Shown here piece by piece: positions 1 to 64,000 of a stretch of 64,000 bases of DNA. The stretch lies in NCBI GenBank assembly GCA_046563655.1, contig CM102286.1:15376001-15440000 (forward strand), read 5' to 3'. This DNA comes from Yuukianura sp. NJ FZ-2021 (lineage: Eukaryota). How positions within the stretch are numbered: the stretch's first letter is position 1; every line of letters starts with the position of its first letter. The notes beneath the pieces are model-generated. The model did no database searches. It saw only the letters and a program-made list of their open reading frames with translations, and had not been told where the DNA came from. The translations under genes were made by a program, and so were the position numbers.

Positions 1-1856
1 TGCTTGCCGGATGTTCTCCAAACTGTCCCAATCAAAGACGTTTTGGGCGAGAGAGGACTAACCCTTATGCATAAAAGCCTCGGTCAATCCCACGAATTCC
101 TAAACTTGGTGTGGCAACAACCCCTGGAGCTCCCGGCTACACTGCAAGAGGTTTTTTCTCCGCGGAAACTTCCGACCCAAACGCAAGAAGACCCCGAGCT
201 ATGGTTCTTTTTTGGAGAGCGCATCCAAAGAGGAGTGGAGAATAACGCCTGCTACAATGGGGCTGTCAAACGTGCGAAGAGCGTTTATTCTGGGAAAGGC
301 GGGAAAACAAAGAAGGCCAAGAAGAATGCTGCAAAGGAACCCAACCTTAGCGATTCGGGTAAAATTAGTACTCTTGGATGATGTTTTATTCTTAGCTGTT
401 GATTTGCATCAAACTTTTTATAGGTTCTGACTCGGATTCCAGTTCCAGCTCGGTGTCTTCCAGTGCGACTTCAGTTCAAACAAAATCTACCACTAAGCAG
501 CAAGCACAGGTGATACTGGAAGAAGACATCAAGTCAGCAACAGAAAAGTTGGACAAACTACAGAAGGAAGAAGTAAACTGCATCAACGAAATCCGAGCTC
601 AGGAAGAAAAGCTAGCGAATGTGAGGTCCGAGATCACGCTGACGAGATGCAGTCTAAACGAGTCAATTTTTCGCCTGCACTTGTGCAATATTTCCAACGA
701 CCACGGAGATTACATTTTCAACGCGATTTCATCAAATGCAAAGTTTAAGGAGATGGTAGCTGAATTTGAAGAATTCAGAAGTTTTGTATTAGAACAATAC
801 GGAAAACTGGCGCGTTCGGAACGCTCGTTTGAAAAATCACCAAAAGAATTGGTAGAAGCTGCATTGGAGATTTCATTCAAGACTTTCGACACTCAAAAAC
901 ACAAGGTAATTTATTACTTAAACCAGGAATTATGTTAATCTAAAGTAAACTATACTTGTATTTAGACTTCCGAGACGTTTCTGATGCCACCCCCAGTGAG
1001 CTCCCGCTCAAATCGATTCCAACCATTAGGTTTGGAGTATATCTTACCTCTACCGACTCCAGTGAGATCTGTACCTTCGAAGGGAATACTTGACCAGTCT
1101 ATTGCTGTGAGTATAACCTAACCTAATGAAAAACATGCAAATGTACTAATACCTAACCTAATACAGGGATTTGCGAGAACTATGGGACATCATGCTAGAA
1201 AACCTACCAACAGCATTGCCGGGTCCAGCTCACATAACATCACTATGGAAGAGATCATCACTGCCCGAAAAAAAACCACCCCGCAAATGGTGACTTCAAG
1301 GACCAACTCAGACAAAGAGGCAGAAGTTTATTACGGCAACAGTACGAATCACATAAATTGTTTTTGTTCTGACAAATTGTGACCATGACTTAATATTTCA
1401 GGCCAAGATAACGGGGAAACTTCGTCAGTGGTGCTGCGTGAGAGATCCGTGATGGAAGTTCCTGCCCTCTCAATTCAACCAGAAAATTCAGTCCAAATTG
1501 ACCAACCCAATATACAAGTGCCTTCCGTCGCCGAGGAAATTGAAATACGAACTGACTTGCTGGAGGAAGTGACACAGAATATCGTTGATGCATTCGGTGG
1601 TAAATTTGTTTCACTGTTTCGCAATAACCTTGCCAACCTAAACTAACCTCATTTTACTTTTGAATATGTAGGTTCACCTGAGAGTGAGGGCACGCACGAA
1701 AGGGTAGGTAAAGCTCCTGCCCGGGTAGGTAACGCTCCTGCCCAGGATTCGTTTCAAGAGTTCATTGATACACGGGATGAAACTTATGAAGTACAAATGG
1801 ATGAACATGGGACACCAGTTTTTGGGAATGATTCTGGGATAGGGCATATGTTCTAA
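1..1856 (+). CDS. Hypothetical multi-exon protein (5' part outside window), with Ser-rich and coiled-coil segments
   Basis: ORF pieces 4-358, 424-905, 966-1107, ~1168-1328, 1402-1598, 1673-1856 are separated by ~60-bp GT..AG introns. Stop TAA at 1854-1856. No family recognised. Confidence 0.55.
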
Positions 1857-2100
1857 ATGTTATGACTAAGTTGATACGGTGAAGCCACCCTTGATCATGA
1901 ACTTAAAGGTTAGTTAGTTTGCATTTGTAGTTTAGAATCATGACAAATTGATATTTATCGGCCATTGACTATTAATGAATTAATTGACAAAATTGTTAAT
2001 TAGAAGTAAAACTAGTTAAATTTATTTATATAGTAGAAACTCAATAAAATGAGTTACCAGAGATACAAAGTTTTGTTACGAATATATTTTCAACCTTATT

Positions 2101-2720
2101 AGGGAAAACTGCCTACGGTGTATCATGGATAAGTATTGCCATACACAACTTTGCAGCTTAGTAGAGAAAATTGCCTACGAGGGATTTTCTAAATATTGCC
2201 ACTGTGTTGTTCCACATTAGTGTATCAAGGAAAACTATTGCCATATCGGGCTATTCTACTTTGAAGCTTAGTGGAGAAAAATGCCTACGAGGGATTTCTG
2301 AAACGTTGCCACTATTTTATTCCTAGTACACTAGTGTATCATGGAAAAGTATTGCCATATCGGGCTATTCAACTTTAAAGCTTAGTTGAGAAAAATGCCT
2401 ACGAGGGATTTTTGAAATGTTTCCACTATTTTATTCCTAGTACACTAGTGTATCATGGAAAAGTATTGCCATATCGGGCTATTCAACTTTAAAGCTTAGT
2501 TGAGAAAAATGCCTACGAGGGATTTTTGAAATGTTTCCACTATTTTATTCCTAGTACACTAGTGTATCATGGAAAAGTATTGCCATATCGGGCTATTCAA
2601 CTTTGAAGCTTAGTTGAGAAAATTGCCTACGACGAATTTTTGAAATGTTGCCACTATTGTATTCCTAGTACACTAGTGTATCATGAAAAAGTATTGCCAT
2701 ATCGGGCTATTAAACTTCAA
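2101..2720. repeat. 114-bp tandem repeat array (copy A, ~5 units)
   Basis: atgcctacgaggg recurs at 2281, 2395, 2509 (period 114). Same unit as 10465-11222. Confidence 0.95.
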
Positions 2721-3077
2721 GCGTTGCATGAAATTCGCACGGACGTAAAGAATTGAAGTGAAGATCACATTGTGCAAGGCATAGAAATTTTTGGAGGGAG
2801 AGTGCAAAGAATTTGTGCTTCATTATAAAATTGGAATATTGCCGTGAATTTTGTCTGTTTGGAGCATTCTGGAAGTATACTTCCAGGAGGAAGGACGCGT
2901 TTCGTGAGCTGCTCTCCTACTTTTACAAATTAAGGCATACTTTTAGTGACTTGTATTATGCAAGAAAAACGAAAATGTAGTTTTACAGACGCTGGGCACA
3001 AGTCCAAACATCCACGCGTCCAAATACAAATAACTCCACACTCAGTCTGTCTAACCCAAGACGGGATAGTACTAAAC

Positions 3078-4086
3078 ATGCTGCCAAATAGGGGTGTTCA
3101 GGTCAACATCGTCGGAAATGAAAACGTTCAAGTCACGACCATACAAGTGGACCAGCAAGTGGAATTTGTTCAGCCAGACATCTCTAATAGGAACGTTTTT
3201 TTGCAATACCCGGATGCGCAACTCTCGAATAGTACGATCAATATAAAGTTAGTTTGTTTAGATACTTTAAATTAAGTTGATAAATGTTGTTTCCAGTGAC
3301 AGCCGAGCAACGTGAAGAATTTCTAGATTCCGAAATGGGGGAGAGAGCCGCGGACTGTCTACAGGCTTTGAACAAACTTACGAGCGTAACAAATCGACCA
3401 GTGGTCCATCAAAGCCAAATTGATGTGGCAAAGTCCTGCATTTTGGAACTGTGTTCATCACGCGCAAAAGTTCGGCGGCTAAGTGGCAACGTTGTGCCTA
3501 TGTATCCTTTGACCGTTCGGAGTGAGCTGGTTCGTTCCGGTCATGCAAATCCACTTCCAATGAACGTCGCACAAGGTAATGCAATACTGGAGAAACGATG
3601 CAATTTGGGTTGATTTTTTTACATATGTTTTATTTTCCAACAGGAACCGGAGTAACCGGCATTGTCAGACATGTGCAAGGTATATCAGCACTTTAGTAAT
3701 ATATATCGTGGAAAGTATGTCAATCTCAATCTATTTTCCTAACATATTATGTAGATGCAAATGAAGACAGTGATGGAGAAACGCAAAATGCGCTAAACGT
3801 TGTTACGGGTCCCGTTCCGGATGCTGTTCAGGAAACGCCAAGAAGGGGGACAGGAAATGATGCGACATCTGCTATTCACGAAAGACGACGAGGTGTGAAA
3901 TCGAACATATCAACATACCAATCCTACCTAATCTGCGTAGTAAGTCTTGGTTTATTAATACATGCCATAAATTCAATTTAAGTAGGAACTGGTCGTACAT
4001 CTGCAACTGCTGTCAATCCTCGTCCCGCCAACCGTGGAAACATACGACGTAACAGCAGAGAGGAAGTTAGTCGACAACCTGAATAG
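3078..4086 (+). CDS. Hypothetical small multi-exon protein
   Basis: ORF pieces ~3078-3229, 3296-3575, 3643-3678, 3754-3892, 3985-4086 joined by short GT-AG introns. No recognised domain. Confidence 0.45.
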
Positions 4087-4957
4087 AATTATTCAAATTG
4101 ATCTCATCTCGCCTTAAGCTTTGACTTACAATTGTTACCAACTATAACTGGTTGAGGTTACTTTGTTTTTTCTCAAACATTAAAAAACGTTAAAATTAAA
4201 ATCAAGCTGACGCTTGCATTGAATTTTGAAACTTGACACTGCACTGGTAGCTAGTCGGTGGGTCTAGCTTGGACGTATCACAAGATAAAGTTAGGAAATA
4301 ACTTTTCGGAAGCCTCTGTCGCTGTTTTAACTTCGACGAAAAACTTAACGTGAGACCATAGGAATTTAGAATCACCCTACTGCGCATCTACGGATTTATT
4401 TGCTTTTCATCTCAATAGAGGTTAACAGGTTAGGTTAATAGAAGTTAATCATTACGTTCAACAGTTAGAGCACAATTAGTTTCATTCATGTTATTGTTTC
4501 AAGGCTGTTTTGTTTTAGGCACATTTCCTGATATTTCCTGGACGTAAAGCACTGCACTCACTTGCTGACAGTACGAACACTGTGCTCTTCATTCACTACA
4601 AAGTACTTATCCTGGTATGACGTTCTCTGATTGCGCAATTTATTTACTGTGAAGCAACTGCTCTCATCAATGTCTCTCTGATTGTGGTCTTCATTCACTG
4701 CAAAACACTTGCCGTGTCAGACATTTGTGCTCTTCCTTCACTACATAAAACTATATCAATGAAATTGACTGGATACGGTAAGTTTTACGCTGCTGTATAA
4801 TAATTCTACTTTATACTCTGTATACTGTATACTCCAACACTGATTTTCTAATGAATTATCTAGTTTAATGTAAAGTAACGGCTGTTGCTTGACGACAAAA
4901 AAAGGTACTGGCATTGAACTTTCCAACCCAATAGTTCGGAACGCCAAATCAGTCACC

Positions 4958-6421
4958 ATGTCGGGAATGTGTGAAGACCGTGGTACCACTGATGTAATCT
5001 CTCATGTACCAAATGAAGTTAGTTAAACACATTACCATAATTACTTTGCCAGTGCTTAACATTTAACCAGTGTTCTGCTTTTCCAAACAGATTCTTGAAA
5101 CAATATTGTCGGTCCTAACTACGGAAGAATTACTCGGGGCTAGGCTTGTGTCTCTTCGATTTCATGAATCTGCTACTCAACTTTGCCGAAGACGGCATGT
5201 AATGCTGAAAAAAGATTGGTACAAAAATGCTCATGGAATGACCATATATAAAACGTTTGACACCGGAAATTGCAAAACTTTACCCTGGTCCTGCGTAACA
5301 TTCTACGGGGAAATGTACAAATACGCGAGGTGCTTGATACTCCCGTTTCTGCAAATGTTTGGTTCATCTCTAACACACGTATACTTCAGAGACGTAATTG
5401 AGTATCCCGACTTTGTGGATCAGGTATTCGCTCACGCTCCAATGCTGGATACTAGGTCTTTTGCGTTGGAGTGTCGTGGCACATCCGGTGCTGCCAACCT
5501 GTGCAAGATTTTAAATTCATTAGCCCCAAAACTTTTGAACCTGAAGCTAACTCTGGATTTCCATGAAAGGGGCATGTATAGAAAATCCTTGGAATTTCCC
5601 GTGCTGGGGAACCTCGTGCATATGCACATTAACCTAAATGGATGGATTAAAGTACAGAATTATGAAGAATCAAATGATGAAGGAGTGTCGTTGTTGTCAA
5701 ACTTATGTGACAAAAATGTACCAAAACTAACTAACATGTTCATTGCTGTCCGTGTTGCAAATCCAACGCTTGGTGCAAACTTATTTGGACAAACGACGTT
5801 TCCGCATGTCAGTACATTATCAATTACTGGGTCCTTTGTGCTGCACATCGACGTATCGAACGTCTTTCCGAATGCAAGATGTATTACCTTACTGTGTAAC
5901 GAAGCATACTTTGGAGCCTACTGGATTTTCAAGAACACGACAACTTTACGTTTACTGTTGCAGAGGAACAACGATCGTGAAATTGAGGATGCCAACCAAC
6001 TATGCAGGGCACTCTTTTCAACGGATTACCTCGAAAGAATGCCAGGTAATGCTGAACAGTTAAATTGTTAATTGATGCCCTAATCAAATTTTTTATACAA
6101 CAATTTCCAGACTTGATGAAATTGGAGGTGTACATTTTCCATGAACAATATCACGAAAACCCTATTGTGATTCGAGATAATGCCTCGTTAGTGAAAAAGT
6201 TTCAGTCAGTGAAACGACTACAACAGCTGGCTTTCGGTGGTGTAACAGTGAGTATTTTTAATCTCCCTAATTTAAAAACTTCCATTAAGGCTTACATCAA
6301 AACCTTGTCATTGTATGTTTAGATGAACAGACGTGCAATTTCAAGATTACGTCGAGTTCACAGAGAAGTTATAATCCACAACAGCGAGACATATCGTGCA
6401 GTACTCGAGGGAAGTCGTTAG
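4958..6421 (+). CDS. F-box domain protein (LRR-like C-terminal region), 4 coding exons
   Basis: Exons 4958-5017, 5091-6045, 6111-6247, 6323-6421. Spliced N-terminus SHVPNE|ILETILSVLTTEELLGARLVSLRFHESA fits the F-box consensus. Paralog at 48381-49860 has identical intron positions. Confidence 0.85.
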
Positions 6422-6528
6422 GAAGAACCTAACCTAACCTTATCAATAGCGCTATTGGTTATCTACATTTGTCTTAAGAGAATTTCTCATCAGTTTTGCA
6501 AGGTTTAAATAACTTTTCTACCCAAACA

Positions 6529-7197
6529 ATGACGATCAAGGTTAACAAAGTGAGTATGCTGTATACAAAGTTTTAAAATTTGTTTAGATTTTACCCCTTT
6601 TGCGTATTAAACTACGTATGGTTTCGAACCAGAATGAGTGGCTTCAAGATGAATTTGCGCCATTGTATGAATGCATCGAGGAACTTGAAACAATTGATGT
6701 TGCAAAGCTCATACTTGGCAACTATAGCAAGCTTGAGGTATATACACATGTATAACATAATACTACCTAATCTTGTATATTACACCCGAATTAATAAAAA
6801 TCTTATGGTTCCGAATTCCAGATCCGGCAAGTTGTTTGGGCTATTCTCGAAAAACACTTGGACGACATAGTTAATACTGAAGAATCCTTCCTATTCGGTT
6901 CCATTACTGTAATAAGCTAGGATTTTATGTTCAAGATACACCTAATGTTTTTATAATAAAATTTTCTTGAAATTGTAGGACAAGGACGCTGAAATTGCTG
7001 AACTAATTAGTATGAAGGAAATTATGATAAAGGATTACTTGGCCGCTCTTCAGACTGTGGTAGACATCAGTTCAATTGTGCCACAATTTGAAAATGTCGC
7101 ATTGGCAGCATTTACAAGTTTTTATGAAAAGATTATTTTCATTTTGGACATTTTGTGCAAGCAAAAACTTCAGACAAAACTTCCAGGTTCACTTTAA
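6529..7197 (+). CDS. Hypothetical ~159 aa protein, 4 exons
   Basis: Exons 6529-6549, 6588-6737, 6822-6908, 6979-7197 splice in phase 0 into one open frame (MTIKVNK|ILPLLRIK...|IRQVVWAIL...|DKDAEIAEL...). Confidence 0.6.
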
Positions 7198-8132
7198 AAT
7201 TTCTGCCTATGTATTTAGTATACTCAAGTTCTAAATTAGTTGAAAATTGTAAATACTAATCTCGTTGCATTCTGCACATAGTATCTATACACGATATATT
7301 CAATACAATATTGATTAAAATTAGTTTAACATGTACTTAATTTTTTCTACGCGTTAATTTCTTAGGGTACGAGTTGGCTTACAATTCCGAAATTGAATCG
7401 TAAATTAGAATCCCAAAGAGAACCCCAATTTTGAGGCCCGACTGGAATCCAAAATTGTTGCCCATAGTAGAATTACAAACTAGAATCCTAAATTGCAATC
7501 CCAAAGAAAAGGTTTTTCTCCATGTCGGAAATTCAAGTTTCGGGCGACTCCGATTGCAGCGAAGCAATGTCTAAATTCCCTCACGAATTTTGTTACGTAT
7601 TAAGGGATGAAATGTACTCCCTTGCGCCAGGTGTTTACCCTAAATGGAGAAAAATGTTGTGAACTATTTAAGAATAGTACATCGAAAGTTTCGGTTCCAT
7701 CGGCGCTAACTCTTTTGTTTAGCATAGTTTATTTATTCTGCAACTACCATTTATAAACTGCACTCTACCTCGACGCTTTAGCAACTACAACCTACTGGAA
7801 ACTTAACTTCCTCACCGTTGTCCTGGTGCTTCTTTTCAGGTTTGTATTAGTCGTATTTCTTTAAAAAGAATGTGCTGTTGAAGTTGTATTTCTTGTTAAT
7901 AGATCCGTCTTAGAATTAAAATTCTCAAGTAACTCCATAGCCTTCACATGTCATCAGTCCACACCTAAACTCACTGACGAAATTGTTGGGAGCTAAAAAC
8001 TGAAATTCGAGATATAGTTCCCTCAGCATTAGCCACACGTACGTTCACTTGCCACAAATTCAACTTCATTTTGTAACAATTTAAACTGAATCTTGCATCT
8101 AATATTCTCGGCCTTATTTTATTGCTTTTAGC

Positions 8133-9023
8133 ATGAGTAAGGTGAATCCGGACACCGTTATCGCAGGTATTCGACTAGGGGACCTGGCCATTCCACCAAT
8201 GACAATGTCTCAAGCGCAATCAATGGGGTTTCCATCCAATCGGAGCAGATCACTTGCCCAAACGACAGCTAGAATTCTCGAAAATAAGCGGAAACTGGAG
8301 AGTGTGTCTACTAGAACGGACGGTGGAAACGCATTACTACACAATAGATTGCAGCGTGACATCATTCGAATCACAAACTTTAACTTCCACACAAACAATG
8401 ACGACTGGTACAAACAATCCCCTACTTTCGATTCGGACGTTATTACCATCACCTTTGCTAACGAACCCCTACAAGAAAAATACCGGAGGGACTTGACTAT
8501 AAGGCCCCCTGCTTATATTACCAAAGATAAACATGATGTTCCAGTGAATGCTTACGTGCCGGCGGAGAAAGGAATTCAAGGACTACCGCTAATTCAAATC
8601 AGAAAATTCATCGACGTATTTGACGCAGAACAAAGGCAAAAAGTGGAGGAGGCTCCAATGATTTCATGGATGAAGTTTGAGCAACAAGTAGAAGCTCTTG
8701 TGAACATGGAGCAATACGACGAAAATAAGCGAAAAGAGGAAATCAAACTACAGGAAGAGGCCATGAAATGTTCTCAATCACACAGAGTTCAACTCAAGCC
8801 ATCTGCCCAAGCTGCAAAGCAAAAAGCAATTAAAGAACGCAAGAGGATTGCCGCAGAAGCCCGCTATCGTTCCCCTAGTCCTGGACATTCAGATCTTTTC
8901 CCTCCGCCAGTCAAGCGGATGAACATTTCAAACACCGGTCCTTACGATTTTCCTGTTCCTCCGAATCCAGTAACAACACCTTCGAGCACTGATGTTTCAG
9001 GTCCAAAAATGTTAAATGATTAG
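8133..9023 (+). CDS. Hypothetical 296 aa protein, single coding exon
   Basis: Long ATG ORF directly after a splice acceptor (ttttag at ~8131), suggesting a 5' UTR intron. Charged coiled region and Pro-rich tail. Confidence 0.7.
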   Translation: MSKVNPDTVIAGIRLGDLAIPPMTMSQAQSMGFPSNRSRSLAQTTARILENKRKLESVSTRTDGGNALLHNRLQRDIIRITNFNFHTNNDDWYKQSPTFDSDVITITFANEPLQEKYRRDLTIRPPAYITKDKHDVPVNAYVPAEKGIQGLPLIQIRKFIDVFDAEQRQKVEEAPMISWMKFEQQVEALVNMEQYDENKRKEEIKLQEEAMKCSQSHRVQLKPSAQAAKQKAIKERKRIAAEARYRSPSPGHSDLFPPPVKRMNISNTGPYDFPVPPNPVTTPSSTDVSGPKMLND

Positions 9024-9352
9024 GCTAGTTAGGTTAGGGAACTAACCATTAACCTTTTAGATGAATCTTTTGTTTTTACAATTTATTGTCAATCAATTGA
9101 TATATGCCTGCTATCAGAATCGTTGCCCTGACGTGTCTTGAAATGTTAATTTGTTTTTTTGAAACTGAGTTCATATATCATTTTTGATTAAGTTGTCATT
9201 TAATTAATTACAGCTGTTCATTTGTAGGTGTATATTACAAGAAGCTGGAAATTTCTAGTGCTAAAATCCTACCTACTTTACTCATTTTCTTGTTTCAGTT
9301 TAGGTTAAATTTTCTTTTGTTGAAAATAAAGGAAAATTGAATTTATATATTT

Positions 9353-11261
9353 TTATGCTCCCACCAATTTTCCGGACCGAAGTCTTTTTGTGATGCACAC
9401 AGTGTGTCCAGAGTCACTTTCTTCATCACTTTCTTCTTTTTCCAGTTCATATTGCTCCATTTGTTTTGAACACCGCAGTCCAGAACAGTTAGTCCAAGCA
9501 TTATCCGACCTGTAAAATATTTCATAACTATAGTTAATAACAATGATGTCTGTTCTCGTAACAGTTTTGGGTCACATACTCAGCGTATCCCAGCCACTTG
9601 ACAAGGTAAAGGGTTTGTCCATCAACCACTTTGTCATCCAAAATCAGTTCCACTTGATATTCCTCGTGTTTTTCAAATTTTGCATTAGAAATGTCTATTT
9701 GATGGTGGAAAACGTCAATGGGTTCCAAGTGATCAATAAATATATTACTGCCATCAACCGTGAAGAAGACTGAGCGCTTTATGTGTTCCATAATTGACTT
9801 GAATTCCAAGAAAAGTTCAATCTCTGCTCGACAACTTGGTACTCCTTCCACGTAAACATCTTTGTAGACTGGAAAGTTTCTCAGAATTCGGCTATACGCG
9901 GAAATGGCAGAGAGTACGCAGGATGACTTCAAGCTAAATTTTTTCAAAAGCAATGTCAAGTTTCAATATTCTAATTGACTTAAAAGTTACATTATCTCAC
10001 CAAGATAAATTTACATGTTCTGTCTTGAACATGGGATGCTTTCCGTATTTGTTATCCAATTTGGACTTCAAATATTTTCTGACGTACTTGATACTTTTCT
10101 CCCTTTTTGTAATATTCCTGTATCCAGAGTTGTTCCAAACAGTATTGAAGTATGTGAATGTCCATCCACTTCGTTTTCTTGCGACGACAATTACCGCGCA
10201 ATGGTCAAAGAGATTTTGTAGATTGGTAGCCTCAGGATATGTCACGATATGGAATAGGATAATTTTTCCTGGGACTTGGCTCGGTAGTTGAGAATATAAA
10301 GAGTGTATTGTGGATTTCTTTATAGCGCTTTTCACGTAAGATACGAATTGCGATGCCAAAGGTTCAACTTGCAAGTTCTCCAGGTAGGCCTCCAGTACTG
10401 CAGTGTATACTCCCCACCTTGTCTTTTCACTATAAATCAAACAAATTCACACAGATTTGAATTTTAGTGTATCATGGAAAAGTATTGCCATATTAGATTA
10501 TTCAACTCTTAACTATTTTCACTCACACCAACATTTGAAGCTTAGTAGAGAAAATTGCCTACGAAGGATTTTTGAAACATCTTTACCATTTTGTTCCAAT
10601 TACACTAGTGTACCATGGAAAAGTATTGCCATATCGGGCTATTCTACTTTGAAGCTTAGTTGAGAAAATTGCCTACGAGGGATTTTTGAAATGTTGCCAC
10701 TATTTTATTCCTAGTACACTAGTGTATCATGGAAAAGTATTGCCATATCGGGCTATTCTACTTTGAAGCTTAGTTGAGAAAATTGCCTACGAGGGATTTT
10801 TGAAATGTTGCCACTATTTTATTCCTAGTACACTAGTGTATCATGAAAAAGTATTGCCATATCGGGCTATTCTACTTTGAAGCTTAGTTGAGAAAATTGC
10901 CTACGAGGGATTTTTGAAATGTTGCCACTATTTTATTCCTAGTACACTAGTGTATCATGAAAAAGTATTGCCATATCGGGCTATTCTACTTTGAAGCTTA
11001 GTTGAGAAAATTGCCTACGAGGGATTTTTGAAATGTTGCCACTATTTTATTCCTAGTACACTAGTGTATCATGAAAAAGTATTGCCATATCGGGCTATTC
11101 AACTTTGAAGCTTAGTTGAGAAAATTGCCTACGACGAATTTTTGAAATGTTGCCACTATTGTATTCCTAGTACACTAGTGTATCATGAAAAAGTATTACC
11201 ATATCGGGCTTTTCAACTTTTACCTATTGTCACTTCCAGTAACATTTGAAACTTTGAACAT
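9353..11261 (-). CDS. Chromodomain protein with a putative N-terminal cysteine-protease-like domain
   Basis: Exons 11261-11224, 10428-~9999, ~9932-9580, ~9509-9353 splice in frame. C-terminus EEYQVELILDDKVVDGQTLYLVKWLGYAE|SDNAWT is a canonical chromodomain. Intron 1 holds the 114-bp array. Confidence 0.75.
10465..11222. repeat. 114-bp tandem repeat array (copy B, ~6 units), intronic
   Basis: Same unit and orientation as 2101-2720 (gtgtatcatggaaaagtattgccatatcgggctattc...). Confidence 0.95.
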
Positions 11262-11391
11262 CCTCAACACAACACTTTCTCAAATCAATGAAACAACAAT
11301 AAAATTGTAAATAAATAAATTTAGAACAATATTAAGAACATAAAGACTTCTAACATCACCAAACTTATTTTATTGCCAATTAATTTGGTTT

Positions 11392-14300
11392 TTAATTATT
11401 TGTTGCCCAGTAGGATGACCATTTACTGGAGTTGACGGTCTGGCCGTGTCTGCAATACAAACAAGTTTTCGAAGATCATGAATCTAGCGGTAAACAAACA
11501 GTTTTGAGTAGTAGTACATACACGTTTCTTAGGTCTTCCAGAAGCCTTTTTCGTTTTGGTAGCAACAACCTTCTGCCTAGCCGGTCTATCACGGCCCCGA
11601 CTGGTAGCTCCACCAACGTTTCGCCCTTGAAATAATAATTTTACATGATTGCACAAAAATTTAGGAAATTAATTTAGGTTGATATATTATCATCGCTTAC
11701 AACCTAGCAACGTTTACATACTTCTTTATCAAAATTTAATATTAACCTGTGCCATTTCCCCTGCGCCGTGGTGCGACCGCCTTCGCCTTGCGTTTTCGCC
11801 CTGTTCATAAATATACGTTTCCTAAAATCTCGTTCTTCTTTCATTCAAATAGTTTTTAGATTATCTTACGCTGCTGTAAAGGTCGGCCAGCAAGGCTTGA
11901 CGGTCCAGCAGCTTCAAACTCCTGGCGGCGAAACACCGGTTCCACTGGTGGATTCTCAACATTATTGTCAAGTACTAGCATACGAAAAATGTCGAAATAA
12001 TTAATGTTTACTTTACTGTTATTAGGGTTAGTTAACATACGTTCTGCTCTGTGTCCGCCTAAATCGCCTCTTCGTTGTGGAATTACCACTCGCTCCAGTC
12101 GCAATACAACTAAAAAACCAACACAAATTTATAAACCTTGGAAATGCTTACTTTGACGAAACGAGATTACACGGTCGTATTAGATTACCTTCTTTGTCGA
12201 TTCTTGGTCTTTTGGAAGTTCCTAAGTTTACAACAAAATACTTTGGTTAATCTATGATAGGTTTTTTCTAGCTAATCTTACGCTTCTTTGGAGGTGCTGC
12301 TTCTCCGGAGACTCGTTGCAGATTTATCATCACTGAAATAATGCAAGAACCTAGGTACTTATCTTTTGAAACAAAAAATTTAAATAAAAGTAAATTTATA
12401 CCTTGTTTGGGGCATAGTTGCATCAGCTCTATATTTTGAATAAGAAAATAATTTGTAGTTACTCAACACACAGTTATAATTATTCTTTGCTTACCCTGTT
12501 CCTTGCGACGTTGTCCCCTCTTAGTTGGTGTTGATCTACAATCAAAACTAGCATTAACCTTTTTCACTTGCAGGAGTAAATAACAAAGTTAGGAACAAAC
12601 AAAAATTTCAGGCTTGAAATGCAACGCATTTCATGTACATGGACTTTTGCCAAAAAACCAACAAAACTCAAAACAACATATAAATTTGAAGAAACATTGG
12701 TAATTCTTTGCCAAAATCGTTGCAATACAGGTACTTTGATACAATTACAAGGGGTTCAAATGTGAACCGTTTGACTTTAGTCAGGCAAAGCATTTCCCAA
12801 CAAACAAACAATGATACAACGATTATCGATGATTCAGGTTAATATCGATAATATTGACTCGGTGTATAACAAATCCCATCACTTGTAATTTTCCTATTAA
12901 TTAAACTTGAATTAGCTTTCAACATTTGATTTTGTGAATAAAATCACTAATGTCAAATCCATATACCAAACACAATCTCTATGCACAATTCTAAAATTGT
13001 AGCACGCGTACCTTTTTTGCTTGGGAACGCCTGAAGAACTAGGCTGCGACGAGCCTTCTCCAGCAGGCAAAGCAAATGCGACTCTAAATTAAATACACAA
13101 AACAATCAGCACTTATATCACTCTCCAGAACAAGATTACACGTAGCCTTTGTTTCCAACGCTCCATTTTTTAATATGTAACCCAACCCGTTCTAACTTTA
13201 CCTTTTACTCGGAATGGTAAAATGAGACATGATTGCTTACCTCTTTTGTGGGGCCGCGGTTGGTGACCTAAACAACATTATATAAATTATATTTTTCGCT
13301 AAATTATGTAATCCTGCGGTAGGAGTATTTTGAATTCATTCTTCAAGTTTCAATCAATAAAAATTTAGTTTTACCGTATTGCTCTTCTACGAAACCTTCT
13401 AGGAATGAGAGGCGCATCTTCCTCAGAACTTCCAAAAATAAAACCAATGTTTGTTAAATATTTTACTACAGCAGTCACCTATCATTCTTATTAAGGAATT
13501 GCTAAAAATCGAATAATTAAAAAATTAGCAGTAACATACCTAGGCATCGCCCGTTCGTGGACTGTGAAAAGAAATTCAAAAATAAAACATTATTCATTTG
13601 ACTGCCACATTCTCTTAAACATACCTAGTCTTTGACCAGCAGGCAACAAATCCAAAGCAGCAATAAAGTCAGCCGGCGGGGCTTCAACCTCTAACCTATG
13701 GCCACCTACCAAAACCGCGACTTGTTCTACTATTCCTGTTTCCAAAAAAATACATTATTATGAAACGATTTTATGATTTACAACAAAAAATATTACCTCG
13801 CTCTCCACCTCCTCCCTCCACAACACCACCTTCCACAACTGCCTCATCGCTTGCCACTTCTGTTTCCAAAAAAATACATTATTATGAAACGATTTTATGA
13901 TTTACAACAAAAAATATTACCTTGCTCTCCACCTCCTCCCTCCACAACACCACCTTCCACAACTGCCTCATCGCTTGCCACTTCTGTTTCCAAAAAAATA
14001 CATTATTATGAAACGATTTTATGATTTACAACAAAAAATATTACCTTGCTCTCCACCTCCTCCCTCCACAACACCACCTTCCACAACTGCCTCATCGCTT
14101 GCCACTTCTGTTTCCAAAAAAATACATTATTATGAAACGATTTTATGATTTACAACAAAAAATATTACCTTGCTCTCCACCTCCTCCCTCAACAATACCA
14201 CCTTCCACAACTGCCTCATCGCTTGCCACTTCTGTTTCCAAAAAAATACATTATTATGAAACGATTTTATGATTTACAACAAAAAATATTACCTTGCTCT

Positions 14301-15355
14301 CCACCTCCTCCCTCCACAACACCACCTTCCACAACTGCCTCATCGCTTGCCACTTCTGTTTCCAAAAAAATACATTATTATGAAACGATTTTATGATTTA
14401 CAACAAAAAATATTACCTTGCTCTCCACCTCCTCCCTCCACAACACCACCTTCCACAACTGCCTCATCGCTTGCCACTTCTGTTTCCAAAAAAATACATT
14501 ATTATGAAACGATTTTATGATTTACAACAAAAAATATTACCTTGCTCTCCACCTCCTCCCTCCACAACACCACCTTCCACAACTGCCTCATCGCTTGCCA
14601 CTTCTGTTTCCAAAAAAATACATTATTATGAAACGATTTTATGATTTACAACAAAAAATATTACCTTGCTCTCCACCTCCTCCCTCCACAACACCACCTT
14701 CCACAACTGCCTCATCGCTTGCCACTTCTGTTTCCAAAAAAATACATTATTATGAAACGATTTTATGATTTACAACAAAAAATATTACCTTGCTCTCCAC
14801 CTCCTCCCTCCACAACACCACCTTCCACAACTGCCTCATCGCTTGCCACTTCTGTTTCCAAAAAAAATACATTATTATGAAACGATTTTATGATTTACAA
14901 CAAAAAATATTACCTTGCTCTCCACCTCCTCCCTCCACAACACCACCTTCCACAACTGCCTCATCGCTTGCCACTTCTGTTTCCAAAAAAATACATTATT
15001 ATGAAACGATTTTATGATTTACAACAAAAAATATTACCTTGCTCTCCACCTCCTCCCTCCACAACACCACCTTCCACAACTGCCTCATCGCTTGCCACTT
15101 CTGTTTCCAAAAAAATAAATTATTTTTAAACAATTTACAATACAAACATTATTACCGTCTCCTGCAGCCTCTTCCACCCTAAGAATTCCGCCAACAACTT
15201 CTACTTCATCCTCCTCTCCTCCTGTTCCCAAAAACAACATATATTATTATTATTACACAATTTCATGGTATGTTATGCTAATATTCTAACCAGCAATAAT
15301 CTCATTCACAACCAGAACTTCATCGACAACTTCCATTGGGCTTACACCATCATCT
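11392..15355 (-). CDS. Low-complexity protein encoded by many micro-exons, including 11 tandem 63-bp exons (start not resolved, probably near 15990)
   Basis: Minus-strand GT-AG exons at 15355-15291, 15221-15156, 11 x 63 bp (15100-13797), 13735-13625, then 20-110 bp exons down to ...GHPTGQQNN* (TAA 11394-11392), followed by AATAAA at ~11370. Confidence 0.7.
13736..15115 (-). repeat. 124-bp tandem repeat x11 = 63-bp exon + 61-bp intron
   Basis: Units at 13797, 13921, 14045 ... 15038. The minus strand reads gtaatatt...ggaaacag|aa gtg gca agc gat gag ... gag caa g. Confidence 0.95.
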
Positions 15356-16096
15356 CTGAAATTAAAACAAAAAAAATTTATAACCTAACCTAACTGAATA
15401 TAGCCCTAATTTGAAAAAGTGGATATCCAAGTCAGTCAAACTAACGATTAATTAGGCATTCCACTTTCATACTGTTTCATACTTTTAAAATTCTTTCAAA
15501 CATTAAAGTCGATTCGTTTAAATATATTTCAGTTAGGAAATTAAAATTCTGCATAGGCTTATATGAAACAAACCATTCCGCCAATTGACTCACTAATAAG
15601 TGAATTTGTTCCCAAATAAAAGTTTTCTAGAACAACATAATTTGGAACATTATATTTTAAATTAAATTGTCCAAAATTATATTGTCTTTCAGTTCTACTT
15701 TCACTTTTCTGAATATCCAATGGAAGAAATGGGCTTCCGCGTCGGATCATATAAAAAATCAAAAATGATTCACGAGATTGAAAAATAATTAATTGAAAAA
15801 TTTCAATATTTTCCACGACACCATTTGTTTCACTTTATACTTAGAATATTTAGTCATCCATTAATTTTTTACAACAGTAACATTCAATTTACTCAATTCA
15901 ATACAATAACTGAGCATTATGTTATGCAAATCGAAATGCGAAAAATTAATTCCTTTACATTTAACCATTTCGTCCAATTTCTTCCATTGAATATCCAGTT
16001 GTAGCTGAAAAGTCGAGAGTTTAAATCCAACAAATCTCCCTCTGAGTCAATGTCTCACGGACTCAGCGAAACGTCTTGTAACCATATTTGGTAATT

Positions 16097-16626
16097 GAGA
16101 GAGGCCACTCAAATAGGAGCGCCCCGCGACTCCAAAAAATTCCACTACAACGTTCAAAAAAAGTAAACCAATTCCGTTTCATATGAACTCCGCTCCGCTC
16201 CTAGCGGTAATAAAACTTTAATGACCGCTCAATTGTCTCGCTCTTACATAGAAAAAGTGTTTGGAGCTTATTCATCAAAAAACTTATTCGTTCATCTTCC
16301 CAAAAAAAAAAAACAAAAAAGAAGTGCTCAAGACCGATCCCAGCCTCCGATCCCCATTTTTCCATCAAAATTCAGCTCCCGCTCCTCCGATCCCCCACCT
16401 TTTTCGCCCACCTATCGCTACCGCTCCACCGATCCCAGATTTTTCAGCCCACCCCTCTGCTGTTCCGATCCCCGATATTTCCAAGCGAGCCTCCGCTCCT
16501 CTGAACCACATTAATGCGAGCGGAGATCGGGGATTGAACAGATCGGGGAGCGGGGATTGAAAAGTGCCGAGCTTTGCAAACCGCTCCTTTATTTTTTCAT
16601 TGCTCTCACAAGAGCGGCTCTCTCTC
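16097..16626. mobile_element. Non-autonomous DNA transposon, Sola-like (GAG termini, AATT TSD)
   Basis: aatt|gagagaggccactc ... gagcggctctctc|aatt, with internal cgctcc/ccgatccc subrepeats in both orientations. Confidence 0.55.
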
Positions 16627-17167
16627 AATTCCCACTTTCATTTTTCAACGTTTAGAAATTCTTTAACGAACCTTTCCACCTTTGTACGGGCTACTCAGGT
16701 TCCACACCAATCCACACAATTTTTAATTTTAATTTGCGTAGAAACCTACACCAAATATTATAAACTTAACCTACATCTAATCAAATTAACAGTTACATAA
16801 AAACATTAATAAAGCACTAAATCTAAAGTTAAAATTATACATAATAATTACAGTTTAGATATTAAAATATAAAAAAAAACCAACTAATTGACTTTGACTA
16901 ATTAATTGATCCCTCAACACTTAATGTTCCAATTTGTTCTTTGGGCTTGCAGGGCCGTGGTGTAGATATGCGATGCTTTGGGTGGGCTGTTAGTGGCCTA
17001 TTCCACACTTCGCCATGTATTCTCCATTCAGACGAATCCCAATCACTTCCGAATCTCAGTCACAGTCTTCATTCATCTGAAAAAAACAACAAAAACTTAG
17101 GTTTACCTTTTAGCTAAAAGTAGGTAAGGTTAGGTCCACAAATTCATGAGTAATTGGATGGACTTAC

Positions 17168-17277
17168 TTCTTATCAAAGGCATGTGTCTGCACAAGGCGG
17201 TGGTTGAGTACAATGTCTACTCCACTCTCCACTCCGGACTCTGCTCCCTCATGTTCCTGCGATAGATTTGACCCAAC
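17168..17277 (-). pseudogene. Tctp: TCTP (translationally controlled tumour protein) exon fragment
   Basis: Minus-strand translation VGSNLSQEHEGAESGVESGVDIVLNHRLVQTHAFDKK matches the TCTP signature (VESGVDIVLNHRL). Ends at a gtaagt donor. Confidence 0.8.
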
Positions 17278-17329
17278 ATAAATTCAAAAATTATACATTG
17301 TTTGTTTTTCTAATTTTTTTTTAAAACCT

Positions 17330-20068
17330 ACTTTACGATCCAGCGAGTCGATTTTTTCTGCAATACTTCGGATAGTTAGAACTGGAGGCTGCGAAAGATC
17401 AACTTCTGCTTGTTCTTTGAACATTTTGGCTTTCCATTCCTGCGTTTCCTTCACAACTTTGCCCAGAGCGGACAATTCAACTTCCGTAAAGTACTGGAGA
17501 TCTTCTGGTAACTTTTTAGAACTATCCAGGAAAGTCGTGCTCAGATTCAGCATTTGTTCATGAGCTTCTAAAGCATCCGGTCTCTCCTTGTGTTCTCTCA
17601 CACGGTCCATAAAGTCTTTGGTCAAAGACGGACTTTTCAGCTTCAAATCCATCTTCATAGAGCCAGTCGGAAGTCTGAAAACAAAAATTTTTGTATATTT
17701 GTTATCTTAGATTTTTATATCCAAAATTACCTCTGAGCAAAAAGCGGCAATTTTCTCTTTCTCTTGTTCAGTCAAAAACATTTCAAAGTCGGGAGAAGTC
17801 GTTTTGTCCTGCATGTCCGAAACGAAGCTTTCCAGTGAATTTCTTGCTTTTTCTCGCAGCGCCTTAGCCTTGTCAATTTCATCCAAATTCTTCAACCTAT
17901 TTCAAAAAAGTACATCACTAAAATTGTCGAATTTCAGTACATTTTTGAAAATTGAAAGTACTTTTGTGCCGAGGTTTGAAACTTCTCTCCTTGGAGTGGC
18001 AGTACATCGAGCATGGACGTCTCGACGTCAATCGCTTCCTTGATCACGACCAACTTGGATTTCTTTTCAGTGACCTTGTCCTTCTCGGGCGCTTTTGACT
18101 CGTTCTTAGCTCCATCTACTTTGTCTTCTCCAGTTTTAGCTTTCGAATCGGTTTCAGTGTCATTGTCTTTGCTTCCTTCCTCTTACTTTCCTCACTTCCA
18201 GCATTCTCAGACTGTTCACTGCTCTCTCCGTCTTTAGGCTCAGTTTGTGCCGGAATTTCATCTCCACTTCCTGAAAAACGAACAGTTTCAATCAAAATCT
18301 AAGTCAAATACTTAATTTTACCGCTCATTTCGAAACTAACCTGAAAACAACTTGCTAAAAGCTGATCCCAGTTTAGAAAGTGTGTCCTCTTCTGGAGCGG
18401 CAACTGTTTCCACGGTTGCGTTCTTTTCAAATACAGATTCGACTAGAGTGAGACTGATGATTCCGTTTTCGTCCAAATTGAAATGTGCTTTGACTCCTTC
18501 CACTTCAATACCATCGCCGATATTCTTCTGCAGTGCTGCTCCAACTCCTTTCATATTCACCTTGGTAATATTAGGACTTCCGATGGCACTAAAAATAACA
18601 AAATCAAAATCAGCTGATATTTAAATTAACAACTTCAAAGTGAATCTTACTTGGCTTCGTGTGCTGGGACTTGTAACTCGCCGTAGCTGACGTAGAAGCT
18701 AAAGTCGTCAACATGCTTGTTGAATGTCAAGATCTTCTGCGAATAAGGATTCATGTAAGAAAAGAGAGTTCGACGAACAATCTTGACTGGTCGGGCGGCT
18801 TCGTCTTCTCCTTTCAGTTCCCGCTCAAAATCGAACTGCAAAAGAAACAGTTCATGAGTTGTGACTAATTTCAGCGATTTGTGTTAAACTTTCAGCGATT
18901 TGTTTTAAAAACTTACCAAAATGGGAAAGAGAACAGCATCTTTGGTCAAGAACTTTTTGACTTTGAATCCAGAGCTCAGATCAGCTGCTTTGTGAACGGC
19001 ACCCATCGCCGCTGCCTCGTCCGTATTCAGACTCTTTCCCAATTCTCGTTTCAAAACTTCAGTCAGTTTCTCTTGGACTTTGGGTTAGTAAAAACATCAG
19101 TTTTGGTCTTCTTTAAGTCGTTGAAAGCCTTGCCCAGAACATCTCTCAATCGAAGTTGCATTTCCAGACCTCCGAGTGTTCGATCGTATCTGAAACGAAA
19201 GGAATCAGCTGATCAACTTATTTCTAAAAACACGCTGTTCGCAGTGTAATTTCAAATTCTAGACTTACCCAACACCAAGAATCGTCAACTGTGGATTAGT
19301 TTCTACTACTCCCTTCTCCTTAGTTTTGGTCATCTGATAGCTGATTACTGTAGCCACTGTACTAGATGCTCCCATGTCATACAAAAGAAGGCGCTGCGGA
19401 GTCTCGTTGAAGTCTTTTCAACAAAAAATACAATAGTTCAAAGCACCTAACAACATTCAAGTGTATTAAAAACGACATTCCGACGAATAAAATTATCAAA
19501 ATTCAAATATTTTGTGAGAGATTACTGACCGTGGTTGCGTTTATGAGCTGGAGAACCTTGATATCCGCCAATTCGGCTGCGTGCAGAACTGCTCGTCTTT
19601 CGGCCTGGTTGAAATAAGGTGGAACGGTGATGACTGCTTCCTTAACTGGTTGACTGGCAAACTCTTGAGCATAGTCACGAGCTTGGCTTAGAATCATTCC
19701 AAGGAGTTCTTCAGGCGAATAAAACGTTTCACTGCAAACAGATGAAACAGTAATTAATAATTAATCATCAATCAGCTGTTATCGGTTTAAGTTACGGTAC
19801 CTGTCATGTTGAAAAAGAACTGTCCCACGCTCAGGGTCAGGAACTAAGTTGTACTAAGGAAATCTCTTTTGATAAAGCTCTACAATTGGATTATCAATCT
19901 TTTTTCCCAAGAGATCCAAGTAGTAAATGTAACCATTGGATGGGAAACGAACTGCTACGTTCAGTGCATCTTCCCCAATCAGTCGCTCATTGTCACGGAA
20001 CGATACTGCAACTGGTGTCTTCCGCATTGACTCCTTATTCAAAACGATTTCCATGGGCACTCCTGGCT
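17330..20068 (-). pseudogene. HYOU1: HYOU1/Grp170 (ER Hsp70-family) pseudogene, truncated at both ends
   Basis: [21 protein letters not shown]..., VITVPPYFNQAERRA, KAHFNLDENGII, DWLYEDG...RVREHKERP. In-frame TAG at 19854-19856, missing ATPase exons near 19.1 kb, frameshift after ..AEKSVF (~17620). No signal-peptide exon and no KDEL tail. Confidence 0.88.
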
Positions 20069-20185
20069 ATAATAAAACGTATTAAGAGTCCAGCATCCTC
20101 CTCCCCTTGTCCACTTCATCCGCAACTCCTGTTTTCAAATTAACAACTAAAATGGGATTTAGAAACTTCAATTAAGATCTCTTAC

Positions 20186-20708
20186 CCGATTTTTGGATTG
20201 TGTTTCCTGGGATTCGTTACTGTAGTGCATTTGGAAAAGAGTTTCTTCACATCCTCTCTAGTCGCATCTGCATGAATGTTCGTCACGTAGAGACAAAATG
20301 GGTCAATGTGCTCAGGGTTATTCGTCACACGCGTGTCACTGTCCAGTTTCTTCTCCACTTTAGAATAAAAACAAAGTTAGATAACTATCAACCCAAGCAA
20401 AGAAATAAAGATACTTGGATGTTTTAGAATGAACTGGAAGTGTTTACTTACGGTGATATTTGAACCAGCGAATTTGACTTTCTTCAACACCTCCACTCCC
20501 TTCTTATGGATTGGGTCCACTTTCGACACCACTGGCTCCATTGGAACTTTTAAAAGTGAGTGGAGGAGCAGAGTTACAAACAGAAAACAATCAATTACTA
20601 ATCGAACAACTGACTTAATCTTATGATGGACACTTCACTTACGCTGGTTTAGTTGCAATTGATCTCCTCTTCTCCTCGGGTTCATCCCTTCGTACCCTAT
20701 TCTCTACC
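20186..20708 (-). pseudogene. Internal fragment (3 exons) of an RRM-containing RNA-binding protein gene
   Basis: Exon 20358-20186 translates EKKLDSDTRVTNNPEHIDPFCLYVTNIHADATREDVKKLFSKC (RNP2-like LYVTNI). The preceding exon ends like an RRM C-terminus (VEVLKKVKFAGSNITV). Confidence 0.6.
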
Positions 20709-20769
20709 CTGTAAAAACAAAACCAATTCAAAAATCATTTGGATTCAATCAGCTGTTGAGGTTAAGTTA

Positions 20770-21613
20770 CCCGGGTAAGAGCGATAGGCTCCTGGTCAGT
20801 TGTCCAGAACGAATATGGAGCTGAGGTCATGGGAAATTTTGGACAGATCCTTCGTGTAGGAACCCAAGTCAAGAGTGCAGTGTTGACGGTAGTATCTCGT
20901 CTCCAGTATCCTCCTCCCCTTGTCCACTTCATCCGCAACTCCTGTTTTCAAATTAACAACTTAATTAACTTTATCCTGCTTACAAATTCCACTTTAAATC
21001 CGAATTTAATTTTGAATAAACATACCCGCACCGTAGATCTCCATTGAGGCAGTGAACACGACCAACTCGAACCATTTGGAAACCTACGCAAAGGAAATCA
21101 TTTGTTATCATGCATGTTGTCTTTATGCATTAAAACTTACGACATCCAGGAAGTAGTCGACGTGTGGTCGTTTGTGGACGAAAAACCGAACTGGGTGTCG
21201 CTCAGTCGTCACCTTGAGTATAAAGTCAGCAGGTGCCTCTGGCTTAACGCTTTCCCTAAACAAAGTAGAGATTGATGAAGATGACAATTAAAGGTACGAG
21301 TTCCAGACATTACCTTTGAATTCCATTGTGATGAGAATGGATGAGTGTTTCGTCCACATCCAGTGCAAGCACTTTCCTCCGAACAGCTGACTTTGGATAA
21401 AGGCGACAATGAAATCTCCTCATACTTGACTGCCTCATGCTGAATAATCTAAAAACAATGGAAATAGAGGAGTCAATTAAACAATGTGTTTGGATTTGGT
21501 TCATTTTGGTGCCTTACCTTTTATTGCGTTCTTCTTCATGAAGTAGGTGAGGCAGTTCCAAATCCTGTTAAAAGTATGAGATGTCCAATGGCCACTTCCG
21601 CATATTTCCACAT
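20770..21613 (-). pseudogene. CTDNEP1: CTDNEP1/Dullard phosphatase pseudogene copy 1
   Basis: MWKYAEVA..., [32 protein letters not shown]. 8-bp deletion before the DxDxT motif, in-frame TGA at 20798-20796, last exon missing. Confidence 0.9.
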
Positions 21614-22114
21614 CGCAATGTCAATCTCCAGAAGAAAAGACGATACCACGACCTAACCTGAAAAAACACTTAACCTAACAAACTTAACTAACTTAACTAA
21701 AATTTACATTAAAAATACCCATGCACACATCACACACGCACGTCCAATCGCTTAATTAACTAAAAACTAACTTAACTAACTATAACTTAACCTTAACATA
21801 ATAATAATATTACCCAGCATCTTCTTGGCCCGACATCCTTCCTTTTTCTTTGCTTTTGAAGCTTTAATTAACCAATTAATTAAACAAATTTCCTAAAACC
21901 ACGCTCTCTTCACCGACTCTCACTCCAAACCAAATCCAAAGTTTTTGCAAAAGTACCGTTTTGTAAAAAAAAAAAACAACAGTGAAACTTTGGGCGACTA
22001 AAGACCGGAATTAGCGGATTCATCCGCATCGTAGACGTTTAAGTGTCGCGGTCTTGAATTTGCATGAAAACTCGCACGATGAAATCAGTTTACTTAAAAA
22101 TGTTTAACCTAACC

Positions 22115-23150
22115 TTATTTCGCGCGTAAAAACGCGCGTTGAATTATGTCGCGTGAAAAATTTCACGTCTAAACCATTTCGCGTAAACAAAGGCACAAAT
22201 TAACTCTATTCGCGCGTAAAAACGCGAGTTGAATTATGTCGCGTCAAAAATTTCACGTCTAAACCATTTCGCGTAAACAAAGGCGCAAATTAATTCTATT
22301 CGCGCGTAAAAACTCGCGTTAAATTATTTAGCGTCAAAATTTCACGTTTAACGCATTTCGCGTGAATAAAGGCACAAATTAATTCAGTTCGCGCGTGAAA
22401 AAGTGCGTTAAATTATTTAGCGTCAAAATTTCACGTCTAAACCATTTCGCGTGAATAAAGGCACAAATTAATTCAGTTCGCGCGTGAAAAAGCGCGTTGA
22501 ATTATGTCGCGTAAAAAATTTCACGTCTAAACCATTTCGCGTAAACAAAGGCGCAAATTAATTCTATTCGCGCGTAAAAACTCGCGTTAAATTATTTAGC
22601 GTCAAAATTTCACGTTTAACGCATTTCGCGTGAATAAAGGCACAAATTAATTCAGTTCGCGCGTGAAAAAGTGCGTTAAATTATTTAGCGTCAAAATTTC
22701 ACGTCTAAACCATTTCGCGTGAATAAAGGCACAAATTAATTCAGTTCGCGCGTGAAAAAGCGCGTTGAATTATGTCGCGTAAAAAATTTCACGTCTAAAC
22801 CATTTCGCGTAAACAAAGGCGCAAATTAATTCTATTCGCGCGTAAAAACTCGCGTTAAATTATTTAGCGTCAAAATTTCACGTTTAACGCATTTCGCGTG
22901 AATAAAGGCACAAATTAATTCAGTTCGCGCGTGAAAAAGTGCGTTAAATTATTTAGCGTCAAAATTTCACGTCTAAACCATTTCGCGTGAATAAAGGCAC
23001 AAATTAATTCAGTTCGCGCGTGAAAAAGCGCGTTAAATTATTTAGCGTAAAAATTTCACGTTTAAAGCACTTCACGTGAATAAAGGCGCAAATTAATTCT
23101 ATTCGCGCGTGAGAAAGCGCGTTAAATTATTTAGCGTAAAAAAGGCGCGT
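22115..23150. repeat. CpG-rich 89/90-bp tandem repeat with 268-bp higher-order unit
   Basis: gcgtaaacaa/gcgtgaataa recurs at 22181, 22271, 22360, 22449, 22539...; the 90+89+89 = 268 bp unit repeats. Confidence 0.9.
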
Positions 23151-23856
23151 AGAATTAAAACTACGCAAAAAATTTCATTACAAATGTGCGTTTGAATTAA
23201 CTCAATCCTTTTTCAACTAATCATAAAGTCGCAAACACAAATGACGGGACGTTCGCCGTGTACGAGTATTAGTCGCTCCTATTTGCCTAACAGCTGCGCT
23301 TTAAAAGTGTAAATCGCCGCACCAAACGGTAATATACGAACTTCAATAATATTGTAATAAATAAGCAAAAATGCATTCTTATCCTTTGGTTTTAGGCAAA
23401 ATATTTTAAATTCAGCTTTTATTCATACATTTACTTTTTGCATTAATCATTTTTGACTAAGTTTTGTTCAATTTTTGTTATAAATTCGGCACGCGTATTG
23501 CGCCGCACCTTGAAAACACGGTTGTGTCTGAAAGTTGTATTGGTTGGAATGAGTTTGTACAAACACCGATGTATCCACCATGCGGTGGCTATGCTACGCG
23601 TCTATTTATGTTGCCACTTTAGCCTGTTATTTTTTAAATTAAATTGGTTAAAATTGTTGCCACTACGTTCAGTAGCTAAACTATACCCACAGGGCATGTA
23701 GGGATTGGTTACACTGTGAGACTACAACGATTGTCATTAACCTTTAGTTCAACCCGAAATTGCAAAATCACAACTTTGTTTTTAAAAATTCATGGACCAA
23801 ATTCTGACGACGCCGAAGAAAAGTTGTTAAAAAATCAACAATTTAACTTTTTAATT

Positions 23857-26800
23857 ATGGAAAACGAGAGAGACGGAAGTCGGCTCATGCCAATACACGA
23901 TTACTTGGCCCTCCAGAATCTACGGAAGGAGTGCGAGGTAACTCAGCATTAGTTTCATTACCCAATTAACCAACCCCCACTAACTGCCGAATTCTCTACT
24001 TTTCAGCAAGCCACAGCGAAGTCCAAGTACGATCAACTAGCGAAAGAAGCCAAGCGGGCTGACAAGGAGGACTTGACAAACAAGTTTACATGTGCAGGAG
24101 AGAGGTAAAGTGCAAAATTAGTAGCTATGGCTTTAGGGAATAGGTTCGGATAATAACGATTGTTTTGGTTTCCAGTTATGCTCAGATGAACCAGCGTGTG
24201 TCTCAGGAGAGAAGAGAAGAAAAGGTCAAGGAGGAAATCTTGTCCAATTTGACGATGGAGGGGCCTGGACTCAATGGGCAGAAGTTTGTAGTTTTCAATT
24301 CCATCAACGTGTGTGAGGTCGGGTATCCTCCTGATTCGGAGTTTCTGCCATCGGAACTGGCCATTGGATCATTCAGTATTGCTACTGGACACATTTCAAA
24401 CTACCACACTCTCGTTGACATCGGTGAGCTCATCTAATATTTAACATTTACGCTCCGTTTCATCCAAAACCTAATTTGCTTTTATATTCCTGTGACTAGT
24501 GAACATTCCACTGGGACATGAAGCTCAGGCGAAAGATAACTTCGTAGCTACAGCTCTGCCGTGTCCCGGCTCACACAGGTTTAAGCCTGCACACCGCAAC
24601 TACTTCAAAATTCTGCAAAATCTGAAGAGATTCATTCAATCGGTATGTGAGGAATCTCCTCCGTCTTACTTAATCAAGGATTGAATCTTGATCCTAAATC
24701 CTTATTTGTTACCTCCATAACTTTCACTTTGGTTTCCAGTATGTGACTCCAGTGCACGGGTTTTACCCAGTCTTCATCAAACCAGACAATGACAAACCAG
24801 TGGACGAACAAGTTCTCAAGTGGATGGTGAAGGAATCTAGACGTAAGGCAACTCTTCTTTTTTCCCCAACTCATTTCACATGCTTACAAAATTTTGGTTT
24901 TTGACAGGGATTGGGCCATATGATGGATTTGACAGTGAGGCTGAGAACGAGTTGTACGATTTTTTCAATTACTTGAAGTTTCTGAAAGTGACAAAGTTGC
25001 TGCTTCGACTGCGCGGAGTAGCCCGTGAGCGATGCCCAACTTTCCGTTCTCACGTTGCTAGTTTCAACTACTTGGAGAATCCGGCAGATCATGTGCTCAG
25101 TGCGGGAGTGTACGATTGTTTTCCCAACACCACTTGCTCCTATCACAATTTGGTAAGCCCTCTACTTTACACTTCCACTTGAAACGAAGTCTCATTTTTT
25201 GTAATTTAGAGTACGAAGGGCACTGAGTCCATGAAGATGAATCGGTGCTGCCTAAACATCGTGTTGCGCACAATCTTCGTCATCTTGAGAGACGTAATGC
25301 CAGGGATGAATGTGCAGACGATCATGAGCCACACACCACAACAGTCCATCAACCCTCAACCGCCGTTTCAACCTGAGGCCAAAGTTCCGGAAAGTGAGCC
25401 GAAACGACACATACGCAGCGAAGTAAGTAGGGTTGTTCATGTTCCGGTGCCAGAAACGGAACGGAACTTATTTCCGGTGTCGTTTCGTTCCGTTTCTATA
25501 TTTTTTGGAAACGTACTTTCGTTTCAATTAATTTTTTTGAATTTCGCGCTGAATTTTTAAATATATTCCGTCCACTTAAAGTTTCATCCATTTCGTCCAG
25601 TGGATATCCAGTGGAAGTGGCAATTAAGGCACTGGACGTTTAAGCATATGCCTCCATTGTATAAAACCCAACTTTTTTTGAAATTATAGGAACTAAAAAG
25701 GAAATTGCCCCACGACAATTCACTGTACCGGATACCACTAAAGCGATTCCGTTTCCCGGAGATTAGGGATGAGAAGGTGAAATGTGCAATGGAAGACATG
25801 GCATGTCAAGCAGTCAGCGTAAGTAACTACAAAGTAACATAAAAGTTTGAACTTAATTTCAAAAACAACATCTAGACAACATAATACCTACATTTCATAA
25901 TTTTTAGAACGTTTTAATGCAATAGGGAGTTTGCGTTTTCCGGAGGTTATAGAATTTATGGACTTTATAGAAGTTATGCAGGCAAATGACGTCACTTTCA
26001 TTCATCACGTGGTTAAAATTTGAAATTCTATAAATTTGGAGCCAACATTTTGCGCTAAATTTGACCAAACCAAAATTTATAGAATTTATCTACTTTATAG
26101 GATTTATCTATCCAAATGACGTCCCTTCAGCCGGTCACATGGTACTTTTCCAACTTATGTCAGTTATAGATCAAGTCTATAAAGTGCGCCTTTATAGAAA
26201 TTACAGACTTAAGTTCTATAATTTCTATAAAGCCAGTCTACGCAAACTGTACAAAAGTTGAAAATTATAGAAATACTTTAGTTCTATAAATTCTATAACT
26301 TTTTTCTGACATTTATTACGCAAACTCCCTAATATCACACCTCAAATTTCTGATAAATTTTTTTTAGACAAAAAACCTCTGTACGCTGAGACAACTTCAG
26401 GAAAACGTTTTAAAAGAGTTACAAGAGCAGCGAAAGAACGATTTGGCTAATGGTTTGGCGGATTCAAGCAAAGAATCTAAAAGAAAAGATCGAAATTTGA
26501 GAAAAGCAGCCAAACAAACTCTTACAAGTTTGAAACTACTCATTTCGTAAGTTGGAATTCAAACCTTTTTTTAATTTTCGCAAAGTTTTATTTTTGATTT
26601 TTTTTTTAATTTCGTGATATATTCGTAATTTCTTCCATCCACTAAAAGTTTCATCCATTTTGGCTGCATTTCTTCCAGTTGATATCCAGTACAAGTGGCA
26701 ATTAACCCACTGGCCATTTCATTGTCCAGCAACACTATTTCTCATTAATTCTTTGATTTATTCCAGGGGCCCAGTGGAGGAGGATCTCTGGCTACCAGAG

Positions 26801-26884
26801 ATCATCCACTTCGGACAAAATACTGGGACTATTGACCAGAATCACAGCAGACCACAACAGAAGTCTCCATCCCGTCTCAACTAA
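23857..26884 (+). CDS. mael: Maelstrom (piRNA pathway), divergent, reading frame apparently intact
   Basis: Exons ~23857-23937, 24007-24104, 24176-24423, 24500-24642, 24740-24842, 24908-25151, 25210-25422, 25690-25818, 26368-26546, 26767-26884 splice in frame. HMG-tail KYDQLAKEAK..KFTCAG and MAEL motifs FLPSELAIGSFSI..YHTLVD..IPLGHEAQAK and TTCSYH..RCCLNIV. Confidence 0.8.
25924..26330. mobile_element. Intronic MITE, TIR AGGGAGTTTGCGT, AAT TSD
   Basis: aat|agggagtttgcgt ... acgcaaactccct|aat (a TA TSD reading is also possible). Internal ttatagaa repeats. Confidence 0.75.
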
Positions 26885-27093
26885 TGTCCAAACAGCCACT
26901 GGTAAACTCAGAATTACTCATCCACACAAGTACACTCCAACACTTTATTCATTCAATGTTCTCATTCTGTAGGTTTGAATTTAGAATTGTTTTATGCTGC
27001 CATTTTTAACGACAGCATAAAACAGTTCCAGGAGGACCAAGAGGGAACAACACTTCAACGCATCTCTACTTCCTTTCGCCGGTGACTCCAATC

Positions 27094-27587
27094 ATGATTT
27101 CCCGTTTGATGCCCCTCGCTCGCTATTTCCTTCCGACATATTCCAATTTCTCCTCAATTTAGTCACATCACGAATTTGGGAAATTCTTTAACTTCCGCTG
27201 CTAGTAGTAGAAGCGTCGTGCCTCAAAAACCGCATACCCCTGTCATACCCCTGTCATGCTTAGTGAAGTTATGACTTACTTAAATCCAAAACCAGGTAAA
27301 CTTCCTGTCCCTTCTTCCGACGTTTACTTTGTTTTTAATTTTGAGTACTAATTGGTCTTATTCTTACTTAGGCCAAACCATTGTGGACATGATATTTGGC
27401 GCCGGTGGACATACAGAAGCTATACTCAAGGCCACCTCTCATGTCAAAGTCATTGCGGTCGACAGAGACCCCTTTGCCTTTGATTTCGCCCAACATCTGA
27501 GTTGAAAGTATCCCAATCAACAAGTTCCTCTTTTGAGTCGCTTCAGTGAAGTTTTGGAACAACTCAAGTTTCTCAATTTTAATCCAG
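27094..27587 (+). pseudogene. METTL15: METTL15/RsmH (mitochondrial 12S rRNA m4C methyltransferase) 5' fragment
   Basis: HTPVMLSEVMTYLNPKPG|QTIVDMIFGAGGHTEAIL..VIAVDRDPFA = RsmH SAM-binding motif. 11-bp duplication (catacccctgt x2), in-frame TGA at ~27503, gene ends after exon 2. Confidence 0.85.
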
Positions 27588-27717
27588 GTCAGTGACATAG
27601 GCAACTAACTTGTGAACCAGTGTTTCAATAATAAGTACCTTTAGGAACCATAACCTGTAAGAGAAAGTTTTTTTTAAACATGTGTTTTTATATCCTTAGG
27701 TCAGTTGGTTGTTAGCG

Positions 27718-29461
27718 ATGAGTGACTCGGACGACACTGACTTGGAGAACTTACGACAACTGGCCCTCACCAGTCTCCTCAAGAACAACTTCCCAGTCCA
27801 AACGAGTGTGAGTGAATCCCTGTCCACTTTAGTAGTTTTCAATCCTCATAGTGTTTCTTTTGTACTGTATTAGGTCTTTTACCGTCCAGTGCCAAACTCC
27901 AACCTTATCTCAATTCAACCGGTGGAAGAAATCCAAAAGAAGAATGAGGATGATGGCCACCCCATACACTATGCGGTAGGAGACCCAGAAAAGTCTCACT
28001 CTTTCCCATGCTATAGCATGGAAAAGAGTGAGACTTTTTTGAGATTTCTACCGCATAGTGCCATAGAACAGGACGATGACAACGGACATAGTGATGACGA
28101 GACGAGCAGTGGGAGCGAATATGCTGTTGTCGGTAATTGTCACAACCAATGAACCCAAAGAAACTGGACGTTGCTATGAATTTGTCGCTAACTGTTGTGT
28201 TTTTTTAGAAGAAGGACTTTCTGTTTCATCTGGTGATGTGGATCAAGTGATTGAGGAAGTTGTTGTGTCGGAGGGTGAGAACTTGTCAAGTCCAGAGGAA
28301 GAAGAGGCTGAAGATGCCGTCATTTTAGCCAGTCATGATTCTTTCGACGAGATTCTAAATTCAGTTGAAGAGGAAATTAGAGGGTCCAGGAAACGGACAT
28401 CCTCAGATGTAAACTCAGAATCCACCTCTGGTCCCACAGATTCCAAACGGTAGGTTCTCATTCAATGTTTCTGTTTACTTTTTGTTTCAAGTTGATCATA
28501 AAAACATTTACATTTATAGGCTAAGAACTAATCCAGAAGAGCCAGGAAAGATGCCAAGCCCCAAAAGGATTGCCAAAAAACAGCGTTCCAGCTCTCCGTG
28601 TTCCAGAGATCGGAGAGAACAAGGATCCTTTCGCCAGAGACTGCGGAGGCCGCTCTCCCCTCATTCAGGAAATCACTATCGAAGTCGTCGCTCGAAATCT
28701 CCAGCATGCAGGCGATACCGCCCTCCCCTTCGTCGCCGACCTTCGCCCCCTGAAAAAAGACAGTCCAAGACAGGGAGTCGCAAGGAATGTCTGTCTCCCA
28801 TCACATTCAGAGAAAGTGAAGGAAGAAGGTATGGACAGGACTCACATTCAAGATCCCGTGACCGGTGGAGACTCAATCCCAAAAGCAGACTTAATGCTGA
28901 GAGTGACAGTGCCAGGACTGTGCAGAAACGAAGGAGTGAAGTGAATGGATCAGGTGATGGGCGCAGTTCCAGTTCTCCTAGTCGCAGGAGCATCCTGTCC
29001 TTTGGAGACCACAGACTTCGAGTAGGCGAAAGGGACAGGAAGGGAAATCGGAATTACTCTCGACATGCAAGTCCACAACGAAACAGCAGATGTCCACTTG
29101 GAAACAAAGGAACAAATCCAAAGTCGGCTAAGGAAGAGACGGGAAGAAGGAGAAGCCCATCTTCGGAACGAGACTTGAGAAACTTAACTGAGGAACAGCG
29201 ATTGAAGATTAGAAGGCGCAAGATGAAGAAGAAGACTCCCCGCGGAGTGTACCGAACAATGAAGATTCGGATGGAAGAGATGACTTTTCCGGAAAGATGG
29301 ATTCGTCGAAGCGACCGACTGCTGCTCTGTCCAAGTCCCCGTTCAACGTCATTGATCAAGATGACCTGCGCACAAAACTGGAACAGAAGAGAGCAGCCAA
29401 TGTCGGCAGAATCTTCTCCGTGGCGCTCAAGGACACTTTCCACGCAGAACCCCCCACTTGA
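27718..29461 (+). CDS. Acidic and Arg/Ser-rich nuclear-type protein, possibly frameshifted
   Basis: MSDSDDTDLENLRQLALTSLL|VFYRPVPNSNLISIQPVEE...; exons ~27718-27807, 27873-28132, 28209-28449, 28520-. The RS-rich ORF appears to shift frame near 29220 into ..DDLRTKLEQKRAANVGRIFSVALK..*. Confidence 0.5.
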
Positions 29462-29871
29462 CCCCCAACCTCCTAACTTCCTTCGGAATTCCATTGTGGA
29501 ATCCACGCATGTGGGTACATACCGAAGTGGTCTAACGTTGTACTCATCTTATCATTTACTAAATCTACTTTGGATTTTACAATTTATATCCCAAACAATT
29601 AGTTCCGACCACTTTCTCCTCCGTATATTATAACAGTAGTTAGAGTATTAACGTTCCAATTGGTGGAACACGGGTTTTAAGGCATGTCTTTTAAATGAAT
29701 ATCTTTTACTTTCCCTTGTACAAGTATGAACATACCTTTATGACGCAAAAACAAACTTACAATTAAAATCAACAAATCCACAAATTTACACAGGGAAACA
29801 GGATTAGTAGAGTGACACCAGTATTCTTATAGGTGGTTCAACGGCATCTGGTTCTTTCCAAAGCGTTTGTT

Positions 29872-30941
29872 TCACCAGGAAGGTCGATGGACGTGCAGAT
29901 TTCGACTCAGAACACTGCGCACATCTTGAGTGAATCTCAAGGCGTCTAATACTGGAAGGAGGTTGAGGAGGGCCGTGTCAGTAGCATCTGTGAACCAGGA
30001 TTTGATGGGCATTGCATTGGCTACAGACACAAACAACTAGTTAGTCAAGTAAATCATTTGGAGTCAATCAGCTGTTGAGGTTAAGTTACCCGGGTAAGAG
30101 CGATAGGCTCCTGGTCAGTTGTCCAGAATAAATATGGAGCTAAGGTCATGGGAAATGTTGGACAAATCCTTCGTGTAGGAACCCAAGTCAAGAGTGCAGT
30201 GTTGACGGTAGTATCTCGTCTCCAGTATCCTCCTCCCCTTGTCCACTTCATCCGCAACTCCTGTTTTCAAATTAACAACTTAATTAACTTTATCCTGCTT
30301 ACAAATTCCACTTTAAATCCGAATTTAATTTTGAATAAACATACCCGCACCGTAGATCTCCATTGAGGCAGTGAACACGACCAACTCGAACCATTTGGAA
30401 ACCTACGCAAAGGAATTCATTTGTTATCATGCATGTTGTCTTTATGCATTAAAACTTACGACATCCAGGAAGTAGTCGACGTGTGGTCGTTTGTGGACGA
30501 AAAACCGAACTGGGTGTCGCTCTATCGTCACTTTGAGTATAAACTCCGGAGGTGTCTCTGGCTTAACGCTTTCCCTAAACAAAGTAGAGATTGATGAAGA
30601 TGACAATTAAAGGTACGAGTTCCAGACATTACCTTTGAATTGCATCGTGATGAGAATGGATGAGTGTTTCGTCCACATCCAGTGCAAGTACTTTCCTCCG
30701 AACAGCTGACAGCCTGTGTTTGGATAAAGGTGACAATGGAATCTCCTCACACTTGACTGCCTCATGCTGAATAATCTAAAAACAATGGAAACAGAGGAGT
30801 TAGAGGAGTCAATTAAACAATGTGTTTGGATTTGGTTCATTTTGGTGCTTTACCTTCCTTGCGTTCTTCTTCATGAAGTACAGTTCCAAATCCTGTTAAA
30901 AGTATGAGATGTGTAATGGCCACTTCCGTCTATTTCCACAT
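29872..30941 (-). pseudogene. CTDNEP1: CTDNEP1/Dullard pseudogene copy 2 (full length, multiply disabled)
   Basis: Keeps the last exon [45 protein letters not shown] at codon 4, deletion near 30880, TGA at 30117-30115. Confidence 0.92.
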
Positions 30942-31429
30942 CGCAAGGTCAATCTCCAAAAGAAAGGACGATACGTGTGGAAGTCCAATCAAACGTTGGT
31001 CCTTGGAGTGTTGATCTGGAGAAAGAAGATTCCAAACTATGAGAATAATCGATGACCAAATGACTGGATTCCAGTCAACTGCTTTTACTTGACTTTAATT
31101 GTGTTGTTCCTTACCTTAACCTTTGAAAAATGTTTGATCCAGCTTCAGTTCGTTGTTGTGCTGGTTGTAGATTAACTAAAACTCAGTTAATCGGTTTAAT
31201 TAATTAGTTAATCGTGAACTTTGCACTGTAAGAAGGAAGAAATGAACAAAACAACTGAAATCTTTAATTTTTAAAAGTAAATCAGCTGGCGCATGCGCGA
31301 ACTCGCAATAACAAAATTGAAAATTTTGAGTAGAGGTCGGCGCCTCGCACTTCACAGCCACAACAACTGCAAAGCAGCATTAATTAAATTAATTACTTAA
31401 TTACTCTTTAATTAAAGCATATAAAACTC

Positions 31430-34330
31430 AGAAATTTGTTATCTCACATTACAAATAACGTATTCTTTGTAATATAACGTATTCCGGAGTTTTAGCATGT
31501 GTAATTCGCCTAATTTTTCACTATTTAACCAAAGTACTGCTCGCAGGTACATGCGATCCTTAAGATTGCTTATTACCACCAAAAGTAATCATTTTAAAAT
31601 CCTGAAATGTGTCATGTGAGCTTGTAATCGATTAGTTCTTTGCCGTATAACGTATTCCAGAGTTTTAAAGTGCATAATTGGCTTGATTTTTCACTTTTGT
31701 GCCCAACACACGATCGCAAGTACCTGCGATTTCTGCGATGGCAGATTACTCCTAAAGTAATCAACTTAAAATCCCGAAATGTGTCATTTGAGCTTGTAAT
31801 CGGTTAGTTCTTTGCCGTTTAACGTATTCCAGAGTTTTAAAGTGCTTAATTAGGTTCATTTTTCCTATTGTCCCATAATCAGTTTGACTGTACTTACTCT
31901 GTACCTAATCAACTTAAAATCCTGAAATGTGTCATGTGACCTTGTAATCGATTAGTTCTTTGCCATATAACGTATTCCAGAGTTTTAAAGTGCTTAATTA
32001 GCTTGATTTTTCACTTTTGTGCCCAACTCACGATCGCAAGTACCTGCGATTTCTGCGATGGCAGATTACTCCTAAAGTAATCAACTTAAAATCCCGAAAT
32101 GTGTCATTTGAGCTTGTAGTCGATTAGTTCTTTGCCGTATAACGTATTCCAGAGTTTTAAAGTGCTTAATTAGGTTCATTTTTCCTATTGTCCCAAAATC
32201 AGTTTGACTGTACTTACTCTGTACCTAATCATTTTAAAATCCTGAAATGTGTCATGTGAGCTTGTAATCGATTAGTTCTTTGCCATATAGCGTATTCCGG
32301 ACTTTAAAAGTGCTTAATTAGGTTCATTTTTATTTTTTCTGCCCAACTCACGATCGCAAGTACTTGCGATTTCTGCGATGGCAGATTACTCCTAAAGTAA
32401 TCAACTTAAAATCCCGAAATGTGTCATTTGAGCTTGTAATCGGTTAGTTCTTTGCCGTTTAACGTTTTCCAGAGTTTTACAGTGCTTACTTAGCTTGAGT
32501 TTTCCTATTGTCCCAAAATCAGTTTGACTGTACTTACTCTGTACCTTTTCGTTTTAAAATCCTGAAATGTGTCATGTCAGCTTGTAATCGATTAGTTCTT
32601 TGCCATATAACGTATTCCGGACTTTAAAAGTGCTTAATTAGGTTCATTTTTCACTTTTCTGCCCAACTCACGATCGCAAGTACTTGCGATTTCTGCGATG
32701 GCAGATTACTCCTAAAGTAATCAACTTAAAATCCCGAAATGTGTTATGTCAGCTTGTAATCGACTAGTTCTTTGCCGTATAACGTATTCCAGAGTTTTAA
32801 AGTGCATAATTGGCTTCATTTTCACTATTGTCTCAAAATCAGTTTGACTATACTTATTCTGTACCTTTTCGTTTTAAAATCCTGAAATGTGTCATGTCAG
32901 CTTGTAATCGATTAGTTCTTTGCCGTATAACGTATTCCGTAGTTTTAAATTGCTTAATTAGCTTGATTTTTGACTTTCGTGCCAAACTCATAATCGCAAG
33001 TACTTGCGATTGACGCCATTGCTGATTACTCTTAGAGTAATCGATTTAAAATCCTGAAATGTGTCATGTCAGCTTGTAATCGATTAGTTCTTTGCCATAT
33101 AACGTATTCCGGACTTTAAAAGTGCTTAATTAGGTTCATTTTTCACTTTTCTGCCCAACTCACGATCGCAAGTACTTGCGATTTCTGCGATGGCAGATTA
33201 CTCCTAAAGTAATCAACTTAAAATCCCGAAATGTGTTATGTCAGCTTGTAATCGACTAGTTCTTTGCCGTATAACGTATTCCAGAGTTTTAAAGTGCATA
33301 ATTGGCTTCATTTTCACTATTGTCTCAAAATCAGTTTGACTATACTTACTCTGTACCTTTTCGTTTTAAAATCCTGAAATGTGTCATGTCAGCTTGTAAT
33401 CGATTAGTTCTTTGCCGTATAACGTATTCCGTAGTTTTAAATTGCTTAATTAGCTTGATTTTTGACTTTCGTGCCAAACTCATAATCGCAAGTACTTGCG
33501 ATTGACGCCATTGCTGATTACTCTTAGAGTAATCGATTTAAAATCCTGAAATGTGTTAAATCGACTTGTAATTGATTAGTTCTTTACCGTATAACGTATT
33601 CCGGACTTTAAAAGTGCTTAATTAGCTTTAATGTTCACTTTTGTGCCCAACACACGATCGCAAGTACCTGCGATTTCTGCGATGGCAGATTACTCCTAAA
33701 GTAATCAACTTAAAATCCCGAAATGTGTCATTTGAGCTTGTAATCGGTTAGTTCTTTGCCGTTTAACGTATTCCAGAGTTTTAAAGTGCTTAATTAGGTT
33801 CATTTTTCCTATTGTCCCATAATCAGTTTGACTGTACTTACTCTGTACCTAATCGTTTTAAAATCCTGAAATGTGTCATGTGAGCTTGCAATCGATTAGT
33901 TCTTTGCCATATAACGTATTCCAGAGTTTTAAAGTGCTTAATTAGCTTGATTTTTCACTTTTGTGCCCAACTCACGATCGCAAGTACCTGCGATTTCTGC
34001 GATGGCAGATTACTCCTAAAGTAATCAACTTAAAATCCCGAAATGTGTCATTTGAGCTTGTAATCGGTTAGTTCTTTGCCGTTTAACGTTTTCCAGAGTT
34101 TTAAAGTGCTTACTTAGCTTGAGTTTTCCTATTGTCCCAAAATCAAAAGCGCAAGTACTTGCGATATTTATAACTGCTGATTATGACTTAAGTAATCGGT
34201 TTAAAATCCTGAAATGTGTTGAATCGACTTAGAATCGATTGGTTCTTTGCTGTATAATGTATTCCGGAGTTTTAAAGTGCGTCATTAGCTTCATTTTTGA
34301 CTATTGTCCGAAATTCAATTTAACGGTAGT
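31430..34330. repeat. Satellite of interspersed 172-bp and 148-bp monomers (~17 units)
   Basis: cc(t/c)gaaatgtg at 31601, 31773, 31921, 32093, 32241, 32413, 32561, 32733, 32881, 33053, 33225, 33373, 33545, 33717, 33865, 34037, 34208. Confidence 0.95.
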
Positions 34331-34704
34331 TACTCTTTAACTAAACGTTGTAAAATCAATCCTGACGTTCAATCCTGTATATACATGTTTCAAATAGATA
34401 ACCTAATTTCAAATTAAATTAAATTAAATTTTAATTAAATTAAATTATATTTTGTATATGTTTATTTCAGCATTAGACACAACTCTGCCTTGTGCTTGAG
34501 ACAAAAGTCCGCCAAATCTTTTGAATTCTTCAAAAAGATTTTAAAACAAAAGTTCAAACAAAAAAATCACAGAATCAGAAGGCATTACACGACGACGAAA
34601 TTAATTAATTGAGGGAGTGAGGTTGATTAATTGTGATTGGTTAATTAGTTGGATAATGAAAAGTGAGTTAAGTTTGGATTGGTCAAAGGTCAGTGAGTGG
34701 AGCA

Positions 34705-36214
34705 ATGACAAAGGTGCGTGGTCTACTGTTTGTTGTCCTTTGGTACGCCAGCATCCTGTGGAGTGTCTTCTTCGTCTACTGCCCGCTCGTCCCACTCCTC
34801 ATCATCAGTCGAAGATGGTTTCGGAAGTGTACTGACATTGTGCTGGCCTGCTGGGAAATGTATCCTGCAGTAAGTCTTTTCCAACTTCCATCAAATCCCA
34901 CTTTAATCCTGATTTCTGTGATTGGCAGGCGATGCTGGAAATACTGCTGGGTTGTCGTGTGTACATGTCGGGAGACCACATTGATCCCTCTGAAGGGGCC
35001 ATCCTAGTCATGAATCATCGCAATCGTCTCGACTGGTTCTTCCTCTGGGCTGCACTGCTCCACGCAACCAAACCGCCACGACACAGGTCACCAACTACTT
35101 TCTATTTATGATTGACACATCAACAATTCATTCCTGTTCTCCTGTTCCAGGTGTAAATTCGTTCTCAAGTCTGGAGTCAAAGAAATTCCAGGAATTGGGT
35201 GGGGTCTCCAACTGGCTGGATTTCTGTACATTCACCGCAATTGGGATAAAGATCAACGTCTCCTGGGAAGATCCTTGGACTACTTCAAGGAGTTGGGCTA
35301 CAACTACCAGGTCACAAAAACTCTTCTGTCGCCTAACTTCTTTTCTTTACAACCATTCAACTTTCCTCTTCTTTGTAGATCCTCATTTTTCCGGAAGGAA
35401 CTGATCTTTGCAATGATACAAAGACAAAGAGCAACGCATTCGCAGCGAAGCAAGGTCTTCGTTCATATGAATACGTTCTACATCCTCGAACAACTGGATT
35501 CACATTTCTAGTCTCCAGAATGAAACAAAGTAAAGAACATGCTTTCACTTTCAGCTTCTTGTCTCTTGTTATTACACTTTTCAACTCCCTCTTCATTTTC
35601 AGATTGTCAAATCAATGCAGTGTATGACATGACCATCGCTTATCCAAAAACTCTCCCGCAGAGCGGAGCCGAAGTTATCCAAAGAAAAATTCCAGAAGAA
35701 GTTCATTTTTTGATCAAACGGTGAGACAAGAAACCTAAGTTCCATCCAAACATTTAATTTACTTTTCATTTTTCTCACTTGACGCAGACACGATCTGTCC
35801 ACTTTGCCAAGTGACGAGGAAGGACTCAAGACTTGGTGTGAGAAGCGCTGGGAAGAGAAGGAAGCAACACTCGAGAAATTCTACTGCGCTGCGGCGATGG
35901 AGCGGAAACTGTCTTCGTTCCCAGTGCGTGACGAGCCCTGGAACGCCATGTACTTTGTGCTGTGGGCTTGGACTCTGTGGACATTCTGGACTATTTATGT
36001 CACATTTACGAACTGGTATGCTTTCTGCTGGGTCATCTTCTGCACTCTCCTCTTCATCATCCTCTCCCACTTCACGGATGGAATCCAGCAGCTAGAGATC
36101 TCTCTCCACAACTACTTGACAAACAGTCATGTGGCCAAAGGAGAACAGTCAACACTCAAACTCAAAACTTCACCACTCAACACTCTGGGATCCGGTGATC
36201 ACAAATTGGATTGA
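34705..36214 (+). CDS. LCLAT1: Lysocardiolipin acyltransferase 1, intact, 6 exons
   Basis: Motifs VMNHRNRLD (NHxxxxD), FLYIHRNW, IFPEGTD, VLHPRTTG, YDMTIAY, W..KRWEEKE. Exons 34705-34869, 34929-35086, 35151-35310, 35379-35529, 35603-35720, 35788-36214 splice in frame. Confidence 0.92.
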
Positions 36215-36471
36215 TACTTTCAAACGACAAACAACCTGGATCGTCTCTCCTAATTTACGTAGTACTTACTATTTACTCTGTAAATAAAAATTCAGCTTCC
36301 CAGCATTGGATCTCCTACACTCCCATGTATTAAAAGCGAATACGAGTATTAATTTGTGAAACTAACGATGCTTTATCATCGAAAGAAAAAAACAAATTTT
36401 TAGTTAATTACGGTTAGAATTAATTGAAGTCTGTTGGTGTTTGGATTTTATTTTCAAAAAGAAAAATTGGC

Positions 36472-37303
36472 CTAGGCTCCTGGTCAGTTGTCCAGAAGAA
36501 ACATGTTGGACAGATCCCTCGTGTAGGAACCAAAGTGGAGAGTGCAGTGTTGTCGCTAGTATCTCGTCTCCAGCATCCTCCTATCCTTCTCCCCTTGTCC
36601 ACTTCATCCCCAACTCCTGTTTTCAAATTAACAACTTAATTAACTTTATCCTACTTACAAATTCCACTTTAAATCCGAATTTAATTTTGAATAAACATAC
36701 CTGCACCGTAGATGTCCATTGAGGCAGTGAACACGACCAACTCGAACCATTTGGAAACCTACGCAAAGGAATTCATTTGTTATCATGCATGTTGTCTTTA
36801 TGCATTAAAACTTACGACATCCAGGAAGTAGTCGACGTGTGGTCGTTTGTGGACAAAAAACCGAACTGGATGCCGCTCAATCGTTATTTTGAGTATAAAG
36901 TCCGGAGGTGTCCCTGGCTTAACGGTTTGCCTAAACAACGTAGAGATTGATGGAGATGACAATTAACTAATAATTATTAAAAGTACGAGTTCCAGACAGT
37001 ACCTTTGAACTCCATCGTGATGAGAATGGATGAGTGTTTCGTCCAGGTCCAGTACGAGTACTTTCCTCCGAACGACTGACAGCCTATGTTTAGATAAAGG
37101 TGACAATGGGATCTCCTCATACTTGACTGCTTGATGTTGAATAATCTAAAACAGTGGAAATGGGGCAGTCAATTGCACAATGTGCTTGGATTTGGTTGCC
37201 TTACCTTCCTTGCGTTCTTCTTCATGAAATAGGTGAGGCAGTTCCAAATTCTGTTGAGAAAAAGTAGGACATGTCTAATGGCCACTTCCGCATATTTCCA
37301 CAT
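36472..37303 (-). pseudogene. CTDNEP1: CTDNEP1/Dullard pseudogene copy 3 (3' truncated)
   Basis: Intact N-half with [17 protein letters not shown], indels at ~36500 and ~36580, TGA at 36486-36484, last exon absent. Confidence 0.9.
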
Positions 37304-37629
37304 CGCAAGGTCAATCTCCAGAAGAAAGGACGATACGTGTGGAAGTCCAATCAAACGTTGGTCCTTGGAGTGTGGATCTGGAGAAAGAAGAGCCCAAACT
37401 ATGAGAATAATCGATGACCAAATGACTGGATTCCAGTCAACTACTTATACTTGACTTTATGCCTAACTTTTTTTCCAACTTTAAACTTTGAACAGTGGAA
37501 CTTTCCTATTCCCTATGTTACAATATACAAATGTGGACTAATTCCAGAGAGACTCCTGAGAGTGGAGCCAAGAGGGGGACTTAAGGGATACAAAATAAAG
37601 ATGGTTAGATGCTTACTGGAGTTGGAGTG

Positions 37630-39182
37630 TTAGATCTTCTTCCAGGAGTAGTACATTTCCAGTGGCTTGTTGAATCTCCAGAACTTCTCACAAACTTGTG
37701 CCAACGTGTGGTTCTGCGGGATGGTCGTGAAGGAGCCGCCTGTTGGTGACACGTAGATCGTGCAAGTGTGGAGATGAGGAGGAGTGTCAAGATGCGAATC
37801 CAGAGCCAGACGCATGCCCAAGTATCTCGCCAAATGCTCCACCTAACCAACAAACGTTATTTTCACTTTTACCCTATTTCAAGTCATTTTCAATTGTTGC
37901 CCGCAAAAAATAGGAAGTGTGCTTTGGATTCGAGTTGAAATGAAGCATGATTGTAAAATGTAGAAATGGATCTTACTGAGGCATTTGCAGTTGTCTTGAT
38001 GTAGCGTGTTTGGTTGTGTGCTGTGGCCAATGCAGCAGCACTCGTTCCACTGATCATGTCTGGATGTGGTTTGAACACGAGTTCAACTTCAGTCACTTCC
38101 TCCGAGTAACCTGCAGTTCCCAAATTCCAATTAAAGTCAAAAGTCAAAGTAGTCAGAACTTACATGAAGTGTTGGATGAATTGTCGACGGCTGATTCCGT
38201 TCTGCTCATTTTGGCTGGACTGGGGACGACGTGGCTGTTGGAGGGTGTGCTTGGTCCGAGTGCAGAAGTGCCTCCCAGTCCTTGCGGAGTGCTTGGGACA
38301 ATGGGCAGTACATTGGGTGGCGGTGTTGTGCTGGATGAGTTTGGTGGGTTGGAGGGAATCGTTCCGTCAGTGTCTCCATTCCCCTTGTGCACTTTCATTT
38401 TCTTGTGATGGCTTGACTGGGCTCGCAGCCCTTCTTCAATGGAGCATGCTAGTGCGAGTTGGTTGTGGGACTTGGACAACCTTGCCATTGCCTTCTGCTG
38501 CTGCAATTCGTACTCATCCCTGCCAAATAATCAACATATTACAAAAATGGAATAAAAGAGAAAGGAAAGTGGGAAAAGTACCTGGAAGGGTAGATTTTGG
38601 AGATGAGTTGGTCAAAGTTGGGGTCATGACGAAGTGACCTCTTGGAGGCGAGTTTCTTCCTGCATGTCGGACACTCCTTGTTTCCGGATCGAAGAGCAGT
38701 GACGATACACTCTGAGCAGAATCTGTGGAGACACTCTTTGGTCGTCATCGTGTTGTGGAGCATGTCGAGACAGATGGGACACATCAATTCCGAGTGAAGG
38801 GCTCTTGGAGAAACTGCAATTTCTGATCCATCCGTCACTGCCTCTTGTGGCGTTCTGTGCAGTTCGTAGTCCTATCATGCCAAAACAATAAGTGAATCAG
38901 AAATCAATGGAGATTAGAATGTCTTACGCTCAGTTCCCATGTTTTGGCTGTGTTGACTGGTGGGGCAGGAGTGGTGGTGGCCAAGCTGCTAACATTCCTT
39001 CAAGTCCACCGGCAGTATTCGTGGGTGTAGTCGTAACTCCTGTCTGTGATGGTGCAGTATTTGCCTAAACACAAATCAAACATCACTTGACAATCAGTCT
39101 CTTTTTCATGGGATATAACTTGAGTAACGATATTCTGATCAGTAGAGGATACAAAACTTACCCCAGCCATTGCCATTTTCAT
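37630..39182 (-). pseudogene. Sce: Sce/RING1 (PRC1 E3 ligase), complete RING + RAWUL but frameshifted in exon 2
   Basis: [17 protein letters not shown]...[25 protein letters not shown]...CPTCRKKL...[14 protein letters not shown], and RAWUL ELVFKPHP..TRYIKTTANAS|VEHLARYL. The exon 1-2 frame (MKMAMAG|ANTAPSQ..GLEG) is out of phase with KTWELS near 38995. Confidence 0.8.
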
Positions 39183-39721
39183 TGGAGTCCACACTCCCTC
39201 ACGTCCCACGCACTTGTGACCTCAACCGATTCTCCAACTCCACACTTAATTGGTTTAATTAATTAGTTAAACGTGAACTTTGCACTATTATACGGAAGAA
39301 AGGAACAAAACAATTGAAATCTTTAATTTTTAAAAGTAAATCAGCTGGCGCATGCGCGCACTCGGAATACCAAAATTGAAAATTTGGAGTAGAGGTGGGC
39401 GCCTCGCACTCCACAGCCAAAAAAAGCAAAGCACCCTTAATTAAACTAATTACTACTTAAATTCTCTTTAATTAAAGCATTTAGAACTCCGGGATTTGTT
39501 ATCTCACATCACCAATAATGTAATCTTTGTGATATAACGTACTCCGGAGTTTTAGCATGCGTAATTACCTTAATTTTTCACTATTGTGCCAAAATCATGA
39601 TCGCAAGTACTTGCGATAGCTACGATTGTTGATTACTCCGAAAGTAATCGATTTAAAATCCTGAAATGTGTTGCCAGAGCTTGTAATCGATTAGTTCTTT
39701 GCCAATGTGACAATGTGAAAA

Positions 39722-40716
39722 AGTTGTTATAAAAGTAATTTGGGAAAAAATAAACCGGTTGTAAACCGCCCATAATGATAATAGCGAAGATTAGGGAAGT
39801 TTTGTAAATCACTGAAGCCCCCCCCCCCCTCCAAAGGTGAGCGGGGGTGTGTTCCCCCAACTTTCCCGCCCCCCCCCCCAGGGGGTGTTGACAAGTGAGA
39901 CGTGACAGCTGAGGCGTGACAGGTGACAGGTGAGACGTGACAGGTGAGACGTGACAGCTGAGGCGTGACAGGTGACAGGTGAGACGTGACAGGTGACACC
40001 CGGCAAGTGACACTTGAGGGTGACAGGTGACACGCGGCACGTGACAGGTGACACCCGGCAATTAACAGGTGACAGGTGACACCCGGCAAGTGACAGGTGA
40101 CACCCGGTATGTGACAGGTGACACCCGGTATGTGACAGGTGACACCCGGCAATTAACAGGTGACAGGTGACACCCGGCAATTAACAGGTGGCAGGTGACA
40201 CCCGGCAATTAACAGGTGACACCCGGTGGACACAGTGCATGAGTGTGTAATGTGTATATGTCAACTGCGTAATAGATTTTTTGCTAAGCAGAGAACCAAG
40301 TCCCATGCCAATTGCCTTTCCAGTCTCACAAGCAGAGTTTTGTTTACCCACACTTGCATTACAAATGACCTTTGAAATCGATTTTGACCCGGAAGCAGGT
40401 GACCTAGGGTCACACATTACACATAAAAGTTGTTGATCTCGATGAGATGAACAACTTTTGTAGAGGTCATTTTCCGGGTTACCGGGGATGAAACCGGTTG
40501 ACCTTGACCTTTGACCCGGAAGGAGTTGACACCCGGGGGTCATATTCAATAGTGACCAAGTCCGGGTCATGACATGGTCACTGGTGAAAACCGGAATCAA
40601 ATCGGACCAGTAGTTTCTGAGATAATTAATCTGGACAGACAGACAGACGGACAGACGGACAGACGGACAGACAGACAGACAAACCACTTTTATCATAATA
40701 GCTTCGCTATTATAAT
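39722..40716. mobile_element. Helentron-associated (HINE/DINE-1-like) non-autonomous element with internal minisatellite
   Basis: Subterminal inverted repeats ataatagcgaag (39778-39789) / cttcgctattat (40702-40713), 3' hairpin ataatagc-ttc-gctattat, (GACA/GACG)n microsatellite 40633-40680, gaccttgacctttgacc motif, GTGACAG minisatellite 39895-40225. Confidence 0.65.
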
Positions 40717-41370
40717 AAACGAGTTAGAACAAAATAGCGCATGAATTTCATTCAAAAACAAAACTTTTCTGTTAATTCAGTATCCCCCTTTTCCCGTTTA
40801 CTCAAGTTGGTTGAAACCTAATTCATGTGAATAAAAACCGCTTGGTTTAAATCGTGGTTTAAACCATGGTTTACATCATTTTTCTTAAACCAATGCCATC
40901 CTGTTTCTGATAATTAATCCGGACAGACAGACAGACAGACAGACATTAATAATATTATAATAGTAGCGTCGCAATTACAGTAAATCTTAGCAGCCCAACG
41001 AACATACAACAGCTCGTCCAAACAGAATGACGCACAGACAGACACCCAAACATCATAACATGAATCTTTCGAAAAAAAAGCTTGGGAGATGAATTCGGTA
41101 ATTTCGTTGCCGACGTTAAATTTTGTTTACGTTTTTTCTTGGCAACGCCAATCGTCATCGCGTTTTGAGTTCTTCGCCATTCTTCGTCAGAGCTGTAGAG
41201 TTTCTGTTTTGAATTTTCTAATTTCCAAATTGGAATGCTAAGATGGAATTTCAAATTTGAGTCCAAAATGTTATTCCCAATTTAACTCCAAAATGGAAGT
41301 ACACATGTGACTTCAAAATGGAACTCGCAATTCGACTCCAGAATAGAAGTTGAAAGTGCTACCTAATAAT

Positions 41371-41893
41371 AGGCAGTTATCTGCAGCCCACGTATCTTGA
41401 AAACGTAAACGTATCACGTATCTTTTCGAAAAAGATACGTGAAGAGCTTGAGATACGTAAACGTATCTACTTACGTCGACGTAAGAATCGAAAAGATACG
41501 TGAGAGATACGGGAGACGTAAACGTATCTTAAATTCCAAATCACACCCGGTTCAAAGTGTGAATCCATTTAGAAGTTTGTTTTGTTTCTGTAACAGGTGC
41601 AATTTGAAAATCACTCTTTTCATCTTTTTTTTTGTAAACAAAACGGACTTGCGCTAGACGTTACGGTTTTTGGTTTTGGGGCTTGCAGAAAACTGGTGAG
41701 AAAGATACGGGAAACGTATCACGTATCTCAAAAAAGATACGTTACGTTACAACGTACGTTTCAAGATACGTGGCACACAGGGAAAAAAGAGCCCAAACTG
41801 AGACAAGCAATCCCATTTAAACACATGTAAAATCTTGTCTCACTTTGAGCTCCTATTTCCCTATGTGCGTGGTCTGCAGATACCTAACTGCCT
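41371..41893. mobile_element. MITE with AGGCAGTTA termini and AAT TSD
   Basis: aat|aggcagtta-tctgcag ... ctgcaga-tacc-taactgcct|aat, with internal inverted acgtatc/gatacgt repeats. Confidence 0.75.
41774..41867. mobile_element. 94-bp Transib-like MITE nested in the AAT-TSD MITE
   Basis: cgtgg|cacacagggaaaaaagagcccaaactgagacaag ... cttgtctcactttgagctcctatttccctatgtg|cgtgg. CAC..GTG ends and a 5-bp GC-rich TSD. Confidence 0.8.
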
Positions 41894-41900
41894 AATATAG

Positions 41901-42120
41901 AACTAGACGGAACCCGTGATGTTTACACATCACGAAATTACCTTTAAGCACTAGGTCATACCTCGGGTCAAACGAAAAAGCTAGCGGATTTTTGAAACAA
42001 TGTTCAAAATCATCCTTGCTTCATGTCAAAAATCCACTAGCTTTTTCGTTTGACCCGAGGTATGACCTAGTGCTTAAAGGTAATTTCGTGATGTGTAAAC
42101 ATCACGGGTTCCGTCTAGTT
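41901..42120. repeat. Fold-back inverted repeat, ~95-bp near-perfect arms, ~30-bp spacer
   Basis: aactagacggaacccgtgatg...gctagcggatttttga mirrors tcaaaaatccactagc...catcacgggttccgtctagtt. Confidence 0.9.
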
Positions 42121-42354
42121 GAATCGTATTGTAAAGGCTGGGGGGCAAGCCCCCCAGACCCCCCCACCTTTTGGTTTCTGTGTTGAGATGGAATTTGTGG
42201 AAGTCTGTGCTTGGAGAAGTAATGTAAAAGGGACACCCCAGGATCGTTCCACTCCTCCAAGCAGAGAGAGTTTTTTGCACATATAGTTTGCATGGTCATG
42301 CTGTTAACATTGGGACATACGGAGTGGTCGTCAATTCGAGTATGATTCCCAGAC

Positions 42355-45300
42355 TCCGTCCAAAATGGAATTCCCAAATTGACTCCAAATTGGAATTCCC
42401 AACTTGACTCCAAAATATAATTCGAAAAGGGACTTTTAAATGGAATTCCCATATTGACTCCAAAATGGAATTCTCAAATTTAACTCCAAAGTGGAATTCC
42501 CAAATTGACTCCAAAATGGGGTTCCCAAATTGAATCCCAAATTGAATTCTCAAATAGACTCCCTAATGGAATTCGAAAAGGGACCCCTAAATGGTTTTCT
42601 CAAATTGAATCCAAAATAAGATTCCCAAATTGACTCCAAAATGGAATTCCCAAATAGACTCCTAAACGGAATTCCCATATTGACTCCAAAATGGAATTCT
42701 CAAATTTAACTCCAAAGTGGAATTCCCAAATTGACTCCAAAATGGAATTCCCATATTGATTCCAATTCGAATTCCCAAATTGACTCCAATTTGTAATTCC
42801 CAAGTTGACTCCAAAATGGAATTCCCAAATTGACTCCAAAATGGAATTCGAAAAGGGACTCCTAAATGGAATTCTCAAATTGAATCCAAAATAGGATTCC
42901 CAAATTGACTCCAAAATGGAATTCCCAAATTGAGTCCAAAATGGAGTTCCAATATTGACTCCAAAATGGGATTCTCAAATTTAACTCTAAAGTGGAATTC
43001 CCAAATTGACACCAAAATGGGATTCCCATATTGACGCGAAAATGGAATTCCCAAATTGACTCCAAAATGGAATTCCCAAATTGATTCCAATTTGGAATTC
43101 CCAAATTGACTCCAATTTGGAATTCCCAAATTGACTCCAATTTGTAATTCCCAAGTTGACTTCAAAATGGAATTCCCGAATTGATTCCAATTTGGAATTC
43201 CCAAATTGATTCCAATTTGGAATTCCCAAATTGACTCCACTTTGTAATTCCCAAGTTGACTCCAAAATGGAATTCCCAAATTGACTCCAAAATGGAATTC
43301 GAAAAGGGACTCCAAAATGGAATTCGAAAAGGGACTCCTAAATGGAATTCTCATATAGAATCCAAAATAGGATTCCCAAATTGACTCCAAAATGGGATTC
43401 CCAAATTGAATCCCAATTGGAATTCTCAAATTGACTCCAAAATGGAATTCCCAAATTGAATCCAAAGTAGGATTTCCAAAATGGAACCCCCACTTCGACT
43501 CCAAAATGGAATTCCCAAATTGACTCCAAAATAGAACCCCCAATTCGACTCCAAAATGGAACCCCCAATTCGACTCCAAAATGGAATTCCCAAATTGACT
43601 CCAAAATGGAAGTCCCAAATTGACTCCAATTTGTAATTCTCAAATTGACTCCAAAATGGAATTCCCAAATTGACTCCAAAATGGAAGTCACAAATTGACT
43701 CCAAAATGGAATTCCCATATTGATTCCAATTCGAATTCCCAAATTGACTCCAATTTGTAATTCCCAAGTTGACTCCAAAATGGAATTCCCAAATTGACTC
43801 CAAAATGGAATTCGAAAAGGGACTCCTAAATGGAATTCTCAAATTGAATCCAAAATAGGATTCCCAAATTGACTCCAAAATGGAATTCCCAAATTGAGTC
43901 CAAAATGGAGTTCCAATATTGACTCCAAAATGGGATTCTCAAATTTAACTCTAAAGTGGAATTCCCAAATTGACTCCAAAATGGAATTCGAAAAGGGACT
44001 CCTAAATGGAATTCTCATATTGAATCCAAAATAGGATTCCCAAATTGACTCCAAAATGGGATTCCCAAATTGAATCCCAATTGGAATTCTCAAATTGACT
44101 CCAAAATGGAATTCCCAAATTGAATCCAAAGTAGGATTTCCAAAATGGAACCCCCACTTCGACTCCAAAATGGAATTCCCAAATTGACTCCAAAATAGAA
44201 CCCCCAATTCGACTCCAAAATGGAACCCCCAATTCGACTCCAAAATGGAATTCCCAAATTGACTCCAAAATGGAAGTCCCAAATTGACTCCAATTTGTAA
44301 TTCTCAAATTGACTCCAAAATGGAATTCCCAAATTGACTCCAAAATGGAAGTCACAAATTGACTCCAAAATGGAATTCCCATATTGATTCCAATTCGAAT
44401 TCCCAAATTGACTCCAATTTGTAATTCCCAAGTTGACTCCAAAATGGAATTCCCAAATTGACTCCAAAATGGAATTCGAAAAGGGACTCCTAAATGGAAT
44501 TCTCAAATTGAATCCAAAATAGGATTCCCAAATTGACTCCAAAATGGAATTCCCAAATTGAGTCCAAAATGGAGTTCCAATATTGACTCCAAAATGGGAT
44601 TCTCAAATTTAACTCTAAAGTGGAATTCCCAAATTGACTCCAAAATGGAATTCGAAAAGGGACTCCTAAATGGAATTCTCATATTGAATCCAAAATAGGA
44701 TTCCCAAATTGACTCCAAAATGGGATTCCCAAATTGAATCCCAATTGGAATTCTCAAATTGACTCCAAAATGGAATTCCCAAATTGAATCCAAAGTAGGA
44801 TTTCCAAAATGGAACCCCCACTTCGACTCCAAAATGGAATTCCCAAATTGACTCCAAAATAGAACCCCCAATTCGACTCCAAAATGGAACCCCCAATTCG
44901 ACTCCAAAATGGAATTCCCAAATTGACTCCAAAATGGAAGTCCCAAATTGACTCCAATTTGTAATTCTCAAATTGACTCCAAAATGGAATTCCCAAATTG
45001 ACTCCAAAATGGAAGTCACAAATTGACTCCAAAATGGAATTCCCATATTGATTCCAATTCGAATTCCCAAATTGACTCCAATTTGTAATTCCCAAGTTGA
45101 CTCCAAAATGGAATTCCCAAATTGACTCCAAAATGGAATTCGAAAAGGGACTCCTAAATGGAATTCTCAAATTGAATCCAAAATAGGATTCCCAAATTGA
45201 CTCCAAAATGGAATTCCCAAATTGAGTCCAAAATGGAGTTCCAATATTGACTCCAAAATGGGATTCTCAAATTTAACTCTAAAGTGGAATTCCCAAATTG

Positions 45301-46320
45301 ACTCCAAAATGGAATTCGAAAAGGGACTCCAAAATGGAATTCGAAAAGGGACTCCTAAATGGAATTCTCATATTGAATCCAAAATAGGATTCCCAAATTG
45401 ACTCCAAAATGGGATTCCCAAATTGAATCCCAATTGGAATTCTCAAATTGACTCCAAAATGGAATTCCCAAATTGAATCCAAAGTAGGATTTCCAAAATG
45501 GAACCCCACTTCGACTCCAAAATGGAATTCCCAAATTGACTCCAAAATAGAACCCCCAATTCGACTCCAAAATGGAACCCCCAATTCGACTCCAAAATGG
45601 AATTCCCAAATTGACTCCAAAATGGAAGTCCCAAATTGACTCCAATTTGTAATTCTCAAATTGACTCCAAAATGGAATTCCCAAATTGACTCCAAAATGG
45701 AAGTCACAAATTGACTCCAAAATGGAATTCGAGACTCCTAAATGGAATTGTCAAATTGAATCCAAAATAGGATTCCAAAATTGACTCGAAAATGGAATTC
45801 CCAAATTGACTCCAAAATGGAGTGTCCATATTGACTCCAAAATGGGATTCTCAAATTTAACTCTAAAGTGGAATTCCCAAATTGACTCCAAAATGGGATT
45901 CCCATATTGACGCCAAAATGGAATTCCCAAATTGACTCCAAAATGGAATTCCCATATTGATTCCACTTCGAATTCCCAAATTGACTCCAATTTGTAATTC
46001 CCAAGTTGACTCCAAAATGGAATTCCCAAATTGACTCCAAAATGGAATTCGAAAAGGGACTCCTAAATGGAATTCTCAAATTGAATCCAAAATAGGATTC
46101 CCAAATTGACTCTAAAGTGGAATTCCCAAATTGACTCCAAAATGGAAGTCTCAAATTGACTCCAAAATGGAAGTCCCAATTTAACTCCAAAATGGAAGTC
46201 CCAGTTCGACTCCAATAAGCTATTCCCAATGTGATTCCATAATGGAAGTCCAGAGTGCTATCTAATATGGAATTTCCAATTCGACTCTAAATTGGAATCC
46301 CTAATCTAACCCTTTGACTC
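42355..46320. repeat. 25-bp satellite (ttgactccaaaatggaattcccaaa), array 1 with 664-bp higher-order repeat
   Basis: Monomer visible throughout. Identical ORF artefacts offset by 664 bp (43338/44002/44666). Confidence 0.97.
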
Positions 46321-46912
46321 CACAAGGGAATCTTCCTAGTTAGGTTAGGTTAGACTAAGTTCACGAAGTTAGGCTAACCTAATCTAACCGCTGAGTCTAA
46401 GGGCAAAAATCAATTCTACGTTACTCCGAGCGCTTATAGTCCGACCATGAAACATGTTCAATGCCTTAGAATAGCTCAAGTCTAACAGCTTCTCGATCTC
46501 TTTCACACAAAAAAAAACTCAGAAAAAGACATGTTCCAATGGATTCAAGGCTGAATTGTAGGATATCATCGGAGAAACCAGCAAACGACACAAAAGGCGG
46601 AAATATTTTATGAGAAGAAAGAAATTAAGGAAGAGCACTATCTGCAACCGGCGGCGATGAAATACGTTTACCCTGTGCGAAACAGCCCAGCAACTCGAGC
46701 TGCCAAAAACACAATTCAAAAGCGGTAACGCATTGCCAAACAACCGCGTTGCCTATCGCCAAACACATTCTTTGACCTTTTCCCTGTACCCTTTAAGTTG
46801 ATTCCACCATGTCTTGAAATACTGTACACTCTAAGTTTCCTTGTCCACCATCACTTTGGATTTCGCTTCATTTAGAAACACGGCATCAAGCTTATATCAA
46901 CGGGACAATACC

Positions 46913-47707
46913 ATGTCAACTTCTCCTACCCAAGATCCCGTGACTGCTACCTACGTCTCCGAACAACCAGAAGGCTCCAGAAGAGAGGGTACGCCAATAG
47001 TTCTTGCTTCTTGCCCTGACACCACATTGAGTGCTGAAGGTGCTGCAAATCTTGACCATTTCAAACATTCGACGCGTCAACCACTGAAAACAACGACCAA
47101 AGGAGATGTTAATGTTCCTCTAACCTTTCTGGACGAACAGAAGATTCAGGCTCCAATTCAATACGATGCAAGTACCAACTACAAATACATGAAAGCTGGA
47201 ATTCCACCGGAACCACTTGACACAAATGAAAAAATTCATTCTCTTCATTCTTCAAATTCGGCTTCATTTTCATACAACTTGGTTCAAGATGGGCAAGTAA
47301 CCCTTACTGACTCAGAACACACTGACGATAGCATCGAAGGAGAAGACTTAGTGGAAGGCATAGGGCACTTTGTACCAGGTAAACAAACTACAACATACAA
47401 ACTATTATTGTTTTACCGATTTATTTGTATCGCAGATATCGAAGACAAAGATGAAGATTCGTCGATTGAGGAGTTGGACGACTCGGACGTAGCCTTCATC
47501 AACGACGAAACGACTTCTTCCACTACTTCCTCGTCGGAAGATGACGAAACTGTGCAGCATTACAATCAAAATCTACAAAGAAAACGAGTGAACACATCTA
47601 GATCACACTCAGCAACTACTCAGAAAAAATGTCGTCTCATAATTATTTCTGAAGACGAGTCTGAGACTGAAAGTCGAAACGGTAGTAGTTCATCCACTGA
47701 TAATTAG
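46913..47707 (+). CDS. Hypothetical acidic, Ser/Thr-rich protein
   Basis: Open frame from ATG 46913, probable in-frame intron ~47379-47435, DSDVAFINDE motif and acidic tail. No family recognised. Confidence 0.5.
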   Translation: MSTSPTQDPVTATYVSEQPEGSRREGTPIVLASCPDTTLSAEGAANLDHFKHSTRQPLKTTTKGDVNVPLTFLDEQKIQAPIQYDASTNYKYMKAGIPPEPLDTNEKIHSLHSSNSASFSYNLVQDGQVTLTDSEHTDDSIEGEDLVEGIGHFVPGKQTTTYKLLLFYRFICIADIEDKDEDSSIEELDDSDVAFINDETTSSTTSSSEDDETVQHYNQNLQRKRVNTSRSHSATTQKKCRLIIISEDESETESRNGSSSSTDN

Positions 47708-48380
47708 TGAATGATGCCTTTGAAGTGCAAGGTCAACTACGAAAAGCCTCCAGTGCAAATCTCATTCAAAAACAAGGTCATTCAGTCTAGCGAAACTTCT
47801 TCGTTGCAGGTTAGTTTATGCTGCGGTTTGGTAATTTATTGTTTCTGGTTGTAACTGGTCGTAAGTTTTTCCAAAGTTAGTAGAACCTGACATTCGTTTC
47901 CAATATACAACGCAGATGGCTTGTACCATACTTTTCTGCTTACTCTTACAAACAACTTTTCACGGTAGTTTACTTTCTCCTTTTTGTTACATTGGTTTAC
48001 AGATGCGATTTTAATAGTAACAACAGTAACACGAGTATTTCTCTGGTAATTATCGCTACTGTCAATATCCAAATTAATGAATTCAAATAAATTGTAAGTA
48101 AGATGATAAATTTGTACTATCCAGCATTGACAAAACAAACTACTCTCTAAATATAAGAGGTCAACAATTCTTCAGAGTCCGACGCCATACTACAACTAAA
48201 ACGCGGTAAGTTTAACGCCAACCTAATTTAACTTTTCAACAATTTTTTAGCAATACTTACTTTTAGGTTAGGTTAGGTTAACCTAAACTGTACCGAGTAT
48301 GTTTTGTGAACGTTTAATAATTTTACAGGTTAAATTACATCCGGCCAGGGGTCAACTTTAGCTCGTCACGCTCAATCACC

Positions 48381-49860
48381 ATGTCGAAAATAAATAAAGG
48401 CCATGATAAAACCGATGCAATTTCTCACCTACCAAACGAGGTAAATAAAACTCACATAACAAATCTGTGTTTATCACCTCCAATTCTTTTGTTTTCACAA
48501 AACAGATCTTTGAAGCCATCCTTGCCCACTTAACTACAAAAGAGTTACTTGGCGCAAGGCTCGTGTGTTGCAGATTTCAAGAACAAGCTACCGCATACTG
48601 CCGAAAACGTCAAGTAATGCTAAAGAAACATTGGTACAAGAGTGATGAAGGATTGTCCATCTTTAAGACGTTTGATCCGACGCAACGAGCATTACCATGG
48701 TCGAGCGTTACACTCTTCGGGGAAATGTACGAACACTCCAGATGTTTAATATTGCCTTTTCTGCGACAATTTGGTTCATTCTTATGGCGCGTCCATTTCG
48801 GAGACAGAGTACCAGAGTTTCCAGCTTTTATTGAACTTGTACGCACTCATGTCCCAATGCTAGACACAAAAGCATTGGCATTGGAGATTCGTAGCGGCTT
48901 AGGTGCTGAGAACCTGGGCAGGATTTTAATGGGATATTCGTCAAGTCTTTTGAGCCTGGAGTTGACTCTCGATTCTGCTGGAGATAGTTACAGGAAATCA
49001 GTGAAGTTTCCTCTGATTGAGAATCTCTTGTCCATAAAAATTAATCTAAACGGTTTTGTGCAGTTACAAAATTACGAGGAAGTGTTGGATGGAACGGAAG
49101 TGTCATTATTATCAAAATTTTGTGGAAAAAATTTCCCAAAACTCAGGAATATGTCTCTTGCTGTCCATGTGATGCATCCAACGCTTGGAGTAAATTTATT
49201 TGGGGAAACAACTTTTCCGCACGTGACAACATTATCGCTTACCGGAACCTTTGTTACGCGCGTTGATGTCTCGCATATTTTTCCCAACGCGAAATATGTG
49301 ACGTTACTTGTCGATGACGAATATATGCGAGCAAGTTGGATTTTCAAGAAAACTACAACTTTACGTTTACTGGTGCGACGCAACAATGGCTTCGAAATTT
49401 ATGATTCCACTGCTAGCGAGCTACACCATGCGCTCTTCTCTTCTGATTATTTTGAAAGACTTCCAGGTATTATGCTTATTGTTATTATTATTATACTAAG
49501 CTATCAAATTTTAGGTTACTAAATTAGCTAATAATTGTCGGCTGAATTATTACAGACTTAAACAATTTGGACATTCTCATTTTCCGTGAAAATCAATCTC
49601 ATTACGGACTTCCTGTTCGAATTCAAGACAATTATACCGTTGTTACGAAGTTTCTGTCGATGAAAAGACTAGAACGACTTGCTTTCGGGGGTGTTCAAGT
49701 GAGTTTGCACTCGCTCATTTGTCAAAAAATTTTAGTCTTGACTTTTTTTTTGTGTATTTAGATGGATGCAAGTGCAATTACGAGATTAAGTCGAGTGCAT
49801 AAACAAGTTATCATCTTTAGCGCCGAGACGTATAGAGGAGCGCTTAGGTCATGCCGTTGA
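48381..49860 (+). CDS. F-box domain protein, paralog of 4958-6421
   Basis: Exons 48381-48440, 48506-49466, 49556-49698, 49762-49860. SHLPNE|IFEAILAHLTTKELLGARLVCCRFQE. Collinear similarity along the full length. Confidence 0.85.
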
Positions 49861-50804
49861 CGTGATTTCATGGTAAAATTGAAGAATGTCCAACTGTTGT
49901 CTTATTCATTCCTGTATTAGGTTAGACTTTTTTGCCTTTCCTTACATGCATTCCAGGTTGGCATTAATATTATACCAATTTTGTTAGAGAAGTTGATTTG
50001 TCGTAACTTAGACTTTGTATATCTATCATAGTAGAACAGCTACCTAATTAATTACAATTGAATCTTTCAAAGTATTACGGCTTCTAACACTAATCAAGTA
50101 TAATTAATTATTACGTTACCGGTAAAATAAGGAAGTTTGGTCCATTTTACAAATTAACAAGGAATATATTTCTAAGCTTTAACATTGTACACTTTTTGCA
50201 TAAACAAGTCTGCAACATCCATCTACCTGGTTAGCCGTTGCAAAGTAGTTGTGGTGAACAGACTTGTCGCAAGTTTGTTGTTCATTAAAATACAAATCCC
50301 CTTTAACACAAATTGCGACGTTTGTACCTCTTCGTTATCCTATTTGTATTTGTTTTAAAAGCAAGTTTACATCTGTAGGTCTAACAATAGTCACTTTATC
50401 CTACTTGGATACACAGTTGCTTTTGAAATTCTCTTTCCGCTGTAGTGGTGATTATGAAATTTTACATTTTTTCAAATTTAATTTAATTGGTAGAGGTAGA
50501 CCTAACCTAACCTAAAGAGTTGAGAGTTCTGAGCCCCTCTACTTTGGAAACATTTAAGGCATGGGTGCATTGTAGTTCTCGCCTTGTGTTCTATTCGTTT
50601 ACTAGGTTACTAGGGCATCTGCAATCACTTTTTACTAGGCCTATCTGTGGCCGACTTAGACTCAAGCCTCCTGTGCATCTCCATTTAAGCATTCAAAGAC
50701 ACCGATGGCAAAACCATCATCTCTCTCAGCGCAAGTCCACGTGGGATGTGTTAGAACTTTTTCAACACTTCGCATTAGGTTTTCCATGCTCAGGTGTTCA
50801 GGTT

Positions 50805-53800
50805 TTTGACTCCAAATGTTATTGCCAACTTGACTCCAAAATGGAATTTCTAATTCAACTCCAAAATGGAATCCCCCAATTTAACTCCCAAATGAAATTC
50901 CCAATTTAACTTCAAAATGGAAATCCCTAATTTAACTCCAAAATGGAATCCATAGTTTAACTCCAAAATGAAATTCAAAATCCGAATCCAAATTGGAATC
51001 CCAATATTAACTCAAAAATGGAAGTCCATAATTTTGATCCAAAATGGAACTCCCAATTCGACTCCAAAATGGAATCCCAAAATTAACTCAAAAATGGAAC
51101 TCCCAATTCGACTCCAAAATGGAATTCCTAATTTAACTCCAAAATGGAGTCCCTAGTTTGACCCCAAAACGGAATTCCCAAATTGACTCCAAAATGGAAC
51201 CCCCAAATTGACTCCAATGTGGAATCCCTAATTTGACTCCAACATGGAATTCCCAATTTGACTCCAATATGGAAGTCCCAATTTGATTCCAAGTCAAAAT
51301 GGTTTCCCATATGGGAATCCCTAACTTGACTCCAAAATGTAATTCACAACTTGACTCCAAAATGGAATCCCTAATTTTACTCCAAAATGGAATTCCCAAA
51401 ATGACTCCAAAATCGAATTCCCAAATTGACTCCAAAATGGAATCCCAAATTGACTCCAAAATGGAATTCCCAAATTGACTCCAAAATGGAATCCCAAATT
51501 TACGCCAAAATGAAATCCCTAATTGACTCCAAAATGGAATCCCAAATTGACTCCAAAATTGAATTCCCAATTCTACTCCAACATTGGATTCCCAAATTGA
51601 CTCCAAAATGGAATTCCCAAATTGACTCCAAAATGGAATCCCAAATTGACTCCAAAATGGAATCCCAAATTGACTCCACAATGGAATTCCCAAATTGACT
51701 CCAAAATGGAATTCCTAAATTGAATCCAAAATCAAATTCCCAAATTGATTCCAATTTGGAATTCCTAATTTAACTCCAACATACGATTCCTAATTCAACT
51801 CCAAAATGGAATCCCTTTAACTCCAAAATGGAACTCCCAATTCGACTCCAAAATGGAATCCCTAATTTTACTCCAAAACGTAACTCCCAATTCGACTCCA
51901 AAATGGAATCCCAAATGTAACTCCAAAATGGAATCCCAAATTTTACCCCAAAATGGAAGTCCTTAATTTTACTCCAAAATGGAACTCCCAATGGGACTTC
52001 AAATGGAATTCCCAAATTGACTCCTAAATGGAATTACCAAAATGACTCCAAAATGGAACTCCCAATGGGACTTCAAATGGAATTCCCAAATTGACTCCTA
52101 AATGGAATTACCAAAATGACTCCAAAATGGAACTCCCAATGGGACTTCAAATGGAATTCCCAAATTGACTCCTAAATGGAATTACCAAAATGACTCCTAA
52201 ATGGAATTACCAAAATGACTCCAAAATGGAATTCCCAAATTGACTCCAAAATGGAATCCCAAATTGACGCCAAAATGAAATCCCAATTTGACTCCAAAAT
52301 GGAATCCCAAATTGACTCCAAAATGGGATTCCCAAATTGACTCCAAAATGGAATTCCCAAATTGACTCCAAAATGGAATCCCAAATTGACTCCAAAATGG
52401 AATCCCAAATTGACTCCACAATGGAATTCCCAAATTGACTCCAAAATGGAATTCCTAAATTGAATCCAAAATGAAATTCCCAAATTGATTCCAATTTGGA
52501 ATTCCTAATTTAACTCCAACATACGATTCCTAATTCAACTCCAAAATGGAACTCCCAATTCGACTCCAAAATGGAACTCCCAATTCGACTCCAAAATGGA
52601 ATCCCTAATTTTACTCCAAAACGTAACTACCAATTCGACTCCAAAATGGAATTCCCAAATTGACTCCAAATTGGAATTCGAAAATTAACTCAAAAATGGA
52701 AGTCCGTAATTTTACTCCAAAATGGAACTCCCAATGGGACTTCAAATGGAATTCCCAAATTAACTCAAAAATGGAACTCCCAATTCGACTCCAAAATGGA
52801 ATTCCCAAATTTTACTCCAAAACGGAACTCCCAATTCGACTCCAAAATGGAATCCCTAATTTGACTCCAAAATGGAGGTCGAAATGGGGCTCCAAAATGG
52901 AATTCCCAAATTTACTCCATAATGGAATTCCTAAATTGACTCCAAAATGGAATTCCTAAATTGACTCCAAAATGGAATTCGAAAAGGGACTCCAAAATGG
53001 AATTCGAAAAGGGACTCCTAAATGGAATTCTCATATTGAATCCAAAATAGGATTCCCAAATTGACTCCATAATGGAATTCCCAAATTGACTCCAAAATGG
53101 AATTTCCAAATTGAATCCAAAATAGGATTTCCAAAATGGAACCCCCAATTCGACTCCAAAATGGAATTCCCAAATTGACTCCAAAATGGAATTCCCAAAT
53201 TGACTCCAAAATGGAATTCCCAAATTGACTGCAAAATGGAACTCCCAATGGGACTTCAAATGGAATTCCCAAATTGACTCCTAAATGGAATTACCAAAAT
53301 GACTCCTAAATGGAATTACCAAAATGACTCCAAAATGGAATTCCCAAATTGACTCCAAAATGGAATCCCAAATTGACGCCAAAATGAAATCCCAATTTGA
53401 CTCCAAAATGGAATCCCAAATTGACTCCAAAATGGGATTCCCAAATTGACTCCAAAATGGAATTCCCAAATTGACTCCAAAATGGAATCCCAAATTGACT
53501 CCAAAATGGAATCCCAAATTGACTCCACAATGGAATTCCCAAATTGACTCCAAAATGGAATTCCTAAATTGAATCCAAAATGAAATTCCCAAATTGATTC
53601 CAATTTGGAATTCCTAATTTAACTCCAACATACGATTCCTAATTCAACTCCAAAATGGAACTCCCAATTCGACTCCAAAATGGAACTCCCAATTCGACTC
53701 CAAAATGGAATCCCTAATTTTACTCCAAAACGTAACTACCAATTCGACTCCAAAATGGAATTCCCAAATTGACTCCAAATTGGAATTCGAAAATTAACTC

Positions 53801-56800
53801 AAAAATGGAAGTCCGTAATTTTACTCCAAAATGGAACTCCCAATGGGACTTCAAATGGAATTCCCAAATTAACTCAAAAATGGAACTCCCAATTCGACTC
53901 CAAAATGGAATTCCCAAATTTTACTCCAAAACGGAACTCCCAATTCGACTCCAAAATGGAATCCCTAATTTGACTCCAAAATGGAGGTCGAAATGGGGCT
54001 CCAAAATGGAATTCCCAAATTTACTCCATAATGGAATTCCTAAATTGACTCCAAAATGGAATTCCTAAATTGACTCCAAAATGGAATTCGAAAAGGGACT
54101 CCAAAATGGAATTCGAAAAGGGACTCCTAAATGGAATTCTCATATTGAATCCAAAATAGGATTCCCAAATTGACTCCATAATGGAATTCCCAAATTGACT
54201 CCAAAATGGAATTTCCAAATTGAATCCAAAATAGGATTTCCAAAATGGAACCCCCAATTCGACTCCAAAATGGAATTCCCAAATTGACTCCAAAATGGAA
54301 TTCCCAAATTGACTCCAAAATGGAATTCCCAAATTGACTCCAAAATGGAATTCCTAAATTGAATCCAAAATGAAATTCCCAAAATGACTCCAAAATGGAA
54401 TCCCAATTTGACGCCAAAATGAAATCCCAATTCTACTCCAAAATGGGATTCCTAATTTAACTCCAAAATGGAATTCTCAAAGTGACTCCAAAATGGAACC
54501 CCAAATTGACTCCAAAATGGAATCCCAAATTGACTCCAAAATGGAATTCCCAAATTGACTCCAAAATGGAATTCTCAAAATGACTCCGAAATGGAATTCC
54601 CAAATTGACTCCAAAATGGAATCCCAAATTGACTCCAAAATGGAATCCCAAATTGACTCCAAAATGGAATCCCAAATTGACTCCAAAATGGAATCCCAAA
54701 TTGACTCCAAAATGGAATTCCCAAATTGACTCCAAAATGGAATTCCCAAATTGACTCCAAAATGGAATTCCTAAACTGAATCCAAAATGAAATTCCCAAA
54801 TTGATTCCAATTTGGAATTCCCAATTTAACTCCAAAATAGGATTCCTAATTCAACTCCAAAATGGAATCTCTTTAACTCCAAAATGGAATCCCTAATTTT
54901 ACTTCAAAATGGAATCCCTAGTTTGACTCCAAAATGGAATTCCCAAATTGATTCCAATTTGGAATTCCCAATTTAACTCCAAAATAGGATTCCTAATTCA
55001 ACTCCAAAATGGAATCCCTTTAACTCCAAAATGGAACTCCCAATTCGACTCCAAAATGGAATCCCTAATTTTACTCCAAAACGTAACTCCCAATTCGACT
55101 CCAAAATGGAATCCCAAATGTAACTCCAAAATGGAATCCCAAATTTTACCCCAAAATGGAAGTCCTTAATTTTACTCCAAAATGGAACTCCCAATGGGAC
55201 TTCAAATGGAATTCCCAAATTGACTCCTAAATGGAATTACCAAAATGACTCCAAAATGGAACTCCCAATGGGACTTCAAATGGAATTCCCAAATTGACTC
55301 CTAAATGGAATTACCAAAATGACTCCAAAATGGAACTCCCAATGGGACTTCAAATGGAATTCCCAAATTGACTCCTAAATGGAATTACCAAAATGACTCC
55401 TAAATGGAATTACCAAAATGACTCCAAAATGGAATTCCCAAATTGACTCCAAAATGGAATCCCAAATTGACGCCAAAATGAAATCCCAATTTGACTCCAA
55501 AATGGAATCCCAAATTGACTCCAAAATGGGATTCCCAAATTGACTCCAAAATGGAATTCCCAAATTGACTCCAAAATGGAATCCCAAATTGACTCCAAAA
55601 TGGAATCCCAAATTGACTCCACAATGGAATTCCCAAATTGACTCCAAAATGGAATTCCTAAATTGAATCCAAAATGAAATTCCCAAATTGATTCCAATTT
55701 GGAATTCCTAATTTAACTCCAACATACGATTCCTAATTCAACTCCAAAATGGAACTCCCAATTCGACTCCAAAATGGAACTCCCAATTCGACTCCAAAAT
55801 GGAATCCCTAATTTTACTCCAAAACGTAACTACCAATTCGACTCCAAAATGGAATTCCCAAATTGACTCCAAATTGGAATTCGAAAATTAACTCAAAAAT
55901 GGAAGTCCGTAATTTTACTCCAAAATGGAACTCCCAATGGGACTTCAAATGGAATTCCCAAATTAACTCAAAAATGGAACTCCCAATTCGACTCCAAAAT
56001 GGAATTCCCAAATTTTACTCCAAAACGGAACTCCCAATTCGACTCCAAAATGGAATCCCTAATTTGACTCCAAAATGGAGGTCGAAATGGGGCTCCAAAA
56101 TGGAATTCCCAAATTTACTCCATAATGGAATTCCTAAATTGACTCCAAAATGGAATTCCTAAATTGACTCCAAAATGGAATTCGAAAAGGGACTCCAAAA
56201 TGGAATTCGAAAAGGGACTCCTAAATGGAATTCTCATATTGAATCCAAAATAGGATTCCCAAATTGACTCCATAATGGAATTCCCAAATTGACTCCAAAA
56301 TGGAATTTCCAAATTGAATCCAAAATAGGATTTCCAAAATGGAACCCCCAATTCGACTCCAAAATGGAATTCCCAAATTGACTCCAAAATGGAATTCCCA
56401 AATTGACTCCAAAATGGAATTCCCAAATTGACTGCAAAATGGAACTCCCAATGGGACTTCAAATGGAATTCCCAAATTGACTCCTAAATGGAATTACCAA
56501 AATGACTCCTAAATGGAATTACCAAAATGACTCCAAAATGGAATTCCCAAATTGACTCCAAAATGGAATCCCAAATTGACGCCAAAATGAAATCCCAATT
56601 TGACTCCAAAATGGAATCCCAAATTGACTCCAAAATGGGATTCCCAAATTGACTCCAAAATGGAATTCCCAAATTGACTCCAAAATGGAATCCCAAATTG
56701 ACTCCAAAATGGAATCCCAAATTGACTCCACAATGGAATTCCCAAATTGACTCCAAAATGGAATTCCTAAATTGAATCCAAAATGAAATTCCCAAATTGA

Positions 56801-59800
56801 TTCCAATTTGGAATTCCTAATTTAACTCCAACATACGATTCCTAATTCAACTCCAAAATGGAACTCCCAATTCGACTCCAAAATGGAACTCCCAATTCGA
56901 CTCCAAAATGGAATCCCTAATTTTACTCCAAAACGTAACTACCAATTCGACTCCAAAATGGAATTCCCAAATTGACTCCAAATTGGAATTCGAAAATTAA
57001 CTCAAAAATGGAAGTCCGTAATTTTACTCCAAAATGGAACTCCCAATGGGACTTCAAATGGAATTCCCAAATTAACTCAAAAATGGAACTCCCAATTCGA
57101 CTCCAAAATGGAATTCCCAAATTTTACTCCAAAACGGAACTCCCAATTCGACTCCAAAATGGAATCCCTAATTTGACTCCAAAATGGAGGTCGAAATGGG
57201 GCTCCAAAATGGAATTCCCAAATTTACTCCATAATGGAATTCCTAAATTGACTCCAAAATGGAATTCCTAAATTGACTCCAAAATGGAATTCGAAAAGGG
57301 ACTCCAAAATGGAATTCGAAAAGGGACTCCTAAATGGAATTCTCATATTGAATCCAAAATAGGATTCCCAAATTGACTCCATAATGGAATTCCCAAATTG
57401 ACTCCAAAATGGAATTTCCAAATTGAATCCAAAATAGGATTTCCAAAATGGAACCCCCAATTCGACTCCAAAATGGAATTCCCAAATTGACTCCAAAATG
57501 GAATTCCCAAATTGACTCCAAAATGGAATTCCCAAATTGACTCCAAAATGGAATTCCTAAATTGAATCCAAAATGAAATTCCCAAAATGACTCCAAAATG
57601 GAATCCCAATTTGACGCCAAAATGAAATCCCAATTCTACTCCAAAATGGGATTCCTAATTTAACTCCAAAATGGAATTCTCAAAGTGACTCCAAAATGGA
57701 ACCCCAAATTGACTCCAAAATGGAATCCCAAATTGACTCCAAAATGGAATTCCCAAATTGACTCCAAAATGGAATTCTCAAAATGACTCCGAAATGGAAT
57801 TCCCAAATTGACTCCAAAATGGAATCCCAAATTGACTCCAAAATGGAATCCCAAATTGACTCCAAAATGGAATCCCAAATTGACTCCAAAATGGAATCCC
57901 AAATTGACTCCAAAATGGAATTCCCAAATTGACTCCAAAATGGAATTCCCAAATTGACTCCAAAATGGAATTCCTAAACTGAATCCAAAATGAAATTCCC
58001 AAATTGATTCCAATTTGGAATTCCCAATTTAACTCCAAAATAGGATTCCTAATTCAACTCCAAAATGGAATCTCTTTAACTCCAAAATGGAATCCCTAAT
58101 TTTACTTCAAAATGGAATCCCTAGTTTGACTCCAAAATGGAATTCCCAAATTGATTCCAATTTGGAATTCCCAATTTAACTCCAAAATAGGATTCCTAAT
58201 TCAACTCCAAAATGGAATCCCTTTAACTCCAAAATGGAACTCCCAATTCGACTCCAAAATGGAATCCCTAATTTTACTCCAAAACGTAACTACCAATTCG
58301 ACTACAAAATGGAATTCCCAAATTGACTCCAAATTGGAATTCGAAAATTAACTCAAAAATGGAAGTCCGTAATTTTACTCCAAAATGGAACTCCCAATGG
58401 GACTTCAAATGGAATTCCCAAATTAACTCAAAAATGGAACTCCCAATTCGACTCCAAAATGGAATTCCCAAATTTTACTCCAAAACGGAACTCCCAATTC
58501 GACTCCAAAATGGAATCCCTAATTTGACTCCAAAATGGAGGTCGAAAAGGGACTCCAAAATGGAATTCGAAAAGGGACTCCTAAATGGAATTCTCATATT
58601 GAATCCAAAATAGGATTCCCAAATTGACTCCAAAATGGAATTCCCAAATTTACTCCATAATGGAATTCCTAAATTGACTCCAAAATGGAATTCCTAAATT
58701 GACTCCAAAATGGAATTCGAAAAGGGACTCCAAAATGGAATTCGAAAAGGGACTCCTAAATGGAATTCTCATATTGAATCCAAAATAGGATTCCCAAATT
58801 GACTCCATAATGGAATTCCCAAATTGACTCCAAAATGGAATTTCCAAATTGACTCCAAAATGGAATTCCAAAATTGACTCCATAATGGAATTCCCAGATT
58901 GACTCCAATATGGAACTCCCAAATTCGACTCCAAAATGGGATTCCCAAATTGACTCCATAATGGAATTCCTAAATTGACTCCAAAATGGAATCCCAAATT
59001 GACTCCAAAATGGAATCCCAAATTGACTCCAAAATGGAATCCCAAATTGACTCCAAAATGGAATCCCAAATTGACTCCAAAATGGAATTCCCAAATTGAC
59101 TCCAAAATGGAATTCCCAAATTGACTCCAAAATGGAATTCCTAAACTGAATCCAAAATGAAATTCCCAAATTGATTCCAATTTGGAATTCCCAATTTAAC
59201 TCCAAAATAGGATTCCTAATTCAACTCCAAAATGGAATCTCTTTAACTCCAAAATGGAATCCCTAATTTTACTTCAAAATGGAATCCCTAGTTTGACTCC
59301 AAAATGGAATTCCCAAATTGACTCCATAATGGAACTCCCAAATTCGACTCCAAAATGGGATTCCCAAATTGACTCCAAAATGGAATTCCCAAATTGACTC
59401 CAAAATGGAATCCCAAATTGACTCCAAAATGGAATCCCATATTGACTCCACAATGGAATTCCCAAATTGACTCCAAAATGGAATTCCTAAATTGAATCCA
59501 AAATGAAATTCCCAAATTGATTCCAATTTGGAATTCCTAATTTAACTCCAACATACGATTCCTAATTCAACTCCAAAATGGAATCCCTTTAACTCCAAAA
59601 TGGAACTCCCAATTCGACTCCAAAATGGAATCCCTAATTTTACTCCAAAACGTAACTACCAATTCGACTACAAAATGGAATTCCCAAATTGACTCCAAAT
59701 TGGAATTCAAAAATTAACTCAAAAATGGAAGTCCGTAATTTTACTCCAAAATGGAACTCCCAATGGGACTTCAAATGGAATTCCCAAATTAACTCAAAAA

Positions 59801-60795
59801 TGGAACTCCCAATTCGACTCCAAAATGGAATTCCCAAATTGACTCCAAAATGGAATTCCCAAAGTGACTCCAAAATGGAACCCCCATTTCGACTCCAAAA
59901 TGGAATTCCCAAATTGACTCCAAAATGGAACCCCCAAATTGACTCCAAAATGGAATCCCAAATTGACTTAAAAGTGGAATTCCCAAATTGACTCCAAAAT
60001 GGAATTCTCAAAATGACTCCAAAATGGAAGTCCCAATTTGACTCCAATATGGAATCCCAAATTGACTCCAAAATGGAATCCCAAATTGACTTAAAAGTGG
60101 AATTCCCAAATTGACTCCAAAATGGAATTCTCAAAATGACTCCAAAATGGAATTCCCAAATTGATTCCAAAACGGAATTCCCAAATTGACTCCAAAATGG
60201 AATTCCCAAATTGACTCCAAAATGGAATTCCTAAACTGAATCCAAAATGAAATTCCCAAATTGATTCCAAAATGGAATTCCCAGATTGACTCCAATATGG
60301 AACTCCCAAATTCGACTCCAAAATGGGATTCCCAAATTGACTCCATAATGGAATTCCTAAATTGACTCCAAAATGGAATCCCTAATTTGACTCCAAAATG
60401 GAGGTCGAAATGGGGCTCCAAAATGGAATTCCCAAATTTACTCCATAATGGAATTCCTAAATTGACTCCAAAATGGAATTCCCAAATTGATTCCAAAATG
60501 GAATCCCAAATGTAACTCCAAAATGGAATCCCAAATTTTACTCCAAAACGGAACTCCCAATTCGACTCCAAAATGGAATCCCAAATGTTACTCCAAAATG
60601 GAATCCCAAATTTTACTCCAAAATGGAAGTCCCAATTCGACTCCAAAATGGAATTCCCAAAAAATGCCAATCGCAGTTGACTACAAAATGGAGGTACCTA
60701 TTTTTCACCAAAATGGAATCCCTACTTTTATTCCAAAATTTGATACCTACTTTAACTCCAAAATAGATTTCCCAATTTAACTCCAAAATGCTACT
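50805..60795. repeat. 25/24-bp satellite, array 2 with nested 1109-bp and 3203-bp higher-order repeats
   Basis: Identical ORF artefacts at 52172/53281 (1109) and 52172/55375, 53281/56484 (3203). Confidence 0.97.
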
Positions 60796-61424
60796 CCCAA
60801 CTAGAATTCAGCTGGCGCGAGGGATTTTAGAAGCTAGTAGATTTTGGCATTAAGTTGTACAAATGCGCTGACTCGTTTATACAATTAGCAGGATCATATT
60901 TGACGCCGTGGCGAGAGGACGTGCCTGGAGAGAGCTCGCTGATAATTTTGTTCTGGATCCATTTATTGCTTTCGCCCAAATCTTGCAATGGAAGTTACTT
61001 TTGACATTGGCACCGAAGTCGTACTTTTACAGGGTGCTACAAAAACTAGTGGAATTATTGAAGGGTTGCATATTTTTGGTGAGTGAGTATATGCTACATT
61101 TCTTGTTGATTGTTTGTTCGAGTTTACATAACATTAAAATTTTTTTTGAGACAAGGTGGAGATACGTTTTACGTTGTAAGATTACATGGGAAACCATATG
61201 TTGTATTAAGGCAAGCATTTGAATTGCAACAAAATCGCACCACGAAACAGCCATGCTCACCGAATTTGGACCCTGTTGGAGTTTTGAAACACGTGCCTCC
61301 CTCCATTCCAGCACATGCGGCAATGGTATGCAAGCAATTTGTTATTTCAAGCCAATTTAGTTTCTCAGTAGAAATACGTTCAAAATACAAGAATTGAGAG
61401 TTTAATTGAATTGTTATGTGCTAG

Positions 61425-63022
61425 GGTTCGAATTTTACTGTAGAACACGACATAGGTTTGAGAAATGCAGAAGACTCATCGCCGTCCACAGTTGCGTCAA
61501 CTAAAACATCGGGACAAAACCAGAAAGCTGGCTCACTTGGATCGGCTGCAGCCGGGCCATTACCTACAAGCTGGGCACCAGTTACCACAATTGCGGGGAC
61601 GCTAACAACAGATACCACCTCTTCCACTAGCAGAGAATTGAGAAAGAGAAAAAGTCAAGATGACGCCCAAACGCAAAAACAGCGGCACGAACTTTCAACT
61701 CCAAGGCGCCAAAAAAAAGGTACTGTAAATTTTAAATACCCCAGACTTAAAAAATCTTATGAGTGTTATGTGCAAGTACAACATATTACTTTTAAATCAA
61801 AAAAGGTGCACGAAGAAAGAAAAATGTTGCGGGGTGTGATTACTCTGGCCAACCTAATCCTATACCTGACACTGCAAATTGTTCGAGGAAACGTCCAAGG
61901 AAAATAGCCCAAACGGCACATGCCACAAAGGCTCCACGAACAAGCATAAACACAATCAGCCCAGATATAGTTGACGCGCCGTACATTGCATGTCAAGTTG
62001 CGGCTAGCGTTGCCTCCTCCAATCAGCTATCCAACGAAATTGTCATAACTTCTGCAACTGCAGCACCATCAAACCAAATTTCTTCTTCGTCATCTGGAGC
62101 ACACGTGTCGAACCAGGGTACTACTTCATCAACACGATCTCCGTCAAACCAAATTGCTTCTTTGTCATCTGGAGCACCCGTGTTGAACCAGGTTTCTTCT
62201 CAAGCAACACTGACACCATCACACAAGAATGCTAGTTCAACAACAGAAACATCCGTCGAAAATTGGCAACACTCATTTGCTTACGAAGTCACATTGGTTG
62301 ATGCAATACCGGGTCCTCCGGAAAAAGGCAAACGTCCAGTGAGAAAAAGCCCAAATCAACAACCTGTCAATCCTGGTGATGTAGCATTCGAAACTGAATT
62401 CAAAAATGTGCCGGCAACAAAGTACAATGCCCTTGTTTCTCAATTCAACACAATTAATGCGCAATTTCAAACAATCCAACTGCAGTACAATGACCTCGAG
62501 GCAAAGTACAACAATTTAGAAGCAAGCGTTGATGAATTGAAGGCAGAGAATGCGCAACTCAAAGAGGAAAACAAAAAACTGTTTGATGAAAACAAAAGAC
62601 TGAGTGAAGAAAACAAAAAACTGTTTGAAGAAAACAAAAGACTGAGTGAAGACAACAGAAAACTGTTTGAAGAAAACAAAAGACTGAGTGAAGACAACAG
62701 AAAACTCAGTGAAGCAAACAAAAGACTGAGTGAGGAAAATGAACAACTTAGAGAGGAGAATAGAAAACTTCATCAACGGTTGGACGTCCTCGAAGGAGTT
62801 GAGGAACGTTACGCCAATCTACAGCTGTATTGCAATAGACTCGAGGACCGCCTAAAAATCCTCGAAGGAGTCGAGGAACGTTACGCTAAGCTGCAGCTGC
62901 ATTGCAATAGACTCGAGGAGCGGCTCAAAACCCTTGAAGGAGTGGAGGAGCGTTACGCTAATCTCCAGCAGGATTACTCTAAACTTGCCGACCGGCTCGA
63001 AGCACTTGAGAATCGAAATTAA
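61425..63022 (+). CDS. Coiled-coil protein with 14-aa and 21-aa internal repeats (further 5' exons likely)
   Basis: Exon 61425-61719, intron, then exon 61806-63022 open in the frame of ORF 62105-63022. EENKRLSEENKKLF-type repeats and 3 x LEGVEERYA.LQ..C.RLE.RLK. Confidence 0.7.
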
Positions 63023-64000
63023 TTACATTTATTTCATCTAGTTTATCACCATTTTGTTTAATGTTTTTGAGCTAACGAATTCTTCAGCTTCTTTTAGCAT
63101 TTTGTTGAGTATATACGGATTAGATGTTCTCTAGTAATAGGTTAAGCTTAGTTGAATTATTTGTAAACAAACTAGGGTGCTTTCCAGATTTCTTAAAATA
63201 CATTTTTTTAGTTTAACTGGGATGACTTGTTCAAGTTGAAACAATGACTAAGAGTAGGCACAATCTTAGGTTAGGGTTAGGTTTCTGATGCTGTTAACAT
63301 TTTCGTCTATTCACTACAAATTTTATTATAATAAATTCTACAACACAAACTTTTTGCTATCATTAATTTTTTGGCATTTAAGCAGTTTATACTGACATTT
63401 GGATGTTGACAATGAATTTCCTTAGCTTTGTTTGTTTATTCTATGGTGGGATGGGCATACTTGATTTTGCCTAGTTCTTTTTAATAATTATTTCATCACA
63501 ATTTTGCACATAATAAGTATACATGGATCCTTGTATGCAGCAAATAGATTAGTAGTAGACGCCGAGACGAGAGGACGTGTTTTGTAAAGTGGCTCTCAAT
63601 TTCTTTTTCAAGCAATATCCTGTCACGCGTTGATTTTCCTCAAATTTTGTCAATTGAAATGGAAGGAAAATTTGCAGTGAATTCAATAGTTAAACTTAAA
63701 CCATTTCCACCAGGCATCAGTGGAATTGTTGAGAAGATAATTAATGTCGGTGAGCACTTTTTGGTTTCTTATTTACTTGACATGGCATTCCTTTGCAATT
63801 GTATATTTTCCACTAGGTGGACTTGTAGCATATGGCGTCAGATTTCCGGGCCAAAAAGAACTTTCATTCTTGATGGCACATGAGCTGCGAGTAAAGCCAA
63901 AAGTGCAGCAGACGGAGAACCCATGTGATGTTTCGGCCCATACCGTTCCTACAGTTTCGCCGGCAGCGACTAAGGTTATACACCAAACATTTTTTCGTAA

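Follow-up and report, generated by a model that had tools for sequence, protein, structure and literature searches.

In Drosophila, Su(Ste) and AT-chX are tandem repeats of gene fragments that give rise to small RNAs against their parent genes. Sdic, in Drosophila melanogaster, originated from two unrelated neighbouring genes. Sdic is a DNA-level chimera in tandem repeats (PMC7475035) and an expressed, functional protein-coding gene. Helitrons capture gene fragments stepwise and produce chimeric spliced transcripts (PMC3288121, PMC4528327). They form circles during transposition, can transduce flanking DNA through bypass of the 3' end, and have 5'-TC and CTRR-3' as their termini, the 3' end being preceded at a distance of a few nucleotides by a short palindrome (PMC4778049). 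Helitron copies are expected between an A and a T of the host at many dispersed sites, with no target duplication, and an autonomous RepHel partner is expected in the genome. Pack-MULE, Pack-CACTA and similar gene-carrying elements are recognized by terminal inverted repeats that a target-site duplication flanks. Complex insertions of the FoSTeS/MMBIR type show clustered junctions, templated insertion at a junction, copy-number gain and microhomology (PMC5120786, PMC6258378).

The locus described here lies in a 64,000-nucleotide stretch of the genome of Yuukianura sp. NJ FZ-2021 (contig CM102286.1), referred to as the window. It is a dead, non-coding mosaic pseudogene, put together from pieces of four or more unrelated genes with their introns, and it encodes no protein. 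All pieces share one orientation, and on the minus strand they run from CTDNEP1 exons through RRM exons, a CTDNEP1 scrap, HYOU1 and a TCTP exon to a tail (Table 1). A preliminary description had proposed this co-oriented CTDNEP1-RRM-HYOU1-TCTP chimera with retained splice sites, and Pfam and tblastn matches bear it out. In our exon model, GT..AG is kept in 18/18 inferred introns, three of which are built from two genes. The 18 kept introns indicate that the mosaic arose at the DNA level and set it apart from processed (retro)pseudogenes, which are recognized by intron loss, a poly(A) tail and flanking duplications. Hybrid introns 2 and 3, the tail and a third CTDNEP1 copy are additions to that description.

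Table 1. Features of the mosaic and of related CTDNEP1 copies in the window.
Feature	Position	Strand	Basis
CTDNEP1-type phosphatase pseudogene, copy 1, exons 1-5	20771..21646	-	Pfam NIF
Hybrid intron 1, CTDNEP1 donor half + foreign acceptor half	20709..20770	-	copy 1/copy 2 alignment; GT..AG
RRM-protein gene fragment	20186..20708	-	Pfam RRM_1, phmmer (P0121 and others), tblastn
Hybrid intron 2, RRM-gene donor + last ~20 nt of CTDNEP1 intron	20129..20185	-	alignment; GT..AG
CTDNEP1 scrap, 63 bp	20089..20151	-	96.8% identity, E 5.6e-24; alignment
HYOU1 (Hsp70-type) pseudogene fragment	17332..20088	-	Pfam HSP70; tblastn
Hybrid intron 3, HYOU1 donor + TCTP acceptor	17257..17331	-	exon model, translation; exact contigs across
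TCTP exon fragment, single	17168..17256	-	Pfam TCTP, E 4.2e-5, profile positions 44-82 of 164
Exon-like tail	16895..17076 (left end ~16895)	-	intact acceptor in front
Octamer ACTGGAGA, CTDNEP1 exon 5, upstream side of reiteration joint	20900..20907	-	joint in 4/4 runs; sequence check
Octamer ACTGGAGA, HYOU1 exon, downstream side of reiteration joint	18127..18134	-	contigs; sequence check
CTDNEP1 pseudogene copy 2	29875..31097	-	sequence match; Pfam NIF profile positions 125-160
CTDNEP1 pseudogene copy 3	36423..37459	-	sequence match, copy alignment

Pfam profiles matched three exon ORFs to the NIF phosphatase domain (21513-20799), three ORFs between 20066 and 18908 to HSP70, 17283-17167 to TCTP (E 4e-5, equal to the curated cut-off) and, weakly, 20376-20185 to RRM_1 (E 0.001). 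The RRM fragment covers roughly residues 222-295 of a relative with 449 residues and has exon-like blocks at 20643-20708, 20452-20546 and 20186-20357; the origin of its 5' 66-nt block is uncertain. Other copies of the RRM part deviate around 20505-20545, and loose contig ends lie at 20504 and 20545. Full-length HYOU1 proteins used as tblastn queries placed residues 58-890 of 962 at 20066-17305, and the fragment starts 23 nt inside an intron. HYOU1 carries TAG near 19855, TGA near 19425, frameshifts in 18300-17940 and near 17640, and a 504-bp internal deletion at 19082, where a family contig has 504 letters between 19081 and 19083. CTDNEP1 copy 1 is frameshifted in exons 1 and 2 and carries a TGA at LDN*PGAY, a stop that recurs in both other CTDNEP1 copies of the window. 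No open stretch of the 3458-nt conceptual spliced RNA exceeds 251 codons, which together with the in-frame stops, the frameshifts, the deletion and the common TGA shows that the mosaic is dead. In conceptual translation the HYOU1 and TCTP exons flanking hybrid intron 3 join in frame, and the tail has no Pfam or Atlas match. A chimeric spliced non-coding transcript is possible, judging from the splice sites.

The three CTDNEP1 copies lie within 17 kb and have differing flanks. Homology of copy 1 to the others starts at 21646, with 94.1% identity to copy 2 (30051-30974) and 85.5% to copy 3 (36473-37336). Copy 2 keeps its last exon (30036-29875) and is stopped early, directly behind MWK; copy 3 has a frameshift and a deletion in exon 5, is truncated at ~36473 and adjoins an apparently intact RING1-type gene with RING and RAWUL domains. 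This gene is wholly lost in copy 2 between blocks shared with copy 3 (31184-31644 matches 39243-39703). Downstream of CTDNEP1 in copies 2 and 3 are other genes on the opposite strand, not RRM or HYOU1.

Evidence on copies came from contigs of four runs of two public DNA studies (X1, X2, X4 and X5), with X2 from the independent study. The segment 18.0-21.67 kb is part of a diverged multi-copy family, and its flanks are single-copy. Summed depth rises across it in all four runs; such depth is not equal to copy number, and the family/flank ratio varies between runs of one sample (~2x in X1, ~10-15x in X4 and X5). Exact flank contigs have depths of 13.2-14.8 in X2, compared with 1037.6 and 1048 for family contigs; the corresponding X5 depths are 155-168 and 1604-1738. 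Matched contigs vary in identity to the window between 99% and less than 90%. On its left side the duplicated DNA stops at ~16880-16910, with exact contigs ending at 16909 in all four runs and an X2 contig starting at 16882. Multiple genomic copies of parts of the chimera, a prospect raised in the preliminary description, are present in both studies; the multi-copy status of 18.0-21.67 kb and a reiteration joint with 8-bp identity are new.

The window itself contains one unit only, and high-depth contigs return from HYOU1 (at 18600 or 18127) to RRM (at 20504) or CTDNEP1 (at 20906). One X2 contig (1452 nt, depth 1048) runs 18772->18600, then through 1036 other letters, then 20504->20265, and closes a unit without any CTDNEP1 exon part. 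The joint of 18127, nine letters and 20906 occurs in all four runs (depths 168.7, 31.9, 1727 and 1732), its CTDNEP1 side being known for 30-35 nt only. The simplest reading of these back-joints would be head-to-tail reiteration. A closed unit at high depth with a microhomology joint, and not with many different flanks, points to tandem amplification over dispersed transposition.

The scrap repeats 20902-20964, 813 bp away, in direct orientation and contains an intron tail and the first 41 nt of CTDNEP1 exon 5, ending at GCTGGA. A 63-bp direct copy of upstream sequence sitting at a junction has the form of a templated insertion. In hybrid intron 1, copy 1 agrees with copy 2 (from 30051) up to and including ...CAGCTGATTGA(A/C)TCCAAATGATTT and is unrelated to it beyond, with the breakpoint at ~20732/20733. 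Both features had been noticed previously and are real, including the match of the CTDNEP1 donor half to copy 2; the limits needed correction, from 60 bp at 20087-20148 for the scrap and from 20769 to 20770 for the end of the intron. Inferable parental breakpoints lie in introns in 8/9 cases (P = 2.2e-4), a bias that plain repair does not predict unless AT-rich introns (29% vs 45% GC) are favoured. To our knowledge, strong intron bias of breakpoints is not a described feature of template-switching rearrangement. CTDNEP1 exon 5 also holds three distinct breakpoints no more than 5 nt apart, namely the end of the scrap (20902), the joint (20906) and one more loose end (20906), and their clustering looks site-specific rather than random. 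The scrap end is at most 4 nt from the octamer, which a check of the window sequence found as an 8-bp identity at 20907-20900 and 18134-18127. The nine extra letters of the 18127/20906 joint, read on the plus strand, are an inverted copy of this octamer. CTGGA is present on both sides of the HYOU1 segment, at the scrap end (~20902) and where the joint resumes (20906).

We consider it somewhat better than even (probability about 0.55) that serial template switching or microhomology-mediated repair built the mosaic and that an internal segment was later reiterated in tandem. The setting would be a region rich in satellites and prone to duplication. DNA synthesis during replication or repair may have left an already dead CTDNEP1 copy for the RRM gene, gone back 813 bp to copy 63 bp of CTDNEP1, and then switched into HYOU1 and after that into TCTP. 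The internal segment (RRM, scrap and the 5' two thirds of HYOU1, joined in one variant by the 3' part of CTDNEP1 exon 5) would then have been repeated head to tail at other places in the genome, with one joint placed at the octamer common to both sites. The window copy would represent the longer, unamplified layout, further decayed since. Template switching is expected to leave short templated insertions from nearby sequence, as in the scrap, and breakpoint microhomology, seen as 8 bp at the reiteration joint, the sole joint with both partners visible. Some observations speak against this origin: the 18127->20906 joint could instead mark where a HYOU1 insertion in the CTDNEP1 exon ends on the right, the breakpoints show intron bias and recurrence in CTDNEP1 exon 5, and a closed unit is compatible with a Helitron, given the circular intermediates of Helitron transposition (PMC4778049).

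The mosaic resembles the FoSTeS/MMBIR insertions in its clustered junctions, its templated insertion, its copy-number gain and, at the one joint with both partners visible, its microhomology, but it differs from them in being a fixed germline structure of at least four genes that was then many-fold amplified. It resembles Sdic in its DNA-level origin, its probable tandem repetition and its apparently sample-variable copy number, but it is without an open reading frame. Like Su(Ste) and AT-chX, the putative arrays consist of exon-plus-intron fragments homologous to single-copy genes, a likeness that for function would be an analogy only. The locus brings together an unamplified fragment-mosaic layout, reiteration microhomology and several hybrid introns, and may be an unusually clear record of DNA repair shuffling and amplifying gene pieces. 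It could become a model case for the way in which repair-driven shuffling leads to spliceable multi-gene chimeras and to new tandem repeats from genic DNA. If genome-wide, the intron bias and the recurrent exon 5 breakpoint would bear on the mechanism of exon shuffling. In annotation the mosaic family should be masked, to keep its exons from being taken for fragmentary paralogues of CTDNEP1, HYOU1 or TCTP.

Capture by a non-autonomous Helitron or Pack-type element, with the window copy as an old decayed member of an amplified family, had been the initial interpretation and now appears unlikely. Co-oriented, intron-containing fragments of several unrelated genes with splice sites kept, in multiple copies with a spread of divergence, are also found in Helitron captures (maize, PMC3288121; bat Helraiser/HelibatN3, PMC4778049). 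However, perfect hairpins of >=6 bp within 2-15 nt of CTRR-T were found at 0 sites in 15000-24000 on both strands (mean of 50 shuffles 1.76), although family termini may lie outside this copy and are not visible at its edges, which are a copy-specific breakpoint (21646) or at single-copy depth. Among 16 weak inverted pairs in 12000-26000 (18-31 nt, 71-89% complementary), none brackets 16895-21646, and none of 137 scanned window ORFs (47 long, 90 short) matched a RepHel, helicase or transposase family. No 5'-TC/CTRR-3' ends were found in the window, copies apparently join head to tail at microhomology, high-depth contigs run from unit end to unit start and do not branch out to a variety of flanks, and their joint is not A|T. 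The suggestion that capture is active does not agree with the many disabling lesions of the window copy or with its ~8% distance (24 differences in 291 bases) from a HYOU1 contig at single-copy depth in X4.

Alternatively, a HYOU1-containing segment could have entered a CTDNEP1 pseudogene at the CTGGA in its exon 5 and spread by extrachromosomal-circle reintegration or unequal exchange among CTDNEP1 copies, which we regard as rather unlikely. The scrap/HYOU1 junction in the window and the HYOU1/CTDNEP1 joint in the reads would then be the two ends of one insertion. The CTGGA on both sides resembles a short target duplication, three CTDNEP1 copies with different flanks occur close together, and the CTDNEP1 pseudogene bin has the top summed depth in three of four runs (up to 17426 vs ~117 for the flank in X4). 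Against this, no CTDNEP1 sequence follows HYOU1 in the window copy, the X2 contig closes its unit without a CTDNEP1 exon part, and fold-back template switching fits the inverted octamer copy better than cut-and-paste. We would give similarly little chance to the composite unit being itself an amplifying entity (a rolling-circle or extrachromosomal-circle replicon or an undescribed non-autonomous mobile element) whose joins are aimed at introns and the CTDNEP1 exon 5 site. By analogy with Su(Ste), its arrays would yield small RNAs acting on the parent genes, which are essential ones (HYOU1, CTDNEP1, an RRM protein and TCTP); if true, the unit would be an exon-shuffling machine.

It is highly improbable that the four parent genes were adjacent in this order and orientation, so that one segmental duplication with internal deletions produced the mosaic. 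Deletion inside duplicated blocks does occur here, as in the loss of the RING1-type gene, but deletion alone cannot yield the out-of-order scrap and would need to have hit introns in eight of nine cases, and the genes downstream of CTDNEP1 copies 2 and 3 are not those expected.

Mis-assembly of repeated fragments has a very low probability: although the region is rich in repeats, no exact contig among the matches listed crosses 20089-20770, and the window's own letter at 20559 has depth in X1 (possibly the source sample) only (380.2 in total vs 307 for the other letter), exact contigs of the independent study span 16882-17914 (0 differences, across the HYOU1/TCTP/tail junctions) and 18155-18733, and RRM-scrap-HYOU1 junction types occur at high depth in both studies. 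Hybrid intron 3 is spanned by exact contigs of X1, X5 and X2, and 21646 by an exact X5 contig. The fraction of sampled words found was 0.79 in X1 and 0.64 in X2.

The chimera reported in the preliminary description, co-oriented pieces of four genes, is confirmed with slight corrections to its coordinates. Read on the minus strand from 21660 to 16895, the mosaic consists of CTDNEP1, RRM, a CTDNEP1 scrap, HYOU1 and TCTP sequence in the order originally stated, and closes with an exon-like tail. Pfam assigned three CTDNEP1 exon ORFs (within 21513-20799) to the NIF phosphatase domain, three HYOU1 ORFs (within 20066-18908) to Hsp70, and 17283-17167 to TCTP profile positions 44-82; at 20376-20185 it recognised the start of an RRM domain. 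Alignment of full-length HYOU1 proteins assigns residues 58-890 of 962 to 20066-17305. Among named proteins, those closest to the HYOU1 piece (85-residue query) are from springtails (Allacma fusca, 74%; Orchesella cincta, 69%), which makes a springtail or a related arthropod the probable source. The nameless relatives of the RRM fragment point to an RRM protein of ~450 residues with an acidic tail as its parent. The exon-like tail of the mosaic had no Pfam match and no usable match in the protein Atlas, and the latter was also true of ORF 8103-9023. A protein search for longer proteins with the HYOU1 C-terminal ORF gave 0 matches, and a search with the ORF across 18127, aimed at family ORFs with the reiteration joint, gave 0 candidates of similar length. 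Neither the scrap/HYOU1 junction nor the CTDNEP1 stretch around the TGA, identical in the three copies, was matched when metagenome contigs were scanned for the exact patterns.

All 18 modelled introns start with GT, end with AG, and have a pyrimidine-rich tail. The intron at 20709-20770 is a hybrid, as had been proposed: copies 1 and 2 of CTDNEP1 (the mosaic's own part and a second pseudogene in the window) match through ...AAATGATTT and are dissimilar after it. Two further hybrid introns are present (see table), and across the last of these the HYOU1 and TCTP exons join in frame. The scrap (20089-20151) repeats 20902-20964 in direct orientation over 63 bp (96.8%, E 5.6e-24), comprising ~20 nt from a CTDNEP1 intron end and nt 1-41 of exon 5. 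Read from the sequence alone, the single-copy DNA upstream of copy 1 (21812-21836) has an ATG (21836-21834) and, eight codons further on, a GT donor; an acceptor (21658-21659, within 21657-21660) immediately precedes the onset of CTDNEP1 homology. Together these may represent a first exon or promoter of foreign origin that feeds the mosaic.

Features located in the window (nucleotide positions)
Feature	Position	Strand	Remarks
Second hybrid intron	20129-20185	minus	RRM-gene donor and CTDNEP1 acceptor tail
Third hybrid intron	17257-17331	minus	HYOU1 donor and TCTP acceptor
Exon-like tail, 180 nt	17076 to ~16895	minus	After the TCTP exon, behind one more intact acceptor
Maelstrom fragment	24144-24434	+	Pfam E 0.0017
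MraW-type methyltransferase fragment	27284-27502	+	Pfam E 1.6e-7
Acyltransferase C-terminus fragment	35783-36211	+	Pfam E 5.5e-11
25-bp satellite	42345-46305 and 50805-60800
89-bp tandem array	22119-23142
172/320-bp tandem array	31586-34357
124-bp tandem array	13736-15136
114-bp tandem arrays	2146-2717 and 10534-11220
CAGCTGAT sites	18609-18618, 19204-19213, 19771-19778, 20748-20755, 30067-30074, 31281-31288, 39340-39347

The mosaic is a dead sequence, and its transcript, if any, would be non-coding. When all 18 introns are spliced out in silico, the resulting RNA of 3458 nt stays free of stops for at most 251 codons. In CTDNEP1 copy 1, exons 1 and 2 carry frameshifts and LDN*PGAY contains a TGA, which recurs in copy 2 (29875-31097) and copy 3 (36423-37459); the three copies therefore descend from one that was already dead. 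The HYOU1 piece is disrupted by a TAG (KRFP*YN), a TGA (IFC*KDF) and two or more frameshifts, and it lacks residues 1-57, 313-396 and 891-962. Only the window copy has the deletion behind the 313-396 gap: contigs of the family (diverged multi-copy relatives of the mosaic's 18.0-21.67 kb part) have 504 additional letters exactly at 19081/19083, and the ends of this segment translate as Hsp70-type sequence (...RALAKLFKE and ILVGAGTRIP).

Multiple genomic copies had been suggested as a check on the chimera, and contig depth in two studies shows that the mosaic's parts are indeed multi-copy, which is new here. Five DNA runs from the two studies contain the window stretch, and contigs of four (X1, X2, X4 and X5) were placed on 15200-22100 at 80% likeness; the results are those of the best-supported contigs, with 904 contig pieces and 147 loose ends beyond those listed. 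Over the flanks (15200-16900 and 21668-22100), exact contigs have depths of 90 (X1), 13 (X2), 117-128 (X4) and 155-168 (X5). Diverged single contigs within 18.0-21.67 kb reach, among those listed, 1037.6 and 1048 (X2) and 1604-1738 (X5). Summed depth over this part increases in all four runs and peaks over the CTDNEP1 exons in three. We claim a family of several to tens of copies and no more, because summed contig depth is not copy number (the tool's own warning) and the depth ratio is uneven between runs of one sample (~2x in X1 versus 10-15x in X4 and X5). Identity of family contigs to the window ranges, among those listed, from at least 99% to below 90%, so the family is not young. No exact contig among those listed bridges 20089-20770 of the window copy, which was counted neither for nor against. 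Depth stays close to single-copy over the 3' third of HYOU1, the exon of TCTP and the tail. In this HYOU1 3'/TCTP/tail part, one X4 contig (record 18) at single-copy depth shows 24 differences to the window over 291 bases and is probably the parent HYOU1 gene.

Two kinds of joint bear on how the copies are arranged. Joint 1, in gene sense, runs from HYOU1 to 18127, through nine other letters (GCTGGAGAA), into CTDNEP1 exon 5 from 20906, and is carried by a contig in all four runs (depths 168.7, 31.9, 1727 and 1732). The octamer ACTGGAGA lies at both joint 1 sites in the window (18134-18127 and 20907-20900). Neither flanking alignment is extended by one base that gene-sense letters would match, which suggests that the nine letters are reported on the + strand. 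An inverted heptamer copy would then lie between two direct copies, a fold-back signature; with the letters in gene sense, the octamer would simply be triplicated. Joint 2 was found in X2 as a 1452-nt contig (depth 1048) that runs 18772->18600, then through 1036 letters with no match within 15200-22100, then 20504->20265. A high-depth, unbranched contig from unit end to unit start is expected of a head-to-tail array or, equally, of a high-copy circle; dispersed transposon copies are disfavoured, because their contigs would split into many flanks. The two joints differ ~30-fold in depth between the studies despite the exact match of X2 to the window flanks over kilobases, so the make-up of the arrays seems to differ within the species. 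The window copy passes both unit borders, into CTDNEP1 exons 1-4 upstream and into HYOU1, TCTP and the tail downstream, so it looks like the unamplified layout or its sibling rather than an array member. Contigs of other family members diverge from the window at 19609 (inside a HYOU1 exon) and 20545 (RRM part), indicating further rearranged variants.

Our preferred explanation, at slightly better than even odds (about 0.55), is replicative template switching or microhomology-mediated repair, which would have assembled the mosaic from intron-bearing pieces before an internal segment was duplicated in tandem. We favour it because a short insertion templated by sequence 813 bp away coincides exactly with a junction, at least five junctions are clustered, and the only joint with both partners visible has 8 bp of microhomology. 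The mosaic would resemble template-switching complex insertions in mechanism. Helitron/Pack-type capture, to which the chimera was originally ascribed, yields a similar layout of co-oriented, intron-bearing fragments with spliceable junctions, but the mosaic fails the structural tests run here. Of the Helitron ends suggested earlier as a check, the 3' one was not found at the mosaic: a scan for the hairpin and CTRR-T 3' end, hallmarks drawn from an extract of PMC4778049, gave 0 sites on both strands of 15000-24000 versus 1.76 in shuffles. The mosaic is not bracketed by inverted terminal repeats, the 137 flanking ORFs contain no transposase or RepHel domain, and Rfam gave 0 matches at the gathering threshold in 15000-24000. 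Among the papers listed for springtail Helitrons and genomes, no title or abstract opening concerns gene-fragment capture or amplification, and another search gave only Helitron papers from other taxa. Retroposition is ruled out, since every intron is retained.

The mosaic is well preserved and instructive, and it has two regularities that the preferred explanation does not readily account for: an intron bias and a recurrent break in exon 5. Parental breakpoints fall in introns in 8 of 9 classifiable cases, with introns making up 27% of the stretch (binomial P = 2.2e-4). GC content is 29% in introns versus 45%, and AT-rich introns may simply be better substrates. A further possibility is a process directed at introns, or earlier selection for a chimera that could be spliced; the HYOU1 and TCTP exons are even joined in frame. 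In CTDNEP1 exon 5, three break types lie within 5 nt: the scrap end (20902), the joint 1 restart (20906), and a third contig type that exits CTDNEP1 at 20906 into unrelated sequence. Alternatively, a single insertion flanked by CTGGA could have produced the scrap/HYOU1 and HYOU1/CTDNEP1 junctions as its two ends.

Divergence among the dead CTDNEP1 copies is greater in exons than in introns, the reverse of what constraint or neutral decay predicts. Copies 1 and 2 (20732-21646 versus 30051-30974) differ at 27/600 exon and 3/307 intron positions (Fisher p = 0.005); copies 1 and 3 (36473-37336) differ at 51/572 and 13/258 (p = 0.07). CpG decay was dropped as the cause, with no CpG or single-type bias at 26 polarised sites. 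The differences are clustered, and patchy gene conversion among many copies is our guess for the exon excess.

In outcome the mosaic is comparable to Sdic, a tandemly repeated chimeric unit, although it has no reading frame. The mosaic family also resembles Su(Ste) and AT-chX, which are gene-fragment arrays with small-RNA function.

The window is eukaryotic, with ~39% GC, intron lengths of 56-96 nt and very abundant tandem repeats. The 25-bp satellite totals ~14 kb, has higher-order periods of 50 and 75 bp, and gives rise, on the minus strand, to long open frames that are artefacts. Copies 2 and 3 have an upstream block in common (31184-31644 versus 39243-39703); in copy 3 only, an apparently intact RING1-type gene with RING and RAWUL domains (37633-38871) lies between block and pseudogene. 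The 172/320-bp array is made of sequence like 39524-39703. The Maelstrom, MraW-type and acyltransferase Pfam fragments, which may belong to intact genes or be further gene pieces, are sited between CTDNEP1 copies. Two long single-exon ORFs on the + strand, at 5067-6071 (334 aa) and 48449-49522 (357 aa), are paralogous, with 65.6% DNA identity across ~1.5 kb; neither has a match in Pfam. In the window, the motif CAGCTGAT, which resembles a fly core-promoter motif of the E-box type, was counted 10 times versus 1.08 expected (10 reached in 0/100 shuffles), in two cases within the palindrome ATCAGCTGAT. It is located ~25-35 nt ahead of acceptors. Its sites fall in three HYOU1 introns, in the CTDNEP1 intron (copies 1 and 2), and in the blocks that copies 2 and 3 share upstream.
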